Source: an uncultured Rhodospirillaceae bacterium
GTDB lineage: Bacteria; Pseudomonadota; Alphaproteobacteria; MPNO01
Assembly (NCBI GenBank): GCA_964587515.1
Contig: CAZPMO010000003.1
Coordinates: 13,002 to 64,699 of the forward strand
Length of the DNA stretch: 51,698 nucleotides
Direction: 5' to 3'
Both the position numbers and the translations under genes were made by a program. The notes under the pieces were generated by a model. The model was given only the letters and a program-made list of their open reading frames with translations. It was not told the origin of the DNA and did no database searches. This document shows, in pieces, positions 1-51,698 of this stretch. Positions within the stretch are counted from its first letter, which is position 1. Each line of letters opens with the position of its first letter.

Positions 1-151
1 TGTTGGTGGATCATGGTCTATACAGGCTATGGATGAAGAGTGTGGGTAGTATTGCCAAGGTTGGTGGTGCGTCGAAGGTGGGGGAATGAACGAAATTGTC
101 GTCGCGGCCGCAATGGCGATCCGGCCAATTCGATGCGATGGAGATACCAAA

Positions 152-2050
152 ATGACTGGACGAGTTTCTGGCGTCGTTTTCGGCCGGCTTGTTTCGCTTG
201 CCCTGCCGATGATCATGACGGCCGCGATTTCCATCGGCGTCGTGATCGGAACCGGCGCGGCGGTGGCGGAGCCGGCGACGACCCTGGTGGCTAAGGGTGG
301 CGACGATCTGCTGAAGGGCGGCGACGATCTGCTGAAAGAGAGCGAGAAAAGCGCCGTGAAGAAAGAGGTCGAGGACGCCGAGTCGGTTTCGTCCAAAGCC
401 CACGAAGAGCTGTTCGCCGAAAGCCGCTTTCCCTCGGCCGCCACCTGCGGCACCTGCCATCCGAAGCAATACAAGGAATGGTCGGTTTCCCAGCACTCAT
501 ATGCCCAGCTCAGCCCCGTCTATATGGCGATCAACAATTTCATCAATTCGATCGCCAACGGCAGCAACGGCGATTTCTGCCTGAGATGCCACAGCCAGGT
601 CGGCGCCAGCCTGGGCGAATCGCCGGCGATTTCGAACCTCGACCGGCATCCGACTTCCCGCGAAGGCATCACCTGCGTGGTCTGCCACCGTGTGGACAAG
701 GACTACAACAAGGCCAGCGGCCGCCTCGCGCTGGTCGAGGGTGACCTGCTGCAACCGGTATTCGGTCCGATGGGCAACGCGGAGATGGCGCGCGTCCTCG
801 ACAATACCGACAAATACCGCGTGGTGACCGACCCCAATAAACAGGGCCGCAAGATCCACGTGAAGGTCAAGAAATTCCCGTCGATTTCCCAACCGGTGTT
901 CTGTGGTTCGTGTCACGACGTAACGCTGTTCAACGGGTTCCGGCTGGAAGAAGCATTCAGCGAATACCGTACTTCGCCGGCGGCGGCGCGTGGCGAGACC
1001 TGTCAGGACTGCCACATGGGCAAAATCCAGGGCAAGGTCTCGGGTTACGAGGTGGGCCCGGCGGCGGTGGTCGGCGGCGTACCGACCAAACCGCGCAAGC
1101 TGGCCAATCACTTCTTCGCGGGACCGGATTATTCGGTCATCCATCCGGGCATATTTCCGCACAACGCCGAAGCGCAGCAGATGGCCACACTGCGCGAATG
1201 GTTGCTGTTCGACCACAAGGCGGGCTGGGGCGACGACAAGTTCGAGGACAAGGTCACCGACGCCACCAAGTTTCCGAAGCGCTGGGAATCGGCGGACGAC
1301 CGCTACGACGCGCGCGAAATCCTCAACACCCAGTTCGAACGGCTTGAATGGGCGCATCAGAAGCGGCTGGAAGTCCTGCGCGTCGGTTATCTGATGACCG
1401 ACATCAAGACATTGAAGGCGAACAAGGACGGCATCCAGTTCTCGGTCAAGGTCGAGAACGGAACCGACGGGCATAACGTCCCGACCGGATTTACCGGCGA
1501 ACGGCTGGTGTTTCTCCAGGTCACCGTGACGGACGCCATGGGCAAAATCATTTTCAAATCCGGCGACCGCGATCCCAACGGTGATCTGCGCGATCATTAT
1601 TCGTCCTATGTGCGCAGCGGCGACTTGGAACTCGACGATTCCCTGTTCAGCCTGCAATCGCACTTTGTCGTGGCAAACGGGCGCGGCAGCGAACGCGAAC
1701 GAATCATCCCGATCCCCTATCCGTCGACTTCGCTGCCGCGTGTTCTACCCTCGCCGGTATCGCTGATCTTCACCGGCGAGCCTCCGACCGAGCGCAATCA
1801 TCGCAAGGGGATCGAACCCAACGGACATCGCATCGCCAAATACAAGATCAGCGGCGACGCGCTGACCGGCAGGGGGCCCTATCGCGCCAACATCAAGCTG
1901 ATCTCTCAGATGGCGCCGGCCAACCTGATAGGCGCGATCCAGAGCGTTGGCTTCGATTACGGCATGAGCCCGGCCGAAGTGGTCGCGGGCGTCGCAGCGG
2001 GCGCCGACGTTCTTTGGGAAAAAAATCTGACATTCAATATCGGAAACTGA
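152..2050 (+). CDS. Secreted pentaheme c-type cytochrome
   Basis: ORF 86..2050 has five CxxCH motifs (CGTCH, CLRCH, CVVCH, CGSCH, CQDCH). The ATG at 152 is preceded by TGGAGA (139-144) and gives a signal-peptide-like N-terminus (MTGRVSGVVFGRLVSLALPMIMTAAISIGVVIGTGAAVA/EP). Alternative starts are 86 and 113. Confidence 0.8.
   Translation: MTGRVSGVVFGRLVSLALPMIMTAAISIGVVIGTGAAVAEPATTLVAKGGDDLLKGGDDLLKESEKSAVKKEVEDAESVSSKAHEELFAESRFPSAATCGTCHPKQYKEWSVSQHSYAQLSPVYMAINNFINSIANGSNGDFCLRCHSQVGASLGESPAISNLDRHPTSREGITCVVCHRVDKDYNKASGRLALVEGDLLQPVFGPMGNAEMARVLDNTDKYRVVTDPNKQGRKIHVKVKKFPSISQPVFCGSCHDVTLFNGFRLEEAFSEYRTSPAAARGETCQDCHMGKIQGKVSGYEVGPAAVVGGVPTKPRKLANHFFAGPDYSVIHPGIFPHNAEAQQMATLREWLLFDHKAGWGDDKFEDKVTDATKFPKRWESADDRYDAREILNTQFERLEWAHQKRLEVLRVGYLMTDIKTLKANKDGIQFSVKVENGTDGHNVPTGFTGERLVFLQVTVTDAMGKIIFKSGDRDPNGDLRDHYSSYVRSGDLELDDSLFSLQSHFVVANGRGSERERIIPIPYPSTSLPRVLPSPVSLIFTGEPPTERNHRKGIEPNGHRIAKYKISGDALTGRGPYRANIKLISQMAPANLIGAIQSVGFDYGMSPAEVVAGVAAGADVLWEKNLTFNIGN
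293..334 (+). repeat. In-frame 2 x 21-bp tandem repeat encoding KGGDDLL KGGDDLL
   Basis: aagggtggcgacgatctgctg / aagggcggcgacgatctgctg read directly from the sequence, with one synonymous difference. It lies just after the predicted signal peptide of the pentaheme cytochrome. Confidence 0.9.
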
Positions 2051-2130
2051 TGCAACGATAACCGGATAACGTAAGTCCCGATCGCGACGACACCGGCCGT
2101 GCGGGATCTACAAAGGAAATAGTCGAGACC

Positions 2131-3579
2131 ATGTCGATGGCAAAACAGTACCAGGAACGGGTGGGCGGCGTTGGCGCCGTCTGCGTCTTCCTTATCGCGC
2201 TGATGGCGGCGCCGCTGACCGCCCCGTCGGCGTGGTCCGCGGAGGGATATGGCGGCGGCATTTTCCCGCTCGGCGAAAGAAATCCGCCGCCGAAGTTCCC
2301 GGACAAGCCGGTCCCCTTTAAATCGATCGAGGACCTTCCCGCGCGCCCGGCGCTCGGCATCGAAATCGGCGACCCCTTCCTCGACACCGGCAAGCTCGAC
2401 GCCGGGTTTGAGACGCCCTGGGGTGCCGTCTGGCAGCCCAGACTCTGGGGCTACATGATCTATCGGACCGCGTTTCAACATTTCGAGACCGCGACCCGCG
2501 CCAACAACGAATGGGCCAACCGGCTGGATGTGTTCCTGAACCTCCAGCTCACCGGCACCGAGAAAATACTTCTCAATCTGCGGCCGCTCGACACCAACCG
2601 GCCCACTGAATTCACCCGATACAGCTTCGACGATCCGCGTGGCGGCGAAGGATATGTCGGCGAATATAACTCTGAAGTCGAAGCGCTGTTCTTCGAGGGC
2701 GATCTCGGCAGTCTGATCCCGGCGATCGACCGCGAAGGCATCACGCCCTTGGATTTCGGCTTCACCGTCGGGCGTCAGGCGATCACCTTCCAGGAAGGCA
2801 TGCTGATCAACGATACGGTGAACATGGTCGGGCTGGTGCGCAACAATTTGTATCTGCCGGGGGTGAGTTCGCTCCGCATGTCGGGAATGTGGGCCTGGGA
2901 CCGCGCCGACCGCGGCGTTACGGACGCCGACACCTCGACCTTCGCCCTGTTCAGTTCGGCCGATATGCCGAAAAGCACCGTCAGTCTCGATGTGATCTAT
3001 ATCGAGGATGAAGGCCAGAATGGCGACGCCTTTTATGTCGGCGCGTCGTCGATACAGCGCATCGGACTGTTCAACACCGCGTTTCGCATCAACAACTCCG
3101 TTGCTCTGGATGACGATCGCCAAGGTGTCGCCGACGGCTCGCTGCTTTCGGCCGAGGTATCATGGACACCGCATAACTCAGACGACATCATTTATGTGAA
3201 CCCATACATCTCGCTCGGCAATTTCACGCAGGCGGGCCGCGAGGCCATTGTCGGCGGTCCGCTGGCCGCGCTGGGCATCCTGTTCGCATCGCCGAGCCTC
3301 GCAAACTACGGTGCCGAATTGAATCCATTCACCGATGACGTCACCGGGTTCGCCGCGGGCTATCAGGCTTTCTGGGACAGTCATCGGCGCAATCTCGCGC
3401 TCGAAGTCGCAACGCGGAAAAACACCAGCGGCAGCGGCGGCGATTCGCTGGGGCTGGGCTTCCAGTTGCAACAGGCGCTGGGCCGGCATTTTCAGGTTCA
3501 ATTAGAAGGATTCTACAGTTTTATCGAAAACAGAGACAATTCGAACGGCGCTCGGGTGGAATTGCAGATCGTCTATTAA
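2131..3579 (+). CDS. Putative outer-membrane beta-barrel protein (porin-like)
   Basis: 482-aa ORF with an N-terminal signal peptide (VCVFLIALMAAPLTAPSAWSA/EG). The sequence has an alternating hydrophobic character, many Gly/Asn/Asp turns and no Cys-rich motifs. The C-terminus (GARVELQIVY) ends in an aromatic residue, as in OM barrels. No family could be assigned by eye. Confidence 0.55.
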   Translation: MSMAKQYQERVGGVGAVCVFLIALMAAPLTAPSAWSAEGYGGGIFPLGERNPPPKFPDKPVPFKSIEDLPARPALGIEIGDPFLDTGKLDAGFETPWGAVWQPRLWGYMIYRTAFQHFETATRANNEWANRLDVFLNLQLTGTEKILLNLRPLDTNRPTEFTRYSFDDPRGGEGYVGEYNSEVEALFFEGDLGSLIPAIDREGITPLDFGFTVGRQAITFQEGMLINDTVNMVGLVRNNLYLPGVSSLRMSGMWAWDRADRGVTDADTSTFALFSSADMPKSTVSLDVIYIEDEGQNGDAFYVGASSIQRIGLFNTAFRINNSVALDDDRQGVADGSLLSAEVSWTPHNSDDIIYVNPYISLGNFTQAGREAIVGGPLAALGILFASPSLANYGAELNPFTDDVTGFAAGYQAFWDSHRRNLALEVATRKNTSGSGGDSLGLGFQLQQALGRHFQVQLEGFYSFIENRDNSNGARVELQIVY

Positions 3580-3621
3580 CGCGGCGGCTTTCGGGAGTAA
3601 CGGGGGTTGAGAAGCTAGATC

Positions 3622-4905
3622 GTGTCCACGCTGATGTCAGGCGAGGTGTTCGTGTTGATCGGCGAGATCATCGTGGTCGGGGTGGCATTGCAGACCCTGG
3701 CCCTGGTCTATATTTCGTGGCGCCGGGTCACCCAGGAAAATCGACGATCGCAGGTCGCCTTTCAGTTCCTCGAATCGGAAATCGCCGCGCGGCGCTCACA
3801 CAACAAAGTTGAAGCGGACCGCTCGGCGCTATCGTGGAACGGAACGCGCAAATTCGAAATTCGTCAAAAAACCGTGGAAGGCGGCGACATCTGTTCGTTT
3901 TATCTCGCCCCGCATGACGGCAAACCGCTACCGCCGTTTCTGCCCGGTCAATATCTGACTTTCCATCTCAAGGTTCCTGGCCAGGAAAAGCCTGTCATTC
4001 GCTGCTATTCGCTTTCCGACAGCCCGTCCAACCCGGAACGCTACAGGGTCTCGATCAAGCGGGCGCCGCCACCGCGCGACAACCCCGATGCGCCGCCCGG
4101 CCTGTCCTCCAATTTCTTCCACGACCAACTGGCCGAGGGCGACATTGTCGATGCGAAAGCGCCGTCCGGACATTTCTTTCTGGATCTCAATCGCTATACG
4201 CCGGTCGTGCTCATGTGCGGCGGCGTCGGAATTACGCCGTTGCTCAGCATGCTGCTTGCCATCTGCGAAGGCGATTTCAAACGCGAGACCTGGTTCTTCT
4301 ATGGCGTTCGCAACAAGCAGGAACACATCATGGGCGAGATGTTGCGCGATATCGCCCGAGCGCATGAGAACGTCCATCTCCACGTCTGTTACAGCGATCC
4401 GGAACCGGGCGACCGGCAAGGCGTCGACTATCAACACGCTGAACGGATCAGTCTCGACCTGCTGAAACGCCTGTTGCCGTCCAACAACTACGAATTCTAC
4501 TATTGTGGGCCGCCGCCGATGATGGAGAGCCTGACCCAGGGCCTTAAGGAGTGGGGCGTTCCCGATGCGCAAATCAATTACGAGGCCTTCGTGGCGGCCA
4601 GCGTGCAAAAGGCCAAACCGAAGCCGGCCGCCGGGGCGGACGCCGCGACGGCCTATCAGATCGAATTCGCCCATTCGGGAACGACACTCGACTGGTCCCC
4701 GGATGCGGAATCGATCCTGGAATTCGCCGAAAATAACGGAATTGCCATGGACAGCGGCTGCCGCGCCGGAAATTGCGGCACCTGCCTGACGGCGATCACG
4801 GCGGGCGGGGTCTCCTATCTCAGCGAACCCGGCCAGGCGCCGGAAGACGGATCGTGCCTGGCCTGCATCGCGGTGCCGAATTCCAACCTGACGCTGGACG
4901 CTTGA
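3622..4905 (+). CDS. Membrane-anchored FNR-type oxidoreductase (FAD-binding, NAD(P)-binding, C-terminal plant-type 2Fe-2S ferredoxin domain)
   Basis: N-terminal hydrophobic helix (VFVLIGEIIVVGVALQTLALVYISW). RxYS FAD motif (RCYSLSD), GGxGxxP motif (GGVGITPLLSM) and YYCGPPPM. C-terminal CRAGNCGTCLTAI...CLAC. GTG start at 3622; alternative ATG at 3634. Confidence 0.8.
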   Translation: MSTLMSGEVFVLIGEIIVVGVALQTLALVYISWRRVTQENRRSQVAFQFLESEIAARRSHNKVEADRSALSWNGTRKFEIRQKTVEGGDICSFYLAPHDGKPLPPFLPGQYLTFHLKVPGQEKPVIRCYSLSDSPSNPERYRVSIKRAPPPRDNPDAPPGLSSNFFHDQLAEGDIVDAKAPSGHFFLDLNRYTPVVLMCGGVGITPLLSMLLAICEGDFKRETWFFYGVRNKQEHIMGEMLRDIARAHENVHLHVCYSDPEPGDRQGVDYQHAERISLDLLKRLLPSNNYEFYYCGPPPMMESLTQGLKEWGVPDAQINYEAFVAASVQKAKPKPAAGADAATAYQIEFAHSGTTLDWSPDAESILEFAENNGIAMDSGCRAGNCGTCLTAITAGGVSYLSEPGQAPEDGSCLACIAVPNSNLTLDA

Positions 4906-6005
4906 TGAAAATCGACAACTCCGTTGCCCTTCCCCGGCAACGGCCTTCGAAAAGGATTACGATATTGCAAAATACAGCCCCGTCGATCTGGACTGGACCC
5001 CTAAGGCGCATTGCATGCGCAAGCGCGCTTCTTTTGGCCGTTTTCCTGACCTGGGCCCCGGCCACGGCGGAGATCGTGCTCAGGCTCGATCCGGCCAATG
5101 TCGCCGGCCCCAAGGCCTGTGCGGAATGCCACATCTCGTCGGCCAAGGTGTGGAAGGAGACCCAGCACGCTAAGACGTTCAAGGCGTTGCCGCGCAAGAA
5201 ATCGGCCAAGGAAATCGCCAAGCGAATGGGGCTGCGGCGGATCAAGGCGGGCAGCGATTGCCTGACCTGCCATTTCACCTCTAATTTGAAAAACAACAAA
5301 CCGAAGCCCATCGCAGGCGTGACCTGCGAATCATGCCATGGCGCGGGCAAGAAATGGATCGACGTTCATAGCGATTTCGGCGGCAAGAAAGTTACCGCGA
5401 AGACTGAAAAACCGGCCCACAAGAAAACGCGATATGAAAAATCGGAGGCGGCAGGCATGCTGCGCCCGAGCCGCCTCTATCAGGTCGCGGCCAATTGCTA
5501 TAGCTGCCACACCGTTCCCAACGAGAAGCTGGTCAATGTGGGCGGCCATCCGGTTGGCAGCAAGTTCGAGCTGGTGTCCTGGTCGCAGGGCGAGGTCCGC
5601 CACAATGTCTGGTACACCAAGGAGAACCGCAACGCGGCCGCCAACCGCAAGCGCATGATGTATATCGTGGGCAAGGCGCTAGACCTCGAATTCGCGCTGC
5701 GCGGCGTCGCGAAGGCGACACAACGCGAACGATATGCGGTCGCCATGGCCAAGCGCGCAGCCGCGGCGCGGGCCGATCTGAAAAAGATCGGAGCCGCGAT
5801 TTCCGCGCCCGAGATCAAACAGATCATCCAGATCGGTGACGGCGCAAAGCTCAAACTCAACAACGGAGCGCCACTCACAGCGGCGGCCGACAAGATCGCG
5901 GCGGCGGCGAAAAAGCTCGCCGCAAATCACGACGGCGCGAATTTCGCCGGCGTCGATTCACTGATCCCCAAGCCGGCGAACTACAAGGGCAAGGCGTCGC
6001 AATAA
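4905..6005 (+). CDS. Periplasmic tetraheme c-type cytochrome
   Basis: Four CxxCH motifs (CAECH, CLTCH, CESCH, CYSCH). Signal-peptide-like segment IACASALLLAVFLTWAPATA/EI. The ATG at 4905 overlaps the TGA of the upstream gene (TGATG, 4903-4907). The longer ORF from 4773 overlaps the reductase gene and is unlikely. Confidence 0.8.
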   Translation: MKIDNSVALPRQRPSKRITILQNTAPSIWTGPLRRIACASALLLAVFLTWAPATAEIVLRLDPANVAGPKACAECHISSAKVWKETQHAKTFKALPRKKSAKEIAKRMGLRRIKAGSDCLTCHFTSNLKNNKPKPIAGVTCESCHGAGKKWIDVHSDFGGKKVTAKTEKPAHKKTRYEKSEAAGMLRPSRLYQVAANCYSCHTVPNEKLVNVGGHPVGSKFELVSWSQGEVRHNVWYTKENRNAAANRKRMMYIVGKALDLEFALRGVAKATQRERYAVAMAKRAAAARADLKKIGAAISAPEIKQIIQIGDGAKLKLNNGAPLTAAADKIAAAAKKLAANHDGANFAGVDSLIPKPANYKGKASQ

Positions 6006-6044
6006 CCGACCGGCGACCGCGGTCGGCGGTTGCATGGAGGACTG

Positions 6045-7754
6045 ATGGCCGACGTTTCCGTCGTCGAACGGCCGCAACGCTGGGATAACCCATTCGACCC
6101 GGACATGACGGAGTCCGACGTCGAATGGGTGATGACGCTGCAACCGTTCTGTGACATGGACGAATCAGGTTTTCCCCGGAACTTGTCGCTCCGCGACGTC
6201 ATCCGTAACGATTCCCGCATCACGCGCTACCGCGAGGGCGAGATCATCATCCGCGAGGGAGACTACGGAAATTCCGCCTTCCTGGTGATGGGGGGAACCG
6301 CACGGGTGATTCTCAGCCCGCCGCTTTCGGCGCGTGAACTCGGCCGGCGGGAGATTAAAAAGAAGGGAATCTGGGGAGCGCTGTCGCAAATTTGGCACAA
6401 TCCGCGCGCGCCGGAGGTTCGCGATCGCGCGCAATATTACGACCGCGCGACCAGCGGCGGGCTTGGCGCGGGTGAAAACGATCATACGATGCTGGGCGAT
6501 ATCGCCGCGATCATGGAGCAACACCGCACTGCCCAGTTTCTGGTCGGGGACACGTTCGGCGAAATCGCCGCCATGGGGCGCAGACCGCGCGGCGACACCG
6601 TGTTCGCCGACAGCGACGCGGTGCTGCTGGAAATGCGGTGGCAGGGTTTTCGCGATATCCGCCACCGGGTCGGGGCCTACCGCGACTATACCGACCGGAT
6701 TTACCGCGAACGCGGCTTCGAGGCGCATCTGCGCGAAACCGCGCTGCTCGACCGAATCGATGATGACGGCAAAAACCGCCTGATGAAGGATGCGTCTTTC
6801 CAGAGTTATGGCACATTCGAATGGCATTCCACATACAAGACACTGGCCGATCTGACGTTCAACGAGCGCCTGACCCATGAGCCCGTGATAGCCGGCGCCG
6901 GAGATTATCCGGACAGTCTGCTGCTGATCCGATCGGGGTTTTGCCGCGTCACGGAAAATTTCGGCAACAGCGAACGCACGGTGGGTTTTATCGGCCGCGG
7001 CGAATCGTTCGGCCTCGAAGAGCTCGCCCATAACTGGCAGTACGAGGACGAGATCCCTTATCAGCGCAATCTCAGGGCGCTGGGGTATGTAGATTTGCTT
7101 GTGCTGCCGGCCGTCACGGTGGAAGAAATCATTCTGCCGAAGTTGAATGTTTCACAGATGAGCACGCCGGTCGTCGCCGGTCGGGAAACCGATGAAGTCG
7201 TCGAGGCCGAGGACGGCATGGAAACCGGATTGCTCGAATTCATGGTCGAGAACCGTTTCATCAACGGAACGGCGACCATGGTGATCGATTCGGATCGTTG
7301 CGTCCGCTGCGATGATTGCGTGCGCGCATGCGCGGCGGCGCATGACGACAATCCGCGGTTCGTGCGCCACGGGATGCGGCACGGGAAATATCTGGTGATC
7401 AACGCCTGCATGCATTGCACGGACCCGGTATGCATGATCGGCTGTCCCACCGGCGCCATCCATCGCAGCCCGGGCGAGGGCCAAGTGGTCATCAACGACG
7501 CGACCTGCATTGGCTGCGCGGTGTGCGCGACGAGCTGCCCCTACAACAATATCCGCATGGTCGAAATCAGGGATGAGCAGGGAAGCTTCATTTACGACGA
7601 TCAGTCGAAGGCGCTGATGCAGGCGACGAAATGCGACCTTTGCGTCGACCAACTCGGCGGCCCGGCCTGTCAGCGCGCCTGCCCTCACGACGCCTTGCGG
7701 CGAATCAACATGCAGGACCTTTCGGGGAACTGGGACTGGCTGACGGACAATTGA
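6045..7754 (+). CDS. Cytoplasmic protein with two cyclic-nucleotide-binding-like domains fused to a four-cluster [4Fe-4S] polyferredoxin (NrfC/DmsB-type Cys pattern)
   Basis: N-terminal half has CAP/cNMP-like blocks (REGDYGNSAFLVMGG...FGEIAAMGRRPRGDTVFA and a second LLLIRSGFCRV...GESFGLEEL). C-terminal Cys groups are CVRCDDCVRAC, CMHCTDPVCMIGCP, CIGCAVCATSCP and CDLCVDQLGGPACQRACP. No Sec or Tat signal is visible. ATG at 6045 follows GGAGG; a TTG at 6030 is an alternative start. Confidence 0.8.
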   Translation: MADVSVVERPQRWDNPFDPDMTESDVEWVMTLQPFCDMDESGFPRNLSLRDVIRNDSRITRYREGEIIIREGDYGNSAFLVMGGTARVILSPPLSARELGRREIKKKGIWGALSQIWHNPRAPEVRDRAQYYDRATSGGLGAGENDHTMLGDIAAIMEQHRTAQFLVGDTFGEIAAMGRRPRGDTVFADSDAVLLEMRWQGFRDIRHRVGAYRDYTDRIYRERGFEAHLRETALLDRIDDDGKNRLMKDASFQSYGTFEWHSTYKTLADLTFNERLTHEPVIAGAGDYPDSLLLIRSGFCRVTENFGNSERTVGFIGRGESFGLEELAHNWQYEDEIPYQRNLRALGYVDLLVLPAVTVEEIILPKLNVSQMSTPVVAGRETDEVVEAEDGMETGLLEFMVENRFINGTATMVIDSDRCVRCDDCVRACAAAHDDNPRFVRHGMRHGKYLVINACMHCTDPVCMIGCPTGAIHRSPGEGQVVINDATCIGCAVCATSCPYNNIRMVEIRDEQGSFIYDDQSKALMQATKCDLCVDQLGGPACQRACPHDALRRINMQDLSGNWDWLTDN

Positions 7755-8569
7755 AATTTCTCAGACGCAATTTCGTTTATCTGTTTTTGTCGCTGGTCGT
7801 GGCGATCGCGATCGGCCTTTGGGCCGCCGTCACTTCCGCCTCGCTGAAGGACGTGAATTTCCTGACCGGATGGCTGCTGCTGGGGTCGATGATTTTCCTG
7901 GCGCTGTTCAATGTCCGAAAGAAACTGCCGATGATTCCGCTGGGCTCGGCGGCGCTTTGGCTCAATCTGCATATCTATGTCGGCTGGCTGTGCCTCGGCG
8001 TGTTCCTGATCCATAACGGCATCGAACTGCCCAGTGGCATCCTCGAAGCAGTGCTCGCCGCTCTGTTCCTGCTGGTCGCGCTGAGCGGCATTTTCGGCAT
8101 CGTGATCTCGCGCGAATTCGCCAAGCGGCTGACCACATCGGGCGAAGAAGTCGTGTTCGAGCGCATCCCGGCTTTTCGGGAAAAATTGCGGCAACAGGCT
8201 GACAATGTCGCTCTACAGTCGGTCTCGGCAAGCGGCACGTCGACGCTGGCCGATTTTTACGCCGGCCGGCTGAAATTCTTTTTCGAGGGACCGCGCAACT
8301 TCTTGGGTCACGTGTTCGGCTCTCGGCGGGCGCGGTTTGCCCTGCAAAGCGAGATACAGGCCCTGACCCGTTACCTCGATGAAAACGACCGAGCCTACCA
8401 GCAGGAGCTGTCGGAGCTCGTCCACCGCAAAGTCGATCTCGACCACCATCACGCCCTTCAGAAGACGTTGAAGGGCTGGCTGTTTTTTCATATTCCGCTG
8501 ACCTACAGTCTGTTAATCGTGGCCGTCGTGCATGTGGTGATGGTCTACGCCTTTTCGGGAACGCCATAG
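7751..8569 (+). CDS. Integral membrane protein, about 5 TM helices, with paired His-x13-His helices (candidate di-heme b-type electron carrier)
   Basis: Hydrophobic helices are visible in the translation. His74/His88 lie in LHIYVGWLCLGVFLIH and His247/His261 in FFHIPLTYSLLIVAVVHVV. The proposed TTG start at 7751 overlaps the upstream stop (TTGA). The ORF-track start at 7631 would overlap the upstream gene by 124 nt. Confidence 0.6.
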   Translation: MKFLRRNFVYLFLSLVVAIAIGLWAAVTSASLKDVNFLTGWLLLGSMIFLALFNVRKKLPMIPLGSAALWLNLHIYVGWLCLGVFLIHNGIELPSGILEAVLAALFLLVALSGIFGIVISREFAKRLTTSGEEVVFERIPAFREKLRQQADNVALQSVSASGTSTLADFYAGRLKFFFEGPRNFLGHVFGSRRARFALQSEIQALTRYLDENDRAYQQELSELVHRKVDLDHHHALQKTLKGWLFFHIPLTYSLLIVAVVHVVMVYAFSGTP

Positions 8570-10837
8570 ATGGCGGGCCCACTTCAGTCTTTTGATTTTC
8601 GCGATAGCCGTTACAACCGGCCGACCCAGAAATGGGTGTGCGGCTGGGCGGCGAAGGGCGAGGCCTGCCATGTGGGGCCCGACCACAAAGGCAACTGCGT
8701 CGCGACATCCGAATGCCAGCCGATCCGAAACGGCGACCGCTGGATGTGTACGCGTTCCGAAATCGCAGGTGGACGTTGCACGGATGGCCCCATGCCGGAT
8801 GGCGCCTGCGCCTGTGTCATTCGCAAATGTGCGCCGGTGCGCAGCATCCGCGCCCGTCGCGGACTTTTCGCGCGGGTGGTGTCAGCGCTTACCGTCGGGC
8901 TGGTGCTAATTTTCGTATTCGGACCGTCGGCGCATAAGGTGATATCGCCGGGCGCTCTCACACAGCAACATGCGGAAGTGATCGATTGCGGCACCTGCCA
9001 CGCCGCGTTCCCGGCGGGTCCGACCGGTTGGATTCGCGCGGCCTTCTCCGCGGCTCCAAATGACCCGGCGACCAGCGATTCCGGCCGCTGCCTGAAATGC
9101 CATGCACAGGGCGATTCGGCGCTAAATCCGCACAGCCAGGACGCGGCGATGCTGACGAAGATGCGCAAACGCGCGCATCCGCCTTCCAAGCAAGGAACCG
9201 AACCGCTGATGGTTTCGCTGGCGTCCGGCGGCGACCCCGGCGCGGCAACGGCCGGAAAACTGGCCTGCGCGACCTGCCATCGTGAACATCAAGGTCGCAA
9301 CGCCAGGCTGGCGTCCATGAGCGACGCGCGATGTCAGGCATGCCATACGGCGCGGTTCGCCGGGTTGGATTCAGGTCATCCCGAATTCGACCACTATCCC
9401 TACAAACGGCGCACCCGGCTGATTTTCGATCACATCGGCCATATCGAAAAACATTTCAAGGACAAGAAATTCAAACAATCCGCGCCGGATCAATGCACCA
9501 CCTGTCACAGCCCCGACGCCGCCGGCAACACGATGCTGGTGAACGGTTACAAGACCTGTATGGCCTGTCACGCGGCGCAGATCGTGACCGACGGCGGTGC
9601 GACGCCGGTGTTCGCGGTTCCAGGAATCGATGCCCAGACGCTACATGCCAAGGGCGCCCCGATCGGCGCCTGGCCGGAGGACGCGGAGGCGGAACTGACG
9701 CCGTTCATGGTCCTGCTGCTGTCGGGCGATCCCGATTTCCGAGACGCCTGGAATACGGTTCGGGAGCTGAACCTGCTGGATGACCTGGAAGATGCCGACG
9801 CGGCCCAGATCAAGGCCGCGCAAACCGTCGCCTGGTCGGTCAAACGCCTGATCCAAGACCTCCGTGCGAAGGGCGGGGCCGCTCTGGGCGCCCGCATCGA
9901 AACGGCATTGGGATCGACGATCAGCGGCGAAGACCTTGCCCATCTCGCCGGGCGGCTTCCGGTGGACCTGATCGCCAATGCCCGGCGCGAATGGTTCCCC
10001 GATTTGGACGCGGAAATGAAACAACACCGCGCAGGGGTCCCCGTACCGACCCGCACTGCAAGCGATGACGCGCCCCGATCGGAAAAATCCGCCAAGTCCA
10101 AACCGACCAAGGACACCGGCGACATCCTCGCGGGTGGCGACAAGAAGGACACAGGCGACATCCTCGCGGGCGGCGATAAGAAAGACACAGGCGACATCCT
10201 CGCGGGCGGCGACAAGACGGTCTCCACCGCGCCCGTGGAAGAGAATGTCGCGGAGACCGGCGGTGAAATCGACGCCAACAAATGGACCTCGGCGGGCGGC
10301 TGGTATCGCGACCAGTTCACCCTGCTCTATCGCCCGACCGGCCATGCCGACGATTTCTTGCGATCCTGGATGGATCTCACCGGTGCATCTGACAGTAATT
10401 ACGCCAAGTCCGTCTTCGCCTCTTTGACCGCGCGACAAGCCGTCGGGCGATGCGCCAAATGCCATAGCAGCGACAAGATCACCGAAGCGGCGCTGAAACC
10501 CAACTGGGTTGCCGCCCGACCGGTGAAGGAATTCCGCAAATTCACCGGTTTTTCCCACGCCGCCCATTCGAAGCTGTTCAACGACAAGGCCTGTCTGGGC
10601 TGTCACGTACGGGACGATGACTCGAAATATCTCGACGCATTCAAGAACAACGACCCGGCGGTTTTCCAGTCGAATTTCAAACCCATGGAACGACAAACCT
10701 GCGCGCGTTGCCATACGCCGCAACTCGCCGCCGAATCATGCGTTCTCTGTCATCAATATCACGTGGGAAGTTTCCCGCCGGCGATTACGGCGGCGCCAAT
10801 GACAATACCGCGAGCGGGCGAACGGCCCCGCCCATAA
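8570..10837 (+). CDS. Membrane-anchored decaheme c-type cytochrome with Cys-rich N-terminal domain
   Basis: Ten CxxCH motifs (CGTCH, CLKCH, CATCH, CQACH, CTTCH, CMACH, CAKCH, CLGCH, CARCH, CVLCH). Nine Cys lie in the first 87 aa, followed by a TM-like segment (LFARVVSALTVGLVLIFVFGPSA). The ATG directly abuts the upstream TAG (8567-8572). Confidence 0.85.
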   Translation: MAGPLQSFDFRDSRYNRPTQKWVCGWAAKGEACHVGPDHKGNCVATSECQPIRNGDRWMCTRSEIAGGRCTDGPMPDGACACVIRKCAPVRSIRARRGLFARVVSALTVGLVLIFVFGPSAHKVISPGALTQQHAEVIDCGTCHAAFPAGPTGWIRAAFSAAPNDPATSDSGRCLKCHAQGDSALNPHSQDAAMLTKMRKRAHPPSKQGTEPLMVSLASGGDPGAATAGKLACATCHREHQGRNARLASMSDARCQACHTARFAGLDSGHPEFDHYPYKRRTRLIFDHIGHIEKHFKDKKFKQSAPDQCTTCHSPDAAGNTMLVNGYKTCMACHAAQIVTDGGATPVFAVPGIDAQTLHAKGAPIGAWPEDAEAELTPFMVLLLSGDPDFRDAWNTVRELNLLDDLEDADAAQIKAAQTVAWSVKRLIQDLRAKGGAALGARIETALGSTISGEDLAHLAGRLPVDLIANARREWFPDLDAEMKQHRAGVPVPTRTASDDAPRSEKSAKSKPTKDTGDILAGGDKKDTGDILAGGDKKDTGDILAGGDKTVSTAPVEENVAETGGEIDANKWTSAGGWYRDQFTLLYRPTGHADDFLRSWMDLTGASDSNYAKSVFASLTARQAVGRCAKCHSSDKITEAALKPNWVAARPVKEFRKFTGFSHAAHSKLFNDKACLGCHVRDDDSKYLDAFKNNDPAVFQSNFKPMERQTCARCHTPQLAAESCVLCHQYHVGSFPPAITAAPMTIPRAGERPRP
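10109..10216 (+). repeat. In-frame 3 x 36-bp tandem repeat encoding (KDTGDILAGGDK)x3
   Basis: Three near-identical 36-bp units (10109-10144, 10145-10180, 10181-10216) differing only at synonymous positions. They sit between heme motifs 6 and 7 of the decaheme cytochrome. Confidence 0.9.
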
Positions 10838-10852
10838 CAAAAGGGGAAGCCC

Positions 10853-11815
10853 ATGAAATTCGCGACGATCGATGCGCCGCCCGCTGGCCACGTGGGCGTG
10901 CTGACCGGTGAAGACGAAATCCTCGATCTCGCGGCCTTCCGGGAGGTTTCACCCCCGGCGCGGCTGTTGCCCGATAGCTTGCGTGACATTCTGGCGGCGG
11001 GCCGAGAAGGTCTCGATATGGCCCGGCGCTGCATCGACGCGGTCGCTTCCATGAGCGCCGACGAGACGGAACGGCTGCGCGTGACCGGCGCGCTGAAACC
11101 GTTCGCGACGACGCCGCTGCTGGCGCCGATTCCGGAGCCTCGGCTGCTGCTCTCGGTCGGCATGAATTACGGCCGGCACCTGGCCGAGATGAAGGACACG
11201 CCGACCCCCACCCATCCGACCGCCTTCATCAAGGCCGCCACGACCCTGACCGGATCGGGCAAGCCCATCGTGGTGCCGTCGCAATGCGGCGACATGATCG
11301 ATTTCGAGGGCGAATTCTGTTTCGTGTTCGGCCGGTCCTGTCACATGGTCGGCATCGACGAAGCAATGGACTATGTCGCGGGCTACACCATCGCCAACGA
11401 CGTTTCGGCGCGCGACTGGGTGTCGGAGGTGTTCGCCGCGAACGGCTCGTTCGGCGCGATCCACGCCTGGGAACGCAACATCATGGGCAAGCAGCTTCCC
11501 AGCTTTACGCCCTGCGGTCCGGTCATGACGACGGCCGACGAAATTACCGACCCGAACGATCTCCAGCTCACCCTGACCCTCAACGGCGAGGTGATGCAGT
11601 CGACGAAAACCGACGATCTGATCTTCGATATCGCCGAACAGATCGCCTATTTCTCGCAGTGGTACCAGTTCAGCCCGGGCGACGTGGTCACCACGGGTTC
11701 GCCGTCCGGCGTCGGTTTCGGCCGCGATCCGAAAATTTTCATGAAGCCGGGCGATCTGGTGGAGGTCGAGCTCGAAGGAGTGGGAACGCTCTCCAACCGT
11801 CTGATCGCCGGCTAA
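10853..11815 (+). CDS. Fumarylacetoacetate hydrolase (FAH) family protein
   Basis: 320-aa ORF with a typical FAH-family C-terminal domain (GMNYGRHLAEM...IDFEGEFCFVFG...GYTIANDVSARDW...PGDVVTTGSPSGVG). GGGGAAG SD lies before the ATG. Confidence 0.85.
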   Translation: MKFATIDAPPAGHVGVLTGEDEILDLAAFREVSPPARLLPDSLRDILAAGREGLDMARRCIDAVASMSADETERLRVTGALKPFATTPLLAPIPEPRLLLSVGMNYGRHLAEMKDTPTPTHPTAFIKAATTLTGSGKPIVVPSQCGDMIDFEGEFCFVFGRSCHMVGIDEAMDYVAGYTIANDVSARDWVSEVFAANGSFGAIHAWERNIMGKQLPSFTPCGPVMTTADEITDPNDLQLTLTLNGEVMQSTKTDDLIFDIAEQIAYFSQWYQFSPGDVVTTGSPSGVGFGRDPKIFMKPGDLVEVELEGVGTLSNRLIAG

Positions 11816-13560
11816 ACCGCCGCCGCGCGCAGGCGTTCGGTGGCGTCCGCGTCAATCTCGAACGTCTCGGGATCGATGACGACGCCGTAATGTTGCCGCG
11901 CGATCTCGGGCGAGACATAACCCTGTTCCACGTCGCGGCGCACGTCTTCCGCCGGCCGGTACAACGGCGAGCCGAACCCGCCGCCGCCGCCTGAACGCAG
12001 GCAGAACGCGTCACCTTCGCGCAAATTGGCGATCAGCACCTTGGCGTTCGGGAAATCGTCCTTCCATTCGCCGTCGAGCCTGAGCGCCACCGCGTTCCCC
12101 GCGCCGTCGAGCCCGTCCTCCAAGCCCCATGGCGCGCAGTGGACGCGTTCGATCTGGGTGTTGAAGGTGAGATCGGTGCGCGCCTGGACCACGCGCTCGA
12201 TCCCGAGACCGCCGCGATAGCGCCCGGCGCCGCCGGAATCCGTGATCAGCGAATTGCTCTCCACAAGCACCGGGAATTTCGCCTCGATCTGCTCGTTGGG
12301 ACTGTTATGGGTGTCGCCGTCATTGATGCAGACGGTGCCGCTGACGCCGTCCTCGGACTGCTTGGCGCCCCAACCGCCGCCGAGCGGCCCGAAATTGCCG
12401 ATGAAGAATTCCGAGGTGCGGGGATTGATGCCATGAAATGCCGCCGCAAGCAGATCGGCGTGGTGGCCGGCGATGGTGCGATCGGGAATCACCGGGGCCA
12501 GCGCCTTGAAGATGGTGTCGACGATGGTCATGGGAAATGTCATCCACCAACGCATCGGCGCGGGCTTCACCGCGCTGACCACCCGCCCCATGGGGACGAT
12601 GGATTTCAGGTTACGAAACGCGCCCTGGTTGATCGGGTAATCGGTGGGAGAGGTGATGCATTTGAAGGCGACCTGGGCGCAGGCATGGCCGGTGGTCACG
12701 CCGGAATTGAAGAACCCCCTCACCTGATCGGAGACGTCGGTCAGATCGACCGTCATTTCGTCACCCGAGACCTCGACGCGGACGCGGATCGGCACCGGCT
12801 CTCCGACGTTGACGCCGTCGTCATCCATGAAGGATTCGGCCTCGTAGACGCCATCGGGGATGGACCTGGTGTGGACCCGTGCCGCGGCCTCGGAATGGTC
12901 CATGATCACGGCGACGCCGTCGAACACCGCGTCCTGCCCGTAGCGGTCGAGGAGTTCGAGGAAACGCCGTTCACCGGTTTTTACGGCGGTGATCTGGGCC
13001 CTGAGATCGCCCATCGCGCGCGGCGGCAAGCGCACGTTCATGGCGATGATGTCGACGAGATCCTGATTGACCACGCCCGCCTTCTGGTACTTCAGGATCG
13101 GAATTTGAAGACCTTCGGAAAAGATATCGGTGGTCATGCCGCCGAGCACGCCGCCCACATCGAGCCAGTGCGCCATACAGCAGGAAAACGCGACCAGCTT
13201 GCCGTCATGGAAGATCGGCAATGAAAATGTGACGTGGTTGAGATGGCTGCCGGTGATATAGGCGTCGTTGGTGACCAGGATATCGCCGGGCTCGATGCCG
13301 TCCTCGCCAAAATGGTCGATCTTGGCCTTCACGGTCTCGGACATGCCGCGGATGAACATCGGCAGGCCGAGCCCGATTGATACCGTCTCGCCGGTCGCCG
13401 TGAAAATCCCCACGGTGAAGTCGAGCGCCTCGTAGATGATCATGTTGTAGGCGGTGCGCATGAGGTTGGTCTTCATTTCCTCGGTCACCGCCAACACGCC
13501 GTTGCGCACGATCTCGGTAACCACCGGATCGACACCGCGCGATGTTTCGGATGCGCTCAT
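11812..13560 (-). CDS. Hydantoinase B / oxoprolinase family protein
   Basis: Translation from MSASETSRGVDPVVTEIVRNGV... matches the HyuB-type N-terminus and length (582 aa). The ORF-track upstream extension to 13845 is Arg/Pro-rich and overlaps the small ORF. Confidence 0.9.
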   Translation of the reverse strand: MSASETSRGVDPVVTEIVRNGVLAVTEEMKTNLMRTAYNMIIYEALDFTVGIFTATGETVSIGLGLPMFIRGMSETVKAKIDHFGEDGIEPGDILVTNDAYITGSHLNHVTFSLPIFHDGKLVAFSCCMAHWLDVGGVLGGMTTDIFSEGLQIPILKYQKAGVVNQDLVDIIAMNVRLPPRAMGDLRAQITAVKTGERRFLELLDRYGQDAVFDGVAVIMDHSEAAARVHTRSIPDGVYEAESFMDDDGVNVGEPVPIRVRVEVSGDEMTVDLTDVSDQVRGFFNSGVTTGHACAQVAFKCITSPTDYPINQGAFRNLKSIVPMGRVVSAVKPAPMRWWMTFPMTIVDTIFKALAPVIPDRTIAGHHADLLAAAFHGINPRTSEFFIGNFGPLGGGWGAKQSEDGVSGTVCINDGDTHNSPNEQIEAKFPVLVESNSLITDSGGAGRYRGGLGIERVVQARTDLTFNTQIERVHCAPWGLEDGLDGAGNAVALRLDGEWKDDFPNAKVLIANLREGDAFCLRSGGGGGFGSPLYRPAEDVRRDVEQGYVSPEIARQHYGVVIDPETFEIDADATERLRAAAV

Positions 13561-13568
13561 GTTTCCCC

Positions 13569-13811
13569 CTAAAACGAAGGTGGCGTATCGTCGCCGCTCT
13601 TGATCTTCAAACTCAACGACACCCCGCCCGAGCCGCAGCACGGACAGCTCAGCGCGATCAGGATCTGTTGGCGTTCGTCCTCGGTGATATCGGCCTTGTC
13701 CAGAAGCTCTGCGATCTGGCGCTGGAAGGCCAGGTGGACCGACTGATCGCCGAACACGATCCGGTCGTCGGTCTCCGGCGGCTTCGCGGCGGGCGGATCG
13801 GACTTGGACAT
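13569..13811 (-). CDS. Small hypothetical protein (80 aa) with CPCCG motif, co-oriented with hyuB-like gene
   Basis: Its stop lies 8 nt upstream of the hyuB-like ATG. There is strong G/C bias at third codon positions when read by eye. No clear SD and no recognisable family. Confidence 0.45.
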   Translation of the reverse strand: MSKSDPPAAKPPETDDRIVFGDQSVHLAFQRQIAELLDKADITEDERQQILIALSCPCCGSGGVSLSLKIKSGDDTPPSF

Positions 13812-13887
13812 GCTTTATGATAGGCGATGCGGGGAACGCCAACAAGAATGCCCCACCGCGGCGTTTGCCGATGCGGGCGGTTCAAGT

Positions 13888-16026
13888 ATGGTTCTGGGGG
13901 CTACAAGCCCGGGGCAAAAAGATCGTGGGGAGCGACCGGTGACGACCGAGAAGAATATCCGACTTGCCGCCGATATCGGGGGAACCTTTACCGACGTCGC
14001 GGCATTCGACGCAACCACCGGATCGCTGCAACTGGGCAAGAGCCTTTCGACCCCGGCTAATCTGGTTGAGGGCATCGGCGCGGGCGTCGAGAAGGCCGGC
14101 GCCGATTACGCCGGAGCGGGGCTGTTCCTGCACGGCTCGACCATCGCCATAAACACGATCCTTGAGCGTACCGGTGCGCGGACGGCCCTGGTGATCACCG
14201 AGGGCTTCCGTGACATTTACGAGATCGGCCGCATCAATCGGCCCGATTCATACAATCTGTTTTTCCAGAAGCACGAGCCATTGGTCGAGCGCGCACTGCG
14301 TTTCGAGGTCAGGGAACGCATGCTGGCCGACGGCGGGGTTCATATCCCGCTCGACGAGGGATCGGTCCACGAGGTCGCGGACCGGCTGGAAGCGCTCGAT
14401 ATCGATGCCGTCGGCATTTTGTTGCTCCACTGTTATCGCAACCCCGACCACGAGGCGCGGGTGAAGGCAATCCTGGAGGAACGCTTTCCCGACATGTTCG
14501 TGTCCGCTTCGCACGAGCTGTCGCAGGAATATCGTGAGTTCGAGCGCGCCTCCACGGTGGTCGCCAACGCCTATATCGGCCCCAGGGTAAAATCCTACAT
14601 CCAGGGAATCCGCGATCATCTGGAACGATCCGGCTTCGACGGCTCCTTCATGGTGGTTCAGTCGACTGGCGGGCTCTACGAGGCCGAACAGGCGCAGGCG
14701 CAGTGCGTGCGCATGCTGGAATCGGGGCCCGCCGCGGGCGTGATCGGCACCAAGGCGCTGTGCGACACGCTCGGCATCCAGAACGCCATCGCCTTCGACA
14801 TGGGCGGCACCACGGCGAAGGCCGGCGTGATCTACAAGGGTGAGGCTCTGACCACCGGGGCCGCGCTGCTCGGCGGTTACGAGAAAGCGCTGCCGGTTCA
14901 GATCGCCATGATGGATATCTTCGAAGTGGGCACCGGCGGCGGCAGCATCGCGCGCATCGGCGAAGAAGGCGGATTGCATGTGGGACCGCAGAGCGCCGGG
15001 GCGGAACCGGGCCCGGCCTGCTATGGGCTGGGCGGCGCGGAACCCACCGTCACCGATGCGAATCTTCTGCTCGGACGCCTCGGCGCCGACCGGTTCCTCG
15101 GTGGCGAGATGGCGCTCGACCAGAAAGCGGCGTCCACGGCCCTGCTGGGCGCTGTCGCCGATCCCATGGGCATGGACCCAACCGCCGCCGCCGACGGCAT
15201 CCTTCAGATCGCGGTCACGTCGATGTCGCACGCCGTGAAGGGGGTGACCACCGAACGCGGGCTGGACGCCGGCGACTTCACGCTGGTCGCCTATGGCGGC
15301 GCCGGGCCGCTGCACGCCTCGGCGGTGGCCGGCGAGCTCGGCATCCGCAAGGTGGTGATTCCGCGGGTGCCGGGCGTCTTCTCCGCTTTCGGCATGCTGT
15401 TCTCCGATCTCCGCTACGACTATGTCAGGACCTGGTTCACCCGGCTCGACGACGCGCCGTTCGACCAGATCGACCAAATTTACCGGGAGCTGGAAGACCA
15501 GGGCCGCGGCGCCATCGCCGGCACCTCGGTCGCGCCCGGCGAGGTCACCGTCGCGCGCGCCGCCGACATGCGCTATGTGGGCCAGGAGCATCCGGTGACC
15601 GTCGATCTGCCGGCTTCGGTGTTCGCCGACGGCGATCGCGAAGCGATCAAATCCGCGTTCGACGACATGCACTTGCTGCGCTACGGCACCAACGCGCCGG
15701 CCGAGCGCGCCGAGATCGTCAGCCTGCGTGCAACCGTCACCGGCATCATGGCGAAACCGCCGCTGGAGACCATCCCGGCCGGCGAAGCGACGCCGCCCGA
15801 CGCGGCTTTCACCGGCAACCGCTCGGCTTATTTCGCGGAAATAGGGGAATTCGCCGATACGCCGACCTATGCGCGCGACGCGCTGCTGGCGGGCAACCGG
15901 ATTTCAGGCCCGGCGCTGATCGAAGAACACGCCTCGACCACGGTGCTGCTGCCCGGCGACACGCTGGAAGTCGATGCCCATGGCAATCTCGCGATTACGG
16001 TCGCGGGACGAGGCGGTCCGGCATAA
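13888..16026 (+). CDS. Hydantoinase A / oxoprolinase family protein
   Basis: The [14 protein letters not shown]-terminal ATPase motif and overall length are typical of HyuA. The start could be ATG 13888 or GTG 13939. Confidence 0.9.
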
Positions 16027-16029
16027 TCG

Positions 16030-16635
16030 TCAGTCGACGGGCAGGATCGCCTCCGTGCCCGGGTGAAGCTGGATATCGAAAGTCGCCAGCAGCACCGCCG
16101 TCGCGGCGTACTGGCCCATCAGACCGACCAGATCGACGAGGTCGCGTTCGCCGAAATGACCGAGCGCGTCGGCGAAAGTCGCCGGCGACACCCGATGGTC
16201 GCGGAACAGTTCGCGGCCGAGGCGGATCACCGCGGCTTCGATATCCTCCAGACCGGCCACGTCGCCGCGATGCTTGACGATGTCGATGAGTTCCTGGGAG
16301 AGGCCCTGGCGCAGCGCTTCGGGTTCGTGCGCGGCCCATTCGAAGCGGCTGTCGAATTCGCGCGCCGTCACCAGGATGGCGAGCTCGCGCATTTTCGGAC
16401 CATAGCCGGCCTCGTGGCGAAGATACTGGTTTACCGGCCGCAGGCGCACGGCAAGCTCCGGGCTGTGCAGGCGTATGCCGCCCGGTCCCCACAGCCCGAC
16501 CAGAGAATCGCTCGCCGGATCCATCAGAGAATCGAAGATCACTTGCGCGTCGGCGCCCATGTTCTCACGCTCCGGCGGCGGCAGCCGGTAACCCGATTCG
16601 GCGTTCACGTCATCGGGAAATTTCGCATCGCTCAT
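16030..16635 (-). CDS. Carboxymuconolactone decarboxylase (CMD/AhpD-like) family protein
   Basis: 201-aa translation (MSDAKFPDD...ELAILVTAREFDSRFEWAAHE...) looks CMD-family. GGGAGGA SD lies before the ATG at 16635. Confidence 0.75.
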   Translation of the reverse strand: MSDAKFPDDVNAESGYRLPPPERENMGADAQVIFDSLMDPASDSLVGLWGPGGIRLHSPELAVRLRPVNQYLRHEAGYGPKMRELAILVTAREFDSRFEWAAHEPEALRQGLSQELIDIVKHRGDVAGLEDIEAAVIRLGRELFRDHRVSPATFADALGHFGERDLVDLVGLMGQYAATAVLLATFDIQLHPGTEAILPVD

Positions 16636-16768
16636 CCTGTCCTCCCTAAAATTCTCATGTCTGGAATACTGCGCCAACATAGCGTGGCGGGCCAGCGGCT
16701 AATTCGTTAGTCTGTGGCCATCGGGACAACGAAGGCCAGGATTGGCCAGCCATAGAGGGAGGAAATTC

Positions 16769-17698
16769 ATGAAGCTGCTTTATTTCGATGATTTCAAGCT
16801 GGGCGTTCTCAACGGCGACTCGGTGGTCGACGTATCGTCGGTGGTGGCGGACATTCCGCATATTGGACCGCACGATCTGATCAACGAGCTGATCGCGAAT
16901 TTCGACGATTATCGCGGCAAACTGGACGATGCCGCCTCGAAAAGCGACGGCGTGCCGCTTAGCAGCGTCCGCATTCGCCCGCCGTTGCCCAAGCCCGGCA
17001 ACATCGAATGCATGGCGGTCAATTATATGGAAGACGGCACGCGCGATGCGCCGGCCCCCATCAACGCCTTCCACAAATCATCGAGCGCGGTGATCGGCGA
17101 AGGGGACACCATGGTGCTGCCCGACGTGCCGGCCACCATCTTCGAAGGAGAGGCCGAACTCGCGCTGGTGATCGGCAAGGAGGCGACCAATGTCAGCGCC
17201 GCCGACGCGATGGATTACGTATTCGGCTATACCAATTTCATCGACGGTTCCGCGCGCGGCCTGGTGCCGCCCGGCAACACGTTCTACCAGATGAAATCGC
17301 GCGATACCTTCGCGCCCATCGGTCCCTATATCGTCACCAAGGACGAGATTGCCGATCCGCAAAAGCTGGACGTGAAGCTGTGGAACAGCGGCACGCTGAT
17401 GCAGAGCTTCAACACCGACGATATGGCGCACCTGATTCCGCGCTGCATTGAATGGGTAAGCTCGATCCATACGCTGCACCCGGGCGACATCATCGCCACC
17501 GGCACCAATCACCGGGGCCTGAATTCCTTCATGGACGGCGATAAGATCGAGCTCGAAATCGAAGGGCTGGGCCGCCTGACCTTCAACATAAAGGACGATT
17601 TGAAACGCACCTGGTCGCGCGAAACCAGGCTTCAGCACGCGGAGCAGAAACTCGACGGCGTCCACACGCCCCAACTCAGCGGCAAATACGCTTCCTGA
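16769..17698 (+). CDS. Fumarylacetoacetate hydrolase (FAH) family protein, second paralogue
   Basis: MKLLYFDDFKLGVLNG..., FEGEAELALVIG, GYTNFIDGSAR, PGDIIATGT. GAGGGAGG SD lies before the ATG at 16769. Confidence 0.85.
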   Translation: MKLLYFDDFKLGVLNGDSVVDVSSVVADIPHIGPHDLINELIANFDDYRGKLDDAASKSDGVPLSSVRIRPPLPKPGNIECMAVNYMEDGTRDAPAPINAFHKSSSAVIGEGDTMVLPDVPATIFEGEAELALVIGKEATNVSAADAMDYVFGYTNFIDGSARGLVPPGNTFYQMKSRDTFAPIGPYIVTKDEIADPQKLDVKLWNSGTLMQSFNTDDMAHLIPRCIEWVSSIHTLHPGDIIATGTNHRGLNSFMDGDKIELEIEGLGRLTFNIKDDLKRTWSRETRLQHAEQKLDGVHTPQLSGKYAS

Positions 17699-17719
17699 CG
17701 AAAACGCCTTACCTTTGAC

Positions 17720-17761
17720 GGCGCGTCCTTCGACCGAATTTCGACGGTCCGGGGACGCGCC
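17720..17761 (+). terminator. GC-rich hairpin downstream of the FAH gene (possible terminator, no U-tract)
   Basis: GGCGCGTCC...GACCG aatttcga CGGTC...GGACGCGCC read in the sequence. It lacks a following T-run, so assignment is weak. Confidence 0.3.
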
Positions 17762-17980
17762 GGCTCGGACGCCGCGAAGGCGCGCAGTATAACTTTTATC
17801 CAGTAAATCACCTAAAATCGTCCCTCAAGGTCAAAGCCCGCGGAAATTATGGCCGTCCGCAACGATAAACCTAGACTCAAGGTTTACGAAAATTATCCTG
17901 ATTAAGAGGGCGTTAATGCAATCTCGGCAGAATGGGTAGCGTAAACATAGAATTTACCACCGCGCATGCCGGGATCCGAT

Positions 17981-19111
17981 ATGAACAACTCACTCTCCCA
18001 AGCCGAAGTCCAGCGCCTCCTCGACGATCCGTCGGTCGACAACCGATTTGAGACAGCGCAGAAAGTCGCGTCCGGCTTCAACGACGGTCAGTTGACCGAC
18101 GAGGAACGCCGCATCGCACAAGACATTTTCCTGGTGATGGTGCGCGACGCCGAAGTACGCGTTCGCGAGGCATTGTCGGCGAACCTCAAGGATTGCCCGT
18201 TCCTGTCTCACGACATCGCACGTTCACTCGCCCAGGACGTGGATTCGGTATCGCTGCCGATCCTCCAGTTCTCCGGCGTGCTGACCGACGAAGATCTGGT
18301 CGAAATCGTCCGCGAACATGGACCGAGCAAGCAGAAGGCGGTGGCAAAGCGGGCGACCGTCTCGGAAACCGTCTCCGAAGCGCTGGTCGAGTCCGGCGAT
18401 GAAGACGTGGTGATCACGCTGGTCGCCAATCAAGGTGCGAAAATCCCTGAGCCGTCGCTCGAAAAGGTGCTCGATAAATTCGGTGAAAGCCAGGCTGTCA
18501 GCGACACCATGGCGGGGCGCGGCAAACTTCCGATGGGAGTCGCGGAACGTCTGGTGACGATGGTCTCGGACAAGATGCGCGACCACATCACGCAAAATAC
18601 CGAACTGGCGCCCGATCAGGTCAGCGATCTGATCATGGTGACCCGCGAGAAGGCGACGCTCGGGCTGCTGTCCGGAGGGTCCGACAACGACGACGTGCGC
18701 GACCTCGTGGTGCAGCTCTATCGCAGCGAAAGGTTGACGCCTTCGATCATCCTGCGCGCCCTGTGCATGGGCGATCTGCGGTTTTTCGAGGCGGCGGTTG
18801 CGTTGCTCGCCAAGGTGCCGCTGACCAACGCCCGCGTGCTGCTGCACGACGAAGGCGAACTCGGTCTCGGATCGATCCTGCGCAAGGCGAATATCCCGCA
18901 ACCCCTGTATCCGGCAATTCGCGCCGCGGTGGAAGTCGCGCACGAGACCGAATATGACGGCGGCGAAAACGACCGCGAACGTTTTCGCCGGCGCATGATC
19001 GAACGTATCCTCACCCAGATGGAAGACCCCAACGCGGGACTCGGCGAGGAGAACATCGACTACCTGCTGACCAAGCTGACGCAGATAGAGTCGGTCGCGA
19101 ACCCCACCTGA
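17981..19111 (+). CDS. DUF2336-like conserved alphaproteobacterial protein
   Basis: Helical-repeat protein of about 376 aa with repeated segments of the kind (VREALSANLKDCPFLSHDIARSLAQDVDSVSLPILQFSGVLTDEDLVEIV) that I associate from memory with DUF2336. Alternative ATG at 17966. Confidence 0.6.
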   Translation: MNNSLSQAEVQRLLDDPSVDNRFETAQKVASGFNDGQLTDEERRIAQDIFLVMVRDAEVRVREALSANLKDCPFLSHDIARSLAQDVDSVSLPILQFSGVLTDEDLVEIVREHGPSKQKAVAKRATVSETVSEALVESGDEDVVITLVANQGAKIPEPSLEKVLDKFGESQAVSDTMAGRGKLPMGVAERLVTMVSDKMRDHITQNTELAPDQVSDLIMVTREKATLGLLSGGSDNDDVRDLVVQLYRSERLTPSIILRALCMGDLRFFEAAVALLAKVPLTNARVLLHDEGELGLGSILRKANIPQPLYPAIRAAVEVAHETEYDGGENDRERFRRRMIERILTQMEDPNAGLGEENIDYLLTKLTQIESVANPT

Positions 19112-19130
19112 TCCGCGAGTTACACAAAAC

Positions 19131-20390
19131 CTAAAGCGGTAGCCGCCGGCCTCGGTCGATCGCGGCGCGACCAAACTTGTCGCGCACGGCGTCGATCGCC
19201 GTTTCCACGTCCTTGCGGTGTTCTGAATCCGGGTCGGCGAGATCGACAGGATCGGCTTCCCCGGCGGGCGCGAACCCGGAAAGTCCGATGCCGATCAGCC
19301 GAAACCGAGTCCCATCCACTTCCTTCGCGAGCAGCCCCTGCCCCGCCTCGAAAATCGAGTCCGCGAGCAGCGTCGGATGCGCCAGCGTAACGGCCCGCGT
19401 GCGCAGGCGGAAATTCGCGGTCTTCAGCTTCAGGGTCACCGTACGCCCGCCGATTCCTTCTTTCTTGAGTCGGGCCGACACCTTTTCGCAGAGCGGCCAC
19501 AGGCGGTGGCGCAGCGCCGACGGATCGGAGAGGTCCTCGGCGAATGTCGTCTCGGCGGAGAGGCTTTTACGGCCCGAGCCGCGTTCAACTCGGCGGTCGT
19601 CGACGCCATGCGAGAAGCGCGCGAGCCGCCGGCCGAGCTTGCCATACCGCCTGGTTAGCTCGTCCTCCGCGATCGCCTGAAGTTCGCCGATCCGGGTGAT
19701 CCCGTCCGCCGCGAGCCGGGCCTGCATCGCGTCGCCCACGCCCCACAGGCGCGACACCGACAGAGAGGCCAGGAATTCGATCGCATCGTCTCGCCCGACC
19801 ACGGAAAACCCCCGTGGCTTGTCGAGATCCGACGCAATTTTGGCGAGAAATTTGTTGTAGCTCAGCCCGATGGAGACCGTGATCCCGATTTCTTGCTCAA
19901 TGCGCAGCGCCAACCCCGCCAGAGAACGCGCCGCGCTGCCGCCATGCAGCCGTTCGGTGCCGGATAGGTCGAGGAACGCCTCGTCGACCGAAATCGGTTG
20001 GACCAAGGGCGTCACGCCTTCCATGAGGTCGCGCACTTCACGTCCGACGCGGCCGTACTTTTCCATGTCGGGGCGCACCACCACCGCATCGGGGCAGGCC
20101 TTGAGCGCGCGGAACATCGGCATCGCCGAATGGACGCCGAACCGCCGCGCCCGGTAGCAGGCCGCCATCACCACGCCACGTCCGCCGCCGCCGCCGACCA
20201 GCACCGGCGCGTCGGCGAGCGCCGGATCGTCGCGCTTTTCCACCGCCGCGTAAAACGCGTCGCAGTCCAAATGCGCGATCGCCAACCGGTCAAGTTCACC
20301 ATGCGCGACCAGCCGGTTGGACCCGCATCCGGAACAAGCATTCCCGGCCCCGTCAGCGACGGAAAGACAGTCTCTGCACAGCACGGCCAT
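19131..20390 (-). CDS. dinB: DNA polymerase IV (Y-family) with N-terminal Cys4 extension
   Basis: HLDCDAFYAAVEKRDDPAL...PVLVGG...RGVVMAACYRARRFGVHSAMPM is canonical DinB. About 38 extra N-terminal residues carry CRDC...CSGC. Confidence 0.9.
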   Translation of the reverse strand: MAVLCRDCLSVADGAGNACSGCGSNRLVAHGELDRLAIAHLDCDAFYAAVEKRDDPALADAPVLVGGGGGRGVVMAACYRARRFGVHSAMPMFRALKACPDAVVVRPDMEKYGRVGREVRDLMEGVTPLVQPISVDEAFLDLSGTERLHGGSAARSLAGLALRIEQEIGITVSIGLSYNKFLAKIASDLDKPRGFSVVGRDDAIEFLASLSVSRLWGVGDAMQARLAADGITRIGELQAIAEDELTRRYGKLGRRLARFSHGVDDRRVERGSGRKSLSAETTFAEDLSDPSALRHRLWPLCEKVSARLKKEGIGGRTVTLKLKTANFRLRTRAVTLAHPTLLADSIFEAGQGLLAKEVDGTRFRLIGIGLSGFAPAGEADPVDLADPDSEHRKDVETAIDAVRDKFGRAAIDRGRRLPL

Positions 20391-20459
20391 GCGCCGAGAT
20401 TGAAGCGCGGGCGCGAGCGCGTCAACCGGAGCGGTGGGCGGGAGCGGGAATGAAAATGC

Positions 20460-21791
20460 CTATGCCTGCTCGAAAAACTGGTTCGCGGGGCGCGGCAGTC
20501 CGAGATTTTCGCGCATGGTTTTCCCTTCATATTCGGTGCGGAACAGGCCTCGGCGTTGCAGTTCGGGGATAACGCCTTCGATAAAATCCTCGAGCCCGCC
20601 GGGCAGATAGGGAAACATTACCGTGAACCCGTCGCTGGCCTCGGTCATCAGCCATTCTTCCATCTCATCGGCGATCGAGGTCGCCGTGCCGACCATGGCA
20701 AGCCCGGAATAACCGCCGAGCCGCTGGGCGAGCTGGCGAACGGTGAGACCTTCCTTCTCGGCGAGCAGGATGGCCCGTTCGCGCCCGCTTTTCGATGCGT
20801 TGCTTTCAGGAATCTCGGGCAACGGCCCGTCGGGATCGAAACCGGACGCATCGGACCCGAGCGCAATCGACAGCGAGGCGATGGCGCTTTCGTAGTGGAC
20901 CAGCCCGTCCAGGCGGGCCCGTTTCTCGCGCGCCTCTTCCATGGTGTCGCCGACCACCATCAGGCAGCCAGGCAGGATTTTCATATGATCGCGGTCGCGC
21001 CCGACCTTCTCCATGCGGCCCTTCACATCGGCGTAGAATGCCTGCCCGGTGGGAATGTCACGCTGCGCGGTGAAAACACCCTCGGCGGTCTCGGCGGCGA
21101 GCTGGCGGCCATCTTCGGAAGCGCCGGCCTGCACGATCACCGGCCAGCCCTGCACCGGGCGCCCGATATTGAGGGGGCCGCGCACCGAGAGATAATCCCC
21201 CTTATGGTTCAGCACGTGCATCTTGTCGGGATCGAAATAGACGCCGTTTTCCACATCGCGGATGAACGCGTCGTCGGCCCAGCTATCCCACAATCCGGTC
21301 ACCGCGTCGTAGAATTCACGCGCGCGGCGATAGCGCTCGGCGTGTTCGAGATGATCCTCGCGCCCGAAATTCATCGACGCGTCGGGGTTCGACGTGGTGA
21401 CGATGTTCCAGCCGGCGCGCCCGCCGCTGATATGGTCGAGCGAGGAAAACCGCCGCGCCACGTGGAACGGTTCCTCATAGGTGGTCGAGCCGGTCGCGAC
21501 CAGGCCGAGATGCTCCGTCGCCACCGCCAGCGCCGACAGAAGCGTCATCGGCTCGAACGAAGTCACCGTCGCGCTGCGCTTCAACGCGTCGATCGGCATG
21601 TTCAGCACCGACACGTGATCGGCCATGAAAAATGCGTCGAACCGGCCCCGTTCCAACGCCTGCGCGAAATGCTTGATGTGATCGAAATTGAAGTTCGCGT
21701 CCGCATAGGCGCCGGGATAGCGCCATGCGCCGGTATGAATGCTGATCGGGCGCATGAAGGCGCCGAGCCGTAATTGTCGTCTCCCGCTCAT
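20460..21791 (-). CDS. LLM-class flavin-dependent monooxygenase (NtaA/SnaA/DszA family)
   Basis: N-terminus QLRLGAFMRPISIHTGAWRYPGAYADANFNFDHIKHFAQALERGRFDAFFMADH is typical of this family. 443 aa. Confidence 0.85.
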   Translation of the reverse strand: MSGRRQLRLGAFMRPISIHTGAWRYPGAYADANFNFDHIKHFAQALERGRFDAFFMADHVSVLNMPIDALKRSATVTSFEPMTLLSALAVATEHLGLVATGSTTYEEPFHVARRFSSLDHISGGRAGWNIVTTSNPDASMNFGREDHLEHAERYRRAREFYDAVTGLWDSWADDAFIRDVENGVYFDPDKMHVLNHKGDYLSVRGPLNIGRPVQGWPVIVQAGASEDGRQLAAETAEGVFTAQRDIPTGQAFYADVKGRMEKVGRDRDHMKILPGCLMVVGDTMEEAREKRARLDGLVHYESAIASLSIALGSDASGFDPDGPLPEIPESNASKSGRERAILLAEKEGLTVRQLAQRLGGYSGLAMVGTATSIADEMEEWLMTEASDGFTVMFPYLPGGLEDFIEGVIPELQRRGLFRTEYEGKTMRENLGLPRPANQFFEQA

Positions 21792-21928
21792 GACGATCTT
21801 TTCCTTTTACAAGGTCCCAAGGCGAAAACAGTGCCACAAAAAATACCGGCGCGCGACGATGGTCTCGCCGCGCGCCGACATTCTCCGGTGGTCCACACCG
21901 CGCGTTTTATGCGCGGTGATTCCCTTTA

Positions 21929-23002
21929 CTATTTACTCCAATCGCGCAGCGAACTCGCTTTTACCCGCTTCAATTCGCTTAAATAGGCTTCGAAGACCGC
22001 GCTTCCCGGAAGGCCCTTCGCGTCCTGACGCTTGGCCCATTGCCGAGCAATATTGGGCATGGTGTTGGCCCAGCGCACGCGTTCCTTTTTCGACATCGCG
22101 TTGAACTTCACGCCTTTTTTCTTCATGATCTTGGCGAATTTCGCGACCTTTTTCTTGTCGACCGCGATCTGCCAATGGGGCCAGTTGTTCGCCACGTCGC
22201 GGAAAATATCCTGGACGTAACGGGGGAAACTGTTCCAGGTCTTGGTGTTCACCGTCATCGCGGTGCCCGTGCTGACGCCGAAACTCATCTTCGTGTAGAT
22301 TTTCGCCGCTTCGTAGGTCTTGAATGGGAAGGCTAAATTGATCGGAATCGGATAGCCTTCATAAACGCCGGAACGGATGCTGGTGTAGGATTCGACCATC
22401 GAGGACGTCACCGTCACCGCACCGATGCCCCGGAAGAACTGGCCCAGCACGCCGCTGACGCCGATCTTGCGGCCCTTGAGATCGTCGAGCGATTTCACCG
22501 GGAAGGTGGTGAACAGATCGTACATGCCCGAGACGCCGCTGATCAGGAAGATTTGGCCGTTCTTGGTGTAGCTGTCGTTCATCGTCGGCACCATCTTGCG
22601 GATGTTGGCGTCGATCTCCGCGATCTGCTCGCTGTTTTCGCCGCTGAACGGAACCATGGTGGCGTATTGTTCGAGGGGCAGCTTGGATTCCTCGAAGTTC
22701 TTCACCATGAGGCCCACCTGGGCGATGTTTTCCTCGACCGCCTCGAACTGCTCATATGCCTTGGCCACGGCCTGGGCGTAGGCGCGAATCCACTTGATCT
22801 TGAAATCCTTGCCGGTAGCGGCGAGCCGCTTGTTGACCTCGGGGATGAACTTCTTGGTGGTCACGGAAACGTAGGTCACGACGCCGGGCGCCGGCGCGGT
22901 GACAATAAGCTTGATTTCTTTTGCCGCGACGCTCGGCGCCCAGGCGGCGAGCGTCAAGGCGACGGGAATGGTGACAGCGATGTTTTTGACGGGTTTGTGC
23001 AT
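21929..23002 (-). CDS. TRAP transporter substrate-binding protein (DctP-type)
   Basis: Signal peptide (VALTLAAWAPSVAA/KE), size of about 357 aa, and divergent adjacency to dctQ/dctM-type genes. AGGGAGA SD is present. ATG at 23002 or 23005. Confidence 0.65.
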   Translation of the reverse strand: MHKPVKNIAVTIPVALTLAAWAPSVAAKEIKLIVTAPAPGVVTYVSVTTKKFIPEVNKRLAATGKDFKIKWIRAYAQAVAKAYEQFEAVEENIAQVGLMVKNFEESKLPLEQYATMVPFSGENSEQIAEIDANIRKMVPTMNDSYTKNGQIFLISGVSGMYDLFTTFPVKSLDDLKGRKIGVSGVLGQFFRGIGAVTVTSSMVESYTSIRSGVYEGYPIPINLAFPFKTYEAAKIYTKMSFGVSTGTAMTVNTKTWNSFPRYVQDIFRDVANNWPHWQIAVDKKKVAKFAKIMKKKGVKFNAMSKKERVRWANTMPNIARQWAKRQDAKGLPGSAVFEAYLSELKRVKASSLRDWSK

Positions 23003-23391
23003 CATTTTCTCCCTTTGATTTACACGGCAAACCGCTTTTCTTTTCCGGGCTCCTTCTCACGGGATACTCCAGCAGCCGCATCGTGTTCCAATGCGAGCCC
23101 GAGCGCAACCCGTTCCGCGATTTGGAATTTTGGATTCGGGTCGTTAGAATGCTCACCGATTCCCGCCGCGCCGACAGGGCGCGGGAATAAAACAAGCGGG
23201 AGCACGCCGGGCTGGATACCCGCCTGGCAACAGGGAGATTGCGATGTTGAGACCGGTCCAGGGCGGACCCGGTGGCGGTTCACCCGGACAGCCGCCTCGA
23301 ACGCGTTATGATGCTGACGGCTATTTGGGTAGTATTTTTCGTCGCGCCACATTTCAATTTTGCGTGATCGACTTCCGGCGGGGCAAAGCCC

Positions 23392-23982
23392 ATGTCCGGT
23401 GACGAACCACGCCGCCCCGATTCGGGAACGAACAGCAATCCGGTGGGCAGAGCGTTCAACGTTCTCGTCTCCGCTTTTAACGGCATAGGCACCGTCTGGA
23501 TTTTCGCGATCATGGTGCTGATCAACCTCGATGTCTTCTCGCGTTTCCTGTTCAACGCGCCGGTCAAGGGCGTGCCGCTGGCGGTGACCATGTCGATCAT
23601 CGCCATCGTCTTCCTACAGTTGAGCGACGCGCTGCGCGTCGGACGCCTCACGCGGTCGGACGTGATGATCGGACGTCTGCTTACGCGCCGCCCCACGGTC
23701 GGCCATGTGCTGCAATTGATATACAACGCGCTCGGCGTGTTTTTGATGGCGGTTATCTTCTGGTACACCGTGCCGTTTCTTTTGAAGGCTTGGGCCTCAC
23801 AGTCCTATGCCGGTAACGAGGGTGAATTTACCGTGCCGGAATGGCCGGTGAAGCTGGTCATCCTGATCGGCTCGTCCGTTTGCTGCATCCAGTTCATCCG
23901 GCATGTCTGGCAGGACATCCGATACCTGCGCGGCTATCGCGACAGCGACCATATGGGCGCGGGAGGCGGTCGCTATGAGTGA
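23392..23982 (+). CDS. TRAP transporter small permease (DctQ-type)
   Basis: 196-aa protein with 4 TM helices, immediately upstream of and overlapping a DctM-type gene. Confidence 0.75.
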   Translation: MSGDEPRRPDSGTNSNPVGRAFNVLVSAFNGIGTVWIFAIMVLINLDVFSRFLFNAPVKGVPLAVTMSIIAIVFLQLSDALRVGRLTRSDVMIGRLLTRRPTVGHVLQLIYNALGVFLMAVIFWYTVPFLLKAWASQSYAGNEGEFTVPEWPVKLVILIGSSVCCIQFIRHVWQDIRYLRGYRDSDHMGAGGGRYE

Positions 23983-25300
23983 CGTAGAAATTGGACTCGT
24001 ATCGGTCCTGTTCGTTCTTATCACCGTCTATATCGGTGTCCATGTCGGCGTCGCGCTGTCGCTGATTTCTTTCTTCGGCGTGTGGCTCATCCAGGGCGAT
24101 TGGGCGGTCGCGGGCAAGCTATTGTCGCTGGCCGCCGCGGAAAGCCTGCAGCGATATGAATTCGGCGTCATTCCCCTGTTCGTGCTGATGGGGCTGTTCG
24201 TCAGCGTTTCGGATATCGGCAGAGACACCTATGACGTCGCGAACCATATTTTTCGCAGGGTAAAAGGTGGTCTCGGCACCGCGACGGTCGCCGCCAACGC
24301 GGTCTTCGCCGCGGTAACCGGCACGTCGATCGCGTCGGCCTCGGTGTTCACCAAGGTGGCCGTGCCCGAAATGCTGCGGCTCGGCTATCGGCCGCGTTTC
24401 GCCGTTGGTGTTGTCGCGGGCTCCTCCGTGCTGGGTATGCTGATCCCCCCTTCCCTGTTGCTTATCCTGTTCGGTATCCTCGCCGAAATCTCGATCGGCG
24501 ATCTGTTCATCGCCGGCATACTTCCCGGCCTCCTGCTCTCGGTGGCCTTCGCCGCGCTGATCTCGGTGATGGCCAATCGCTGGCCGGATTACGTACAGCC
24601 CGACATGGAAGAGCGGATGGCCGAGGCGGGCCATTCGGAAATGAGCTGGATTACGATTTTCCTGAAGCTGCTTCCCATCATCCTTCTTGTGGTCCTGGTG
24701 CTGGGCGGCATCTATGGCGGGGTGTTTACCGCGACCGAAGCGGGTGGCGTCGGCGCGCTGGGCGGATTTATTCTGGCCCTGGTGCGACGCAAGCTCTCGA
24801 TTTCCAACCTGTGGCGTGTGCTGGTCGAGACCGGCCATGTCACCGCCGCCATCTGTTTCCTGCTGATATCGGCGCATCTTTATGGCCGCATGATCACCAT
24901 CAGCGGCATCCCGACGGAGATGGAGACCTTCATCGAAGCCGCGGGTCTCAGCTTCGCCGTGCTGATGGCGATCTATATCGTGATCCTGGTGATATTAGGG
25001 ACCATCATGTCGGCAGGCGAAATCATGCTGATCATGGTGCCGCTGGTCGTGCCGGCGATGACGCTCTTCGAAGAAGTCGACCTCGTCTGGCTCGGCATCG
25101 TCACGGTGATCGGCGTAGAGATCGGATTGCTGACGCCACCATTGGGACTTGCCTGTTTCATCATTCACAACAACCTTCAGGACAAGCGCATTTCCATCAA
25201 CGATATCTTCATCGGCGCGGCGCCGTTCGCGCTGACCATGCTGCTTGTGCTGATCCTGGTTGCCGTCTTTCCGCAGATCGCCCTGTTCCTGGTGTACTAA
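23975..25300 (+). CDS. TRAP transporter large permease (DctM-type)
   Basis: Polytopic 441-aa protein starting MSDVEIGLVSVLFVLITVYIGV... The start overlaps the dctQ stop by 8 nt. Confidence 0.9.
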   Translation: MSDVEIGLVSVLFVLITVYIGVHVGVALSLISFFGVWLIQGDWAVAGKLLSLAAAESLQRYEFGVIPLFVLMGLFVSVSDIGRDTYDVANHIFRRVKGGLGTATVAANAVFAAVTGTSIASASVFTKVAVPEMLRLGYRPRFAVGVVAGSSVLGMLIPPSLLLILFGILAEISIGDLFIAGILPGLLLSVAFAALISVMANRWPDYVQPDMEERMAEAGHSEMSWITIFLKLLPIILLVVLVLGGIYGGVFTATEAGGVGALGGFILALVRRKLSISNLWRVLVETGHVTAAICFLLISAHLYGRMITISGIPTEMETFIEAAGLSFAVLMAIYIVILVILGTIMSAGEIMLIMVPLVVPAMTLFEEVDLVWLGIVTVIGVEIGLLTPPLGLACFIIHNNLQDKRISINDIFIGAAPFALTMLLVLILVAVFPQIALFLVY

Positions 25301-25322
25301 TGCGATCCGAGATCGCCGGGCC

Positions 25323-26033
25323 ATGATCGACAAGACCGCCGCAACCGTGGAGGATGCCGTCGCCGATGTGGCGGACGGCGATACCGTGCTGATCAGCGGT
25401 TTCGGCGAAGCGGGCTGTCCAACCGAGCTGATCCACGGGCTGATCGACCACGGCGCGCGCGATCTCACGCTGGTCAACAACAATGCCGGCAACGGCCATG
25501 TCGGGCTCGCGGCGTTGCTGGAATCCGGCCACGTGCGCAAGATGATCTGCTCGTATCCCAGATCGTCCCATTCCGTGGTGTTCGAAGAACTCTATCGCGC
25601 CGGCAAGATCGAGCTGGAGACCGTACCGCAGGGCACGATGGCCGAGCGGCTGCGCGCCGCCGGCGCCGGCATCGGGGGGTTCTATACGCCGACCTCGGTG
25701 GGCACGCCGCTTGCGGAAGGCAAGGAAGCGCGGACCATCGAAGGCCGCGATTACGTGCTGGAACTGCCGCTGCGGGCGGAGATCGCGCTGATCAAGGCGG
25801 AGACCGCCGACCGCTGGGGTAACCTCACCTATCGCTTCGCCGCCCGCAATTTCGCGCCGATCATGTGCATGGCCGCCGAAACCACGATCGTGCAGGCGAA
25901 GCGCATCGTGGAGCTCGGCGAGATCGACCCCGAGACCGTCGTGACGCCGAGCATCTTCGTCGATCGCGTGGTCGAGGTCGCGGCGCCCATGAGCGAGCGC
26001 GACGCGATCCTGGCGGGGGAAACTTATCCATGA
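25323..26033 (+). CDS. 3-oxoacid CoA-transferase subunit A
   Basis: MIDKTAATVEDAVADVADGDTVLISGFGEAGCPTELIHGL... is a typical subunit A N-terminus. Confidence 0.9.
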   Translation: MIDKTAATVEDAVADVADGDTVLISGFGEAGCPTELIHGLIDHGARDLTLVNNNAGNGHVGLAALLESGHVRKMICSYPRSSHSVVFEELYRAGKIELETVPQGTMAERLRAAGAGIGGFYTPTSVGTPLAEGKEARTIEGRDYVLELPLRAEIALIKAETADRWGNLTYRFAARNFAPIMCMAAETTIVQAKRIVELGEIDPETVVTPSIFVDRVVEVAAPMSERDAILAGETYP

Positions 26034-26707
26034 GCGGGCCGCTCAGCCGAGATCAGATCGCCTGGCGGGTCGCCCAGGACATCGAGGAAGGCGCTTATGT
26101 CAATCTCGGCATCGGCCAGCCCGAGCGCGTCGCGAACCACGTGCCGGCGGGCCGCGAAATCGTCTTCCACAGCGAAAACGGCATTCTCGGCATGGGTCCC
26201 GAGCCAGCTCCCGAGGATATCGACGAGGAGCTGATTAACGCCGGCAAAAAACCGATCACGCTGGTGCCGGGCGGGTCGTTTTTCCATCACGCCGATTCGT
26301 TCGGGATGATCCGGGGCGGATATATCGATATCTGCGTGCTGGGCGCGTTTCAGGTCGCGGCCAACGGCGACCTGGCGAATTGGTCGACGGGCAAACCCGG
26401 CGCGGTGCCCGCGGTGGGCGGCGCCATGGATCTCGCGGTCGGCGCGCGTCGGGTTTTCGTAATGACCGATCACAACACCAAGGACGGCGCGCCCAAACTG
26501 GTCGAGCGCTGCACCTATCCGTTGACCGGAATCGGCGTGGTGACGACGGTCTATTCCGATCTCGCCGTGATCGACGTGACCAGCCAGGGTTTCGTGATCC
26601 GTGAAATGGTCGAGGGACTGACACTTGATGAGCTCCAGGAAAAGACCGGCGCGCCGGTCCGGCTGGCCAATGACTGGCGCCGCATCGCCACGCCGGTTCC
26701 CGGTTGA
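26030..26707 (+). CDS. 3-oxoacid CoA-transferase subunit B
   Basis: IAWRVAQDIEEGAYVNLGIGQPERV...HSENGILGMGP (SENG motif). The ATGA overlaps the subunit A stop. Confidence 0.9.
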   Translation: MSGPLSRDQIAWRVAQDIEEGAYVNLGIGQPERVANHVPAGREIVFHSENGILGMGPEPAPEDIDEELINAGKKPITLVPGGSFFHHADSFGMIRGGYIDICVLGAFQVAANGDLANWSTGKPGAVPAVGGAMDLAVGARRVFVMTDHNTKDGAPKLVERCTYPLTGIGVVTTVYSDLAVIDVTSQGFVIREMVEGLTLDELQEKTGAPVRLANDWRRIATPVPG

Positions 26708-26758
26708 CCCTGGTCCCGTCGCGGACCACATGATATTGAGCAGGCGCAGGTCGGGAGC

Positions 26759-27415
26759 GTGAAGACCGTGCATCGAACGAGCATCAGACTAGGAGTGGGA
26801 CCGCTCGCGGGGCTGGCGTTGCTGCTCCTGTCCTCCTGCTCGCCGACCGTGCCGGAAAAAAAGACCTATACACCCGCCGCAGCAAGCGAGAGACTTACGG
26901 GCTGGCTGCTGGTGGCGAGCCCGACCATGCCCGATCCGCGTTTCGCCAAGACGGTTATTTTCGTGGTCCGCCACAACGGAAACGGCGCCATGGGGCTGGT
27001 GGTAAACCGGCCCATCGCCATGAGCCCGCCGGCCAAGTTGCGCAAGCGCGCGGTACCGGGCGTAGCGGGCCCGGTAATCGGCCGTCAAATCCGCGTTCAC
27101 TATGGCGGCCCGGTGCAGCCGACAAGAGGGTTCGTGCTGCACTCCAGCGATTACGCCCAGGACGGCACGGTGCCGATCACCAAGACGGTATCAATGACGG
27201 CAAACCGCGAAATCCTGAAAGCGATCACGACCGGGGACGGGCCGAGGCGCGGCTTCATTGCGATGGGCTACGCCGGCTGGTCCGCGGGCCAGTTGGAGAG
27301 CGAAATCCGCCGCCGCGACTGGGTGGTCGTAAGTTCGGACGCCGGGCTGGTCTTCGACCGGGACGCGCGATCGAAATGGCGGCGCGCCATGGATCGGCGC
27401 GGCGTCGATCTGTAG
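26759..27415 (+). CDS. YqgE/AlgH family protein with lipoprotein-like N-terminal extension
   Basis: Core LTGWLLVASPTMPDPRFAKTVIFVVRHNGNGAMGLVVNRP...HYGGPVQPTRGFVLHS is YqgE/AlgH-like. It is preceded by LALLLLSSCSP (lipobox-like). GTG start at 26759 or 26768. Confidence 0.8.
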   Translation: MKTVHRTSIRLGVGPLAGLALLLLSSCSPTVPEKKTYTPAAASERLTGWLLVASPTMPDPRFAKTVIFVVRHNGNGAMGLVVNRPIAMSPPAKLRKRAVPGVAGPVIGRQIRVHYGGPVQPTRGFVLHSSDYAQDGTVPITKTVSMTANREILKAITTGDGPRRGFIAMGYAGWSAGQLESEIRRRDWVVVSSDAGLVFDRDARSKWRRAMDRRGVDL

Positions 27416-27528
27416 TCCCGCCGGGACGCAAAAAACCAAACTCTGAACGACAACTCGCTTGACCCAGGTTAAGGGTCACGGCGCGGCGACACACGATACT
27501 ATCCCCTCATCGAATGGGAGGGGTTCGC

Positions 27529-28029
27529 ATGCCGGAGAATACCAGATCGACAGCCGCGCGCCGGGGTGACCGGCTGCTGCGCGAACATGTTCACGATCCC
27601 TATAAGACCCGCCTCAAGCTCACCGAACCGACCACGTGCCCGGATTGCGGCGCCGTCTATCGCAAGGGCAGATGGTGCTGGGAAGAGGCCCCGCCGGACG
27701 CCGATGCGGTGCGCTGCCAGGCCTGCCACCGCATCCATGACCGTTACCCCGCGGGCGAGGTGACGCTCGGCGGCGCTTTCCTCGCCGGCCACGCCACGGA
27801 AATCATGGCCATCATCCGCAAACAGGATGCGCTGGAAAAGGCCGAGCATCCGTTGCATAGGGTCATGGACATCGAGGAGGCCGACGGCGCCATCCGGGTG
27901 ACCACCACCGACATCCATACGCCACGCCGCATTGGCGAGGCGGTCGCGGGCGCCTTCGACGGCAATCTCGAATTCCACTATGACGAGGAAAGCTATTTCA
28001 TCCGCGTCCGCTGGACCCGCGACGACTGA
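27529..28029 (+). CDS. Conserved Zn-ribbon protein (possibly BCAM0308-like family)
   Basis: 166-aa ORF with CPDC...CQAC and ...TTDIHTPRRIGEAV...YFIRVRW. GGGAGGGG SD lies 5 nt before the ATG at 27529. The family name is from memory only. Confidence 0.55.
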   Translation: MPENTRSTAARRGDRLLREHVHDPYKTRLKLTEPTTCPDCGAVYRKGRWCWEEAPPDADAVRCQACHRIHDRYPAGEVTLGGAFLAGHATEIMAIIRKQDALEKAEHPLHRVMDIEEADGAIRVTTTDIHTPRRIGEAVAGAFDGNLEFHYDEESYFIRVRWTRDD

Positions 28030-28048
28030 CCGTCCCGCGCCGCGTGGC

Positions 28049-28077
28049 CTTGAAATGTTCGACCTTCGTTCCTATAT
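28049..28077 (+). promoter_or_regulatory. Sigma-32-type promoter candidate upstream of rpoH
   Basis: CTTGAAA (28049-28055), a 15-nt spacer, then CCTATAT (28071-28077). This resembles the heat-shock promoter consensus CTTGAAA-N13-17-CCCCATNT and lies about 110 nt upstream of the rpoH ATG. Confidence 0.4.
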
Positions 28078-28188
28078 CTGATGTGCGATAGAGGCGCCGA
28101 GGGCGCACAGCAAACCAATAAAAACAAGCGGGAGGGCGGCGTTCGCAAGCGCCCGTAAATCGCGTTGCCGCAACAGGAACGGTGTAGG

Positions 28189-29076
28189 ATGTTGAAAACT
28201 CAGAGTAATCCGGCTGGAAACGAGCTTTCACGCTATATGCGGGAGGCCCATGAATACCCGCTGCTCGACGCCGAGACGGAATGGCGCCTGGCGCGGCGTT
28301 GGCGCGACCACGGCGACCAGGCCGCCGCCGACCGATTGGCGCATGCCTATCTGCGCCTGGTGGTGAAAATCGCCCGGGGTTTCTCCGGCTATAATGCGCC
28401 GCTGGCGGATCTGATTTCGGAAGGCAATGTCGGGCTGATGCAGGCGATTCACCGTTTAGACCCGGATCAAGGCTTCCGGCTGTCGACCTATGCCCCGTGG
28501 TGGATCCGCGCCGCGATCCAGGATTACGTGCTGCGCTCGGCTTCGCTGGTGCGCATGGGCACCACGGCGGCCCAGAAGAAACTGTTTTTCAATCTCAGGC
28601 GCATGAAGGCGGCGCGCCGAGAGCTTTCCGACGGCGATTTGGCGCCGGAAACGATCACCGAGATCGCCGAGACGTTGAAGGTCCCCGAAAACGAGGTCAT
28701 TGAGATGAATCGGCGCCTCATCGGCGGCACCCATTCGCTGAATGCGCCGTCGAACGCGGAGTCCGAGAGCGAATTTCAGGACCTGCTGGTCGACGAAGCG
28801 GATGATCCGGAACAGCTGGTCGCCGAAGCAGAGGAGCGGACCGAGCGTCGCCGATTGATGAGCAAGGCGCTCGGCGTCCTCAACGACCGCGAGCGGCGAA
28901 TTCTCACCGAACGCCGGCTCAGCGACGATCCGCCGACGCTGGAAGCGTTGGGCGACCACTACGGCATATCGCGGGAACGCGTGCGGCAGATCGAGGTGCG
29001 GGCTTTCGAAAAGCTACAAAAGGCGGTATTGAGCGACGCTTGGCCCACGATCCCGGTGGTCGATCAGCCCCACTGA
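28189..29076 (+). CDS. rpoH: RNA polymerase sigma-32 (heat-shock sigma factor)
   Basis: Sigma-70 family regions 2-4 plus the RpoH box (AAQKKLFFNLRRMK). Confidence 0.9.
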   Translation: MLKTQSNPAGNELSRYMREAHEYPLLDAETEWRLARRWRDHGDQAAADRLAHAYLRLVVKIARGFSGYNAPLADLISEGNVGLMQAIHRLDPDQGFRLSTYAPWWIRAAIQDYVLRSASLVRMGTTAAQKKLFFNLRRMKAARRELSDGDLAPETITEIAETLKVPENEVIEMNRRLIGGTHSLNAPSNAESESEFQDLLVDEADDPEQLVAEAEERTERRRLMSKALGVLNDRERRILTERRLSDDPPTLEALGDHYGISRERVRQIEVRAFEKLQKAVLSDAWPTIPVVDQPH

Positions 29077-29088
29077 CCTAAACCGAAA

Positions 29089-29116
29089 GCGGCCCCCCGA
29101 AGGGCCGCTTTTTTTT
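29089..29116 (+). terminator. Rho-independent terminator after rpoH
   Basis: GCGGCCC (29089-29095), loop cccgaa, GGGCCGC (29102-29108), then T8 (29109-29116). It sits between convergent genes. Confidence 0.75.
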
Positions 29117-29161
29117 ATCTCAATTCCGGAATGAATCTTCTTGGCGGATCGCGCTGGGCAA

Positions 29162-29320
29162 TCAACCGCGGCGCCATGTCTCCGTCGATTTGCATTTGCG
29201 GCAAACACGTTCGCCGGCCCATTCGCTCTCGAACGGCTTGTGGCACATCAAGCAGGCCCGTGATTTGGGATCCGTTTTCACCGGCTCCTTGGTGATTTCC
29301 TTATATTGCGGTCGTTCCAT
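29162..29320 (-). CDS. Small Cys4 zinc-ribbon protein (52 aa)
   Basis: MERPQYKEITKEPVKTDPKSRACLMCHKPFESEWAGERVCRKCKSTETWRRG. AGGAGG SD lies 9 nt upstream of the ATG at 29320. Confidence 0.6.
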   Translation of the reverse strand: MERPQYKEITKEPVKTDPKSRACLMCHKPFESEWAGERVCRKCKSTETWRRG

Positions 29321-29760
29321 CCTTTGCGTCCTCCTCTTATCGAGCGTGGGCGCCGCGAGCCGGTTCCCAAATTTCAACGAACACACCATGGGCCCACCGA
29401 GGTAGCGCCGCGCGCTACCCGGTATTCCCCCAGAACGTTCCGTCCAAAAATAAAGTTGCGCCGATCCCTACCGTATCGCCAACATCGCCCGGTTTCCCGG
29501 CTTTTCGCGTGTCGCCACCGTTATCGAGCGCGGTTCCGTTTTCCGGCTCCCGCGCCACGCCCCCTATACGGTGGCAAGGATGGTTCCCTTTTTCGCCCGT
29601 TAGTGCATTGTTATTTAGATGAATTTTATACAATATTTCGATATCTAATTTCAAGCGCAATCGTACATACGTCCAGGCTCGCGAAATCCGCGCAGCACAT
29701 GGAATAATCGCCGATTTCAGGGGTTTTCCGCCCCGGTGACAGGACTAATCCGAAGCCGGA

Positions 29761-29802
29761 ACGGTCGTCGGGCGGATATCAACGGTCGTCGGGCGGATAT
29801 CA
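29761..29802. repeat. Perfect 2 x 21-bp tandem duplication at the 3' end of the ShlB-like gene
   Basis: acggtcgtcgggcggatatca occurs twice (29761-29781 and 29782-29802). The second copy contains the TGA stop (complement of 29800-29802). Confidence 0.9.
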
Positions 29803-31482
29803 AAAGACGGCGTTGAGCCGGAAAAAAAACCGCCCTGCATTATCGCCTTCCGATTCAACGGGTCTGGTTAGCGGAAACGCCCACTCGGCCGTCGCGGAAA
29901 CCCTGGCTGAGACATCGAGTGACAGCCCCAACCCGGTAGAGGCGACGGAGTCACGGTTCGAATTCTCGTCCCACACCGCACCCAGTTCATAAAACGAAAA
30001 TACGCGAAAGGTTTTGAATAACGGGTGGTCGGTCTCGCCGTTATACCTCAACTCGATCGCGCCGGCGGTGCCGTTATAGGACGAAATTTCAGACGGGCCA
30101 TAGGCCCGCCCATACAAACCGCCGCCGACCGAGAACTCTTCCGACGACAACAGAACATTGGGTGTAATCTGCCCGCTCGATGCGAGGTAGACGGACCAGT
30201 TCTCGATTATCGGTTGATCACGCCAGTAACCGGCGGTGAGTTTTATGTAATCACCACGCCCGCCATCATTGGAAAGATTGTCCGATCCGGGCGATTTGGC
30301 TTCCAGGAAATCGAATCCCTTGCTGACGCCTAAATTTGTGAAATTCCAGGCTTTCAAGCCGTCGAGAAATGAGTATTCGGTTTCAATTCTCAGGGAACGC
30401 ACGCGGTCGTTCGTTGCCGAGTCGGGCTCGGTGAGTTTCGAATTCAAATAGTCGAACCGGGCGGTGGCCGTCCATACGGATTCGCGCCCGAGGATAATCG
30501 GATGGCTAAGGCTCAAGGAAACATGAGTTCCCTTGCCCTCGAGTCTTGTAAGGTTGGATTCCGATACGGTGTCGATTTCGCTGCGCCATACGGACAAGCC
30601 CAAACGGGTGCCCTCGTCGCCGATCGGCTGATCGTGGAACAGCTCAGCAAAAATCAGCTCATCGGGATCGTCCGGAACGGAAAATGCCTTGAACCGGGTG
30701 TTTTCGAACATTCCCAATGAGGAATGAAGGCTCACGCCGGCATAACTCTGTAGCGGTCCGACGGCGCGCGAACCACGATTATCGAGCCCCATGAAACCCT
30801 CGGCCGGATCATAATCGAGTTTGACGATGAGTTCGAAGGCCCCGTCGGCACCCTTAATTTCACGGAGTTTGGGTTCAGCGGTGAATCCCGGGAGCTGGTT
30901 GAACAGCAGAACATAACGTTCGAGAGTGGAGAGGGTGAGCGGCCGCTCGGCGGATATATTCCTTCCGTATGCATTAAGAAGAGACCGCCGCTTGGGAACT
31001 TCGCCCGCCAGGGTCACTTTGTCGACAAAGCCTTCGATAATTTTGATCCGAAGAATGCCGAGATCCACAACCTGCTGCGGCGTAATGGCCCGGGAGAGCA
31101 TATATCCGTCTCGCCGGTATTTCTTGGTTATCGCGGCGAGGATTTTAGCGATATCCGAGGATTTGATTTCTACGCCCAGGTAATCCTCATAAAGCGGCGC
31201 CAGTTCTTCCAATTTATAGACGGTCGCCCCGGATAGAGAGACCCCCGTCAATGTGATGGCCTTTTCCGGCCTTTTCTCGGGTGCTCTTTCCGGCGCCGGA
31301 GGCGCGATGGGCTTCAGCGGAGTCGTGGGTTTGGCGGGAACCTGTAATCGTTTTTCCACCTGACCTGGTTCGGCGGAGCCGGCCGCGCCGTACGCCATTG
31401 AAGAATAAAGAATGTGGGACGTCGCCAGAAATATTAAGAGGGATCCCAATACCTGCCGACTGGAGAGAGTCGCCGAGGGCAT
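29800..31482 (-). CDS. ShlB/FhaC/HecB-family outer-membrane transporter (TpsB-like, POTRA + beta-barrel)
   Basis: POTRA-like region ITLTGVSLSGATVYKLEELAPLYEDYLG...GYMLSRAITPQQVVDLGILRIKIIEGFVDKVTL, the LDNRGSR block, and a C-terminal ...FFRLNAVF. The start at M46 (31482) gives a signal peptide. Alternatives are 31539 and 31617. Confidence 0.85.
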   Translation of the reverse strand: MPSATLSSRQVLGSLLIFLATSHILYSSMAYGAAGSAEPGQVEKRLQVPAKPTTPLKPIAPPAPERAPEKRPEKAITLTGVSLSGATVYKLEELAPLYEDYLGVEIKSSDIAKILAAITKKYRRDGYMLSRAITPQQVVDLGILRIKIIEGFVDKVTLAGEVPKRRSLLNAYGRNISAERPLTLSTLERYVLLFNQLPGFTAEPKLREIKGADGAFELIVKLDYDPAEGFMGLDNRGSRAVGPLQSYAGVSLHSSLGMFENTRFKAFSVPDDPDELIFAELFHDQPIGDEGTRLGLSVWRSEIDTVSESNLTRLEGKGTHVSLSLSHPIILGRESVWTATARFDYLNSKLTEPDSATNDRVRSLRIETEYSFLDGLKAWNFTNLGVSKGFDFLEAKSPGSDNLSNDGGRGDYIKLTAGYWRDQPIIENWSVYLASSGQITPNVLLSSEEFSVGGGLYGRAYGPSEISSYNGTAGAIELRYNGETDHPLFKTFRVFSFYELGAVWDENSNRDSVASTGLGLSLDVSARVSATAEWAFPLTRPVESEGDNAGRFFFRLNAVF

Positions 31483-31617
31483 GGAAAAACGCAAAGCCCG
31501 GCCGGCCGGTAAATCGACATTCACCCGTTCAACTGGCATAGCTAAATGCCCACGATTTATTGATCGTGAGTTTTTGATGGGCGAATTCCTTCCTAGAAGC
31601 CCAGTTTTGCAGTTCAA

Positions 31618-31853
31618 ATCAGATTTCGGCTTTGATTGATTAAGAATTCGTTAAACATGGTTTTATCAATAACCGCATTGATCAGATTGGATTTAAATAC
31701 AATTTTATTAAATCTAATTTCAAATTTAGATTAAGTTTATTAAGTATAATTAAAGCATTCGATTCATTAATAAAATAATAATTTTCTTATTCTAAAATAC
31801 CCGTCGAGTTAAGGGATATGTTCATCGCGTTTTAATGTCTCAAGGAGAGACAC
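31618..31853. promoter_or_regulatory. Extremely AT-rich divergent intergenic region
   Basis: My hand count gives 30 G+C in the 160 nt of 31641-31800 (about 19 %). It contains the inverted repeat AATCTAA-N8-TTAGATT (31711-31732). AAGGAGAG SD lies before the ATG at 31854. Confidence 0.5.
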
Positions 31854-32861
31854 ATGCTCATCGGTTTTAGCCAGACGATCGCCTCCATGCGAGTACCGTA
31901 TATGACAAGCCTCGGCCGAGCATCGGCCCATGCTTTGGCGCTCGCCGTCCTCACGATTCTTCTCAGCCATAATCCGGTGCTGGCCAATGGTGCGACCGGG
32001 TGGACGGTTTCACTTCTGTCCGGTCCGGTCGAGGCCAGACTAGGTAATTCCGCGTGGGTGCGGATTAAGGTAGGGGCTCAAATCCCACCTGGCAGCGTGG
32101 TGAGGACGCGTGGCAAGGGCCGTGTCACGCTGAAAAAAAGTGGCGATGTCGTGGCGGTTTCCCCCGGTAGCGAATTCAAGATTCCCGCCGGCGACGTGGG
32201 CGCCAAATCCAACGGGATCGTCCAAAAATTGGGCACTCTGCTTTTCAAGATCGTCACGAGGCCCGAAAAGCCCTTCAAGGTTGATACGCCGTATATGGCG
32301 GCCGTGATCAAAGGGACCACCTTTACGGTCTCGGTGGACAACCAGGGTACGGCGCTTCACGTAACAAAAGGCGCCGTCGAGGTCAAATCGGCCTTTACGG
32401 GCAAGACGGTTCTCGTCCGACCGGGACAGACCGCAACCGTTTCTCCGCGACCCGGCACGGACCTCAAGCTTCTCAACGGTCCTTCCGGTGGAGAGTCCAA
32501 CGGGGAACAGAAGTCCCAGGAAGGTCGCGACCGTTCGGGTAATTCGGTTGTCATCGACAAGCCATTGGGCGCCGGAAAACTTAATTTCGGCGCGCTCACG
32601 AAGGGGCTGGTGGGCCCGGATAACGCAAATAGCCGAGGTGGATTCGCAAAATCCGACGGCTCGGATCGCGGCATAGGCGGATCCGTACGCTCGGCCGTAA
32701 AGGGCGCCAAGGGCCGAGGCAACAACAAGGCCAAGACGGCAAAGAATAATGGCAGCAGCGGCGGCAGCAGTGGCGGCAGCAGCGGCGGCAGCAGTGGCGG
32801 CAGCAGCAGTGGCGGCAGCAGTGGCGGCAGCGGCGGCAGCAGCGGCGGCAAGAAAAAATAG
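31854..32861 (+). CDS. Secreted FecR-domain protein with Gly/Ser-rich C-terminal tail
   Basis: Signal peptide (ALALAVLTILLSHNPVLA/NG). FecR-like core (VRIKVGAQIPPGSVVRTRGKGRVTLKKSGDVVAVSPGSEFKI...VDTPYMAAVIKGTTFTVSV...HVTKGAVEV). Tail is NNGSSGGSSGGSSGGSSGGSSSGGSSGGSGGSSGGKKK. Confidence 0.8.
   Translation: MLIGFSQTIASMRVPYMTSLGRASAHALALAVLTILLSHNPVLANGATGWTVSLLSGPVEARLGNSAWVRIKVGAQIPPGSVVRTRGKGRVTLKKSGDVVAVSPGSEFKIPAGDVGAKSNGIVQKLGTLLFKIVTRPEKPFKVDTPYMAAVIKGTTFTVSVDNQGTALHVTKGAVEVKSAFTGKTVLVRPGQTATVSPRPGTDLKLLNGPSGGESNGEQKSQEGRDRSGNSVVIDKPLGAGKLNFGALTKGLVGPDNANSRGGFAKSDGSDRGIGGSVRSAVKGAKGRGNNKAKTAKNNGSSGGSSGGSSGGSSGGSSSGGSSGGSGGSSGGKKK
32751..32849 (+). repeat. GGC/AGC(AGT) trinucleotide-type low-complexity repeat encoding the Gly/Ser tail
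   Basis: ggcagcagcggc / ggcagcagtggc units reiterated about 8 times. Confidence 0.85.
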
Positions 32862-32999
32862 GGGTAATCGGTGGCGGCCTGGAATGGCCGCCGCCACCAC
32901 CCGACCACGCCACGACCGTCAACCAACGATTTCCAAGCGACTCGTAAAAATCGGAAAAATCGACCGACCCGGCCAAGCCCAAAGAAATGATATATTTCA

Positions 33000-35294
33000 A
33001 TGACGAAATTGAAATCCCGCCTTCCCTATCTGATCCTTTTCTTCTGCCTGGCCGGCGCATATCTGCTCGACGGGTTTCTGCCCCTCGAACATGCCCTGAT
33101 GGATCTCCGGTCCCATTTCTTCCAGAAGGAAGCGAGCGGCGAGACGGTTATCGTGGAGATCGATCCTCGCAGCCTGCGCGAACTCGACGTGTGGCCCTGG
33201 CCCCGGCGGCATCACGCCCAGGTGCTGGAACGGCTGCTGGAGGCGGGCGCCCGCCAGATCGCCGTCGATATCGATTTCAGTTCACGTTCCAACCCGGTCG
33301 ACGACCGGCGCCTCGCCGAGGTCCTGGAAAAGAGCCAGAACCGTGTGGTGCTTCCCGTATTCAGGCAGTTGGTCGTGCTCAGCGGCGGTGAACAGGAACT
33401 GATCTACACGGCGCCTTTAGAAGAATTCGAGAGGCATGTACGGCTCGCCGCGGTCGATATCCGGCTTGGACCGGATGGTTTGGTGCGGCGATACAACTCC
33501 TTTACCCGATGGAAAGACCGTTACATCGATAGCCTCGGGGCGATCATGGCGGGCGTGACCTCGGCGGACGAGGCCACCAACACGCCGGGCACCTTCTATG
33601 TCGACTTCGGCATCAGGCCGGAAACGGTGCCTCGGCTTTCCTTTGTCGATGTCCTGCACGGCCGGTTCAACCCGCAGGCGGTGGCCGGCAAGACCATCAT
33701 CATCGGCGCCGCCGCGGTCGAACTGGGCGATCACGTCGCGGTTCCTATTCACCGGATTTTGCCCGGCCCCGTCATGCAGGTGCTGGCGTCCGAATCCCTG
33801 ATCCAGGGCCGCGCCGTCCTGCGCAGCGCGGAACTGCCGATTCTCGCGATAACGCTATTAATCACACTGCTGTTCGGACCGCGCCTCTCGACCATCGGAT
33901 GGCGACGGGGCGGTATAGAGACATTGTTAGTTGCGCTGATCGGCCCGGCGACGTCTTACGTCGTTTTTATGGTTTATCCGCTGAGCGTCGATACGGCGCC
34001 GTTGATCCTGGCGCCGCTTCTGTCGTTCATTCTGAGCCAGTTAATGACCATCGACCGGCAGGCGGTCTGGCTATTCAAAAACCAGATGGCGGAAATGCAT
34101 CGGCGGGAAATGATGTCGTCCGTGATCAACGACAGTTTCGACGGAATCATGATCACCGACCATTTCGGCAACGTGAAAATGTTCAATCCCATGGCGACGC
34201 AGCTCCTCGGGTTCGAACCGCATGAGGTCGAGGGAAGCAAGATCGATACCCTGATCCCCTTGCCCGGGCCGGTGGCCGCTTTATACAACGAGGACAGGGA
34301 GGCGACGGGCGACGGCGTTCGGGTCGACGTGGTCGGACCTTTGGACCTGACCCTGAAGCATAAGGACGGCACCGAGTTGGACACGGAACTGATCGTCAGC
34401 TCCTCGAAACTCCGTATCCAGAATCATCCGCTGGAACGCCGTACCCATGACCGAGATATGTATATTTATACGTTCCGGGACCTTTCCGAACGGCAGCGCG
34501 CCAGAACGGCGATCGCGGCCAAGGAACAGGCGGAACTGGCCAACCGGGCGAAGACCGAATTCCTGGCGAATATGAGTCACGAATTGCGGACGCCGCTCAA
34601 CGCCGTCATCGGGTTCTCCGACCTGATGAAGACCGAGGTATACGGGCCGCTGGGCGCGGACCAATACAAGACCTTTACCAACGACATCAATTCCAGCGCC
34701 CACCACCTGCTCGAAGTGATCAACGACATTCTCGACATGTCGAAGATCGAGGCCGGCGAAATGACCTTGAACGAGGAGGAATTCGATCTCGAGGCGACGA
34801 TCCTTGCGAGCATCCGCCTGCTTAACGAGCGCGTTCAGAAAGGCGGCCTGACCTTGTCTTTCGAACGTCCTCCTGAGTCGCCGAGAATTGTGGGCGATCC
34901 CCGTCTTACCAAGCAAATACTGCTTAACCTGCTATCGAACGCGGTCAAATTCACGCCGAAGGACGGTCGCATCGAGGTCCGGGTCGATATGGAGAACGAT
35001 GGCGGGCTCGCCATCACCATCATCGATTCAGGCATCGGCATCTCCAACGAAGACCAGGAGAAGATCCTTCAGCCGTTTCAGCAGGCCGATAACTCCTTCA
35101 CGCGCAATTTCGAGGGCACCGGTCTGGGCTTGTCGCTCGTGCAGTCGATGATCCAATTACACGGTGGGACGTTCCGCTTTAAGAGCGAGCTTGACGTCGG
35201 CACCACCGTGACCGCGGTATTCCCGCCCGAACGCGTAAAATCTGTGTCGAATGTGACCCGCCTGAACGCCATGGGCCTGGTCGACGCCGGTTGA
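33000..35294 (+). CDS. CHASE2-domain sensor histidine kinase (CHASE2-TM-PAS-HisKA-HATPase)
   Basis: N-terminal TM, then the CHASE2 hallmark VIVEIDPRSLRELDVWPWPRRHHAQVLERLLEAGARQIAVDIDFS. Three or more TM helices and a PAS-like segment follow. H-box is SHELRTPLNAVIGFSDLM and G-box is GTGLGLSLV. No receiver domain or adjacent response regulator. Confidence 0.9.
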   Translation: MTKLKSRLPYLILFFCLAGAYLLDGFLPLEHALMDLRSHFFQKEASGETVIVEIDPRSLRELDVWPWPRRHHAQVLERLLEAGARQIAVDIDFSSRSNPVDDRRLAEVLEKSQNRVVLPVFRQLVVLSGGEQELIYTAPLEEFERHVRLAAVDIRLGPDGLVRRYNSFTRWKDRYIDSLGAIMAGVTSADEATNTPGTFYVDFGIRPETVPRLSFVDVLHGRFNPQAVAGKTIIIGAAAVELGDHVAVPIHRILPGPVMQVLASESLIQGRAVLRSAELPILAITLLITLLFGPRLSTIGWRRGGIETLLVALIGPATSYVVFMVYPLSVDTAPLILAPLLSFILSQLMTIDRQAVWLFKNQMAEMHRREMMSSVINDSFDGIMITDHFGNVKMFNPMATQLLGFEPHEVEGSKIDTLIPLPGPVAALYNEDREATGDGVRVDVVGPLDLTLKHKDGTELDTELIVSSSKLRIQNHPLERRTHDRDMYIYTFRDLSERQRARTAIAAKEQAELANRAKTEFLANMSHELRTPLNAVIGFSDLMKTEVYGPLGADQYKTFTNDINSSAHHLLEVINDILDMSKIEAGEMTLNEEEFDLEATILASIRLLNERVQKGGLTLSFERPPESPRIVGDPRLTKQILLNLLSNAVKFTPKDGRIEVRVDMENDGGLAITIIDSGIGISNEDQEKILQPFQQADNSFTRNFEGTGLGLSLVQSMIQLHGGTFRFKSELDVGTTVTAVFPPERVKSVSNVTRLNAMGLVDAG

Positions 35295-35316
35295 CCGCCC
35301 GACGGCGCTCTCGAAA

Positions 35317-35925
35317 TCAGTCGAGGTTCGCTGTCATCTCCCGGATCCAGCTTTCGTCGGCATCGAGCGTATCAAGCTCGCGGCGCGCGTCTTCCGTGGT
35401 CTGTTTTACCGATCCGATCACCCCCGGCGCTTCGCCCGCCGACGGCTGGCAGCACGCTTCCAGCCTGATATTGCTGGGGTCGTAGAAATAGATCGACTGC
35501 AACCCCGGCAGGATATCGATCGGGCCATCGAATTCGACGCCATGTTCGGCCAGACGCGCCTGAATCTCGGCGAACCTCTCGACGGTGACGGTGAAGGCGA
35601 CATGCTGCATGCCGCCGATATCGTCGCGATCGACCTGACTCTGGGCGTCCTTCGGAATTTCGAAGAAGGCCAGCAGGCTATCGTTTCCCATATCGAAGAA
35701 ATAATGGCGGATTTCCTCGTATCGCGGATTGCCGCGATTGCCCGGCCCGGTGCCGACGCCCGGCGGCACGGTCATCGCGTGAACCAACGGCATGCCGACG
35801 ATCCGGACATAGAATTCGGTGGTCGCCTTCATTTCCTCGGTGGTCAGGGCAAGGTGATGCACCCCGCGGGTGACAACCTTTCCGGCGGCGGTATCGGTGC
35901 GATCAAGCGTCTTGGAATCGGCCAT
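35317..35925 (-). CDS. VOC (glyoxalase/bleomycin-resistance/extradiol dioxygenase) family protein
   Basis: GVHHLALTTEEMKATTEFYVRIVGMPLVH...MQHVAFTV...IYFYDPSNIRLE. AAGGAGAA SD lies before the ATG at 35925. The longer ORF to 36276 is unsupported. Confidence 0.8.
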   Translation of the reverse strand: MADSKTLDRTDTAAGKVVTRGVHHLALTTEEMKATTEFYVRIVGMPLVHAMTVPPGVGTGPGNRGNPRYEEIRHYFFDMGNDSLLAFFEIPKDAQSQVDRDDIGGMQHVAFTVTVERFAEIQARLAEHGVEFDGPIDILPGLQSIYFYDPSNIRLEACCQPSAGEAPGVIGSVKQTTEDARRELDTLDADESWIREMTANLD

Positions 35926-36037
35926 GATTATTCTCCTTGTTCCACAAGGCGCGGTGATAGCCAAAAGTTTAGCCCACATTGCCGATGGCCGCCACGCCCC
36001 CTCGACGAATCGCGGCGGCTGTACTAGATTCTCCCTC

Positions 36038-37387
36038 ATGACCGAACACGCCAGGGATTTCATGACCGCCTTCGAGGATCGCACAGCCGGCATCCTCGAC
36101 GCCTGCACGCGCTGCGGCAAATGCGTGGACGTGTGCCCGATGCCCGACGCCATCGGCATGGACGCGACCGATTCCGAAGCCATCGCCTCGGGCGTGCTCG
36201 ATATATTGCGCACTGGCGCCGGGCCGGAAATTTCAGCGCGATGGGTGGCCGCCTGCACCGGCAGCGGCCATTGCATTCAGGCCTGTGAACACGGCATCAA
36301 CCCGCGATTCATGCTGGCCGCCGCGCGGGCCGCGCTGCGGCGCGAAGGCGCGGCGACGGCAAGCGCGGTAACAGACGACAGCGGCCAGCAATTTCGCGTC
36401 ATGAGCCGCGCCGTGCGGGTGCTCTCACAATTGCAGCTTCCGCCCGACGTGCTGCAGCGGCTCGGCCAGATTCGCGGCTCTGGCGGAGAGAGAGCGGACG
36501 AGCCGGAAAACCCCGATATCATTCTCTACACCGGCTGCAACGTCCTCAAGACGCCGTATATCGTTCTTCTGTGTCTCGATATCCTGGACGCGCTGGGGGC
36601 GAGCTATCGGGTCGTGGGCGGGCCGGCATATTGCTGCGGCGTGTTGCAGTTCGGGGCCGGCGACCTCGAAGGGTTCGGCCGCCTCGCCGGCAAGACCATG
36701 GACAAGCTCGCCGAAACCAATGTCCCCAAGGTGCTGGCCTGGTGCCCAAGCTGCCAGGTCCATCTCGGCGAGGCGGCGATGGATACGATTTCGGACGACG
36801 ACACCGCGCCGTTCGACATGTCGCCCTTCATCATCCATCTCGCGGGCCGGCTGGACGAGCTTCGCCCGATGATGACGCGGCGCGTGGAAAAGCGCATCGG
36901 GCTGCACGAGCATCCCGGCGTGGCCGGCATCACCGAAGCCGCGCTTGCCCTGCTGGAAGCGGTCCCCGGGCTCGAAATCGTCGATCTTGAACAGCCGCGC
37001 ATCGGCTATATGTGCAACAGGATCAACGCCGTCCCGGAATACAAGCGCGACTACCACGCCGAACAGCTCGCCGCCGCCGAGGCCGCCGGCGTCGATGCGC
37101 TGGTCGGCATCTATCATGTCTGTCACCGCGAGTTGTGCTCTCACGAGCGCGACTGGCCGTTCGAAATCGTGAACTTCATGGAGCTGATCGGCGAGAGCAT
37201 GGGGATCGAGCGCCCCGATCTATTCAAGCGGCTGAAGATCATGCAGGACGTGGAGACCATCATCGCCGATTCCGCCGACATGATCGCGCTGCACGACATG
37301 GACCCCGACAACGTCCGCGAAATCCTGCTAAAGGCCATGCTGGGCGAACAGCCACTGCCGCTGGGCCGCGCCCGCGCGCCGGCCTGA
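36038..37387 (+). CDS. (Fe-S)-binding protein with two CCG domains (HdrD/GlpC/GlcF-like)
   Basis: CTRCGKCVDVCP and CTGSGHCIQACEHG ferredoxin-type motifs, then Cys-rich CCG-type segments (YTGCNVLK...YCCG; WCPSCQ...; YMCN...YHVCH). Confidence 0.8.
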   Translation: MTEHARDFMTAFEDRTAGILDACTRCGKCVDVCPMPDAIGMDATDSEAIASGVLDILRTGAGPEISARWVAACTGSGHCIQACEHGINPRFMLAAARAALRREGAATASAVTDDSGQQFRVMSRAVRVLSQLQLPPDVLQRLGQIRGSGGERADEPENPDIILYTGCNVLKTPYIVLLCLDILDALGASYRVVGGPAYCCGVLQFGAGDLEGFGRLAGKTMDKLAETNVPKVLAWCPSCQVHLGEAAMDTISDDDTAPFDMSPFIIHLAGRLDELRPMMTRRVEKRIGLHEHPGVAGITEAALALLEAVPGLEIVDLEQPRIGYMCNRINAVPEYKRDYHAEQLAAAEAAGVDALVGIYHVCHRELCSHERDWPFEIVNFMELIGESMGIERPDLFKRLKIMQDVETIIADSADMIALHDMDPDNVREILLKAMLGEQPLPLGRARAPA

Positions 37388-37388
37388 A

Positions 37389-37529
37389 TTATCCCCGCTC
37401 CTCGCCGATTTTAAAATCAAGCTCAAGGTCTTCGAGGAAGGCTGGCTGAAGAAGGCTAAAAAAGCCGGCGTCGACGGAACCGCGGCGTTGGCCTATTTCC
37501 GCGACCAGGTCGCGAATTTCAAGCCTTAA
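37389..37529 (+). pseudogene. Possible 3' remnant of a TRAP substrate-binding-protein gene (no start codon)
   Basis: An open frame from 37332 to the TAA at 37527-37529 has no ATG/GTG before a late TTG. It encodes ...LLADFKIKLKVFEEGWLKKAKKAGVDGTAALAYFRDQVANFKP with GC-biased third positions. The tail resembles the C-terminus of the other TRAP SBP in this window (WAKRQDAKGLPGSAVFEAYLSEL). It lies exactly where a dctP would precede dctQM. Confidence 0.3.
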
Positions 37530-37548
37530 GAGATCGGCCCGACGGATC

Positions 37549-37573
37549 GCCGGCGCGCCCCGCGCGCGCCGGC
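37549..37573 (+). other. GC hairpin between the SBP-like remnant and dctQ
   Basis: GCCGGCGCGC (37549-37558), loop cccgc, GCGCGCCGGC (37564-37573). Confidence 0.6.
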
Positions 37574-37604
37574 ACCGGCCGGGCGCCCGGGGGGAACAAA
37601 AACA

Positions 37605-38144
37605 ATGGTCGATGACGTCGGGGAGCCGGTGAGCCACGACGGTTCGGCGCGCGTGGTCCGCGCGCTGGACCTTTCGCTCGGCGTGGTGCTCTCGATACTC
37701 GTATTTTTCATGATGTGCCTGACGTTCGTCGATGTGTCCGGCCGCCAGGCGTTCGACGCGCCGGTGCCGGGCGGCTACGAGATGACCCAGATGGCCATGG
37801 GGCTGGTCGTCTATATCGGGCTGCCCGTCGTCTGCGCCCGGCGCGAGCACATTACGATCGGATTGCTGGATTATCTGTTTCGCGGCACGGTCAAGCGGGT
37901 GCAGCAAACCACCATCAACCTGTTGCTGGGCGCGATGACGGTGGTATGGGCGTACGAGGTGTGGCTGCAGGCCGGCAAACTCGCGGCCAGCGGCGAGATA
38001 TTGATGTATCTGCGTCTGCCGGTGGCGCCGGTGGTCTATGTCATGGCCGTGCTGACCCTGGTCGCCGCGTTCTTTCTGTTCCTGATGGCCTGGCTGGTGG
38101 CGCGCGGCAAGGCGCCGCCGTCGCCGCAACTGGGTCTGCAATAG
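37605..38144 (+). CDS. TRAP transporter small permease (DctQ-type)
   Basis: 179-aa protein with 4 TM helices, directly upstream of a DctM-type gene. Confidence 0.75.
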   Translation: MVDDVGEPVSHDGSARVVRALDLSLGVVLSILVFFMMCLTFVDVSGRQAFDAPVPGGYEMTQMAMGLVVYIGLPVVCARREHITIGLLDYLFRGTVKRVQQTTINLLLGAMTVVWAYEVWLQAGKLAASGEILMYLRLPVAPVVYVMAVLTLVAAFFLFLMAWLVARGKAPPSPQLGLQ

Positions 38145-38147
38145 ACC

Positions 38148-39440
38148 ATGGAGGTCGTCGGCATAGGCTTCCTCGCGCTGTTCGCGCTGCTGTTCCTGCA
38201 GGTGCCGATCGCGTTCGGCATGGCGATCGTCGGCACCATCGGCTTCGCCTATTATATCGGTATCGGACCCGCCTTCCGGTCGATCGGCTCGACCGCCACC
38301 GACATGGTCATGGTGTACGAATTCTCGGTGCTGCCGCTGTTCGTGCTGATGGGCAACTTCGTGGCCCGCTCCGGCATCTCGCACGATCTCTACGTAGCTT
38401 CGCACGCCTGGCTCGGCCATCGCCGCGGCGGGCTCGCCATGGCGACCGTGGTGGCGTGCGGCGGCTTCTCGGCCGTGTGCGGCTCCAGCCTGGCGACGGT
38501 CGCCACCATGTCGCGGGTTGCGATGCCGTCGATGCGCCGGTTCCACTATGCCGAAAGCCTCGCCGCCGGATCGATCGCCGCCGGCGGCACGCTCGGCATT
38601 CTGATCCCGCCGTCGATCGCGCTGGTGTTCTACGGCATCATGACCGAGACCGACATCGGCAAACTGTTCGCCGCCGGCATCGTGCCGGGAATTATCGGCA
38701 TCGTGTGCTACGCCGCCGCGGTCGGCATCATGACCCGCATCAACCCGTCGCTCGGCCCGCCAGGCGACCCGCTGCCGTGGCGCGAACGGTTCCGTTCCCT
38801 GAACGGCGTGTGGGGCATGCTGATTCTGTTCGTGATCGTGATGGGCGGCATTTATGGCGGGTTCTTCACACCCACCGAGGCGGCCGGCGTCGGCGCCACG
38901 GGCGCGTTCTTCATCGCGCTGGCGCGCGGGCGGCTGACCCTGCGCACCACCTGGGACGCGCTGGCCGAGACCGGACGGACGACGGCGATGCTGCTGACCT
39001 TGTTGATCGGCTCACTGCTGTTCGCCAACTTCATCAATGTCGCGCGTCTGCCCAACGAGATCGCCGACTGGCTGACGGCGATCGATGTGGCGCCGATCAT
39101 GGTGGTTGTCCTGTGCGTGGGGATCTATGTGCTGCTGGGGTGCATCCTCGAAAGCATCTCGATGCTGCTGCTGACGGTGCCGGTGTTCTATCCGGTCATG
39201 CAGGCGCTGGGCTTCGACCTGGTCTGGTTCGGCATTGTCGTCGTCGTGGTGATCGAGATCAGCCTGATCACGCCGCCCATCGGGCTCAACGTATTCGTGC
39301 TCAACGCGCTGCTGCCCGAGGTCGAGCTCACCACCATCTTCCGCGGCGTATTGCCGTTCATCGCCGCCGATATCGTCCGCATCGCGCTGATCATCCTTTT
39401 CCCAAGCATCGCGCTGTTCCTGCCACGCATGATGAATTGA
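38148..39440 (+). CDS. TRAP transporter large permease (DctM-type)
   Basis: 430-aa polytopic protein, clearly paralogous to the protein at 23975..25300 (e.g. YEFSVLPLFVLMGNFV vs YEFGVIPLFVLMGLFV). Confidence 0.9.
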   Translation: MEVVGIGFLALFALLFLQVPIAFGMAIVGTIGFAYYIGIGPAFRSIGSTATDMVMVYEFSVLPLFVLMGNFVARSGISHDLYVASHAWLGHRRGGLAMATVVACGGFSAVCGSSLATVATMSRVAMPSMRRFHYAESLAAGSIAAGGTLGILIPPSIALVFYGIMTETDIGKLFAAGIVPGIIGIVCYAAAVGIMTRINPSLGPPGDPLPWRERFRSLNGVWGMLILFVIVMGGIYGGFFTPTEAAGVGATGAFFIALARGRLTLRTTWDALAETGRTTAMLLTLLIGSLLFANFINVARLPNEIADWLTAIDVAPIMVVVLCVGIYVLLGCILESISMLLLTVPVFYPVMQALGFDLVWFGIVVVVVIEISLITPPIGLNVFVLNALLPEVELTTIFRGVLPFIAADIVRIALIILFPSIALFLPRMMN

Positions 39441-39480
39441 GGGGGAGCGCCCCGAGAACTCGTTGTTGGCGGTGGGTCAA

Positions 39481-39557
39481 CCACAGAGGCGCGGAGACAC
39501 AGAGGACAAACAAAAACATGTTGTTGTTTTTTTCTCAGTGTCTCTGCGCCTCTGTGG
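39481..39557. repeat. 77-bp imperfect palindrome (REP/MITE-like element or bidirectional terminator)
   Basis: The 20-nt arms CCACAGAGGCGCGGAGACAC (39481-39500) and GTGTCTCTGCGCCTCTGTGG (39538-39557) are complementary with one mismatch. The inner A/T-rich part is partly self-complementary. It sits between convergent genes. Confidence 0.7.
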
Positions 39558-39606
39558 TGAAAAATCGTTCGTATTGTGCCGCATTCACGGCGTTAAGCGA
39601 CCCAGT

Positions 39607-40659
39607 TTAACCAGAGCCGTTTACCAGGGCGGCGCCTTGGACCAGGGCGCGCAGTTTGCCTGATGCCGCGGCGCGGCTGCGGGGCACCATGCCGCAATCG
39701 GTGCACGCGATCAGATGGTCGGCATCGACGTGACGCAGCGCGGCGGCGATGCGCTCGGCGACCAGTTCCGGGCTTTCCACCTCTTCGGTCCCCACATCGA
39801 TGACGCCGACCATCACGTCCTTGCCCTTGAGCGCATCGAGCACCGCGAGGTCGACGCCCGAAGCGGCGCACTCGACCGAGACCTGATCGATCGAACTACC
39901 CGCGAGCAGCGGCAGGGTGCGGTGATAATGGCTCCAGTCCTGGTTTTCCGTCTTCCAGGCGAGCACGCCGGGCGTGCCGTAGCCATAGCAGATGTGGACG
40001 GCGCGGGTCGCGTCGACGCCGTCGAAGGCGCGTTCCAGCATCTCGATCCCCCAGTCGGCGACGGCGTCCACATAGATGTTGAAACAGGGCTCGTCGATCT
40101 GGATCACGTCGCAGCCGGCCTCGGCGAGGGCGCGGGCTTCCTTATTGAGAATATCGGCATACGCCATGGCGAAATCGGCGTCGGAGCGGCCGCCATGTTC
40201 GTCGATAACGCTGTCGGCGAGCGTCATCGGGCCGGGCAGCGTCACCTTGACCGGCCGATCGGTGCGCGCCTTGGCGAATTCCAGCGCCTCGACCATGACC
40301 GGGCCGGGCCATGTCAGGTCGCTTACGATACGCGGCGCCTTGGTCTCTTCGGCATAACGCTGGCCGCGGCTCCGGCGCAGTCCGAGATCGCCGAAATCGA
40401 TGGTTCCCAGAGTCTCCAGAAAACCCCAGATGTAATGGCGGCGGCGCTGTTCGCCGTCACCGACGATATCGATCCCGGCGTGGTTCTGATCCTCCAGCCA
40501 CAGCGCGACGGCATCGTCCTGGCCCTCGCGCAGACTTTCGCCGTCCAGACGCCAGTGCGCGTAGAGCTTCTCGGGCTCGGCGAGCCAGGTCGGTTTGGGC
40601 AGGCTGCCCGTGATGGTAGTGCGAATATCAGCCACGGGCATCGAGCGTATGCAGCTCAC
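39607..40659 (-). CDS. Cobalamin-independent methionine synthase-like protein (MetE C-terminal domain family)
   Basis: IRTTITGSLPKPTWL..., DGEQRRRHYIWGF, and a C-terminal ...DCGM motif region. GTG start at 40659 (AAGGTG SD) or ATG at 40641. Confidence 0.8.
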   Translation of the reverse strand: MSCIRSMPVADIRTTITGSLPKPTWLAEPEKLYAHWRLDGESLREGQDDAVALWLEDQNHAGIDIVGDGEQRRRHYIWGFLETLGTIDFGDLGLRRSRGQRYAEETKAPRIVSDLTWPGPVMVEALEFAKARTDRPVKVTLPGPMTLADSVIDEHGGRSDADFAMAYADILNKEARALAEAGCDVIQIDEPCFNIYVDAVADWGIEMLERAFDGVDATRAVHICYGYGTPGVLAWKTENQDWSHYHRTLPLLAGSSIDQVSVECAASGVDLAVLDALKGKDVMVGVIDVGTEEVESPELVAERIAAALRHVDADHLIACTDCGMVPRSRAAASGKLRALVQGAALVNGSG

Positions 40660-42160
40660 GCCGCATCACCTTGCCGGTGCTGGTCTTCGGCAGGTCGGCG
40701 ACGAACTGGACCTCGCGCGGCACCTTGTAGGCGGCAAGTTCGCCGCGGCAGAAGGCGATGATGTCGTCCGCGTCCCCGTCGGCGCCCTCCCTGAGCACGA
40801 TATAGGCCTTGGCGATCTCACCCTTGACCTCGTCGGTGCGCGGCCCGACGGCCACCAGGGCGACCGCGGGATGGGCGGCGATGACGCGCTCCAACTCAGC
40901 CGGATAAATATTGTAGCCCGCCGTCAGGATCATGTCCTTCTTGCGGTCGACGATGAAGATGTAGCCGTCCTCGTCCATGCTGGCGAGGTCGCCGGTGTGC
41001 AGCCAGCCGTCGTCCTCGATGTTCTCGGCGGTCGCGGCGTCGTTGCCGAAATAACCCTGCATCACGATCGGCCCGCGCGCCATCAGCTCGCCGACCTCGC
41101 CCGCCGGCATTGTGGTTTCGGCGTTGTCGACCGCCGCGATACGCATTTCCGTATAAGGCAATGCGATACCGATCGAGCCGTGGCGGTTGCGGCCGTAAAG
41201 CGGGTGGGTGGTGCCCAGCCCGGCGAGCTCGGTCATGCCCCAGAGCTCGATCAGCGGACAGTCGAACCGCGCCTCGACCTCCTCCATCTTGGCCACCGGC
41301 ATGGTCTGGCCGCCGACGGTGCACCGGGTGAGAGAGGAAAGATCGGTCTCGTCCAGCTTGGCGTTATTGAGGAGATACATGTACATGGTCGGCACGCCCT
41401 CGAACATGGTCGCCCGATAGCGCTCGATGCTGTCGAGGATCTCGTCCTCGACGAACGCCGCGTGCAGCACCAGCGTCATGCCATAGAGCAAGGCGGCGTT
41501 CATGATCACGTTGCCGTAGACATGCGGGCACGGCAGCGCGGTGACCACCGTGTCGGCTTCGGTGCGGACATGCATCTGAGCGGTCATGGCGGCATTCATC
41601 AGCACCGCCTCGTGCGACTGCATGGCGCCCTTGGGGTGGCCGGTGGTGCCCGAAGTATAGCAGATCGTCGACATGTCACCCGGCGCCCCGGAAACCACGT
41701 CGAACCCGGGGTCGTTATGGGCCAGCAGTTCTTGGAACGACCGCGCGCCGTGCGCGACATCGGCGTCGTCGAACAGCACGATCTCGGCGACGTCGGAGGT
41801 TTCCCTGACGCCCAGGATCGGCGCGCCCTTCTCGCCCGAGGCGAGGATCGCCTTGGCGCCGCAGTCGCGCACCACGAACTCGACCTCGGACGGCGTCAGC
41901 ATGACGTTGATCGGATTGATCACCGCGCCGAGCTTGAGCACGCCGTGGTATCCCACCACCCATTCCCAGCGGTTGGCCGAATAGAGCGTGACGATGTCGC
42001 CCGCGCCGATGCCGAGCCCGGAAAGACCGCGGGCAAGCCGGTCGGAAAGATCGTCGAGTTCGGCGAACGAAAACTCGCGCCCCGCGAAGACCAGCGCCGT
42101 CTTATCGCCATAGAGCCGGGCCGCGCGCGGCAGCACCGCGCCGAGTGTGTCGAGCATCAT
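40628..42160 (-). CDS. AMP-dependent acyl-CoA synthetase/ligase
   Basis: The ICYTSGTTGHPKGAM AMP-binding motif, GELMARGP, and a C-terminal ...LPKTSTGKVMRREL. Confidence 0.9.
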   Translation of the reverse strand: MMLDTLGAVLPRAARLYGDKTALVFAGREFSFAELDDLSDRLARGLSGLGIGAGDIVTLYSANRWEWVVGYHGVLKLGAVINPINVMLTPSEVEFVVRDCGAKAILASGEKGAPILGVRETSDVAEIVLFDDADVAHGARSFQELLAHNDPGFDVVSGAPGDMSTICYTSGTTGHPKGAMQSHEAVLMNAAMTAQMHVRTEADTVVTALPCPHVYGNVIMNAALLYGMTLVLHAAFVEDEILDSIERYRATMFEGVPTMYMYLLNNAKLDETDLSSLTRCTVGGQTMPVAKMEEVEARFDCPLIELWGMTELAGLGTTHPLYGRNRHGSIGIALPYTEMRIAAVDNAETTMPAGEVGELMARGPIVMQGYFGNDAATAENIEDDGWLHTGDLASMDEDGYIFIVDRKKDMILTAGYNIYPAELERVIAAHPAVALVAVGPRTDEVKGEIAKAYIVLREGADGDADDIIAFCRGELAAYKVPREVQFVADLPKTSTGKVMRRELHTLDARG

Positions 42161-42297
42161 CCCCAGCCCCTCCCATTGGTGATTACTTTCACTATAGCGC
42201 GGCGATGAGCGGCGAAACAGCCTTTGACATCTGACGGGTGAATAGCCTCCACGTGGCCCAAGGAAGAATTGTCATGTGTGGACGGTCCCTGTTAACG

Positions 42298-44052
42298 TCA
42301 CGCCGACACACCGGCTTTACGGAAACCGTCGACGATGCGGTCCCAATCGGCCGGGTTCCGGTAAGGCAGGACGCGGCCCTTGCGGTCGATGGAGTAGTCG
42401 GGGTTGACCTCGAGCAGGCGGGCCCATTCCTCCTTGGCTTCCGAAACAAGGCCGAGATGTCCATAGCAGGACACCAGCAGCCCCCGCGAGATATCGGTGT
42501 CGGGCTGGCGTCGAATTCGCCGTTTGAGAAGCGCGGCCGCTTCGTCGTAGTCGCCGGCGATGAAATGAGCGTGGGCGAGAAAGTGCAGCCAGATGGTCGG
42601 GAATTGCGGATCGAGCCGCATGGATTTAGCGAGATTTTCCATCGCCTCGGCGGATTGTCCCGCGAAACTCAGAATATAACCGCGCGTGGCGTAGACCTCG
42701 GCGTGATTGGGGGCCAGCGCGACGGCGGCGTTAATCGCCGACAGCGCGCCGTCGAGATTCTGCTTCCACAATTCGCCGAGCGCCAGCACCCAATGCCCCT
42801 GCGGATCGGCGGGCGCGATTTCGATCGCCTGCTTGGCGATCGAGATGCCGTGCTCCAGGGTCTCCTCGGTCGCGTCGTCCCAACCGTTGGTATAGGCGGT
42901 GAAAAGGGCGACGGACAGGCCCCAGTAAGCGGAGATCTGGTCGGGATCGAGCGCGATCGCTTGCTCGAATAACCCCTTCGCCTCGGCGTTTTCCTCGCGC
43001 GTATGGCTGTAAAGCAGGCTGCGGCCGCGCAGCGTGAGGTCGTAGGCTTCGATGTTGGTGGTCGCGGGATTGCCCAGCTGCGAGCGCTCCTCCAGGTCGA
43101 GCTCGACCTTTAGCGCATCGACGATCGTCCGCGTGATCTCGTCCTGGACCGCGAAAATGTCCTCCAGGTTCCGGTCATACCGCTCGGCCCAGAGATGGCC
43201 GCCGGTCGCGCCGTCGACCATCTGGGCGGTGATGCGAACCCGGTTGGCCGCCTTGCGCACGCTGCCTTCGAGGATGTAGCGGACGCCGAGTTCGCGGGCG
43301 ACCTTGCGCACGTCCGGCGATGTTCCCTTGTAACTGAACGACGAGTTGCGGGCGATCACGAACAGACCGGATATCTTCGAAAGATCGGTGATGATGTCCT
43401 CGGAGATGCCGTCGGAGAAATATTCCTGCTCGGCGTCACCCGACATGTTGTCGAACGGCAGCACGGCGACCGACGGCCGATCCTCGGGCGGGGCGACGGC
43501 GGCGGTCTCGACGGACGCGCCCGATCCGACCCCGACGCGAAAGACGCGTATGGGCCTGGATATGTTTTTCACCGTCTGTTCGCCGAGATCGTCGAAATCG
43601 ACGGACAGCTTGTTCGCGACCTGATCGTGGACCGCGCCCGAGACATAGATTTCGCCGGGCCCGCACAGCCCTTCGAGCCGCGCGGCGACGTTGACGCCAT
43701 CGCCGTGGATGTCGTCCCCCTCGACGATCACATCGCCGACATTGATGCCGACCCGGAAAACAATCTTGCGTTCCTCGGGCACGTCCTCATTGCGCGACGC
43801 TATCGCCGTTTGAATGGCCAGCGCGTTGCGCACCGCGTCCACGACGCTGGCGAACTCAACGAGCACGCCATCGCCGGCGGATTTCACGATGCGCCCGCCG
43901 TCGGCCGCGATGCGGGGATCTATGAGTTCGGTATGAAGGCCGCGAAGGCGCGCCCGCGTGTCTTCCTCGTCCTGTTCAATAAGGCGCGAGTAGCCGACCA
44001 CATCGGCAGCGAGAATCGCCGCGAGCCGTCTCTCGACGCGTTCCTCGGCCAT
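42298..44052 (-). CDS. Class III adenylate/guanylate cyclase domain protein with TolB-N-like and TPR regions
   Basis: RRLAAILAADVVGYSRL...KSAGDGVLVEFASV...RVGINVGDVIVEGDDIHGDGVNVAARLE, then VAVLPFDNMSGD...YFSDGISEDIITDLSK and TPR-like repeats. Confidence 0.85.
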   Translation of the reverse strand: MAEERVERRLAAILAADVVGYSRLIEQDEEDTRARLRGLHTELIDPRIAADGGRIVKSAGDGVLVEFASVVDAVRNALAIQTAIASRNEDVPEERKIVFRVGINVGDVIVEGDDIHGDGVNVAARLEGLCGPGEIYVSGAVHDQVANKLSVDFDDLGEQTVKNISRPIRVFRVGVGSGASVETAAVAPPEDRPSVAVLPFDNMSGDAEQEYFSDGISEDIITDLSKISGLFVIARNSSFSYKGTSPDVRKVARELGVRYILEGSVRKAANRVRITAQMVDGATGGHLWAERYDRNLEDIFAVQDEITRTIVDALKVELDLEERSQLGNPATTNIEAYDLTLRGRSLLYSHTREENAEAKGLFEQAIALDPDQISAYWGLSVALFTAYTNGWDDATEETLEHGISIAKQAIEIAPADPQGHWVLALGELWKQNLDGALSAINAAVALAPNHAEVYATRGYILSFAGQSAEAMENLAKSMRLDPQFPTIWLHFLAHAHFIAGDYDEAAALLKRRIRRQPDTDISRGLLVSCYGHLGLVSEAKEEWARLLEVNPDYSIDRKGRVLPYRNPADWDRIVDGFRKAGVSA

Positions 44053-44127
44053 GCAGGCGGTTCCTTCCCGGACGCGCGGTTGAGCCGGAATTCTATAACG
44101 GTGTGTCCATTGAACTCAAATAGTGCT

Positions 44128-45072
44128 CTAGTCGAACAACGAAAGGTCGATGATGTCCCCCATCCGCAAATAGCCCGCGTCGATGGGGTGAAGATGGTCG
44201 TCGCAATCGTAGATGGGCAGCATCTGGGTCGGGTGATCCGGATCGCGGAGCGCCTTCTCGAAATCGATTACCGCGTCGAACGCGCCGCCATCGCGAATCC
44301 AGGCGTTGACCGCCACGCGCTTGGCTTCCCCTTCCGGCGTATAAAGACCGGGAAGGCCGGGCGGCGGATTCAAATCCTCGTTTTCGAACGTCAGCATGGT
44401 GCCGCCGATCCCCTGGTTCATGACCCCCATGGCGCGGCCGCCGCCGCGCTCGACGAGGCGGCGCGCGAGCTGGTTGGGCCAACGGGTATTCGCGTCGACC
44501 CGGGAAATATTGCAATCGGTCAGGGAATCGCCGAGCGCCACGATTCCGCCGGTTCCGGCCGGTGCCAGCACATCGATGCCGCTGACGAACAGATACGCCT
44601 CCGTCGTCTCCTCGACCGGCAGGGCGGTGGTGGCGGTGTGGTCGCCGACGGTCGAAATATAGCTGGTCTGGCGGGAATTGCCGTGCCCGGTGATCTGGAA
44701 ACTCTCCGGCAGGCTGCCGGGAAGATGGACGCTGACCGCCAGGTCGGCAAGCGGCGGCGCCTCGAGATCGACCGGATCGCTCACCACATGGGCGCCGGCG
44801 GCGATGACGGTCGACGGGGATCCGTTGAAAGTGAGCGCTCGATCGGAATCCGGCACGATATCGGCGCCCCGGTCGCGAAGCGCGATCCGCGCCGCGCCGA
44901 TGTCGAGCTTGTGTGTCCCGTAGGCGTTGGACAGGCGCACCCGCAGCGTCCCGCCGCCGATGCTTATGCGCGCGATCATGCGCACGGTCTGGCCGTCCAG
45001 CGCGATACCGTCCGCCACCGAAGGCGTGGTGCCCCAACTGCCGACCCAGCGCATGTTTTCCTGGCCCGCCAA
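44128..45072 (-). CDS. SGNH/GDSL hydrolase family protein (apparently shortened catalytic domain)
   Basis: Block I is IVALGDSLTD, block II is NQGIGG, block V is DDHLHP. No GxND block III is visible. An N-terminal accessory domain of about 170 aa is present. Confidence 0.7.
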   Translation of the reverse strand: MAGQENMRWVGSWGTTPSVADGIALDGQTVRMIARISIGGGTLRVRLSNAYGTHKLDIGAARIALRDRGADIVPDSDRALTFNGSPSTVIAAGAHVVSDPVDLEAPPLADLAVSVHLPGSLPESFQITGHGNSRQTSYISTVGDHTATTALPVEETTEAYLFVSGIDVLAPAGTGGIVALGDSLTDCNISRVDANTRWPNQLARRLVERGGGRAMGVMNQGIGGTMLTFENEDLNPPPGLPGLYTPEGEAKRVAVNAWIRDGGAFDAVIDFEKALRDPDHPTQMLPIYDCDDHLHPIDAGYLRMGDIIDLSLFD

Positions 45073-45121
45073 AGCCGATCCTCCGTTAATCCGGATTTAC
45101 ATCATCATTCCCGCCGCCGCC

Positions 45122-45523
45122 TCAATCCACGCCCGCGCCCAGGAAAGCCACCGCTTCGATCTCGACCAGCAGTTCCGGCGTCGCCAGCGCGCTGACCTCG
45201 ACCAGGGCGGAGGCGGGGAATTCGCCGGTGAAGAACTCGGCGCGGGCGCGCCACACCTCTTCGCGCTGGGTGATGTCGGTCACGAAGATATTGACCTTGA
45301 TGATATCGTTCATCTTGCCGCCGGCGGCCTCTATCAAATGGCGGATTTTCTCGAAGGTGCGGATCGACTGGTCGTACATGCTGCGGTCGCCGACCACGTT
45401 GCCCTGGAGGTCATGGGCCGTCATGCCGGAGATATAGACCTGGTCGCCGCATACCATGCAGTTGGACCAGGTTTCGGCGCGGGGCTCCTTTACATGCGGG
45501 CTCGAAACGGCTTTCATCTTCAT
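45122..45523 (-). CDS. RidA/YjgF/Endoribonuclease L-PSP family protein
   Basis: A 133-aa translation from MKMKAVSS... with the C-terminal ...PASALVEVSALATPELLVEIEAVA signature. GGGAGAG SD lies before the ATG at 45523. Confidence 0.8.
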   Translation of the reverse strand: MKMKAVSSPHVKEPRAETWSNCMVCGDQVYISGMTAHDLQGNVVGDRSMYDQSIRTFEKIRHLIEAAGGKMNDIIKVNIFVTDITQREEVWRARAEFFTGEFPASALVEVSALATPELLVEIEAVAFLGAGVD

Positions 45524-45579
45524 CTTCGCTCTCCCTGGCGCATCATAAATCCACCCGATCATACCCGACCGGAACCCAT

Positions 45580-46512
45580 ATGAAACCCGAGGCCCTGATC
45601 CTGATGCCGCTGATCGAACGCTGGCATGATGAGCTAGCCGGCGAATTCCCCATCCATTACGCGGGGCCCGGCAGCGACCGCGCGGCGACAGTCGCGGCGG
45701 CGGCCGGCGCGCGGGCGGTGATCACCAACGGCACCACCGGGATCGACGCCGACACCATGGCCGCGCTGCCCGACCTCGAAATCATCTGCAGCTTCTCGGC
45801 CGGCTATGAAAAAGTCGATGTCGCCGCGGCGCGGGAATGCGGCGTCATCGTCACCCACGGCCCGGCGGTGAACGCCGCCAGCGCCGCCGACCTCGCCATG
45901 GGTCTCCTGATCGCGGCCCAGCGCGGCATGGTCGGGCGCGATCGCCTGATGCGGGACGGTGTGTGGGCCGAGGCGCGCGCGCTTTCGCCCACGGTCACGG
46001 GCAAGCGGCTCGGCATCATCGGCCTCGGCGCGGTAGGCGGCGCGATCGCGCGCCGCGCCGAGGGTTTCGACATGGAGATCGCCTATCACAACCGCGCCCC
46101 GCGTGCGGGCGCCCCTTACCCCTATGCCGAGAGCCCGGTGGCGCTAGCCGAGCAGTCCGATTATCTGGTCGTCTCATGCCCCGGCGGCGCGGCGACGCGC
46201 CACATGATTGGCCGCGAGGTGCTGGCGGCGCTGGGGCCGGCCGGAGTTCTGGTCAATATCGCGCGCGGATCGGTGGTCGATACCGAGGCACTGGTCGCGG
46301 CGCTGCAGGGCGGCGTCATCGCGGGCGCGGCGCTGGATGTCTTTGAGGACGAACCCAGCGTGCCCGACGCGCTGACAGCGTTGGAAAACGTGGTGCTGTC
46401 ACCCCATGTGGCGGGCTTCACGCCGGAAGCCTTCCGCGCCGGCTTCGAACTGGTGCGCGACAATCTGCGCGCCCATTTCGGGGGCAAGGAACCGCTCACC
46501 CCGGTCCCGTGA
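45580..46512 (+). CDS. D-isomer-specific 2-hydroxyacid dehydrogenase (glyoxylate/hydroxypyruvate reductase-like)
   Basis: NAD motif GKRLGIIGLGAVGGAIARRA. Catalytic-region motifs are NIARGSVVD and ...LSPHVAG. Confidence 0.9.
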   Translation: MKPEALILMPLIERWHDELAGEFPIHYAGPGSDRAATVAAAAGARAVITNGTTGIDADTMAALPDLEIICSFSAGYEKVDVAAARECGVIVTHGPAVNAASAADLAMGLLIAAQRGMVGRDRLMRDGVWAEARALSPTVTGKRLGIIGLGAVGGAIARRAEGFDMEIAYHNRAPRAGAPYPYAESPVALAEQSDYLVVSCPGGAATRHMIGREVLAALGPAGVLVNIARGSVVDTEALVAALQGGVIAGAALDVFEDEPSVPDALTALENVVLSPHVAGFTPEAFRAGFELVRDNLRAHFGGKEPLTPVP

Positions 46513-46521
46513 CGGGACGGC

Positions 46522-47823
46522 TCAGGCGCGGTCGATCAGATGGATGAACGAGCCGGCGACCGCGCCCCGGCGCAGTCCCGCCGCGCCGAGATCACCGCCG
46601 CGCGCGTCGCGAATTCGGAACAGTTTATCACCTTCGTCTTCGCGCAAGATCGTCGCGTAGTGGAATTCGTGGCCGCGAAACGCCGCCCCCGCCGCGCCCA
46701 GCGGCCCGTCGCCGATCAGTTCCGCCGCGCGGTAGCCGAGATGCAGCTTGCGCTCGGCGAACGAGGTCTCGACCGCCAGCAGACCAGCCATCTCATGGCG
46801 CGCGCCGTCGGCGTCGATCAGCCCCGCGCCCAGCACCATATAGCCGCCGCATTCGCCGAACACCGCCGCGCCGCGCGCCGTCGCCGCCCGCAGCCCATCC
46901 ATGAACGCCCGGTTGGCGGCCAGCCTCGCCCCATGCAGTTCGGGATAGCCGCCCGGCAGATAGACCGCGCCCGCCGCCGCGTCCGGCGTCTCATCGGCGA
47001 GCGGCGAAAAGGGAACGATTTCCACGCCGTCACGCCACCACCCCTCCAGCACATGCGGATAGGCGAACCGGAAGGCGTCGTCCTGCGCGACCGCGATACG
47101 CTGGGCAAGGGGCGGCAAAGCCGGGCCGGGATCGTTCGCCGGAAATTCCGCTTCGCGGGCGAGATCGCGCAGCCCCGCGATATCGAGATGTTCGGCCACC
47201 GACGCCGCCATGCGATCCAGCAGATCCTCCAGACCATTTTGTTCGGAGGCCTGCACCAGCCCGAGATGACGCTCGGGCAGCGTCAACGACGCATCCCTGG
47301 GCAGGCAGCCGAGCACCGGGATATCGAGCGGCTTCATCGCGTCGGTGAGTATGTCGGCGTGGCGCGCGCCGCCGACCCGGTTGAACACCACCGCCGCGAT
47401 CTTCACATCGTCGCGGAAGCTGGCGAAGCCGTGGACCAGGGCGGCGGCGGACGCGCCCTGCGCCGCCGCGTCGACCAGAAGCACGATGGGCCAGCCGGTT
47501 CGCACGGCGATGTCGGCGGTCGACCCCTCGCCGCCAACGGTGCCGTCGAACAATCCCATCACGCCTTCGCCGACGATGAAATCGGCGTCATCGCCGAGAT
47601 CGCGCGCCAGCGCGGTGACGGTTTCGGGACGCATGGCCCAGCCGTCGAGGTTCACCGAGGCGCGGCCGCACGCCGCCGCATGAAACGCGGGATCGATGTA
47701 ATCGGGGCCGATCTTGAACGGCGCGACGCGGAGGCCGGTATTACGAAGATGCCGCATCAGCTCCAGCGCCAATGTCGTCTTGCCGCTGCCCGAGGCGGGC
47801 GCGGCGATGATCACGCCGGGCAT
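46522..47823 (-). CDS. cobB: Cobyrinate a,c-diamide synthase
   Basis: MPGVIIAAPASGSGKTTLALELMRHL...FKIGPDYIDPAFH, with a C-terminal glutamine amidotransferase-like part (GECGGYMVLG). Confidence 0.9.
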   Translation of the reverse strand: MPGVIIAAPASGSGKTTLALELMRHLRNTGLRVAPFKIGPDYIDPAFHAAACGRASVNLDGWAMRPETVTALARDLGDDADFIVGEGVMGLFDGTVGGEGSTADIAVRTGWPIVLLVDAAAQGASAAALVHGFASFRDDVKIAAVVFNRVGGARHADILTDAMKPLDIPVLGCLPRDASLTLPERHLGLVQASEQNGLEDLLDRMAASVAEHLDIAGLRDLAREAEFPANDPGPALPPLAQRIAVAQDDAFRFAYPHVLEGWWRDGVEIVPFSPLADETPDAAAGAVYLPGGYPELHGARLAANRAFMDGLRAATARGAAVFGECGGYMVLGAGLIDADGARHEMAGLLAVETSFAERKLHLGYRAAELIGDGPLGAAGAAFRGHEFHYATILREDEGDKLFRIRDARGGDLGAAGLRRGAVAGSFIHLIDRA

Positions 47824-47824
47824 G

Positions 47825-48664
47825 TCAGCCCGCTTCCCGGTCCGCGCGCGCGCCCAGCGGATCGGCGTCGAGGATACGTCCGGACATGGCGCCCAGCCAG
47901 TCGAGCCCGGCGCGCAAACGCACCACATCACCCACCACCACCACCGCCGGCGGCGCGATGCCGGCGCGCTCCACATCACCCACGCAATCGCCGAGCGTGG
48001 TCTCCAGCACCATTTGCTCGGCGGTGGTCGCCTTGCTGATCACCGCGACCGGATCGGACGCGGCGCGGCCCTGCTCCAGCAGGCGGTCGCTGATTTCGCC
48101 GAGCCGGCGCAGCGCCATGTAGAACACGATCACCGGCGAGGCGCGCGAGACCGCTTGCCAGTCGATCCCTTCGGGCACGCCGCCGGCCGCGCCGTGACCG
48201 GTGATGAATGTCACCGCCGAATTGGTGTCGCGATGGGTCAGCGGGATGCCGGCCTGGGCCAGCGCGCCAATACCGGCGCTGATGCCGGGGATCACGCGGA
48301 ACGGCACGCCGGCCGCGACCAGCGCGAGGCCTTCCTCGCCGCCGCGTCCGAACACGAACGGATCACCACCCTTCAGCCGCAGCACGCGCTTGCCCTCGCG
48401 CGCCAGGACCACGAGGCGGTTGGAAATATCGGGCTGGCTGGGCGACGGCCGCCCGCCGCGCTTGCCGGCATGTTCGAGGGTCGCGCCGTCGCCCGCCAGT
48501 GCAAGGATTTCCGGGCTTACCAGCGCGTCATGGACGATCACGTCGGCATGGCGCAGCCCGTTCAGCGCATGCAGGGTCAGGAGCCCGGGATCGCCCGGCC
48601 CGGCGCCGCCGAGCCACACCCATCCGGGCTCGAATTCGGGAAACTCGAAGGTCAGGCGATCCAT
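47825..48664 (-). CDS. cobA: Uroporphyrinogen-III C-methyltransferase (SUMT)
   Basis: VWLGGAGPGDPGLLTLHALNGLRHADVIVHDALV...LKGGDPFVFGRGGEE. Its stop lies 1 nt from the cobB start. Confidence 0.9.
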   Translation of the reverse strand: MDRLTFEFPEFEPGWVWLGGAGPGDPGLLTLHALNGLRHADVIVHDALVSPEILALAGDGATLEHAGKRGGRPSPSQPDISNRLVVLAREGKRVLRLKGGDPFVFGRGGEEGLALVAAGVPFRVIPGISAGIGALAQAGIPLTHRDTNSAVTFITGHGAAGGVPEGIDWQAVSRASPVIVFYMALRRLGEISDRLLEQGRAASDPVAVISKATTAEQMVLETTLGDCVGDVERAGIAPPAVVVVGDVVRLRAGLDWLGAMSGRILDADPLGARADREAG

Positions 48665-48729
48665 GACCGCCGGTGTACCACAGCCCCCCGACGCCGCCTA
48701 GCCGAGCGGCGCGCGCGGCGCCGCGCAAC

Positions 48730-49710
48730 TCAATCGAGGTCGAGATTGAACAGTTCGATGGCGTTGGTCCGCCCGATGCGGCGACGGTCGGCGTCGGACA
48801 GCTCGGTGTTGTCGAACCATTGGGCGGCGGGCCCCATTTCCTCATAGGGGTAATCGACCGAAAACATCAGCCGCGCCGCGCCCATCTCGGTCAGCGCGCA
48901 ATGGAACGGCGTGTCGTGGAACTGGCCGCTGGTGGTCATATGGAAGTTCTGGCGCAAATATTCGGAAACCTTCTTCGCCGCCGGATAGCGCTCCGGCATA
49001 TGATCCATCAGATTATCGATCCGCCACATGTCGAACGGGAGGCGTTCGCCGAGATGGCCGAGCACGATCTGCAGGCGCGGGTATTCGTCGAACAGCCCCG
49101 ATCCGATCAGCCGCAGCGCCTGGGTCGCGGTCTCGCTGCCGAAATCCCAGACCGGGCTGAAGAGCCAGCGGTGCCCTTCATAAGACGCCGTCTGCGATGG
49201 GATGGTGAGCCTTGGGTGCAGATAAAACGGCACCTCAAGTTCGGCCACCGTGGCCCAGAACGGCCGGAATTCGGGCAGATCGTAATAGACCGCCGAGTCC
49301 GCCACGTCCCGCTGGGTGAAACAGTTGGCCATCGCGCCCTTGAAGCCGAGCTCGGTAACGCAGCGGGTGAGCTCGCGCGCCGCCGCCTCGGGGTCCTGCA
49401 TGGGCAGCCCCGCGAAACCGGCGAAGCGGCCGGGGTTGTGGGCGACCTCGGCGGCCAAGGTGTCATTCGACCGGCGGGCGACTTCCACCGCCTCGGCCGG
49501 ATCGAGAATGGCCTGCAAGGCCGGTGAGTTGAGCCCAAGGATGACGAATTCGATGCCGTTCTCGTCCATGCCCGCCAGCCGCTTGTCGCGGAACTCGACC
49601 AGCAGGCCGCACAACTCGTCCCACCAGGCGCCCGCGCGGACCGGCTGACCGGCAATGGTCAACGTCTCCTCGACCGCCCAATGCTCCTCCAACGCAATCT
49701 TGCCGTCCAT
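48730..49710 (-). CDS. Amidohydrolase-2 family protein (ACMSD / gamma-resorcylate decarboxylase-like)
   Basis: MDGKIALEEHWAV... N-terminus and FSVDYPYE near the C-terminus are typical of the non-oxidative decarboxylase subgroup. Confidence 0.8.
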   Translation of the reverse strand: MDGKIALEEHWAVEETLTIAGQPVRAGAWWDELCGLLVEFRDKRLAGMDENGIEFVILGLNSPALQAILDPAEAVEVARRSNDTLAAEVAHNPGRFAGFAGLPMQDPEAAARELTRCVTELGFKGAMANCFTQRDVADSAVYYDLPEFRPFWATVAELEVPFYLHPRLTIPSQTASYEGHRWLFSPVWDFGSETATQALRLIGSGLFDEYPRLQIVLGHLGERLPFDMWRIDNLMDHMPERYPAAKKVSEYLRQNFHMTTSGQFHDTPFHCALTEMGAARLMFSVDYPYEEMGPAAQWFDNTELSDADRRRIGRTNAIELFNLDLD

Positions 49711-49799
49711 GTCGCGAACCCTCCCTCGGTCGTTGCCGCCGACAGCCTAGGCAATTTCCGCCGCGATGACAGCAGAAGTTTGGAGAGGGGGAGCCATGG

Positions 49800-50900
49800 A
49801 TGGGATATAACGACGGTATGGTTCGCAAACCGTCAGGGCCGTTGCGGCGTGGCTGGACCACCGGGGCCTGCGCCACCGGGGCCAGCGCGGCGGCCTATAC
49901 CGCGCTGCTGACCGGCGCGTTCCCGGACCCGGTGAGCGTCGCCTTGCCGCGCGGCCGGGAACCCGCCTTCGCGCTGGCCCGCGAGGAATTGGGCGCGGAT
50001 TACGCGCTGGCCGGCATCGTGAAGGACGCGGGCGACGATCCGGACGTCACCCATGGCGCGCTGGTAATGGCCACCGTGCGGCGCGGCGCGGCCGGCGAAG
50101 GCGTCGCGTTCCGCGCCGGCGACGGGATCGGCACCGTGACCAAGGCCGGCCTGCCGCTTTCGGTCGGCGAGCCCGCCATCAACCCGGCGCCGCGCGAGAT
50201 GATGCGCGCCGCCATCGCCGGGATCGCGGCGGCGCATGGCGATGGCGGCGATGTGGAGATCGAAATTTCGATCCCCGGCGGCGCGGAACTGGCAGCGAAG
50301 ACCTGGAACCCGCGCCTCGGCATCGAGGGTGGGCTGTCGGTGCTGGGCACCACCGGCGTGGTGGTGCCTTTTTCGTGCTCGGCCTGGATCGAATCCATCC
50401 GCCAGGGCGTCGATGTGGCGCGCGCCGCCGGCGCGGCGCACATCGCGGGCTGCACCGGGTCGGCCTCGGAAATCGCAACCCAGGCGATCCATGCGCTGCC
50501 CGATCACGCCATGATCGACATGGGCGATTTCGCGGGCGGATTGTTGAAGCATGTGCGGACCCATCCGGTGCCGCGCCTGACCATCGGCGGCGGCTTCGCG
50601 AAAATCACCAAGCTGGCCCAGGGCAGCCTCGATCTCCATTCCGGCCGCAGCCAGGTCGATTTCGACTGGCTGGCGGCGCTGGTTGGCGACCTCGGAGGTG
50701 GGAAGACAGAAGAGAAAATCCGCTCGGCCAATACCGCCAACCAGGCGCTCGAGATCGCCGGCGCGGCCCAAATCGCGTTGGCCGACGCGGTGGCGGCGCG
50801 GGCGCGGGCGACGGCGCTGGACGTCCTCGACGGCGAGACAAGCCTTGAGATTCTGATATTTGACCGCGCCGGCGAGCTGGTCGGCCGCGCCGATGGCTAA
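49800..50900 (+). CDS. cbiD: Cobalt-precorrin-5B (C1)-methyltransferase
   Basis: LRRGWTTGACATGASAAAY..., DAGDDPDVTHG, GLSVLGTTGVVVPFS. GGAGAGGGGGAG SD is present. Alternative ATG at 49818. Confidence 0.9.
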   Translation: MGYNDGMVRKPSGPLRRGWTTGACATGASAAAYTALLTGAFPDPVSVALPRGREPAFALAREELGADYALAGIVKDAGDDPDVTHGALVMATVRRGAAGEGVAFRAGDGIGTVTKAGLPLSVGEPAINPAPREMMRAAIAGIAAAHGDGGDVEIEISIPGGAELAAKTWNPRLGIEGGLSVLGTTGVVVPFSCSAWIESIRQGVDVARAAGAAHIAGCTGSASEIATQAIHALPDHAMIDMGDFAGGLLKHVRTHPVPRLTIGGGFAKITKLAQGSLDLHSGRSQVDFDWLAALVGDLGGGKTEEKIRSANTANQALEIAGAAQIALADAVAARARATALDVLDGETSLEILIFDRAGELVGRADG

Positions 50901-51660
50901 GCTGCTGATCCTCGGCGGCACGGCGGAGGCGCGCGAATTGGCGGAACGCGCGGTCGCGTTCCCCGGCCTGTCGGTGATCACCTCGTTTGCCGGGCGCACA
51001 AGCGCACGCCAAACGCCGCCGGGCGACGTGCGCATCGGCGGCTTCGGCGGCGTTGAAGGCCTCGCGGATTATCTCAGAGCCCGGGCCATCGATATGGTTA
51101 TCGACGCGACGCATCCGTTCGCGGCGGAAATCAGCGCAAACGCAGCCGCGGCGTGCGAGGATACGAATATTCCCCGGCTGATGATCGTGCGACCCGAATG
51201 GCCGCGCGACGCGGACGATTGCTGGATCGATGTCGCCGACATTGCGGGTGCGGCGGCGGCGGCCGCCGATCACGGACGGCGCATCTTTTTGAGCGTCGGG
51301 CGACAGGAACTCGATCGGTTCGCCGATGCCGCCGGCTTGTGGTTCCTCGCCCGCATGATCGAGCCGCCGGAACCGCCGACCGGCCCCGCCCATATGGAGA
51401 TCATCGCGGCGCGCGGGCCGTTCAGGCTTGATGATGAGTTACGGCTGCTGCGCGACCATCGCGTCGACTGTCTGGTCAGCAAAAACTCGGGCGGCGCGGC
51501 GACTCATGCCAAGATCATCGCGGCCCGCGCCCTCGGCCTGCCGGTAATCATGGTGGCGCGCCCACCGGCACCCGAGGGCGAATGCGTGGCCGATACGGAT
51601 GCGGCGCTCGGCTGGCTTGTGACACGGTTGCAGTCGCTTCACCTGTCACCCCGGACTTGA
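50893..51660 (+). CDS. cobK: Precorrin-6A / cobalt-precorrin-6A reductase
   Basis: MAKLLILGGTAEARELA..., IDATHPFA, SKNSGG. The start overlaps the cbiD stop (ATGGCTAA). Confidence 0.85.
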   Translation: MAKLLILGGTAEARELAERAVAFPGLSVITSFAGRTSARQTPPGDVRIGGFGGVEGLADYLRARAIDMVIDATHPFAAEISANAAAACEDTNIPRLMIVRPEWPRDADDCWIDVADIAGAAAAAADHGRRIFLSVGRQELDRFADAAGLWFLARMIEPPEPPTGPAHMEIIAARGPFRLDDELRLLRDHRVDCLVSKNSGGAATHAKIIAARALGLPVIMVARPPAPEGECVADTDAALGWLVTRLQSLHLSPRT

Positions 51661-51698
51661 TTGTTCAGCCCGGTTAGATAGCTGACAGGTGTTCGGAG

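Follow-up and report, generated by a model that had tools for sequence, protein, structure and literature searches.

A complete copy of the ptdABCDEFG operon in an uncultured Rhodospirillaceae bacterium and a putative route for NAD(P)H electrons across the cell envelope

Gene content of the ptd locus

The window, a 51,698-nt stretch of DNA from an uncultured Rhodospirillaceae bacterium, carries seven ORFs on the plus strand (Table 1), which were confirmed at the coordinates given in the original prediction. The CxxCH motifs of PtdA, PtdD and PtdG number 5, 4 and 10, and the total of 19 agrees with the earlier count of c-type haem motifs. Three gene junctions overlap or abut, as had been claimed for the last five genes: TGATG at 4903–4907 (ptdC/ptdD), TTGA at 7751–7754 (ptdE/ptdF) and TAGATG at 8567–8572 (ptdF/ptdG) were all read in the sequence. 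It should be noted that ptdA has alternative starts at 86 and 80, and ptdC at 3634. The JGI public gene calls place the start of ptdA 6 nt upstream of 86, that of ptdC at 3634 and that of ptdD at 5034, so coupling through TGATG at the ptdC/ptdD junction is not certain. The call at 5034 cuts off most of the signal-peptide-like h-region of PtdD, and the start at 4905 is therefore more plausible. A chance origin of the cluster is excluded, since the same gene set was found again in dozens of unrelated genomes.

Table 1. Features of the ptd locus and their positions in the window.
Feature	Position	Strand	Description
ptdA	152..2050	+	Pentahaem c-type cytochrome; signal-peptide-like N-terminus; ~340-aa non-haem C-terminal domain
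ptdB	2131..3579	+	Predicted 18-strand-class outer-membrane beta-barrel; signal peptide; ends ...VELQIVY
ptdC	3622..4905	+	N-terminally anchored FNR-type NAD(P)H oxidoreductase; C-terminal plant-type 2Fe-2S domain
ptdD	4905..6005	+	Periplasmic tetrahaem cytochrome, c554 family; Ala/Lys-rich C-terminal tail
ptdE	6045..7754	+	Cytoplasmic; two cyclic-nucleotide-binding-type domains, then a HycB/NrfC/DmsB-type four-cluster polyferredoxin
ptdF	7751..8569	+	5-TM putative di-haem b membrane protein; TTG start overlaps ptdE stop
ptdG	8570..10837	+	Decahaem cytochrome; one TM helix anchor, about residues 97–122
PtdG N-terminal eight-cysteine domain	8570..8860	+	On the Arg-rich side of the TM helix
36-nt x 3 tandem repeat in ptdG	10109..10217	+	KDTGDILAGGDK encoded three times, in the inter-haem insert

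Searches of Pfam and NCBIfam gave the picture expected from the motifs: multihaem families for the cytochromes, FAD_binding_6, NAD_binding_1 and Fer2 for PtdC, cNMP_binding with Fer4 families for PtdE, and no Pfam match, haem-b families included, for PtdF of the window. PtdA additionally showed a weak match to NCBIfam ExtKL (44.6 bits against a cut-off of 250), and PDB entry 5ZE8 (T. tepidum cytochrome c552, E 7.7e-10) was aligned with its haem-bearing part and with a second stretch in the C-terminal domain. On sequence comparison, PtdA falls into the pentahaem family of ExtKL and c552, with only a distant relationship to ExtKL; in Geobacter, extKL is clustered with extI, which encodes a porin. 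Five CxxCH motifs were present in 27 of 29 PtdA homologues, the others being a protein with six and a 225-aa fragment with none. All five haem motifs of PtdA are plain CxxCH, and a catalytic-site signature was not found in the protein. The solved homologue is reportedly called low-potential in the title of the 2019 paper by Chen et al.

PtdB matched no Pfam or NCBIfam family, and its 640 homologues are annotated at the source never beyond "hypothetical protein". Its AF2 model (mean pLDDT 75.9) has about 18–21 strands, preceded by a highly conserved pre-barrel segment of ~65 residues. In a Foldseek search of the PDB, the best match was MOMP (5LDT, 3e-11), followed by OccK/OprD, AlgE and Wzi, all with probability 1.00; the best structural matches are all 18-strand outer-membrane barrels (3e-11 to 1e-7). 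The model supports the outer-membrane barrel that had been proposed from the C-terminus. No surface cytochrome or lipoprotein is encoded in the cluster, and no lipobox Cys was found in the N-termini of the three cytochromes.

PtdC and PtdE agree with the reductase and the signal-less Fe-S protein that had been described. In PtdC, which has a hydrophobic helix at its N-terminus, RCYSLSD, GGVGITP and CGPPPM are present and kept in homologues, and the FAD/NAD motifs and 2Fe-2S cysteines are conserved in 61–62 of 62 sequences. The protein matches the flavohaemoprotein reductase module (1e-74 in NCBIfam, 3e-52 against PDB 1CQX/3OZU). NAD_binding_1 scored 68 bits, and the ferric-reductase-type NAD_binding_6 scored 22.3 bits (cut-off 22.2, E 1.5e-4). 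In PtdE, cNMP_binding was matched in three stretches (3e-21). Its PDB matches were HycB3 (1e-16), HycB, PsrB/NrfC and, at about 1e-6, the CNB domains of cGMP-dependent kinase. The 16 cysteines of PtdE lie in four groups and are invariant in 68 of 68 sequences (the window protein and 67 homologues); therefore, four clusters are implied, not two. The phosphate-binding cassette has the canonical form FGEIAAL..PRTATV in most homologues and reads FGEIAAMGRRPRGDTV in the window protein. No export signal was found in PtdC, and PtdE has no signal peptide and no Tat motif. In some lineages, PtdC is fused to an FHA domain. These FHA-bearing variants have two TM helices, and thus both the FHA and FNR domains stay in the cytoplasm.

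PtdD belongs to Pfam Cytochrome_C554 (8e-17), and its homologues mostly have four haem motifs. PtdF has the five TM helices and the two His-x13-His helices that had been predicted, H74/H88 on TM3 and H247/H261 on TM5, and all four His residues are invariant in 112 sequences. According to the positive-inside rule, which the conserved R56-K57-K58 loop obeys, one His pair lies near each membrane face and the TM4–TM5 connection, a helical domain of ~110 residues, is cytoplasmic. PtdF, modelled with AF2 at pLDDT 91.6, had no PDB relative by fold or profile search. Across the family, weak Pfam matches were obtained to DUF4405 (77/112), Ni_hydr_CYTB (26/112) and Ferric_reduct (25/112). The invariant His residues and these family-level matches point to a putative di-haem b protein.

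In PtdG, six haem motifs are followed by an insert of ~290 residues and then by four more, and Paired_CXXCH_1 and MtrC/MtrF domain families were matched in Pfam. Full-length homologues mostly have ten haem motifs, and so do the short verrucomicrobial forms of ~550 aa. The tandem repeat in the insert (TRF score 190) probably encodes a flexible linker, and its motif is not conserved in homologues. The eight cysteines of the N-terminal domain (C24, C33, C43, C49, C60, C70, C80 and C87) are conserved in 59–60 of 62 homologues, and the domain matched no Pfam family. In all 150 listed of 608 representative-protein matches, it is N-terminal, within about the first 130 residues, in PtdG-sized proteins or fragments. 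It could bind Fe-S or Zn and should face the cytoplasm given the Arg-rich flank of the TM helix. This domain is absent from the original prediction and from the published account of the operon (bioRxiv 10.1101/2023.11.21.568154).

Identity and distribution of the operon

The locus is a complete copy of ptdABCDEFG, an uncharacterised operon that Elbon, Stewart and Glass named and described as a putative porin-cytochrome complex (bioRxiv 10.1101/2023.11.21.568154). Contrary to what the original prediction had implied, it is not new, and we relabel it as a rediscovered, named, uncharacterised operon. All seven protein types, their order and the haem counts 5/4/10 are shared with the published operon, and PtdA matches 5ZE8, the same solved homologue that is cited in the preprint. 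The published descriptions include PtdB as a porin encoded directly after PtdA, PtdC as an FAD/NAD(P)-binding oxidoreductase similar to the reductase part of flavohaemoproteins, PtdD and PtdG as tetrahaem and decahaem cytochromes and PtdF as a ferric-reductase-like transmembrane protein. The window proteins fit the published descriptions of PtdA (five haem motifs and the match to 5ZE8), PtdB, PtdC, PtdD/PtdG and PtdE, the last with a different number of Fe-S clusters. The published and present ranges share Alphaproteobacteria, Gammaproteobacteria, Nitrospinota/Nitrospirales, Planctomycetota, Verrucomicrobiota and Gemmatimonadota. A Saanich Inlet Rhodospirillaceae MAG (locus L024) encodes homologues of all seven window proteins with 32–54% identity, and its gene order, A-B-D/G-F-E-C, equals that implied by the accession numbers of the reference operon in the preprint. 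Members of the sequence cluster of one PtdF homologue have MBT-prefixed accessions like the Saanich Inlet entries of the preprint but differ from those listed there.

The source organism of the window is outside the 20 genomes listed by Elbon, Stewart and Glass, and its PtdF shares at most about 52% identity with any GTDB species representative. While two 4Fe-4S clusters are stated for PtdE in the preprint (bioRxiv 10.1101/2023.11.21.568154), four are implied here. We add to the published account that PtdG is membrane-anchored, with an eight-Cys domain expected to face the cytoplasm, that PtdB is assigned to the 18-strand class, that C-E-F-G form a constant core with swappable distal modules, and that the operon also occurs in MAGs with isolate labels pointing to non-marine sources (bog, groundwater). 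Carriers in Table S7 of the preprint include Roseibium aggregatum, Tistlia consotensis, Sulfidibacter corallicola and Abyssibacter profundi, which, if they are cultured isolates, make the function of Ptd directly testable.

PtdF relatives were found in 475 species-representative genomes, and 80 loci with 10-kb neighbourhoods were fetched for a survey of gene order. The C-(D)-E-F-G arrangement was near-constant where the contig extends far enough. In the large majority of these loci the E-F-G trio, whose co-occurrence had been left to a survey by the original prediction, stood together, and missing members were mostly due to short contigs. In most of the loci, ptdC and ptdE flank ptdF, co-oriented and overlapping or abutting. 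However, the Nitrospirales loci L078 and L061 are genuinely without PtdE. The Nitrospirales loci keep A-B-D-F-G together with a small 2Fe-2S ferredoxin and have neither the FNR module nor PtdE; therefore, NAD(P)H is not the universal donor. In planctomycete loci, ptdD is duplicated. The genes ptdA and ptdB are neighbours in each locus that has both. The pair moves or is replaced and forms a detachable module. Many loci of Verrucomicrobia have no PtdAB within 10 kb. In this phylum, the pair is replaced by a ~740-aa protein ending ...TFTY, with no family matches, and a decahaem protein of ~1300 aa.

Proposed electron route and its alternatives

The genes present, their cofactor motifs and conservation, and the predicted folds and sides of the proteins are results of the analysis; the carrier order, direction of flow, physical assembly and acceptor given in the following are inferred. 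At the inner face of the membrane, NAD(P)H would be oxidised by PtdC through FAD to its own 2Fe-2S centre. Then, the four 4Fe-4S clusters of cytoplasmic PtdE would hand the electrons to PtdF, first to its haem b on the cytoplasmic side (His74/His247) and from there through the membrane to the second haem b on the outer side (His88/His261). Next in order would come PtdG, which is tethered to the membrane and has ten haems, then tetrahaem PtdD and pentahaem PtdA, and PtdA together with the PtdB outer-membrane barrel may serve a periplasmic or surface acceptor. We consider it rather probable that Ptd is a NOX-like complex of several subunits that exports electrons from NAD(P)H and bypasses the quinone pool. 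The sides are compatible, since PtdC and PtdE are without an export signal and a signal or anchor is present at the N-terminus of each of the three cytochromes. Of the unbroken cofactor chain that had been proposed, the inventory and sidedness fit an order from the cytoplasm to the outer membrane, and the electrons may arrive outside the cell.

Outward flow would be driven by the redox drop and the membrane potential, and the energy would therefore be dissipated, not conserved. Such an energy-dissipating system, with cNMP-binding domains in PtdE and, in some lineages, FHA fusions of PtdC, would fit a regulated, on-demand device. More tentatively, Ptd may be a kind of bacterial NOX that is wired to multihaem cytochromes, needs no quinone and is gated by cyclic nucleotides; it would dump cytoplasmic NAD(P)H electrons across the whole envelope on demand, have swappable outer modules and use the eight-Cys domain of PtdG as a metal-binding docking site or relay. 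In this form, a C-E-F-G engine would be joined, depending on the phylum, to PtdAB or to a large putative barrel with the 1300-aa decahaem protein. Its purpose could be reductive iron acquisition, extracellular superoxide production or redox balancing in low-oxygen water.

It is also conceivable, though we regard it as unlikely, that the same inner-membrane engine has a periplasmic end point, with PtdB as a solute channel of the OprD/AlgE type that admits a soluble substrate or releases a product and PtdA as a catalytic periplasmic reductase, whose substrate might for instance be a nitrogen oxide, sulfur species or selenium/tellurium oxyanion, so that no electrons leave the cell. The best matches of PtdB are the substrate-specific 18-strand channels OccK/OprD, AlgE and MOMP, the cluster encodes no lipoprotein or surface cytochrome, and PtdAB is detachable. 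PtdA was placed in the NrfA-containing COG, and many of the carriers either oxidise nitrite or show transcription of genes for NO transformation (bioRxiv 10.1101/2023.11.21.568154). On the other hand, the plain CxxCH motifs and the failure to find a catalytic-site signature do not favour an enzyme, and the solved relative of PtdA has no known enzymatic function, its family being tied to proteins of extracellular electron transfer. In addition, the verrucomicrobial replacement of PtdAB resembles a wire more than an enzyme.

Another possibility, which seems improbable to us, is that PtdF is a quinol-interacting cytochrome b, NarI/CymA-like in function, with the quinone pool as the main electron source and PtdC and PtdE as regulatory or auxiliary proteins. 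Ni_hydr_CYTB and DUF4405, two of the families weakly matched by PtdF homologues, contain quinone-reactive members, and the Nitrospirales loci manage without FNR or PtdE. However, the tight placement of C and E around F in most of the 80 loci stands against this, and the invariant redox motifs of PtdC and PtdE are hard to explain if these proteins carry no electrons. The predicted cytoplasmic domain of PtdF and its cytoplasm-side haem likewise suggest a protein partner on that side.

The original prediction gave inward flow to NAD(P)+ from an extracellular donor as an equal alternative. On this view, the cytochromes would collect electrons outside the cell or in the periplasm, and NAD(P)+ would be reduced in the cytoplasm. 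In principle, FNR-type enzymes and Fe-S chains can work in reverse, Hmc/Tmc-type complexes move periplasmic electrons inward, and the carriers include chemolithoautotrophic nitrite oxidisers in need of reductant; nevertheless, this direction is much less likely, indeed highly improbable in our estimate, as the step from the outer haem b to the inner one opposes the membrane potential (roughly 150–180 mV) and about −320 mV must then be reached, so that only donors near the hydrogen potential could drive it, while no proton-coupling or quinone-cycle subunit was found in the cluster (Pfam, NCBIfam) and the cytoplasmic regulatory domains suit the gating of an electron leak.

If the outward chain from NAD(P)H is true, hundreds of mostly uncultured aquatic species from at least eight phyla could have a quinone-free NAD(P)H route to the periplasm or surface. 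To our knowledge, no quinone-independent route of this kind has been characterised in Gram-negative bacteria. It may possibly help to explain the extracellular superoxide production of marine heterotrophs.

Comparison with known electron transfer systems

As in MtrCAB, PioAB/MtoAB, Geobacter Pcc and ExtHIJKL, genes for periplasmic multihaem cytochromes adjoin the gene of an outer-membrane barrel. The MtrB barrel has 26 strands and sheathes MtrA, whereas PtdB with its ~18 strands is therefore probably unable to sheathe a multihaem domain in this way. Ptd differs from these conduits also in having no surface lipoprotein cytochrome (MtrC/OmcA) and in its entry from NAD(P)H and Fe-S clusters instead of the quinol dehydrogenases CymA, ImcH or CbcL. 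A decahaem protein of the MtrA/DmsE family was not found in the cluster at the equivalog level (TIGR03508, 27 bits, cut-off 192), and TIGR03507 reached 17.7 bits (cut-off 209). An Mtr/Pcc-type complex was rejected on the size of the barrel and the lack of an MtrA/DmsE decahaem and of a surface lipoprotein cytochrome.

With the transmembrane redox complexes Hmc, Tmc, Qrc and Nhc of sulfate reducers, the cluster shares the combination of genes for a multihaem c-type cytochrome, an Fe-S protein of the four-cluster NrfC/DmsB type and a membrane protein of the haem-b type, and weak NCBIfam matches to HmcB, DsrO and QrcA were obtained, all far below the family cut-offs. In contrast to these complexes, the Fe-S part of PtdE is joined to cytoplasmic cNMP domains, and the protein lacks a Tat signal. 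NrfD-like, NarI-like and HdrD/CCG subunits were not found in the cluster by Pfam and NCBIfam. An Hmc/Tmc/Qrc-type complex was rejected on the missing twin-arginine signal and the cNMP domains of PtdE and the lack of an NrfD/NarI family match.

With the NOX/ferric reductase superfamily, Ptd would share the passage of electrons from an FNR-type NAD(P)H dehydrogenase to a stack of two b haems, for which TM3 and TM5 provide two His pairs. However, PtdF has 5 TM helices and a large TM4–TM5 insert instead of the 6-TM ferric reductase domain, Ferric_reduct was matched weakly in a minority of its homologues, and there was no fold match to a solved NOX. Ptd also has a 2Fe-2S and four 4Fe-4S clusters between flavin and haem. 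A ferric reductase domain contacting or fused to the flavin domain was rejected, PtdF being a separate 5-TM protein with Fe-S proteins intervening. The acceptors in Ptd would be 19 c-type haems, unlike the O2 or Fe(III) chelate of NOX/ferric reductases and the MsrP of E. coli Fre-MsrQ-MsrP. In both of these systems, as proposed for Ptd, electrons leave the cytoplasm through the inner membrane. With Fre-MsrQ-MsrP, Ptd further shares a flavoprotein separate from the haem protein and a periplasmic protein as acceptor, and this system is a precedent for a split FNR and haem-b pair that exports NAD(P)H electrons to a periplasmic partner.

Operon structure and match to the published ptd genes

Seven plus-strand open reading frames, ptdA-ptdG, were confirmed at the coordinates originally predicted (Table). 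The claimed 19 haems were also found as CxxCH motifs, five in PtdA, four in PtdD and ten in PtdG; a motif count over all seven proteins revealed none in the other four. Based on Pfam and NCBIfam annotations, PtdA, PtdD and PtdG match multihaem families, PtdC includes FAD_binding_6, NAD_binding_1 and Fer2, and PtdE includes cNMP_binding and many Fer4 families. PtdB had no match in either database, and PtdF no meaningful one.

The last five genes had been described as overlapping or abutting, and the junction strings TGATG (4903-4907), TTGA (7751-7754) and TAGATG (8567-8572) read as claimed. In the public JGI gene calls for the source contig, ptdA starts 6 nt upstream of position 86, ptdC at 3634 and ptdD at 5034. 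The ptdD start at 4905 is more plausible, since the JGI call cuts into a signal-peptide-like region. Because the start calls differ, the TGATG junction is less certain than the other two.

The operon is a compact island amid unrelated housekeeping genes, and such genes also occupy the native contig upstream of the window. Its end is placed at 10837, because what follows ptdG has no relation to the cluster. A promoter scan over the operon performed no better than shuffles, and a terminator scan was uninformative. Elsewhere in the window, a low-G+C stretch is followed just downstream by a short tandem repeat; this region may be of foreign origin or hold a low-complexity gene. The repeat peptides encoded within ptdA and ptdG resemble each other; GGDDLL (PtdA) and GDILAGGD (PtdG) were rejected as a shared docking motif, being not conserved in homologues.

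Table. Features of the window and variants among the homologous ptd loci (L-numbers)
Feature	Locus	Position	Remark
ptdA	window, +	152-2050	5 CxxCH
ptdB	window, +	2131-3579	
ptdC	window, +	3622-4905	
ptdD	window, +	4905-6005	4 CxxCH
ptdE	window, +	6045-7754	
ptdF	window, +	7751-8569	
ptdG	window, +	8570-10837	10 CxxCH
21-nt x 2 repeat in ptdA	window	293-336	encodes KGGDDLL twice
Eight-Cys N-terminal domain of PtdG, residues 1-97	window	8570-8860	precedes TM helix
36-nt x 3 repeat in ptdG	window	10109-10217	encodes KDTGDILAGGDK three times
Fumarylacetoacetate-hydrolase-family gene, hydantoinase/oxoprolinase A and B genes	window	10853-16026	downstream of ptdG
Low-G+C stretch, 2 kb	window	30001-32000	G+C 0.51 vs about 0.62 elsewhere
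12-nt x 8 repeat	window	32751-32850	GGCAGCAGCGGC
FHA-bearing PtdC	L001	6166-8193	also L007, L013, L014, L016, L038
Doubled PtdD	L017, L019, L021, L027, L028, L033, L058, L076, L084		planctomycete
Verrucomicrobial replacement module	L062	11535-19184	also L079, L056, L063, L082
Nitrospirales variant	L078	4769-12703	also L061

A 'ptdABCDEFG operon' has been described in marine Alphaproteobacteria of the order UBA11136 and in other phyla (bioRxiv 10.1101/2023.11.21.568154). In that paper, PtdB is a porin, PtdC an FAD/NAD(P) oxidoreductase, PtdD a periplasmic tetrahaem protein, PtdE a cNMP-binding protein with 4Fe-4S clusters, PtdF a ferric-reductase-like membrane protein and PtdG a decahaem protein. 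Its authors regard the product as a putative porin-cytochrome complex and state that its function 'remains completely unknown'. The window operon agrees with the published one in gene content and order for all seven genes, so the implied novelty of the cluster does not hold. The defining ptd features were found in six of the seven proteins, and window PtdA matches Thermochromatium tepidum cytochrome c552 (PDB 5ZE8, E 7.7e-10), the PtdA homologue cited by the same authors. In L024, the locus of a Saanich Inlet Rhodospirillaceae MAG, the order is A-B-D/G-F-E-C, an order that the accession numbers also imply for the published reference operon, and all seven proteins match those of the window (32-54% identity). 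The window locus belongs to the ptd kind, its orthology to the published proteins being supported indirectly. Literature searches turned up no other paper that uses the ptd name and none that studies Ptd function. The core idea is already published, but the named carriers listed in the paper's Table S7 offer a way to test this unusual biology.

Distribution and lineage variants

PtdF has 962 homologues (E <= 0.001, 90% clustered protein database), few of them named at source and those only as 'hypothetical protein'. When each GTDB species was represented by one genome, 475 genomes proved to encode a PtdF relative. The best 80 of the 475 are all MAGs, belonging to Alphaproteobacteria, Gammaproteobacteria, Planctomycetota, Verrucomicrobiota, Lentisphaerales, Nitrospinae, Nitrospirales, Poribacteria, Gemmatimonadales and Thermoanaerobaculia, and some of their isolate labels indicate a bog or groundwater source. 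This phylum range agrees with that in the ptd paper.

According to tblastn synteny over the fetched loci, the order C-(D)-E-F-G is near-constant wherever the contig reaches; the cNMP-polyferredoxin, membrane protein and decahaem genes, whose co-occurrence the original prediction proposed to survey, stand together in the large majority of these loci. The haem counts of PtdA, PtdD and PtdG are kept in homologues. The ptdA and ptdB genes are always mutually adjacent where both are present; the pair lies upstream or downstream, is inverted, or is missing within 10 kb, depending on the locus. Among 81 loci (the 80 of the genome-collection scan, with L001 and L004 added and one duplicate removed), the 10-kb flanks show no accessory or regulatory gene that recurs across phyla, only lineage-specific modules.

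In Hwanghaeella-type loci, PtdC has two TM helices, not one, and at its N-terminus an FHA domain, of the kind that binds phosphothreonine. In these Alphaproteobacteria, this points to regulation through Ser/Thr phosphorylation. Planctomycete loci contain two tandem PtdD-like tetrahaem genes in the order C-D-D-E-F-G. In verrucomicrobial loci, PtdAB are not nearby, and three other proteins come after C-E-F-G instead. The first is HbpS-like and has two domains; the second, of ~740 aa, ends in ...TFTY, matches no family and is possibly a larger outer-membrane barrel; the third is a decahaem protein of ~1300 aa that contains LVIVD repeats. The two Nitrospirales loci have the order A-B-C'-D-F-G, where C' amounts to no more than a membrane-anchored 2Fe-2S ferredoxin of 155 aa that lacks the FNR module, PtdE is missing, and PtdG begins at its TM helix without the N-terminal eight-Cys domain. 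This variant shows that the cytoplasmic donor module is also swappable and that NAD(P)H is not the universal donor.

Candidate Rosetta-stone fusions were rejected. A PtdE-PtdF fusion, present only in the homologue P0263, looks like frameshift read-through, and the long PtdB homologues have repeat extensions, not cytochrome domains. In the PtdB homologues P0209, P0185, P0194 and P0160, N-terminal extensions span 130-270 residues and consist of RWLSDSLL...VQLAA repeats after a CC motif.

Predicted properties of the proteins

PtdC is strongly similar to the flavohaemoprotein reductase module (1e-74 in NCBIfam, 3e-52 in PDB), and its RxYS, GGxGxTP and CGP motifs and four 2Fe-2S cysteines are conserved in homologues. 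The C-terminal part of PtdE is nearest to the four-cluster polyferredoxins HycB3/HycB4, HycB and PsrB/NrfC. All 16 of its cysteines are invariant in 68/68 sequences, which implies four 4Fe-4S clusters, as originally predicted; the 'two' clusters given in bioRxiv 10.1101/2023.11.21.568154 are an undercount. In most PtdE homologues, the first cyclic-nucleotide-binding domain has a canonical PKA/PKG-like phosphate-binding cassette (FGEIAAL..PRTATV); PRGDTV is the variant form seen in the window protein. Real cyclic-nucleotide control of PtdE is plausible.

The high-confidence PtdF model (pLDDT 91.6) has four TM helices, a helical domain of ~110 residues and then a fifth TM helix. The conserved N-terminal Arg and the R56-K57-K58 loop indicate that the N-terminus and helical domain are cytoplasmic; the His-bearing TM3 and TM5 then both run from inside to outside. 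With this sidedness, H74 and H247 lie near the inner face and H88 and H261 near the outer face, as two stacked bis-His haems would require. Family members gave weak Pfam matches to DUF4405 (77/112), Ni_hydr_CYTB (26/112) and Ferric_reduct (25/112), which belong to one di-haem cytochrome clan. Foldseek of the model against PDB gave no meaningful match (best E 0.69), and a family profile search of PDB sequences returned nothing below E 0.2. These structural searches gave no confirmation of the published 'ferric reductase-like' label.

The N-terminal 95 residues of PtdG contain eight cysteines in two four-Cys halves, conserved in 59-60/62 homologues. Since this domain precedes an Arg-rich flank and a single TM helix, it should be cytoplasmic. 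It has no Pfam family, and in all 150 listed matches out of 608 representative proteins it occupies the N-terminus of a PtdG-like protein, no further in than about residue 130. It appears neither in the original prediction nor in the ptd paper.

PtdA is a member of the pentahaem family to which Geobacter ExtKL and the PHCs of cable bacteria also belong; the extKL genes are clustered with a porin gene, extI. The PtdB model (pLDDT 75.9, about 19-21 strands) matches the 18-strand outer-membrane barrels MOMP, OccK/OprD, AlgE and Wzi, all with a Foldseek probability of 1.00, and agrees with the predicted barrel.

Proposed electron path and comparison with known systems

What the sequences establish are conserved cofactor motifs, predicted folds and a sidedness compatible with a continuous path from the cytoplasm to the outer membrane, in line with the unbroken chain originally proposed. 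We suggest that electrons would pass from PtdC to PtdE, PtdF, PtdG, PtdD and finally PtdA/PtdB. The distal end point is the weakest link of this chain. MtrB has 26 strands and sheathes a multihaem domain; an 18-strand PtdB is probably too narrow to do so, and no surface cytochrome is encoded in the cluster. On these grounds, PtdB may act as a solute channel, with PtdA as a reductase in the periplasm, although the verrucomicrobial replacement module looks wire-like.

Inward flow had been considered equally possible. A bare two-haem transmembrane wire in PtdF would move charge: outward electrons would run along the membrane potential and redox downhill from NAD(P)H, whereas inward electrons would face a climb of roughly 150-180 mV against the membrane potential and must still attain about -320 mV. 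Together with the lack of an encoded proton-coupling subunit, this favours outward, energy-dissipating flow. The cNMP domains of PtdE and the FHA fusions of PtdC fit a gated device.

Membership of three known systems was rejected. Hmc/Tmc complexes have a Tat-exported Fe-S subunit and an NrfD/NarI subunit, neither found here; the large barrel, MtrA family, surface lipoprotein cytochrome and quinol entry of Mtr/Pcc are absent, as are the 6-TM ferric reductase domain and direct flavin-haem contact of NOX. By analogy, the logic of ptd would be that of NOX enzymes and E. coli Fre-MsrQ-MsrP, and the system may work like a split NOX/MsrQ joined to a porin-cytochrome-like distal end.

Follow-up and report, generated by a model that had tools for sequence, protein, structure and literature searches.

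Elbon et al. named the ptdABCDEFG operon and called its function "completely unknown" (bioRxiv 10.1101/2023.11.21.568154). Transcripts of the operon occur in the largest oxygen-deficient zone of the ocean, with ptdAB highly expressed, and its PtdF was described as "ferric reductase-like" and placed in the cytoplasmic membrane (bioRxiv 10.1101/2023.11.21.568154). A literature search found no follow-up work on ptd, and the searched supplement text of Elbon et al. contained no entry for PtdF, PtdE, PtdG or 'ferric reductase'. In the window, the whole 51,698-nt stretch of DNA analysed here, positions 86-10837 hold ptdABCDEFG in the gene order A-G of Elbon et al., with 5, 4 and 10 CxxCH motifs in its c-type cytochromes. 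The gene order and the seven-protein composition are the same as in the ptd operon of the marine ODZ Alphaproteobacteria UBA11136, and marine habitat and taxonomic spread also match. However, the window operon comes from a different organism, and the likeness of its PtdF to the one described rests on gene order and description. The ptdF feature is real and was already described in silico by Elbon et al.; the heme ligands, topology and cytoplasmic insert of PtdF, which are absent from that study, were analysed here.

The ptd operon in the window and in related loci

All genes of the operon lie on the plus strand. ptdA (86..2050) encodes a pentaheme c-type cytochrome with 5 CxxCH motifs, an N-terminal hydrophobic signal or anchor and Pfam matches to multiheme families, and corresponds to PtdA of Elbon et al. 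ptdB (2131..3579) encodes a protein of 482 aa with a signal-peptide-like N-terminus; it had no Pfam match and, from its position, is a putative outer-membrane porin, the 'porin' of Elbon et al. (bioRxiv 10.1101/2023.11.21.568154). ptdC (3622..4905) encodes a reductase that binds FAD and NAD(P), is anchored in the membrane and carries a plant-type 2Fe-2S domain at its C-terminus (Pfam FAD_binding_6, NAD_binding_1 and Fer2). The reductase half of PtdC is similar to that of flavohemoprotein (E 1e-74), and its N-terminal transmembrane (TM) helix (~8-31) is followed by RR. ptdD (4905..6005) encodes a periplasmic tetraheme cytochrome c with 4 CxxCH motifs and a Cytochrome_C554 match (1.2e-16). Its frame is open from 4773; translation probably starts at the ATG at 4905, which shares a TGATG junction with the ptdC stop, and the signal-peptide-like segment ends in ATA-E.

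The initial annotation had placed the membrane protein between a cytoplasmic polyferredoxin gene and a decaheme gene, and the two neighbours bear this out. ptdE (6030..7754) encodes a cytoplasmic protein without a signal peptide, which combines cNMP binding (Pfam cNMP_binding 3.2e-21, three stretches) with a C-terminal four-cluster [4Fe-4S] ferredoxin module (Fer4 families). Elbon et al. credit PtdE with two clusters, whereas PtdE of the window has four 4-Cys [4Fe-4S] motifs, at residues 424, 460, 493 and 535. ptdG (8570..10837) encodes a decaheme cytochrome c (10 CxxCH) with a cytoplasmic Cys-rich N-terminal domain of about 90 aa, one TM helix (~97-122) and then a periplasmic heme domain. The eight N-terminal Cys of PtdG are kept in the homologues that possess this domain. 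With ptdE, the cNMP/4Fe-4S gene, on one side and the decaheme gene ptdG on the other, this membrane protein gene fits the description in the paper. The ORF at 7751-8569 is ptdF, the predicted inner-membrane subunit of the ptdABCDEFG cluster, its orthology being inferred from the synteny shared with loci of marine Alphaproteobacteria, Planctomycetota and Nitrospirales.

The same gene context recurs widely. ptdE lies directly upstream of ptdF in 79 of the 82 related loci and ptdG directly downstream in 81/82, so that the order Fe-S protein, membrane protein, decaheme cytochrome noted from the single sequence is kept, with strand, in 79-81/82 loci from more than ten phyla, almost all of them MAGs. 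These include Alphaproteobacteria, Planctomycetota, Verrucomicrobiota, Flavobacteriaceae, Gammaproteobacteria, Nitrospinota and others. ptdC is present in 66/82 loci and ptdB homologues in 32/82. A Nitrospirales contig (L067) lacks PtdE and has a 155-aa TM plus 2Fe-2S protein in place of PtdC, which indicates that the donor chain is not universal. Overall, ptd was found in 556 species-level genomes from more than ten phyla, nearly all uncultured. PtdF has over 960 homologues, all unnamed in databases, the closest being 76% identical, and the family comprises 2958 representatives at E<1e-3. In the metatranscriptomes examined (RNA runs of the same studies) no ptdF transcripts were found; two 151-nt metatranscriptome contigs map to the window, at 1672-1822 (ptdA) and 2006-2155 (ptdA-ptdB junction).

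Topology and conserved histidines of PtdF

Translation, homologues and a structural model together indicate that ptdF (7751..8569, +; 272 aa) encodes a predicted 5-TM diheme b-type cytochrome. The ptdF start is the TTG at 7751, because the N-termini of homologues align there and not at the in-frame ATG at 7631. Use of that ATG would give a protein of 312 aa and a 124-nt overlap with ptdE, and it was rejected. As first noted, the TTG overlaps the upstream stop, the ptdE TGA at 7752-7754. The ptdE/ptdF junction is a 4-bp overlap and the ptdG ATG follows directly after the ptdF stop, so the junctions are overlapping or abutting.

Hydropathy and AlphaFold2 (AF2; pLDDT 89.3, pTM 0.80) agree on five TM helices, at residues 2-30, 35-58, 67-89, 97-~120 and ~241-268. 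TM3 (7949..8017, residues 67-89) is an AF2 helix carrying W70, H74 and H88, and TM5 (8471..8554, residues ~241-268), delimited by hydropathy, AF2 and conservation, carries W243, H247 and H261. In the model, each His pair is on one helix, 14 residues apart. The family mean number of K+R is 2.6 in the N-terminus, 3.3 in loop 2-3 and 3.0-3.6 in the flanks of the insert before the last helix, which are the inner segments, and 0.85 in loop 1-2, 0.86 in loop 3-4 and 0.3 in the C-terminus, which are the outer segments. This positive-inside pattern indicates that TM3 and TM5 both run from inside to outside, with the His pairs at matched depths. On TM3 and TM5, respectively, H74 and H247 are predicted to lie close to the cytoplasmic end of the helix, and H88 and H261 close to its periplasmic end. 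The proposal that the His sit within TM helices at matching depths was therefore upheld by hydropathy, AF2 and charge bias alike.

The stand-alone 272-aa protein was originally described as having an insert of about 110 aa before its last helix, and both translation and AF2 agree with this. The insert (8111..8470, residues ~121-240, ~110-120 aa) lies between TM4 and TM5 and is helical, with model helices at 136-161, 165-179, 184-188, 193-208 and from 211 onward (pLDDT >90). Its K/R-rich flanks place it in the cytoplasm. Conserved motifs of the insert are GEEV(I/V)FERIP, PRN..H187, RYL and K227..D231. One homologue of 843 aa (P0178) is a PtdE-PtdF fusion, which places the N-terminus of PtdF on the same side of the membrane as the Fe-S protein.

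The codons of the four His are at 7970-7972 (H74), 8012-8014 (H88), 8489-8491 (H247) and 8531-8533 (H261), as they had been read originally. In a set of 264 full-length homologues, 33-76% identical to the query, H74, H88 and H261 are present in 264/264 and H247 in 263/264, so that the four His are invariant with a single exception. W70 is invariant like H74 and H88 in these 264 sequences, and so are G40 in TM2 and G113 and G116 in TM4 among PtdF homologues. The hemes of cytochrome b can pack closely because the helices that provide no ligands have conserved Gly. The remaining His of PtdF are variable: H187 reaches 89% conservation, and conservation is lacking at H225 and H232-234. A third H-x13-H pair, H233-H247, is incidental, with H233 conserved in 55%. 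Within the single sequence the two H-x13-H pairs are only modestly unusual, as at least two such pairs arise in 2.3% of shuffles of PtdF; a chance origin of the His pattern is ruled out because it is conserved across homologues. TM3 and TM5 align with each other in register (W-x3-H...H; hhalign E 6e-4, probability 28%), which is suggestive of an internal duplication but is not proof of it.

The initial annotation could not match the protein to a named family by eye. It now has a name as PtdF of ptdABCDEFG, although PtdF of the window has no above-threshold match in Pfam or NCBIfam. The lack of a Pfam or NCBIfam model for the family explains why its members are annotated only as 'hypothetical protein'. 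TcpC-like_C and DUF2207_C appeared at E 0.05-0.08 and were dismissed as noise. Among 49 PtdF homologues, DUF4405 (PF14358) matched below threshold in 34 (best E 7.6e-5 to 1.2e-4), on TM3 or TM5; the best homologue scored 23.6 against a gathering score of 26.7 bits, and the window protein was unmatched. Ferric_reduct (PF01794) matched below threshold in 11/49 (at most 17.7 against 28 bits), with its model positions 2-56 covering TM2-TM3 of PtdF, and again the window protein was unmatched. Ni_hydr_CYTB (PF01292) was also below threshold in 11/49 (best 20.6 against 30.1 bits), and Pfam cytochrome b (PF00033/PF13631) matched none of the 49 members. DUF4405, Ferric_reduct and Ni_hydr_CYTB are b-heme membrane families, and the recurrence of these sub-threshold matches speaks for a diheme PtdF.

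Searches against known structures gave no closer relative. A PDB sequence search of PtdF with phmmer and the family profile returned nothing relevant. When the full model was searched against PDB, Foldseek returned no structure of cytochrome b, NOX, STEAP or b561 (best E 0.27). Its matches to the sensor domains of TorS and NarQ (E 0.27-0.75) were set aside as generic helical-bundle matches driven by the cytoplasmic insert of PtdF. With a model of TM1-4 (pLDDT 86.6) nothing significant was found, the best match being unrelated (E 1.5). The PtdF profile was compared by hhalign with single sequences of E. coli MsrQ and YodB, taken from MG1655; the probabilities were 0.3% and <1%, with single-sequence targets that give too shallow a comparison. 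Short TM bundles are hard to detect by Foldseek or by hhalign against a single sequence, so these results leave room for a ferric-reductase-domain fold. The comparison with ferric reductase, MsrQ, b561 and FdnI that had been suggested for this protein thus yielded sub-threshold Pfam matches but no significant match with these insensitive tools, and formal membership of PtdF in a b-heme family is not shown by its sequence.

A possible electron route through PtdF and its alternatives

Gene structure, conservation, topology signals, cofactor motifs and synteny of ptd are observed directly. PtdF is the sole ptd component able to join the cytoplasmic Fe-S/flavin chain and the periplasmic heme chain. 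We suggest that PtdF is a five-TM diheme b cytochrome that passes electrons from PtdC through PtdE and PtdF to PtdG, a reading to which we give a probability of roughly two in three on the sequence data. In PtdF, two b-type hemes would lie between two parallel helices, each with bis-histidine ligation: H74 of TM3 and H247 of TM5 would hold the one near the cytoplasmic face, and H88 and H261 of the same helices the other, about 20 A away and close to the periplasmic side. NAD(P)H may feed electrons through FAD and 2Fe-2S of PtdC to the four [4Fe-4S] clusters of PtdE, and from there to the inner heme b, the outer heme b and the TM-anchored decaheme PtdG. From PtdG they might then reach PtdD as well as the porin-cytochrome pair PtdA/PtdB. 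PtdE could dock on the 110-aa insert between TM4 and TM5, and the route from PtdC to PtdG would bypass the quinone pool. We infer heme binding, the partners of PtdF, the direction in which electrons flow and the acceptor at the end of the route. Outward flow is favoured by the membrane potential, so the route looks like electron export or delivery of reductant, not an energy-conserving step.

PtdF might instead be a cytochrome b that reacts with quinone, of the kind of NarI, FdnI or HydC or of the CbcL b domain, and mediate electron exchange of the (mena)quinol pool with PtdG, in which case PtdC and PtdE would be separate or regulatory. CymA, ImcH and CbcL, the known inner-membrane entry points of extracellular electron transfer, are quinol dehydrogenases, and such a role would also fit the weak Ni_hydr_CYTB matches in 11/49 members and the Nitrospirales variant that works without PtdE. 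However, the tight coupling of ptdE and ptdF (4-bp overlap, adjacency in 79/82 loci and one fusion) argues for a physical PtdE-PtdF complex, and 66/82 loci also keep a dedicated NAD(P)H reductase whose output domain is of the 2Fe-2S type. A quinone-site motif was not recognised in PtdF, though no such motif can be specifically tested for. We consider a quinol-linked PtdF unlikely. It would be more surprising still if the chain ran inward, with electrons taken up outside the cell or in the periplasm, for example from Fe(II) or from a substrate that the NrfA-like PtdA oxidises, passing through PtdG and PtdF to PtdE/PtdC, to reduce NAD(P)+ or ferredoxin. The porin-cytochrome systems Mto and Pio do operate in the direction of electron uptake, and ptd occurs in nitrite-oxidising Nitrospirales and in Nitrospinota, lithotrophs that need reverse electron flow. 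Against this, a simple two-heme wire would have to carry electrons from the positive side of the membrane to the negative one, against the membrane potential. Reduction of NAD(P)+ would be uphill from most periplasmic donors with no proton-coupled element evident, and FNR-type FAD plus 2Fe-2S reductases, among them BenC, MmoC and PaaE, normally oxidise NAD(P)H.

A heme-free PtdF, in which the His are ligands of a metal, transported or structural, or the protein serves only as a membrane anchor for PtdE and PtdG, has the slimmest chance of these readings. No curated family, solved structure or fold match links PtdF to cytochromes, and shuffled sequences reproduce the two pairs at the 2.3% given above. 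But four invariant His at matched depth on two parallel helices, two on each with a spacing of 14 residues, with invariant Gly on the other helices, are the signature of a bis-His diheme bundle, and redox chains encoded on both sides of the membrane need a connection.

Because PtdF is the sole connector, the question of whether it is a two-heme wire decides the reading of the whole ptd system. On one reading, ptd would be an NAD(P)H-driven, quinone-independent export system, for iron reduction, redox balancing or the supply of a periplasmic reductase; on the other, ptd would be a quinol-linked respiratory branch. A fuller version of the diheme reading is tentative, and we hold it to be somewhat doubtful as a whole. 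In it, PtdC, PtdE, PtdF and PtdG would form a quinone-independent export module fed by NAD(P)H, with cyclic-nucleotide gating possible, and PtdF would be the founder of a new five-helix diheme-b family that lies outside every curated one. In PtdF, the loop between TM4 and TM5 would have expanded to a cytoplasmic dock of four helices for the polyferredoxin, while PtdC would provide, in trans, the sixth helix and the dehydrogenase that a NOX-like ancestor had. Many uncultured bacteria of sea and soil (556 species-level genomes) would thereby have a direct path by which cytoplasmic reductant reaches periplasmic or extracellular acceptors. The four invariant His of PtdF offer a simple testable handle.

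Comparison with known systems

DUF4405 cytochromes and FezC are membrane proteins in which four central His are highly conserved, and they bind heme b (Light lab, mSystems 2024; PMC11334425). DUF4405 cytochromes are described as six-TM proteins associated with flavinylation (ApbE), and have been proposed to transfer electrons across the cytoplasmic membrane (PMC11334425). PtdF likewise has four conserved His within TM helices, and DUF4405 is the commonest Pfam match among its homologues (34/49). PtdF, in contrast to the six-TM DUF4405 proteins, has five TM helices, carries a cytoplasmic insert of 110 aa and is partnered by Fe-S and multiheme proteins.

Cytochrome b of bc1 and b6f has His-x13-His on two helices of a four-helix bundle, which hold two hemes about 20 A apart. 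PtdF has the same His-x13-His spacing and conserved Gly on its non-ligand helices, but it is much smaller, has other partners and appears to lack Qo/Qi site elements, and no sequence, profile or fold match was found between the two. In the TmcABCD, HmcABCDEF and DsrMKJOP complexes of sulfate reducers, a membrane cytochrome b joins a multiheme cytochrome c in the periplasm to an Fe-S protein in the cytoplasm, a functional logic that PtdE-PtdF-PtdG would share. The b subunits of those complexes are NarI-like and the Fe-S subunits CCG/HdrD-like, and electron flow is mostly inward, to sulfite reduction in the cytoplasm. These families match neither PtdF nor PtdE beyond generic 4Fe-4S similarity.

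In the ferric-reductase superfamily (NOX/DUOX, FRE, STEAP and MsrQ/YedZ), the N-terminus is inside, and His pairs on TM3 and TM5 hold two stacked b hemes. PtdF differs from these proteins in having five TM helices and not six, a separate reductase and an interposed polyferredoxin, and PtdC is a Hmp/FNR-type reductase with an added 2Fe-2S domain, unlike that of the superfamily. According to the model and charge bias, however, PtdF also has its N-terminus inside and its His pairs on parallel TM3 and TM5. Its TM4-TM5 loop is predicted to face a cytoplasmic electron donor, as in the superfamily, and the TM helix of PtdC, which runs from outside to inside before the reductase, resembles TM6 of NOX before the dehydrogenase domain.

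Gene context and distribution of ptdF

A full-text search matched the seven genes at the start of the window to ptdABCDEFG ("penta/tetra/deca-heme"), an operon of uncultured marine Alphaproteobacteria from an oxygen-deficient zone (Elbon et al., bioRxiv 10.1101/2023.11.21.568154). Because the gene order is the same, the target is ptdF. Judging from synteny, it is an orthologue of a protein that has been named and described by bioinformatics but is biochemically untouched, and both the operon and the label 'ferric reductase-like' are already in the literature. The Ptd complex was described as a putative porin-cytochrome complex whose function "remains completely unknown", and Fe(III) or nitrogen oxides were suggested as acceptor (Elbon et al., bioRxiv 10.1101/2023.11.21.568154). 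Our literature searches found no later work on the operon.

All seven genes are on the forward strand. ptdA (86-2050) encodes a pentaheme protein, ptdB (2131-3579) a 482-aa protein without a family match, ptdC (3622-4905) a TM-anchored FAD/NAD(P) reductase with a 2Fe-2S domain at the C-terminus, and ptdD (4905-6005) a tetraheme protein with a signal peptide. The ptdE product (6030-7754) lacks a signal peptide and carries cNMP-binding domains as well as four 4-Cys [4Fe-4S] motifs, and that of ptdG (8570-10837) has a Cys-rich N-terminal domain, one TM helix and then ten CxxCH motifs. The initial annotation had set the membrane protein between a cytoplasmic Fe-S gene and a decaheme gene, which ptdE upstream and ptdG downstream bear out. 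ptdF itself starts with TTG at 7751 and ends with the stop at 8567-8569, giving 272 aa by translation. Its TTG shares bases with the TGA that ends ptdE (AATTGAAA), as had been proposed. An in-frame ATG at 7631 is disfavoured as the start because homologues begin at the position aligned with the TTG (M-x-F-x-x-R-R).

The junctions are tight (C/D TGATG, E/F TTGA, F/G TAG-ATG). The 24-nt gap between ptdD and ptdE (6006-6029) contains a short GC-rich inverted repeat (ACCGACCGGCGACCGCGGTCGGCGGT) that could form a hairpin. Metatranscriptome contigs (run X14) mapped within the first 11 kb only to 1672-1822 (ptdA) and 2006-2155 (ptdA-ptdB junction), and none to ptdC-G; this agrees with the published remark that ptdAB are the genes with high transcription. 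The rest of the window (10853-51698) looks like ordinary chromosome, with two FAA-hydrolase genes, hydantoinase/oxoprolinase A and B, DUF2336, a DinB-type polymerase, a luciferase-like monooxygenase, TRAP transporter DctP/DctM, a ShlB-type two-partner-secretion transporter, a CHASE2-PAS histidine kinase and a CobQ-like amidotransferase. The ORFs scanned there included no genes for heme-b or cytochrome c maturation. The GC content is 62.5%.

The PtdF family comprises more than 960 proteins in a word-indexed search, all unnamed, and a profile search gave 2958 cluster representatives at E<1e-3, of which 509 reach E<1e-30. A genome scan located ptdF in 556 species-level genomes. Nearly all are MAGs, and they belong to Alphaproteobacteria (Rhodospirillales, Hwanghaeella, Kiloniellales), Planctomycetota, Verrucomicrobiota, Flavobacteriaceae, Gammaproteobacteria, Nitrospinota, Nitrospirales, Poribacteria, Gemmatimonadales, Lentisphaerales and Thermoanaerobaculia. 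The Ptd system is widespread and environmentally relevant. In a tblastn survey of the window's proteins against 82 fetched loci, PtdG lies directly after PtdF in 81 and PtdE before it in 79, without any change of strand. PtdC is near PtdF in 66 loci and PtdD in 68. PtdA occurs in 31 and PtdB in 32; many of the contigs are truncated, and Verrucomicrobiota appear to do without PtdA and PtdB. In one homologue (P0178, 843 aa) PtdE, with its cNMP and 4Fe-4S parts, is joined to PtdF in one continuous reading frame uninterrupted by a stop. Such a fusion may exist in nature, or it may come from an assembly frameshift at the overlapping TTGA-type junction; if real, it favours a PtdE-PtdF complex and an N-in topology. 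The synteny counts, the tight junctions and this fusion therefore define a conserved core, C-(D)-E-F-G, in which PtdF is the only polytopic membrane protein.

Histidines and topology of PtdF

Hydropathy agrees with an AlphaFold2 model from 49 homologues (pLDDT 89.3, pTM 0.80) on helices at residues 2-30, 35-58, 67-89 and 97-129, a soluble helical bundle (136-161, 165-179, 184-188, 193-208) and a long helix at 211-268, the last third of which is TM5. The structure described in the initial annotation was accurate. The codons of H74 (7970-7972) and H88 (8012-8014) lie where they had been placed, and those of H247 and H261 are at 8489-8491 and 8531-8533.

Nine of the 272 residues of PtdF are His, and 2.3% of shuffles produce two or more H-x13-H pairs; a third pair, H233-H247, is incidental. 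From one sequence alone the pattern would not stand beyond chance, and it is conservation that decides. Among 264 full-length homologues from the word-indexed and exhaustive profile searches (33-76% identical to the query), H74, H88 and H261 are kept in all and H247 in 263. The remaining His are less constant: H187 reaches 89% conservation, and H225 and H232-234 vary. W70 and W243, each four residues N-terminal to the first His of its helix, are invariant, as are G40 (TM2) and G113/G116 (TM4).

Family-wide K+R counts are 2.6 at the N-terminus, 3.3 in the TM2-TM3 loop and 3.0-3.6 in the insert flanks, against 0.85 in the TM1-TM2 loop, 0.86 in the TM3-TM4 loop and 0.3 at the C-terminus. These counts obey the positive-inside rule; they place the N-terminus and insert in the cytoplasm and give TM3 and TM5 the same inside-to-outside direction. 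In this topology the pairs sit at matching depths, with H74 and H247 within a few residues of the cytoplasmic face and H88 and H261 close to the periplasmic one. A helix of fourteen residues is about 21 A long, the distance between hemes in known diheme b bundles. TM3 and TM5 also align in register (W-x3-H...H, E 6e-4), a weak hint of a possible internal repeat.

Proposed electron transfer through the Ptd proteins

The best-supported reading is that PtdF acts as a diheme b cytochrome wiring cytoplasm to periplasm. Sequence, conservation, topology signals, cofactor motifs and synteny are shown directly, and heme binding, contacts between the proteins, the direction of flow and the acceptor are inferred. 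The original observation stands, and its interpretation gains support in silico. PtdC resembles BenC, MmoC, PaaE and the reductase half of Hmp, and as an FNR-type enzyme it would oxidise NAD(P)H and release single electrons via its 2Fe-2S domain. PtdE would provide a four-cluster relay from PtdC to PtdF. The PtdF insert has strongly conserved motifs (GEEVIFERIP, PRN..H, RYL, K227..D231) and lies where the NOX-type TM4-TM5 loop meets its cytoplasmic donor, which makes it a plausible site for docking. PtdG is tethered at the membrane by its own helix, and NAD(P)H-derived electrons would be exported via PtdG, PtdD and PtdA/PtdB to periplasmic or extracellular acceptors.

PtdF might instead be a quinol-linked cytochrome b, but the tight coupling of PtdE with PtdF and the co-conserved NAD(P)H reductase PtdC make this unlikely. 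That the system runs inward for electron uptake is quite improbable on bioenergetic grounds: redox potential and membrane potential both favour outward flow and both oppose inward flow through a simple wire, and export is therefore favoured. The four-His and Gly signature speaks against a non-heme role, which we consider very improbable. For the diheme reading, the four His offer a direct experimental handle.

The donor side can vary, as seen in a Nitrospirales MAG contig (L067, 1180-3640) where a 155-aa protein with only a TM helix and a 2Fe-2S ferredoxin replaces PtdC, PtdE is absent, and PtdF and PtdG come straight after PtdD. A frameshift, possibly an assembly error, appears to split PtdD there. 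In a Hwanghaeella sp. MAG (L001, 4166-6193), PtdC has 675 aa and consists of an N-terminal FHA domain, a long Ala/Pro-rich linker, two TM helices and an FNR-like reductase, an arrangement that leaves both soluble parts in the cytoplasm. The FHA domain is a phospho-threonine-binding regulatory module beside the cNMP-binding domains of PtdE.

PtdG is not purely periplasmic, since a domain of about 90 aa precedes its TM helix (residues 1-96, window 8570-8860). The eight Cys of this domain (C24, C33, C43, C49, C60, C70, C80, C87) are conserved in all of the 41-43 homologues that have it (L004, L008, L010-L013 and other loci). A basic stretch precedes the TM helix, and the domain is therefore cytoplasmic. 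Zinc or an Fe-S cluster could be bound there, and the domain could touch PtdE or the insert of PtdF; it seems to be missing from the Hwanghaeella-type PtdG (689 aa). At PtdG residues ~505-545 (window ~10070-10200), a 12-residue unit is repeated three times in tandem (KDTGDILAGGDK) within an acidic low-complexity linker between heme motifs six and seven, dividing the decaheme into 6-heme and 4-heme parts.

Relation to known cytochrome families

The initial annotation recognised no named family by eye. A named family, PtdF, does exist, yet no Pfam or NCBIfam model matches the window protein. Among 49 homologues, DUF4405 matches are sub-threshold in 34, on TM3 or TM5 (best 23.6 vs 26.7 bits needed), Ferric_reduct matches in 11, on TM2-TM3 (at most 17.7 vs 28 bits), and Ni_hydr_CYTB matches, also sub-threshold, in 11. 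Sequence and profile searches of PDB were empty, Foldseek found nothing for the full model or a TM1-4 model, and hhalign gave no match to E. coli MsrQ or YodB. The four His and the topology agree with the proposed cytochrome b/ferric-reductase-like diheme arrangement, but these searches assign PtdF to no formal family. PtdF is probably a fringe family of the two-heme cytochrome clan and has no curated model.

In function and topology PtdF is similar to the ferric-reductase-domain superfamily, which likewise has His pairs on TM3 and TM5 and is N-in. Further likenesses are with the DUF4405 cytochromes, which bind heme b (Light lab, PMC11334425), and with the B/D helices of cytochrome b. However, PtdF has five TM helices rather than six, plus a large insert, and with no formal membership in these groups it is therefore filed as the PtdF family.

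Follow-up and report, generated by a model that had tools for sequence, protein, structure and literature searches.

What does a TpsB-type outer-membrane barrel do when no TpsA-type exoprotein is encoded beside it, and when its neighbours are a FecR-domain protein and a CHASE2 histidine kinase? This question is raised by three genes in the 51.7-kb stretch of DNA analyzed here (the window). An earlier note had described an orphan barrel gene with POTRA and ShlB domains, a FecR gene encoding a signal peptide and a Gly/Ser/Lys tail, and a gene for a CHASE2-PAS-HisKA-HATPase kinase. All three were found by Pfam searches where that note had placed them. The features of the locus are collected in Table 1.

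Table 1. Features of the barrel, FecR and CHASE2 locus (positions in the window).
Feature	Position	Strand	Basis or remark
TpsB-type (ShlB/FhaC/CdiB-like) outer-membrane barrel gene	29800..31482	-	Pfam POTRA_2 + ShlB, AF2 model, PDB matches
Barrel layout, N to C: signal peptide, short H1-like helix, 2 POTRA domains, 16-strand barrel			
AT-rich patch 3' of barrel, imperfect direct repeat of 31683-31723	29617..29654	+	module membership uncertain
Divergent intergenic (promoter) region	31483..31853	.	AT-rich core 31691-31790
Exported FecR-fold protein, 335 aa	31854..32861	+	Pfam FecR; AGGAG 6 nt before ATG
FecR beta-domain, aa 48-207	31995..32474	+	AF2 pLDDT >90
Conserved short linear motif KPLGAGKLNFGALTKGLVG, aa 236-254 (19 residues)	32559..32615	+	alignment
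Disordered Gly/Ser/Asn/Lys low-complexity tail with GGS repeats, C-terminal KKK	32616..32858	+	pLDDT <50
CHASE2 sensor histidine kinase, 764 aa	33000..35294	+	Pfam
CHASE2 domain	33042-33875	+	Pfam
PAS domain	34107-34403	+	Pfam
HisKA domain	34548-34757	+	Pfam
HATPase_c domain	34893-35231	+	Pfam

The barrel protein was compared with the TpsB class by its domains, fold and motifs. Both POTRA_2 (63.4 bits, E = 1.8e-17; gathering cut-off 24) and ShlB (39.2 bits, E = 7.3e-10; gathering cut-off 22.7) were assigned by Pfam. The AF2 model (pLDDT 86) predicted two POTRA units followed by 16 long strands and, at low confidence (pLDDT 56-79), a helix at model residues 46-57; its top PDB matches were CdiB 6WIM (TM 0.71-0.75) and FhaC 4QL0/4QKY. 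The L6 motif, equivalent to VRGY/F, reads GRAY and lies within GGGLYGRAYGPSE, and the barrel-wall (F/G)xDxG motif reads FYELG, with Glu replacing Asp. Alignment showed that every position conserved in TpsA-linked relatives, L6 included, was also kept by the window barrel, and that the L6 and barrel-wall positions were conserved alike in FecR-linked and TpsA-linked relatives. The ORF is intact and carries the conserved motifs; its longest version extends to 31617, further upstream starts are possible at 31518 and 31539, and protein P0010 (573 aa) is identical to the barrel over 29800-31518. By the domains, fold and motifs read from its sequence, the protein is a complete TpsB-type transporter, and translocation itself is predicted.

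When the window was searched with an HMM built from 39 TPS domains (filters off), no TPS domain was found (best E 0.34), which bears out the earlier claim that no TpsA-type exoprotein is encoded there; nor was a TPS-domain partner seen in any of the FecR-linked loci examined. The term "orphan" therefore fits the barrel as far as the missing TpsA is concerned, but it does not fit otherwise, because a conserved partner, the FecR-like protein, exists.

The FecR-like protein begins with a signal-peptide-like helix, which is followed directly by the FecR domain (PF04773; 36.8 bits, E = 5.6e-9; cut-off 24). The best Foldseek matches of its beta-domain were BDI_1681 (4M0N) and the C-terminal cell-surface signalling domain of PupR (6OVK), with E values of 5e-7 to 1e-6 across ~132 residues, and the domain is thus assigned to the PupR/BDI_1681 fold. 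No TPS structures were among the Foldseek matches, and the protein does not qualify as a TpsA, given that FecR was its only Pfam family and the TPS HMM gave no match. Residues after ~220 were disordered in the AF2 monomer model, where motif and tail were both unstructured. An HMM of the motif scored 25.9 bits on the window protein and at least 10 bits on 75 of 118 family tails, compared with 0 shuffled tails. Family tails are composed of 21% Gly, 15% Ala, 12% Asn and 9% Ser, and their last residue is usually K, R or H. A domain-only profile retrieved 1094 FecR relatives at E<=1e-8, whereas the full-length protein as query yielded only 9 matches, probably because the GGS tail swamps the word index.

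The kinase gene follows the FecR gene on the same strand after a 138-nt gap. Its CHASE2 domain (E = 1.1e-35) lies between TM segments, and an intact H-box (HELRTPLN) with the phospho-acceptor His, as well as the DSGIGI (DxGxG) and GTGLGL (GxGLG) motifs, can be read in the sequence, as is characteristic of a CHASE2 sensor histidine kinase. The kinase counterparts in the homologous trios L012, L014 and L026 share 43% sequence identity with this protein. As had been noticed before, no response regulator is adjacent; in fact, no receiver domain was detected in the entire window at E<=1 (CheY phmmer and an 18-sequence REC HMM), and a REC gene was also absent within ~8 kb of the kinase-type homologous loci. 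PADLOC reported no defence system in the window, its sole match being a generic ATPase in the kinase. The CHASE2 sensor domain is common in bacteria, and we know of no ligand that has been found for it since the domain was defined.

Co-occurrence of the three families was surveyed from two sides. In a barrel-first survey of 80 species-representative genome loci, with a narrower barrel alignment used for the genome scan, about 26 loci carried a FecR gene divergent from the barrel (plus CHASE2 where the contig reaches). These divergent loci included every one of the barrels nearest to that of the window (37-41% identity), more distant relatives adjoined classical TpsA cargo, and FecR-linked barrels clustered separately from TpsA-linked barrels in the tree. 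In a FecR-first survey of 80 metagenome loci, a CHASE2 gene adjoined in 53 of 56 (95%), and a barrel lay upstream in 38 of the 48 assessable loci. Many alphaproteobacterial genomes and metagenomes share the arrangement of a barrel gene divergent from a FecR gene, itself followed by a CHASE2 gene of variable output; this arrangement was seen across dozens of species and environments. Among 48 FecR-linked CHASE2 proteins, 20 had HisKA/HATPase outputs and 28 had (GGDEF)-EAL outputs, with the envelope parts constant; cultured examples are Hyphococcus flavus (kinase output) and a Bosea plasmid (GGDEF-EAL output). Locus L173 belongs to the same population as the window (98.7% identity, mostly scaffolding gaps) and is no independent locus.

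The adjacency of FecR and CHASE2 genes, which the earlier note had mentioned, is thus real, and it is also found in published work (PMC5192318, PMC9239204). With adjacency at 95% and outputs swapped, it is hard to sustain that CHASE2 is unrelated to FecR, and the trio recurs rather than being a chance neighbourhood. Taken together, these comparisons of sequence and gene order provide solid support for a functional link among the three genes. The trio is a widely conserved, hitherto undescribed unit through which a signal at the cell surface probably reaches the inner membrane. Our literature search found no report on CHASE2 with ShlB or with two-partner secretion, and on FecR with TpsB only the regulatory Vre/Pdt link of P. 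aeruginosa.

The form of the FecR C-terminus also varied with the barrel. Thirty of the 34 motif-bearing FecR copies were in barrel loci. A C-terminal TM helix was seen in 4 FecR genes without a barrel directly upstream and in one more copy, a second paralogue inside a barrel locus; motif and TM tail never occurred together in any FecR copy. This tracking of the barrel by tail type, along with the separate barrel branch, supports the earlier suggestion that the FecR-like protein is a likely client or partner of the barrel. Exceptions were six low-complexity-tailed FecR genes without an upstream barrel, the close barrel relative L004, which is solitary with neither partner within 6-7 kb, and Azospirillum and L087, in which the barrel is linked to CHASE2 without FecR. 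A 233-aa protein encoded upstream in Azospirillum was considered as a hidden FecR domain and rejected (hhalign probability 1.3%).

The earlier statement that no function is established for such a trio overlooked the Burkholderia LysM/FecR-CHASE2 kinase operon and NsrA-CyaK of Sinorhizobium meliloti, the latter being the closest studied analogue. NsrA, which we reconstructed from a pSymB record, is a single 1190-aa polypeptide consisting of signal peptide, FecR, TPR and barrel, and its gene lies directly upstream of that for the CHASE2 cyclase CyaK. In genetic terms, NsrA is needed to perceive an external (protein) signal (PMC7529298, PMC13001267). The FecR domains of NsrA and the window protein are 30% identical over 125 aa (E = 7e-8). 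In NsrA-CyaK (and CyaD1/D2), as in the window, a signal-peptide-bearing FecR domain is linked to an outer-membrane beta-barrel, and the FecR-domain envelope protein is encoded immediately upstream of the CHASE2 receptor. However, FecR, TPR and barrel are fused there, whereas the window has separate genes and no TPR; the output there is a cyclase rather than a kinase; and NsrA has neither the Gly/Asn tail nor the motif. The NsrA barrel is also not of the ShlB/Omp85 type: it matches neither POTRA nor ShlB, and BLAST shows no similarity between it and the window barrel. The trio as a "split NsrA" was rejected for this lack of barrel homology; the likeness holds for logic and FecR domain only.

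Other FecR-CHASE2 systems share less. In the Burkholderia "BiofilmReg" operon (response regulator, LysM/FecR, CHASE2 kinase, DUF4136) and in a LysM-truncated pair of P. aeruginosa, the gene of a CHASE2-PAS histidine kinase likewise follows directly on that of an exported FecR-domain protein (PMC5192318); BiofilmReg differs in its LysM (peptidoglycan) anchor in place of tail and barrel, its adjacent response regulator and its lack of an Omp85-type barrel. A Campylobacterota cluster of CHASE2 cyclase, phosphodiesterase, FecR-domain outer-membrane protein and TPR protein, spread by horizontal transfer (PMC9239204), also groups CHASE2 with a FecR-domain envelope protein, but its output is cAMP, its partner is a TPR protein, and no ShlB-type barrel is reported.

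In FecA-FecR-FecI and PupB-PupR, as in the window, a FecR-fold periplasmic domain has an outer-membrane barrel on one side and a signalling protein of the inner membrane on the other. Unlike the FecR/PupR regulators, the window protein has no cytoplasmic anti-sigma domain, N-terminal TM anchor or STN subdomain, and neither an ECF sigma factor nor a TonB-dependent transducer lies beside the window genes, whose neighbours encode RpoH (a four-region sigma), a small Cys-rich ORF and a glyoxalase-family protein. With two-partner secretion (FhaC/FhaB, CdiB/CdiA, ShlB/ShlA) the window barrel shares TpsB architecture, fold, and L6 and POTRA positions. It differs in that the barrel's partner is a 335-aa FecR-fold protein rather than a TPS-domain protein, and in that the gene order is divergent rather than the co-directional tpsB-tpsA. 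Some TpsA proteins (CdiA, FhaB) span the outer membrane with part kept in the periplasm, and a spanning topology of this CdiA/FhaB type is the one proposed below for the FecR-like protein.

We consider the chances about even that the trio works as a single sensory input module spanning the envelope, in which the FecR-like protein would be the barrel's client, its tail would be threaded, and a signal would pass to CHASE2. According to this model, the POTRA domains of the barrel would recognise the 19-residue motif of a dedicated client, and the disordered tail would be threaded into or through the barrel pore. Threading, which we infer, would tether the FecR domain to the outer membrane with the tail at the cell surface, while the FecR domain would remain periplasmic and contact the CHASE2 domain. 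Kinase activity might then change when something happens at the surface or within the envelope, for example when the tail is bound, pulled on, cleaved or lost, and the kinase would signal to a response regulator encoded elsewhere. The roles given here to motif and tail are a guess. By analogy, such a module would follow the same logic as FecA-FecR cell-surface signalling and NsrA-CyaK, rebuilt on a two-partner-secretion barrel. The PupR/BDI_1681 fold, that of a domain linking a barrel in the outer membrane with a transducer in the inner membrane, favours a module; the solitary L004, the six barrel-less low-complexity-tailed FecR genes and the FecR-less pairing in Azospirillum weigh against it. 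Against threading itself stand a disordered tail that offers no obvious folding energy for export and a FecR-like protein without a TPS domain. To our knowledge, TpsB transporters are known to recognise their clients by no element other than the TPS domain. More tentatively, we propose that a clade of two-partner-secretion barrels has been recruited to signalling in place of secretion, with a FecR-fold client that lacks a TPS domain, that is recognised by its motif and whose threaded tail tethers the surface to periplasmic CHASE2.

Alternatively, no translocation may take place: the barrel would be an outer-membrane receptor or anchor, holding the FecR domain with its periplasmic POTRA domains in the way that FecR is bound by the signalling domain of FecA, and the unthreaded tail would serve, for instance, as a spacer or as a contact to peptidoglycan or LPS. 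NsrA and FecA/PupB are precedents for a barrel that passes a signal to a FecR-fold domain, and the FecR-less pairs of Azospirillum and L087 also fit. We regard this reading as unlikely, given that it leaves unexplained why tail and motif occur only in anchor-less copies, mostly in barrel loci, and why all transport-related TpsB positions, L6 included, are conserved.

Classical secretion would be the converse: the barrel would export the whole FecR-like protein to the surface or medium as an adhesin or matrix protein, and the kinase would be a mere neighbour or sense otherwise. The barrel is a complete TpsB, its sister clades export TpsA cargo, and in NCBIfam the FecR-like protein weakly matched two surface adhesins of Leptospira, Lsa33 and Lsa19. 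However, homologous FecR domains anchored in the inner membrane pair with CHASE2 without a barrel (P0088/L090) and others are fused to LysM (PMC5192318), which argues that the partner of the FecR domain is periplasmic. Moreover, the near-constant FecR-CHASE2 adjacency with swapped outputs speaks against a mere neighbour, and no nearby regulator gene is present through which the kinase might act as a local regulator. Export of this kind also appears improbable.

The base composition of the locus, which had been read as a sign of horizontal acquisition, was also measured. GC was 41-58% over 29.0-32.0 kb, compared with ~62-67% in the flanks, and the AT-rich patch noticed at ~29.58-29.66 kb was confirmed (30% GC over 29589-29668). 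The tract at 31.6-31.85 kb is AT-rich as described, but the figure of 19% was approximate (26-27% over 31600-31850; 22.5% over 31600-31799); its core (31691-31790; 12% GC) is by a wide margin the lowest 100-nt window of the 51.7 kb. GC3 was 0.74-0.83 in typical genes, 0.635 in the barrel gene, 0.688 in the FecR gene and a normal 0.767 in the kinase gene, so that the low-GC segment leaves the kinase out. The GC3 deficit of the barrel/FecR genes relative to the kinase (-0.126) was the most extreme among 56 loci (barrel minus kinase). An AT-rich core occupies the same position in ~23 homologous loci of GC-rich genomes; it is therefore, on this comparison, a regulatory trait of the family, and the argument for horizontal acquisition is weak. 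What stands of that argument is the atypical GC3 of barrel and FecR, and partial replacement of these two genes is possible. A ~40-nt repeat flanks the barrel gene, with an exact 12-mer, ATCTAATTTCAA, found only at 29643 and 31712 (0.07 expected). No sigma-70-type promoter match was found in 29.0-35.5 kb, and no Rfam family reached its gathering score in the window. Coincidental adjacency, with the barrel either working for a TpsA whose gene lies elsewhere or surviving as a relic on a low-GC island of recent acquisition, could draw on these GC3 values, the repeat and the solitary L004, but it is very improbable in view of the arrangement's persistence across species and environments, the separate branch of FecR-linked barrels, the native kinase composition, the recurrent AT-rich cores and the intact barrel ORF.

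That CHASE2 is paired almost obligately with an exported FecR-fold protein suggests that what it senses is a protein partner and not a small molecule, and a large clade adds a dedicated outer-membrane barrel to the FecR-CHASE2 pair. The module feeds kinases and c-di-GMP enzymes, with cyclases in related arrangements, and one input mechanism may thus govern several second-messenger systems across Alphaproteobacteria of soil and sea. Cultured carriers, namely Hyphococcus flavus, Bosea sp. Tri-49 and Azospirillum (FecR-less variant), make the module testable. If the proposed model is true, this would be the first TpsB-type transporter with a conserved partner lacking a TPS domain, a protein ligand would be assigned to CHASE2, and the trio would represent a third type of trans-envelope signalling, next to TonB-dependent cell-surface signalling and Rcs-type lipoprotein threading.

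ORF calling and domain scanning recovered, at the positions in the table below, the three genes proposed in the earlier note: a TpsB-type barrel gene, a FecR gene and a CHASE2 kinase gene. The longest ORF of the barrel gene extends to 31617; over 29800-31518 it is identical to a metagenome protein of 573 aa. The FecR gene has AGGAG 5' of its ATG and encodes a GGS-repeat tail with KKK at its end; the H-box and ATP-binding motifs of the kinase are intact. HMMs built for the purpose and run with filters off matched neither a TPS domain nor a receiver domain across 51.7 kb, confirming that the window holds no TpsA-type exoprotein and that no response regulator adjoins the kinase, as the earlier note had stated. 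The trio's other neighbours are rpoH, a glyoxalase-family gene and a small Cys-rich ORF with two CxxC pairs (CLMCH...CRKCK), which is placed between the rpoH terminator and the barrel gene and found no match in a family search.

Features of the trio and its surroundings (window numbering)
Feature	Position	Strand	Description
rpoH	28165-29076		neighbour of the trio
rpoH terminator	29085-29112		
Cys-rich ORF	29162-29389	-	75 aa
AT-rich patch	29589-29668		30% GC
Direct repeat, copy 1	29617-29654		imperfect, ~40 nt
Tandem duplication	29760-29800		perfect, 20 nt
Barrel gene	29800-31482	-	POTRA_2 and ShlB domains
Direct repeat, copy 2	31683-31723		imperfect, ~40 nt
Intergenic AT core	31691-31790		12% GC
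FecR gene	31854-32861	+	335 aa; FecR domain; signal-peptide-like N-terminus
Motif in FecR-like protein	residues 236-254		KPLGAGKLNFGALTKGLVG, from alignment of relatives
Kinase gene	33000-35294	+	CHASE2-PAS-HisKA-HATPase

Conservation was assessed in two samples. In the barrel-first sample, one genome per species was scanned with a barrel alignment, and the resulting 80 loci, annotated by HMMs for CHASE2, FecR, TPS and barrel, fell into three types of neighbourhood. In type 1, which takes in every closest barrel relative (37-41% identity), the cultured Hyphococcus flavus and a Bosea plasmid, the barrel diverges from FecR followed by CHASE2-X (X being a variable cytoplasmic output), the same order as in the window. 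Type 2, from Azospirillum, consists of a 233-aa periplasmic protein, a CHASE2 cyclase and then a barrel, and type 3 is the classical barrel followed by TpsA (Nitrospinota, Magnetospirillum and others). FecR-linked barrels grouped together, away from TpsA-linked barrels, in a neighbour-joining tree. A domain-only FecR profile detected 1094 proteins at E<=1e-8, and a metagenome scan (the FecR-first sample) gave 80 further loci. When co-occurrence of the three families was checked in the latter, CHASE2 adjoined FecR in 53/56 complete genes, bearing out the earlier note's statement that the two are often neighbours, and the barrel lay upstream of FecR in 38/48. The FecR-linked CHASE2 proteins (n=48) comprised 20 kinases and 28 (GGDEF-)EAL enzymes; envelope parts that stay constant while the cytoplasmic outputs interchange are the mark of a shared input module. 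No adjacent receiver gene was found at homologous kinase-type loci, and an orphan kinase is therefore the family norm. Literature searches found no mention of CHASE2 jointly with ShlB or two-partner secretion. We conclude that the trio arrangement is real, widespread and previously undescribed, and that functional linkage of its genes is well supported.

The model of the window barrel (pLDDT 86) has a short N-terminal helix, two POTRA domains and a 16-strand barrel, with CdiB and FhaC as closest structural matches. Since the positions conserved in TpsA-linked relatives, including POTRA motifs, DNRG, L6 'GRAY' and C-terminal R.FF, are equally kept in the aligned FecR-linked barrels, the window barrel looks transport-competent, not degenerate. 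The predicted FecR-like protein has a confident all-beta domain (residues 48-207) and disorder past ~220; a structure search with this domain returned periplasmic domains, those of BDI_1681 (4M0N) and PupR (6OVK); none of its matches was a TPS structure. The alignment of relatives revealed a short conserved motif, LGxxxLNxxxxTxGL(A/V), followed by a Gly/Asn/Ser/Ala-rich tail of 60 to >500 residues whose end is usually basic, a minority of tails having poly-Asp there instead. The motif HMM scored at least 10 bits in 75/118 family tails versus 0 shuffled tails, and 30/34 motif-bearing FecR copies sit in barrel loci. Four relatives without a barrel directly upstream end in a C-terminal membrane helix, and one more membrane-helix FecR copy, itself a second paralogue beside CHASE2, is found in the barrel locus L119; across the family survey, motif and membrane helix were never combined in one copy.

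The evidence best supports a relay across the envelope, from the outer-membrane barrel through the periplasmic FecR-fold protein to inner-membrane CHASE2. The POTRA domains would recognise the motif, the disordered tail would be threaded through the barrel pore, and the FecR domain would remain in the periplasm and act on CHASE2. CdiA and FhaB likewise have a part that stays periplasmic during engagement with their TpsB. Rival explanations are full secretion, with the FecR-like protein exported whole as an adhesin-like protein, and a barrel that serves as a receptor without translocation. Coincidental adjacency is contradicted by the conservation of the trio and is effectively excluded.

Base composition was also analysed. 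The whole window is 62.5% GC and 29.0-32.0 kb is 41-58% GC; the intergenic core is, by a wide margin, the lowest 100-nt window of the entire sequence. GC3 was 0.635 in the barrel and 0.688 in FecR, against 0.767 in the kinase and 0.74-0.83 in ordinary genes, and the barrel-minus-kinase difference, centred on zero over 56 homologous trios, was most negative in the window (-0.126). By these measures, composition in the window departs from the norm in the barrel and FecR genes but not in the kinase gene. The AT-rich core was rejected as a transfer scar, as cores of <=25% GC occupy the same divergent intergenic region at ~23 homologous loci of GC-rich genomes (one is 10% GC inside a 68%-GC contig). 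Horizontal acquisition, which the earlier note had suggested, has only partial support: the barrel and FecR GC3 values favour it, and the normal kinase and the recurrent core speak against it. Among homologous loci from the scans (L-numbers), cores of 9-25% GC per 100 nt lie between barrel and FecR at L018, L023, L009, L008, L010, L026, L022, L096 and others. Such cores have words in common, ATTTTATTAAAT and ATTTTAAATAAAT among them, suggestive of a conserved target for regulation or for a nucleoid protein. The imperfect direct repeat lies on both sides of the barrel gene, and the exact 12-mer ATCTAATTTCAA occurs in the window only at 29643 and 31712 (chance expectation 0.07); the repeat may represent a site for a common regulator, the remnant of a cassette replacement, or a second plus-strand promoter antisense to the barrel gene 3' end. 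Directly at the stop codon of the barrel gene is the tandem duplication (AACGGTCGTCGGGCGGATAT, 21-nt spacing).

Further observations concern individual loci. In the Azospirillum variant (L001, L028, L030-L032, L035-L037, L042, L043, L045, L047, L053, L086), a signal-peptide protein of 233 aa without detectable FecR similarity, a CHASE2 adenylate/guanylate cyclase and a TpsB-type barrel are co-directional, and the barrel clade nests within TpsA-linked barrels. At L087:329-11821 (Gammaproteobacteria bacterium GD-1), a CHASE2 cyclase diverges from a bona fide TpsB followed by TpsA (2229 aa), a hint that CHASE2 and two-partner secretion may be more broadly connected. Loci L046, L049, L062 and L119 each contain two FecR paralogues, a Gly/Asn-tailed one adjoining the barrel and a ~245-aa one with a C-terminal membrane helix adjoining a CHASE2-GGDEF-EAL gene, suggesting a FecR-FecR relay. 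In the sister barrel clade, the TpsA cargos (L005/L041:8840-14393, L021:11613-15353, L038:2174-5548, L034:11606-17257) have uncommon domains at the C-terminus: caspase-like Peptidase_C14 (Azospirillaceae, Terasakiella), CHAP (Magnetospirillum) or DUF5649 (Nitrospina). L089:3000-6777, a close relative whose FecR shares 51% identity with the window protein, looks like a decaying module copy, with IS elements (DDE_Tnp_1/DUF4096) separating barrel from FecR and the barrel in two ORFs. The barrel at L004:6439-8181, among the closest relatives (42% identity), is solitary beside Rieske dioxygenase and ABC-F genes, with FecR, CHASE2 and TpsA all absent within 6-7 kb. Caulobacter CCNA_00635-00639, co-repressed by the sRNA AbnZ, codes for a CHASE2 receptor, a TPR protein, one hypothetical protein and two products annotated 'heme:hemopexin-binding' (PMC11724286, Table 1); these last two may be HxuA/B-type (two-partner secretion) proteins, and the cluster may be a Caulobacter counterpart of a CHASE2-barrel cluster.

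The closest studied analogue is in Sinorhizobium meliloti, where NsrA (1190 aa) is encoded immediately upstream of cyaK, a CHASE2 cyclase gene; a domain scan resolved NsrA into a signal peptide, FecR, TPR and a C-terminal barrel. NsrA is needed by CyaK and CyaD1/D2 to perceive plant and ribosomal-protein signals (PMC7529298, PMC13001267). Its FecR domain aligns with the window FecR-like protein (E = 7e-8); its barrel, unlike that of the window, is not ShlB-type. FecR-CHASE2 adjacency has also been reported in Campylobacterota (PMC9239204) and in Burkholderia/Pseudomonas (PMC5192318); in the Burkholderia system the FecR domain is anchored by LysM (PMC5192318), whereas the window type has a tail and a separate barrel. 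Across the family, several alternative means keep the FecR domain in the envelope: an inner-membrane helix, LysM, a fused barrel (NsrA), or a tail combined with a TpsB-type barrel encoded separately. Taken together, the trio is a variation on NsrA-type and cell-surface-signalling logic, in which a TpsB barrel is used with a partner lacking a TPS domain.
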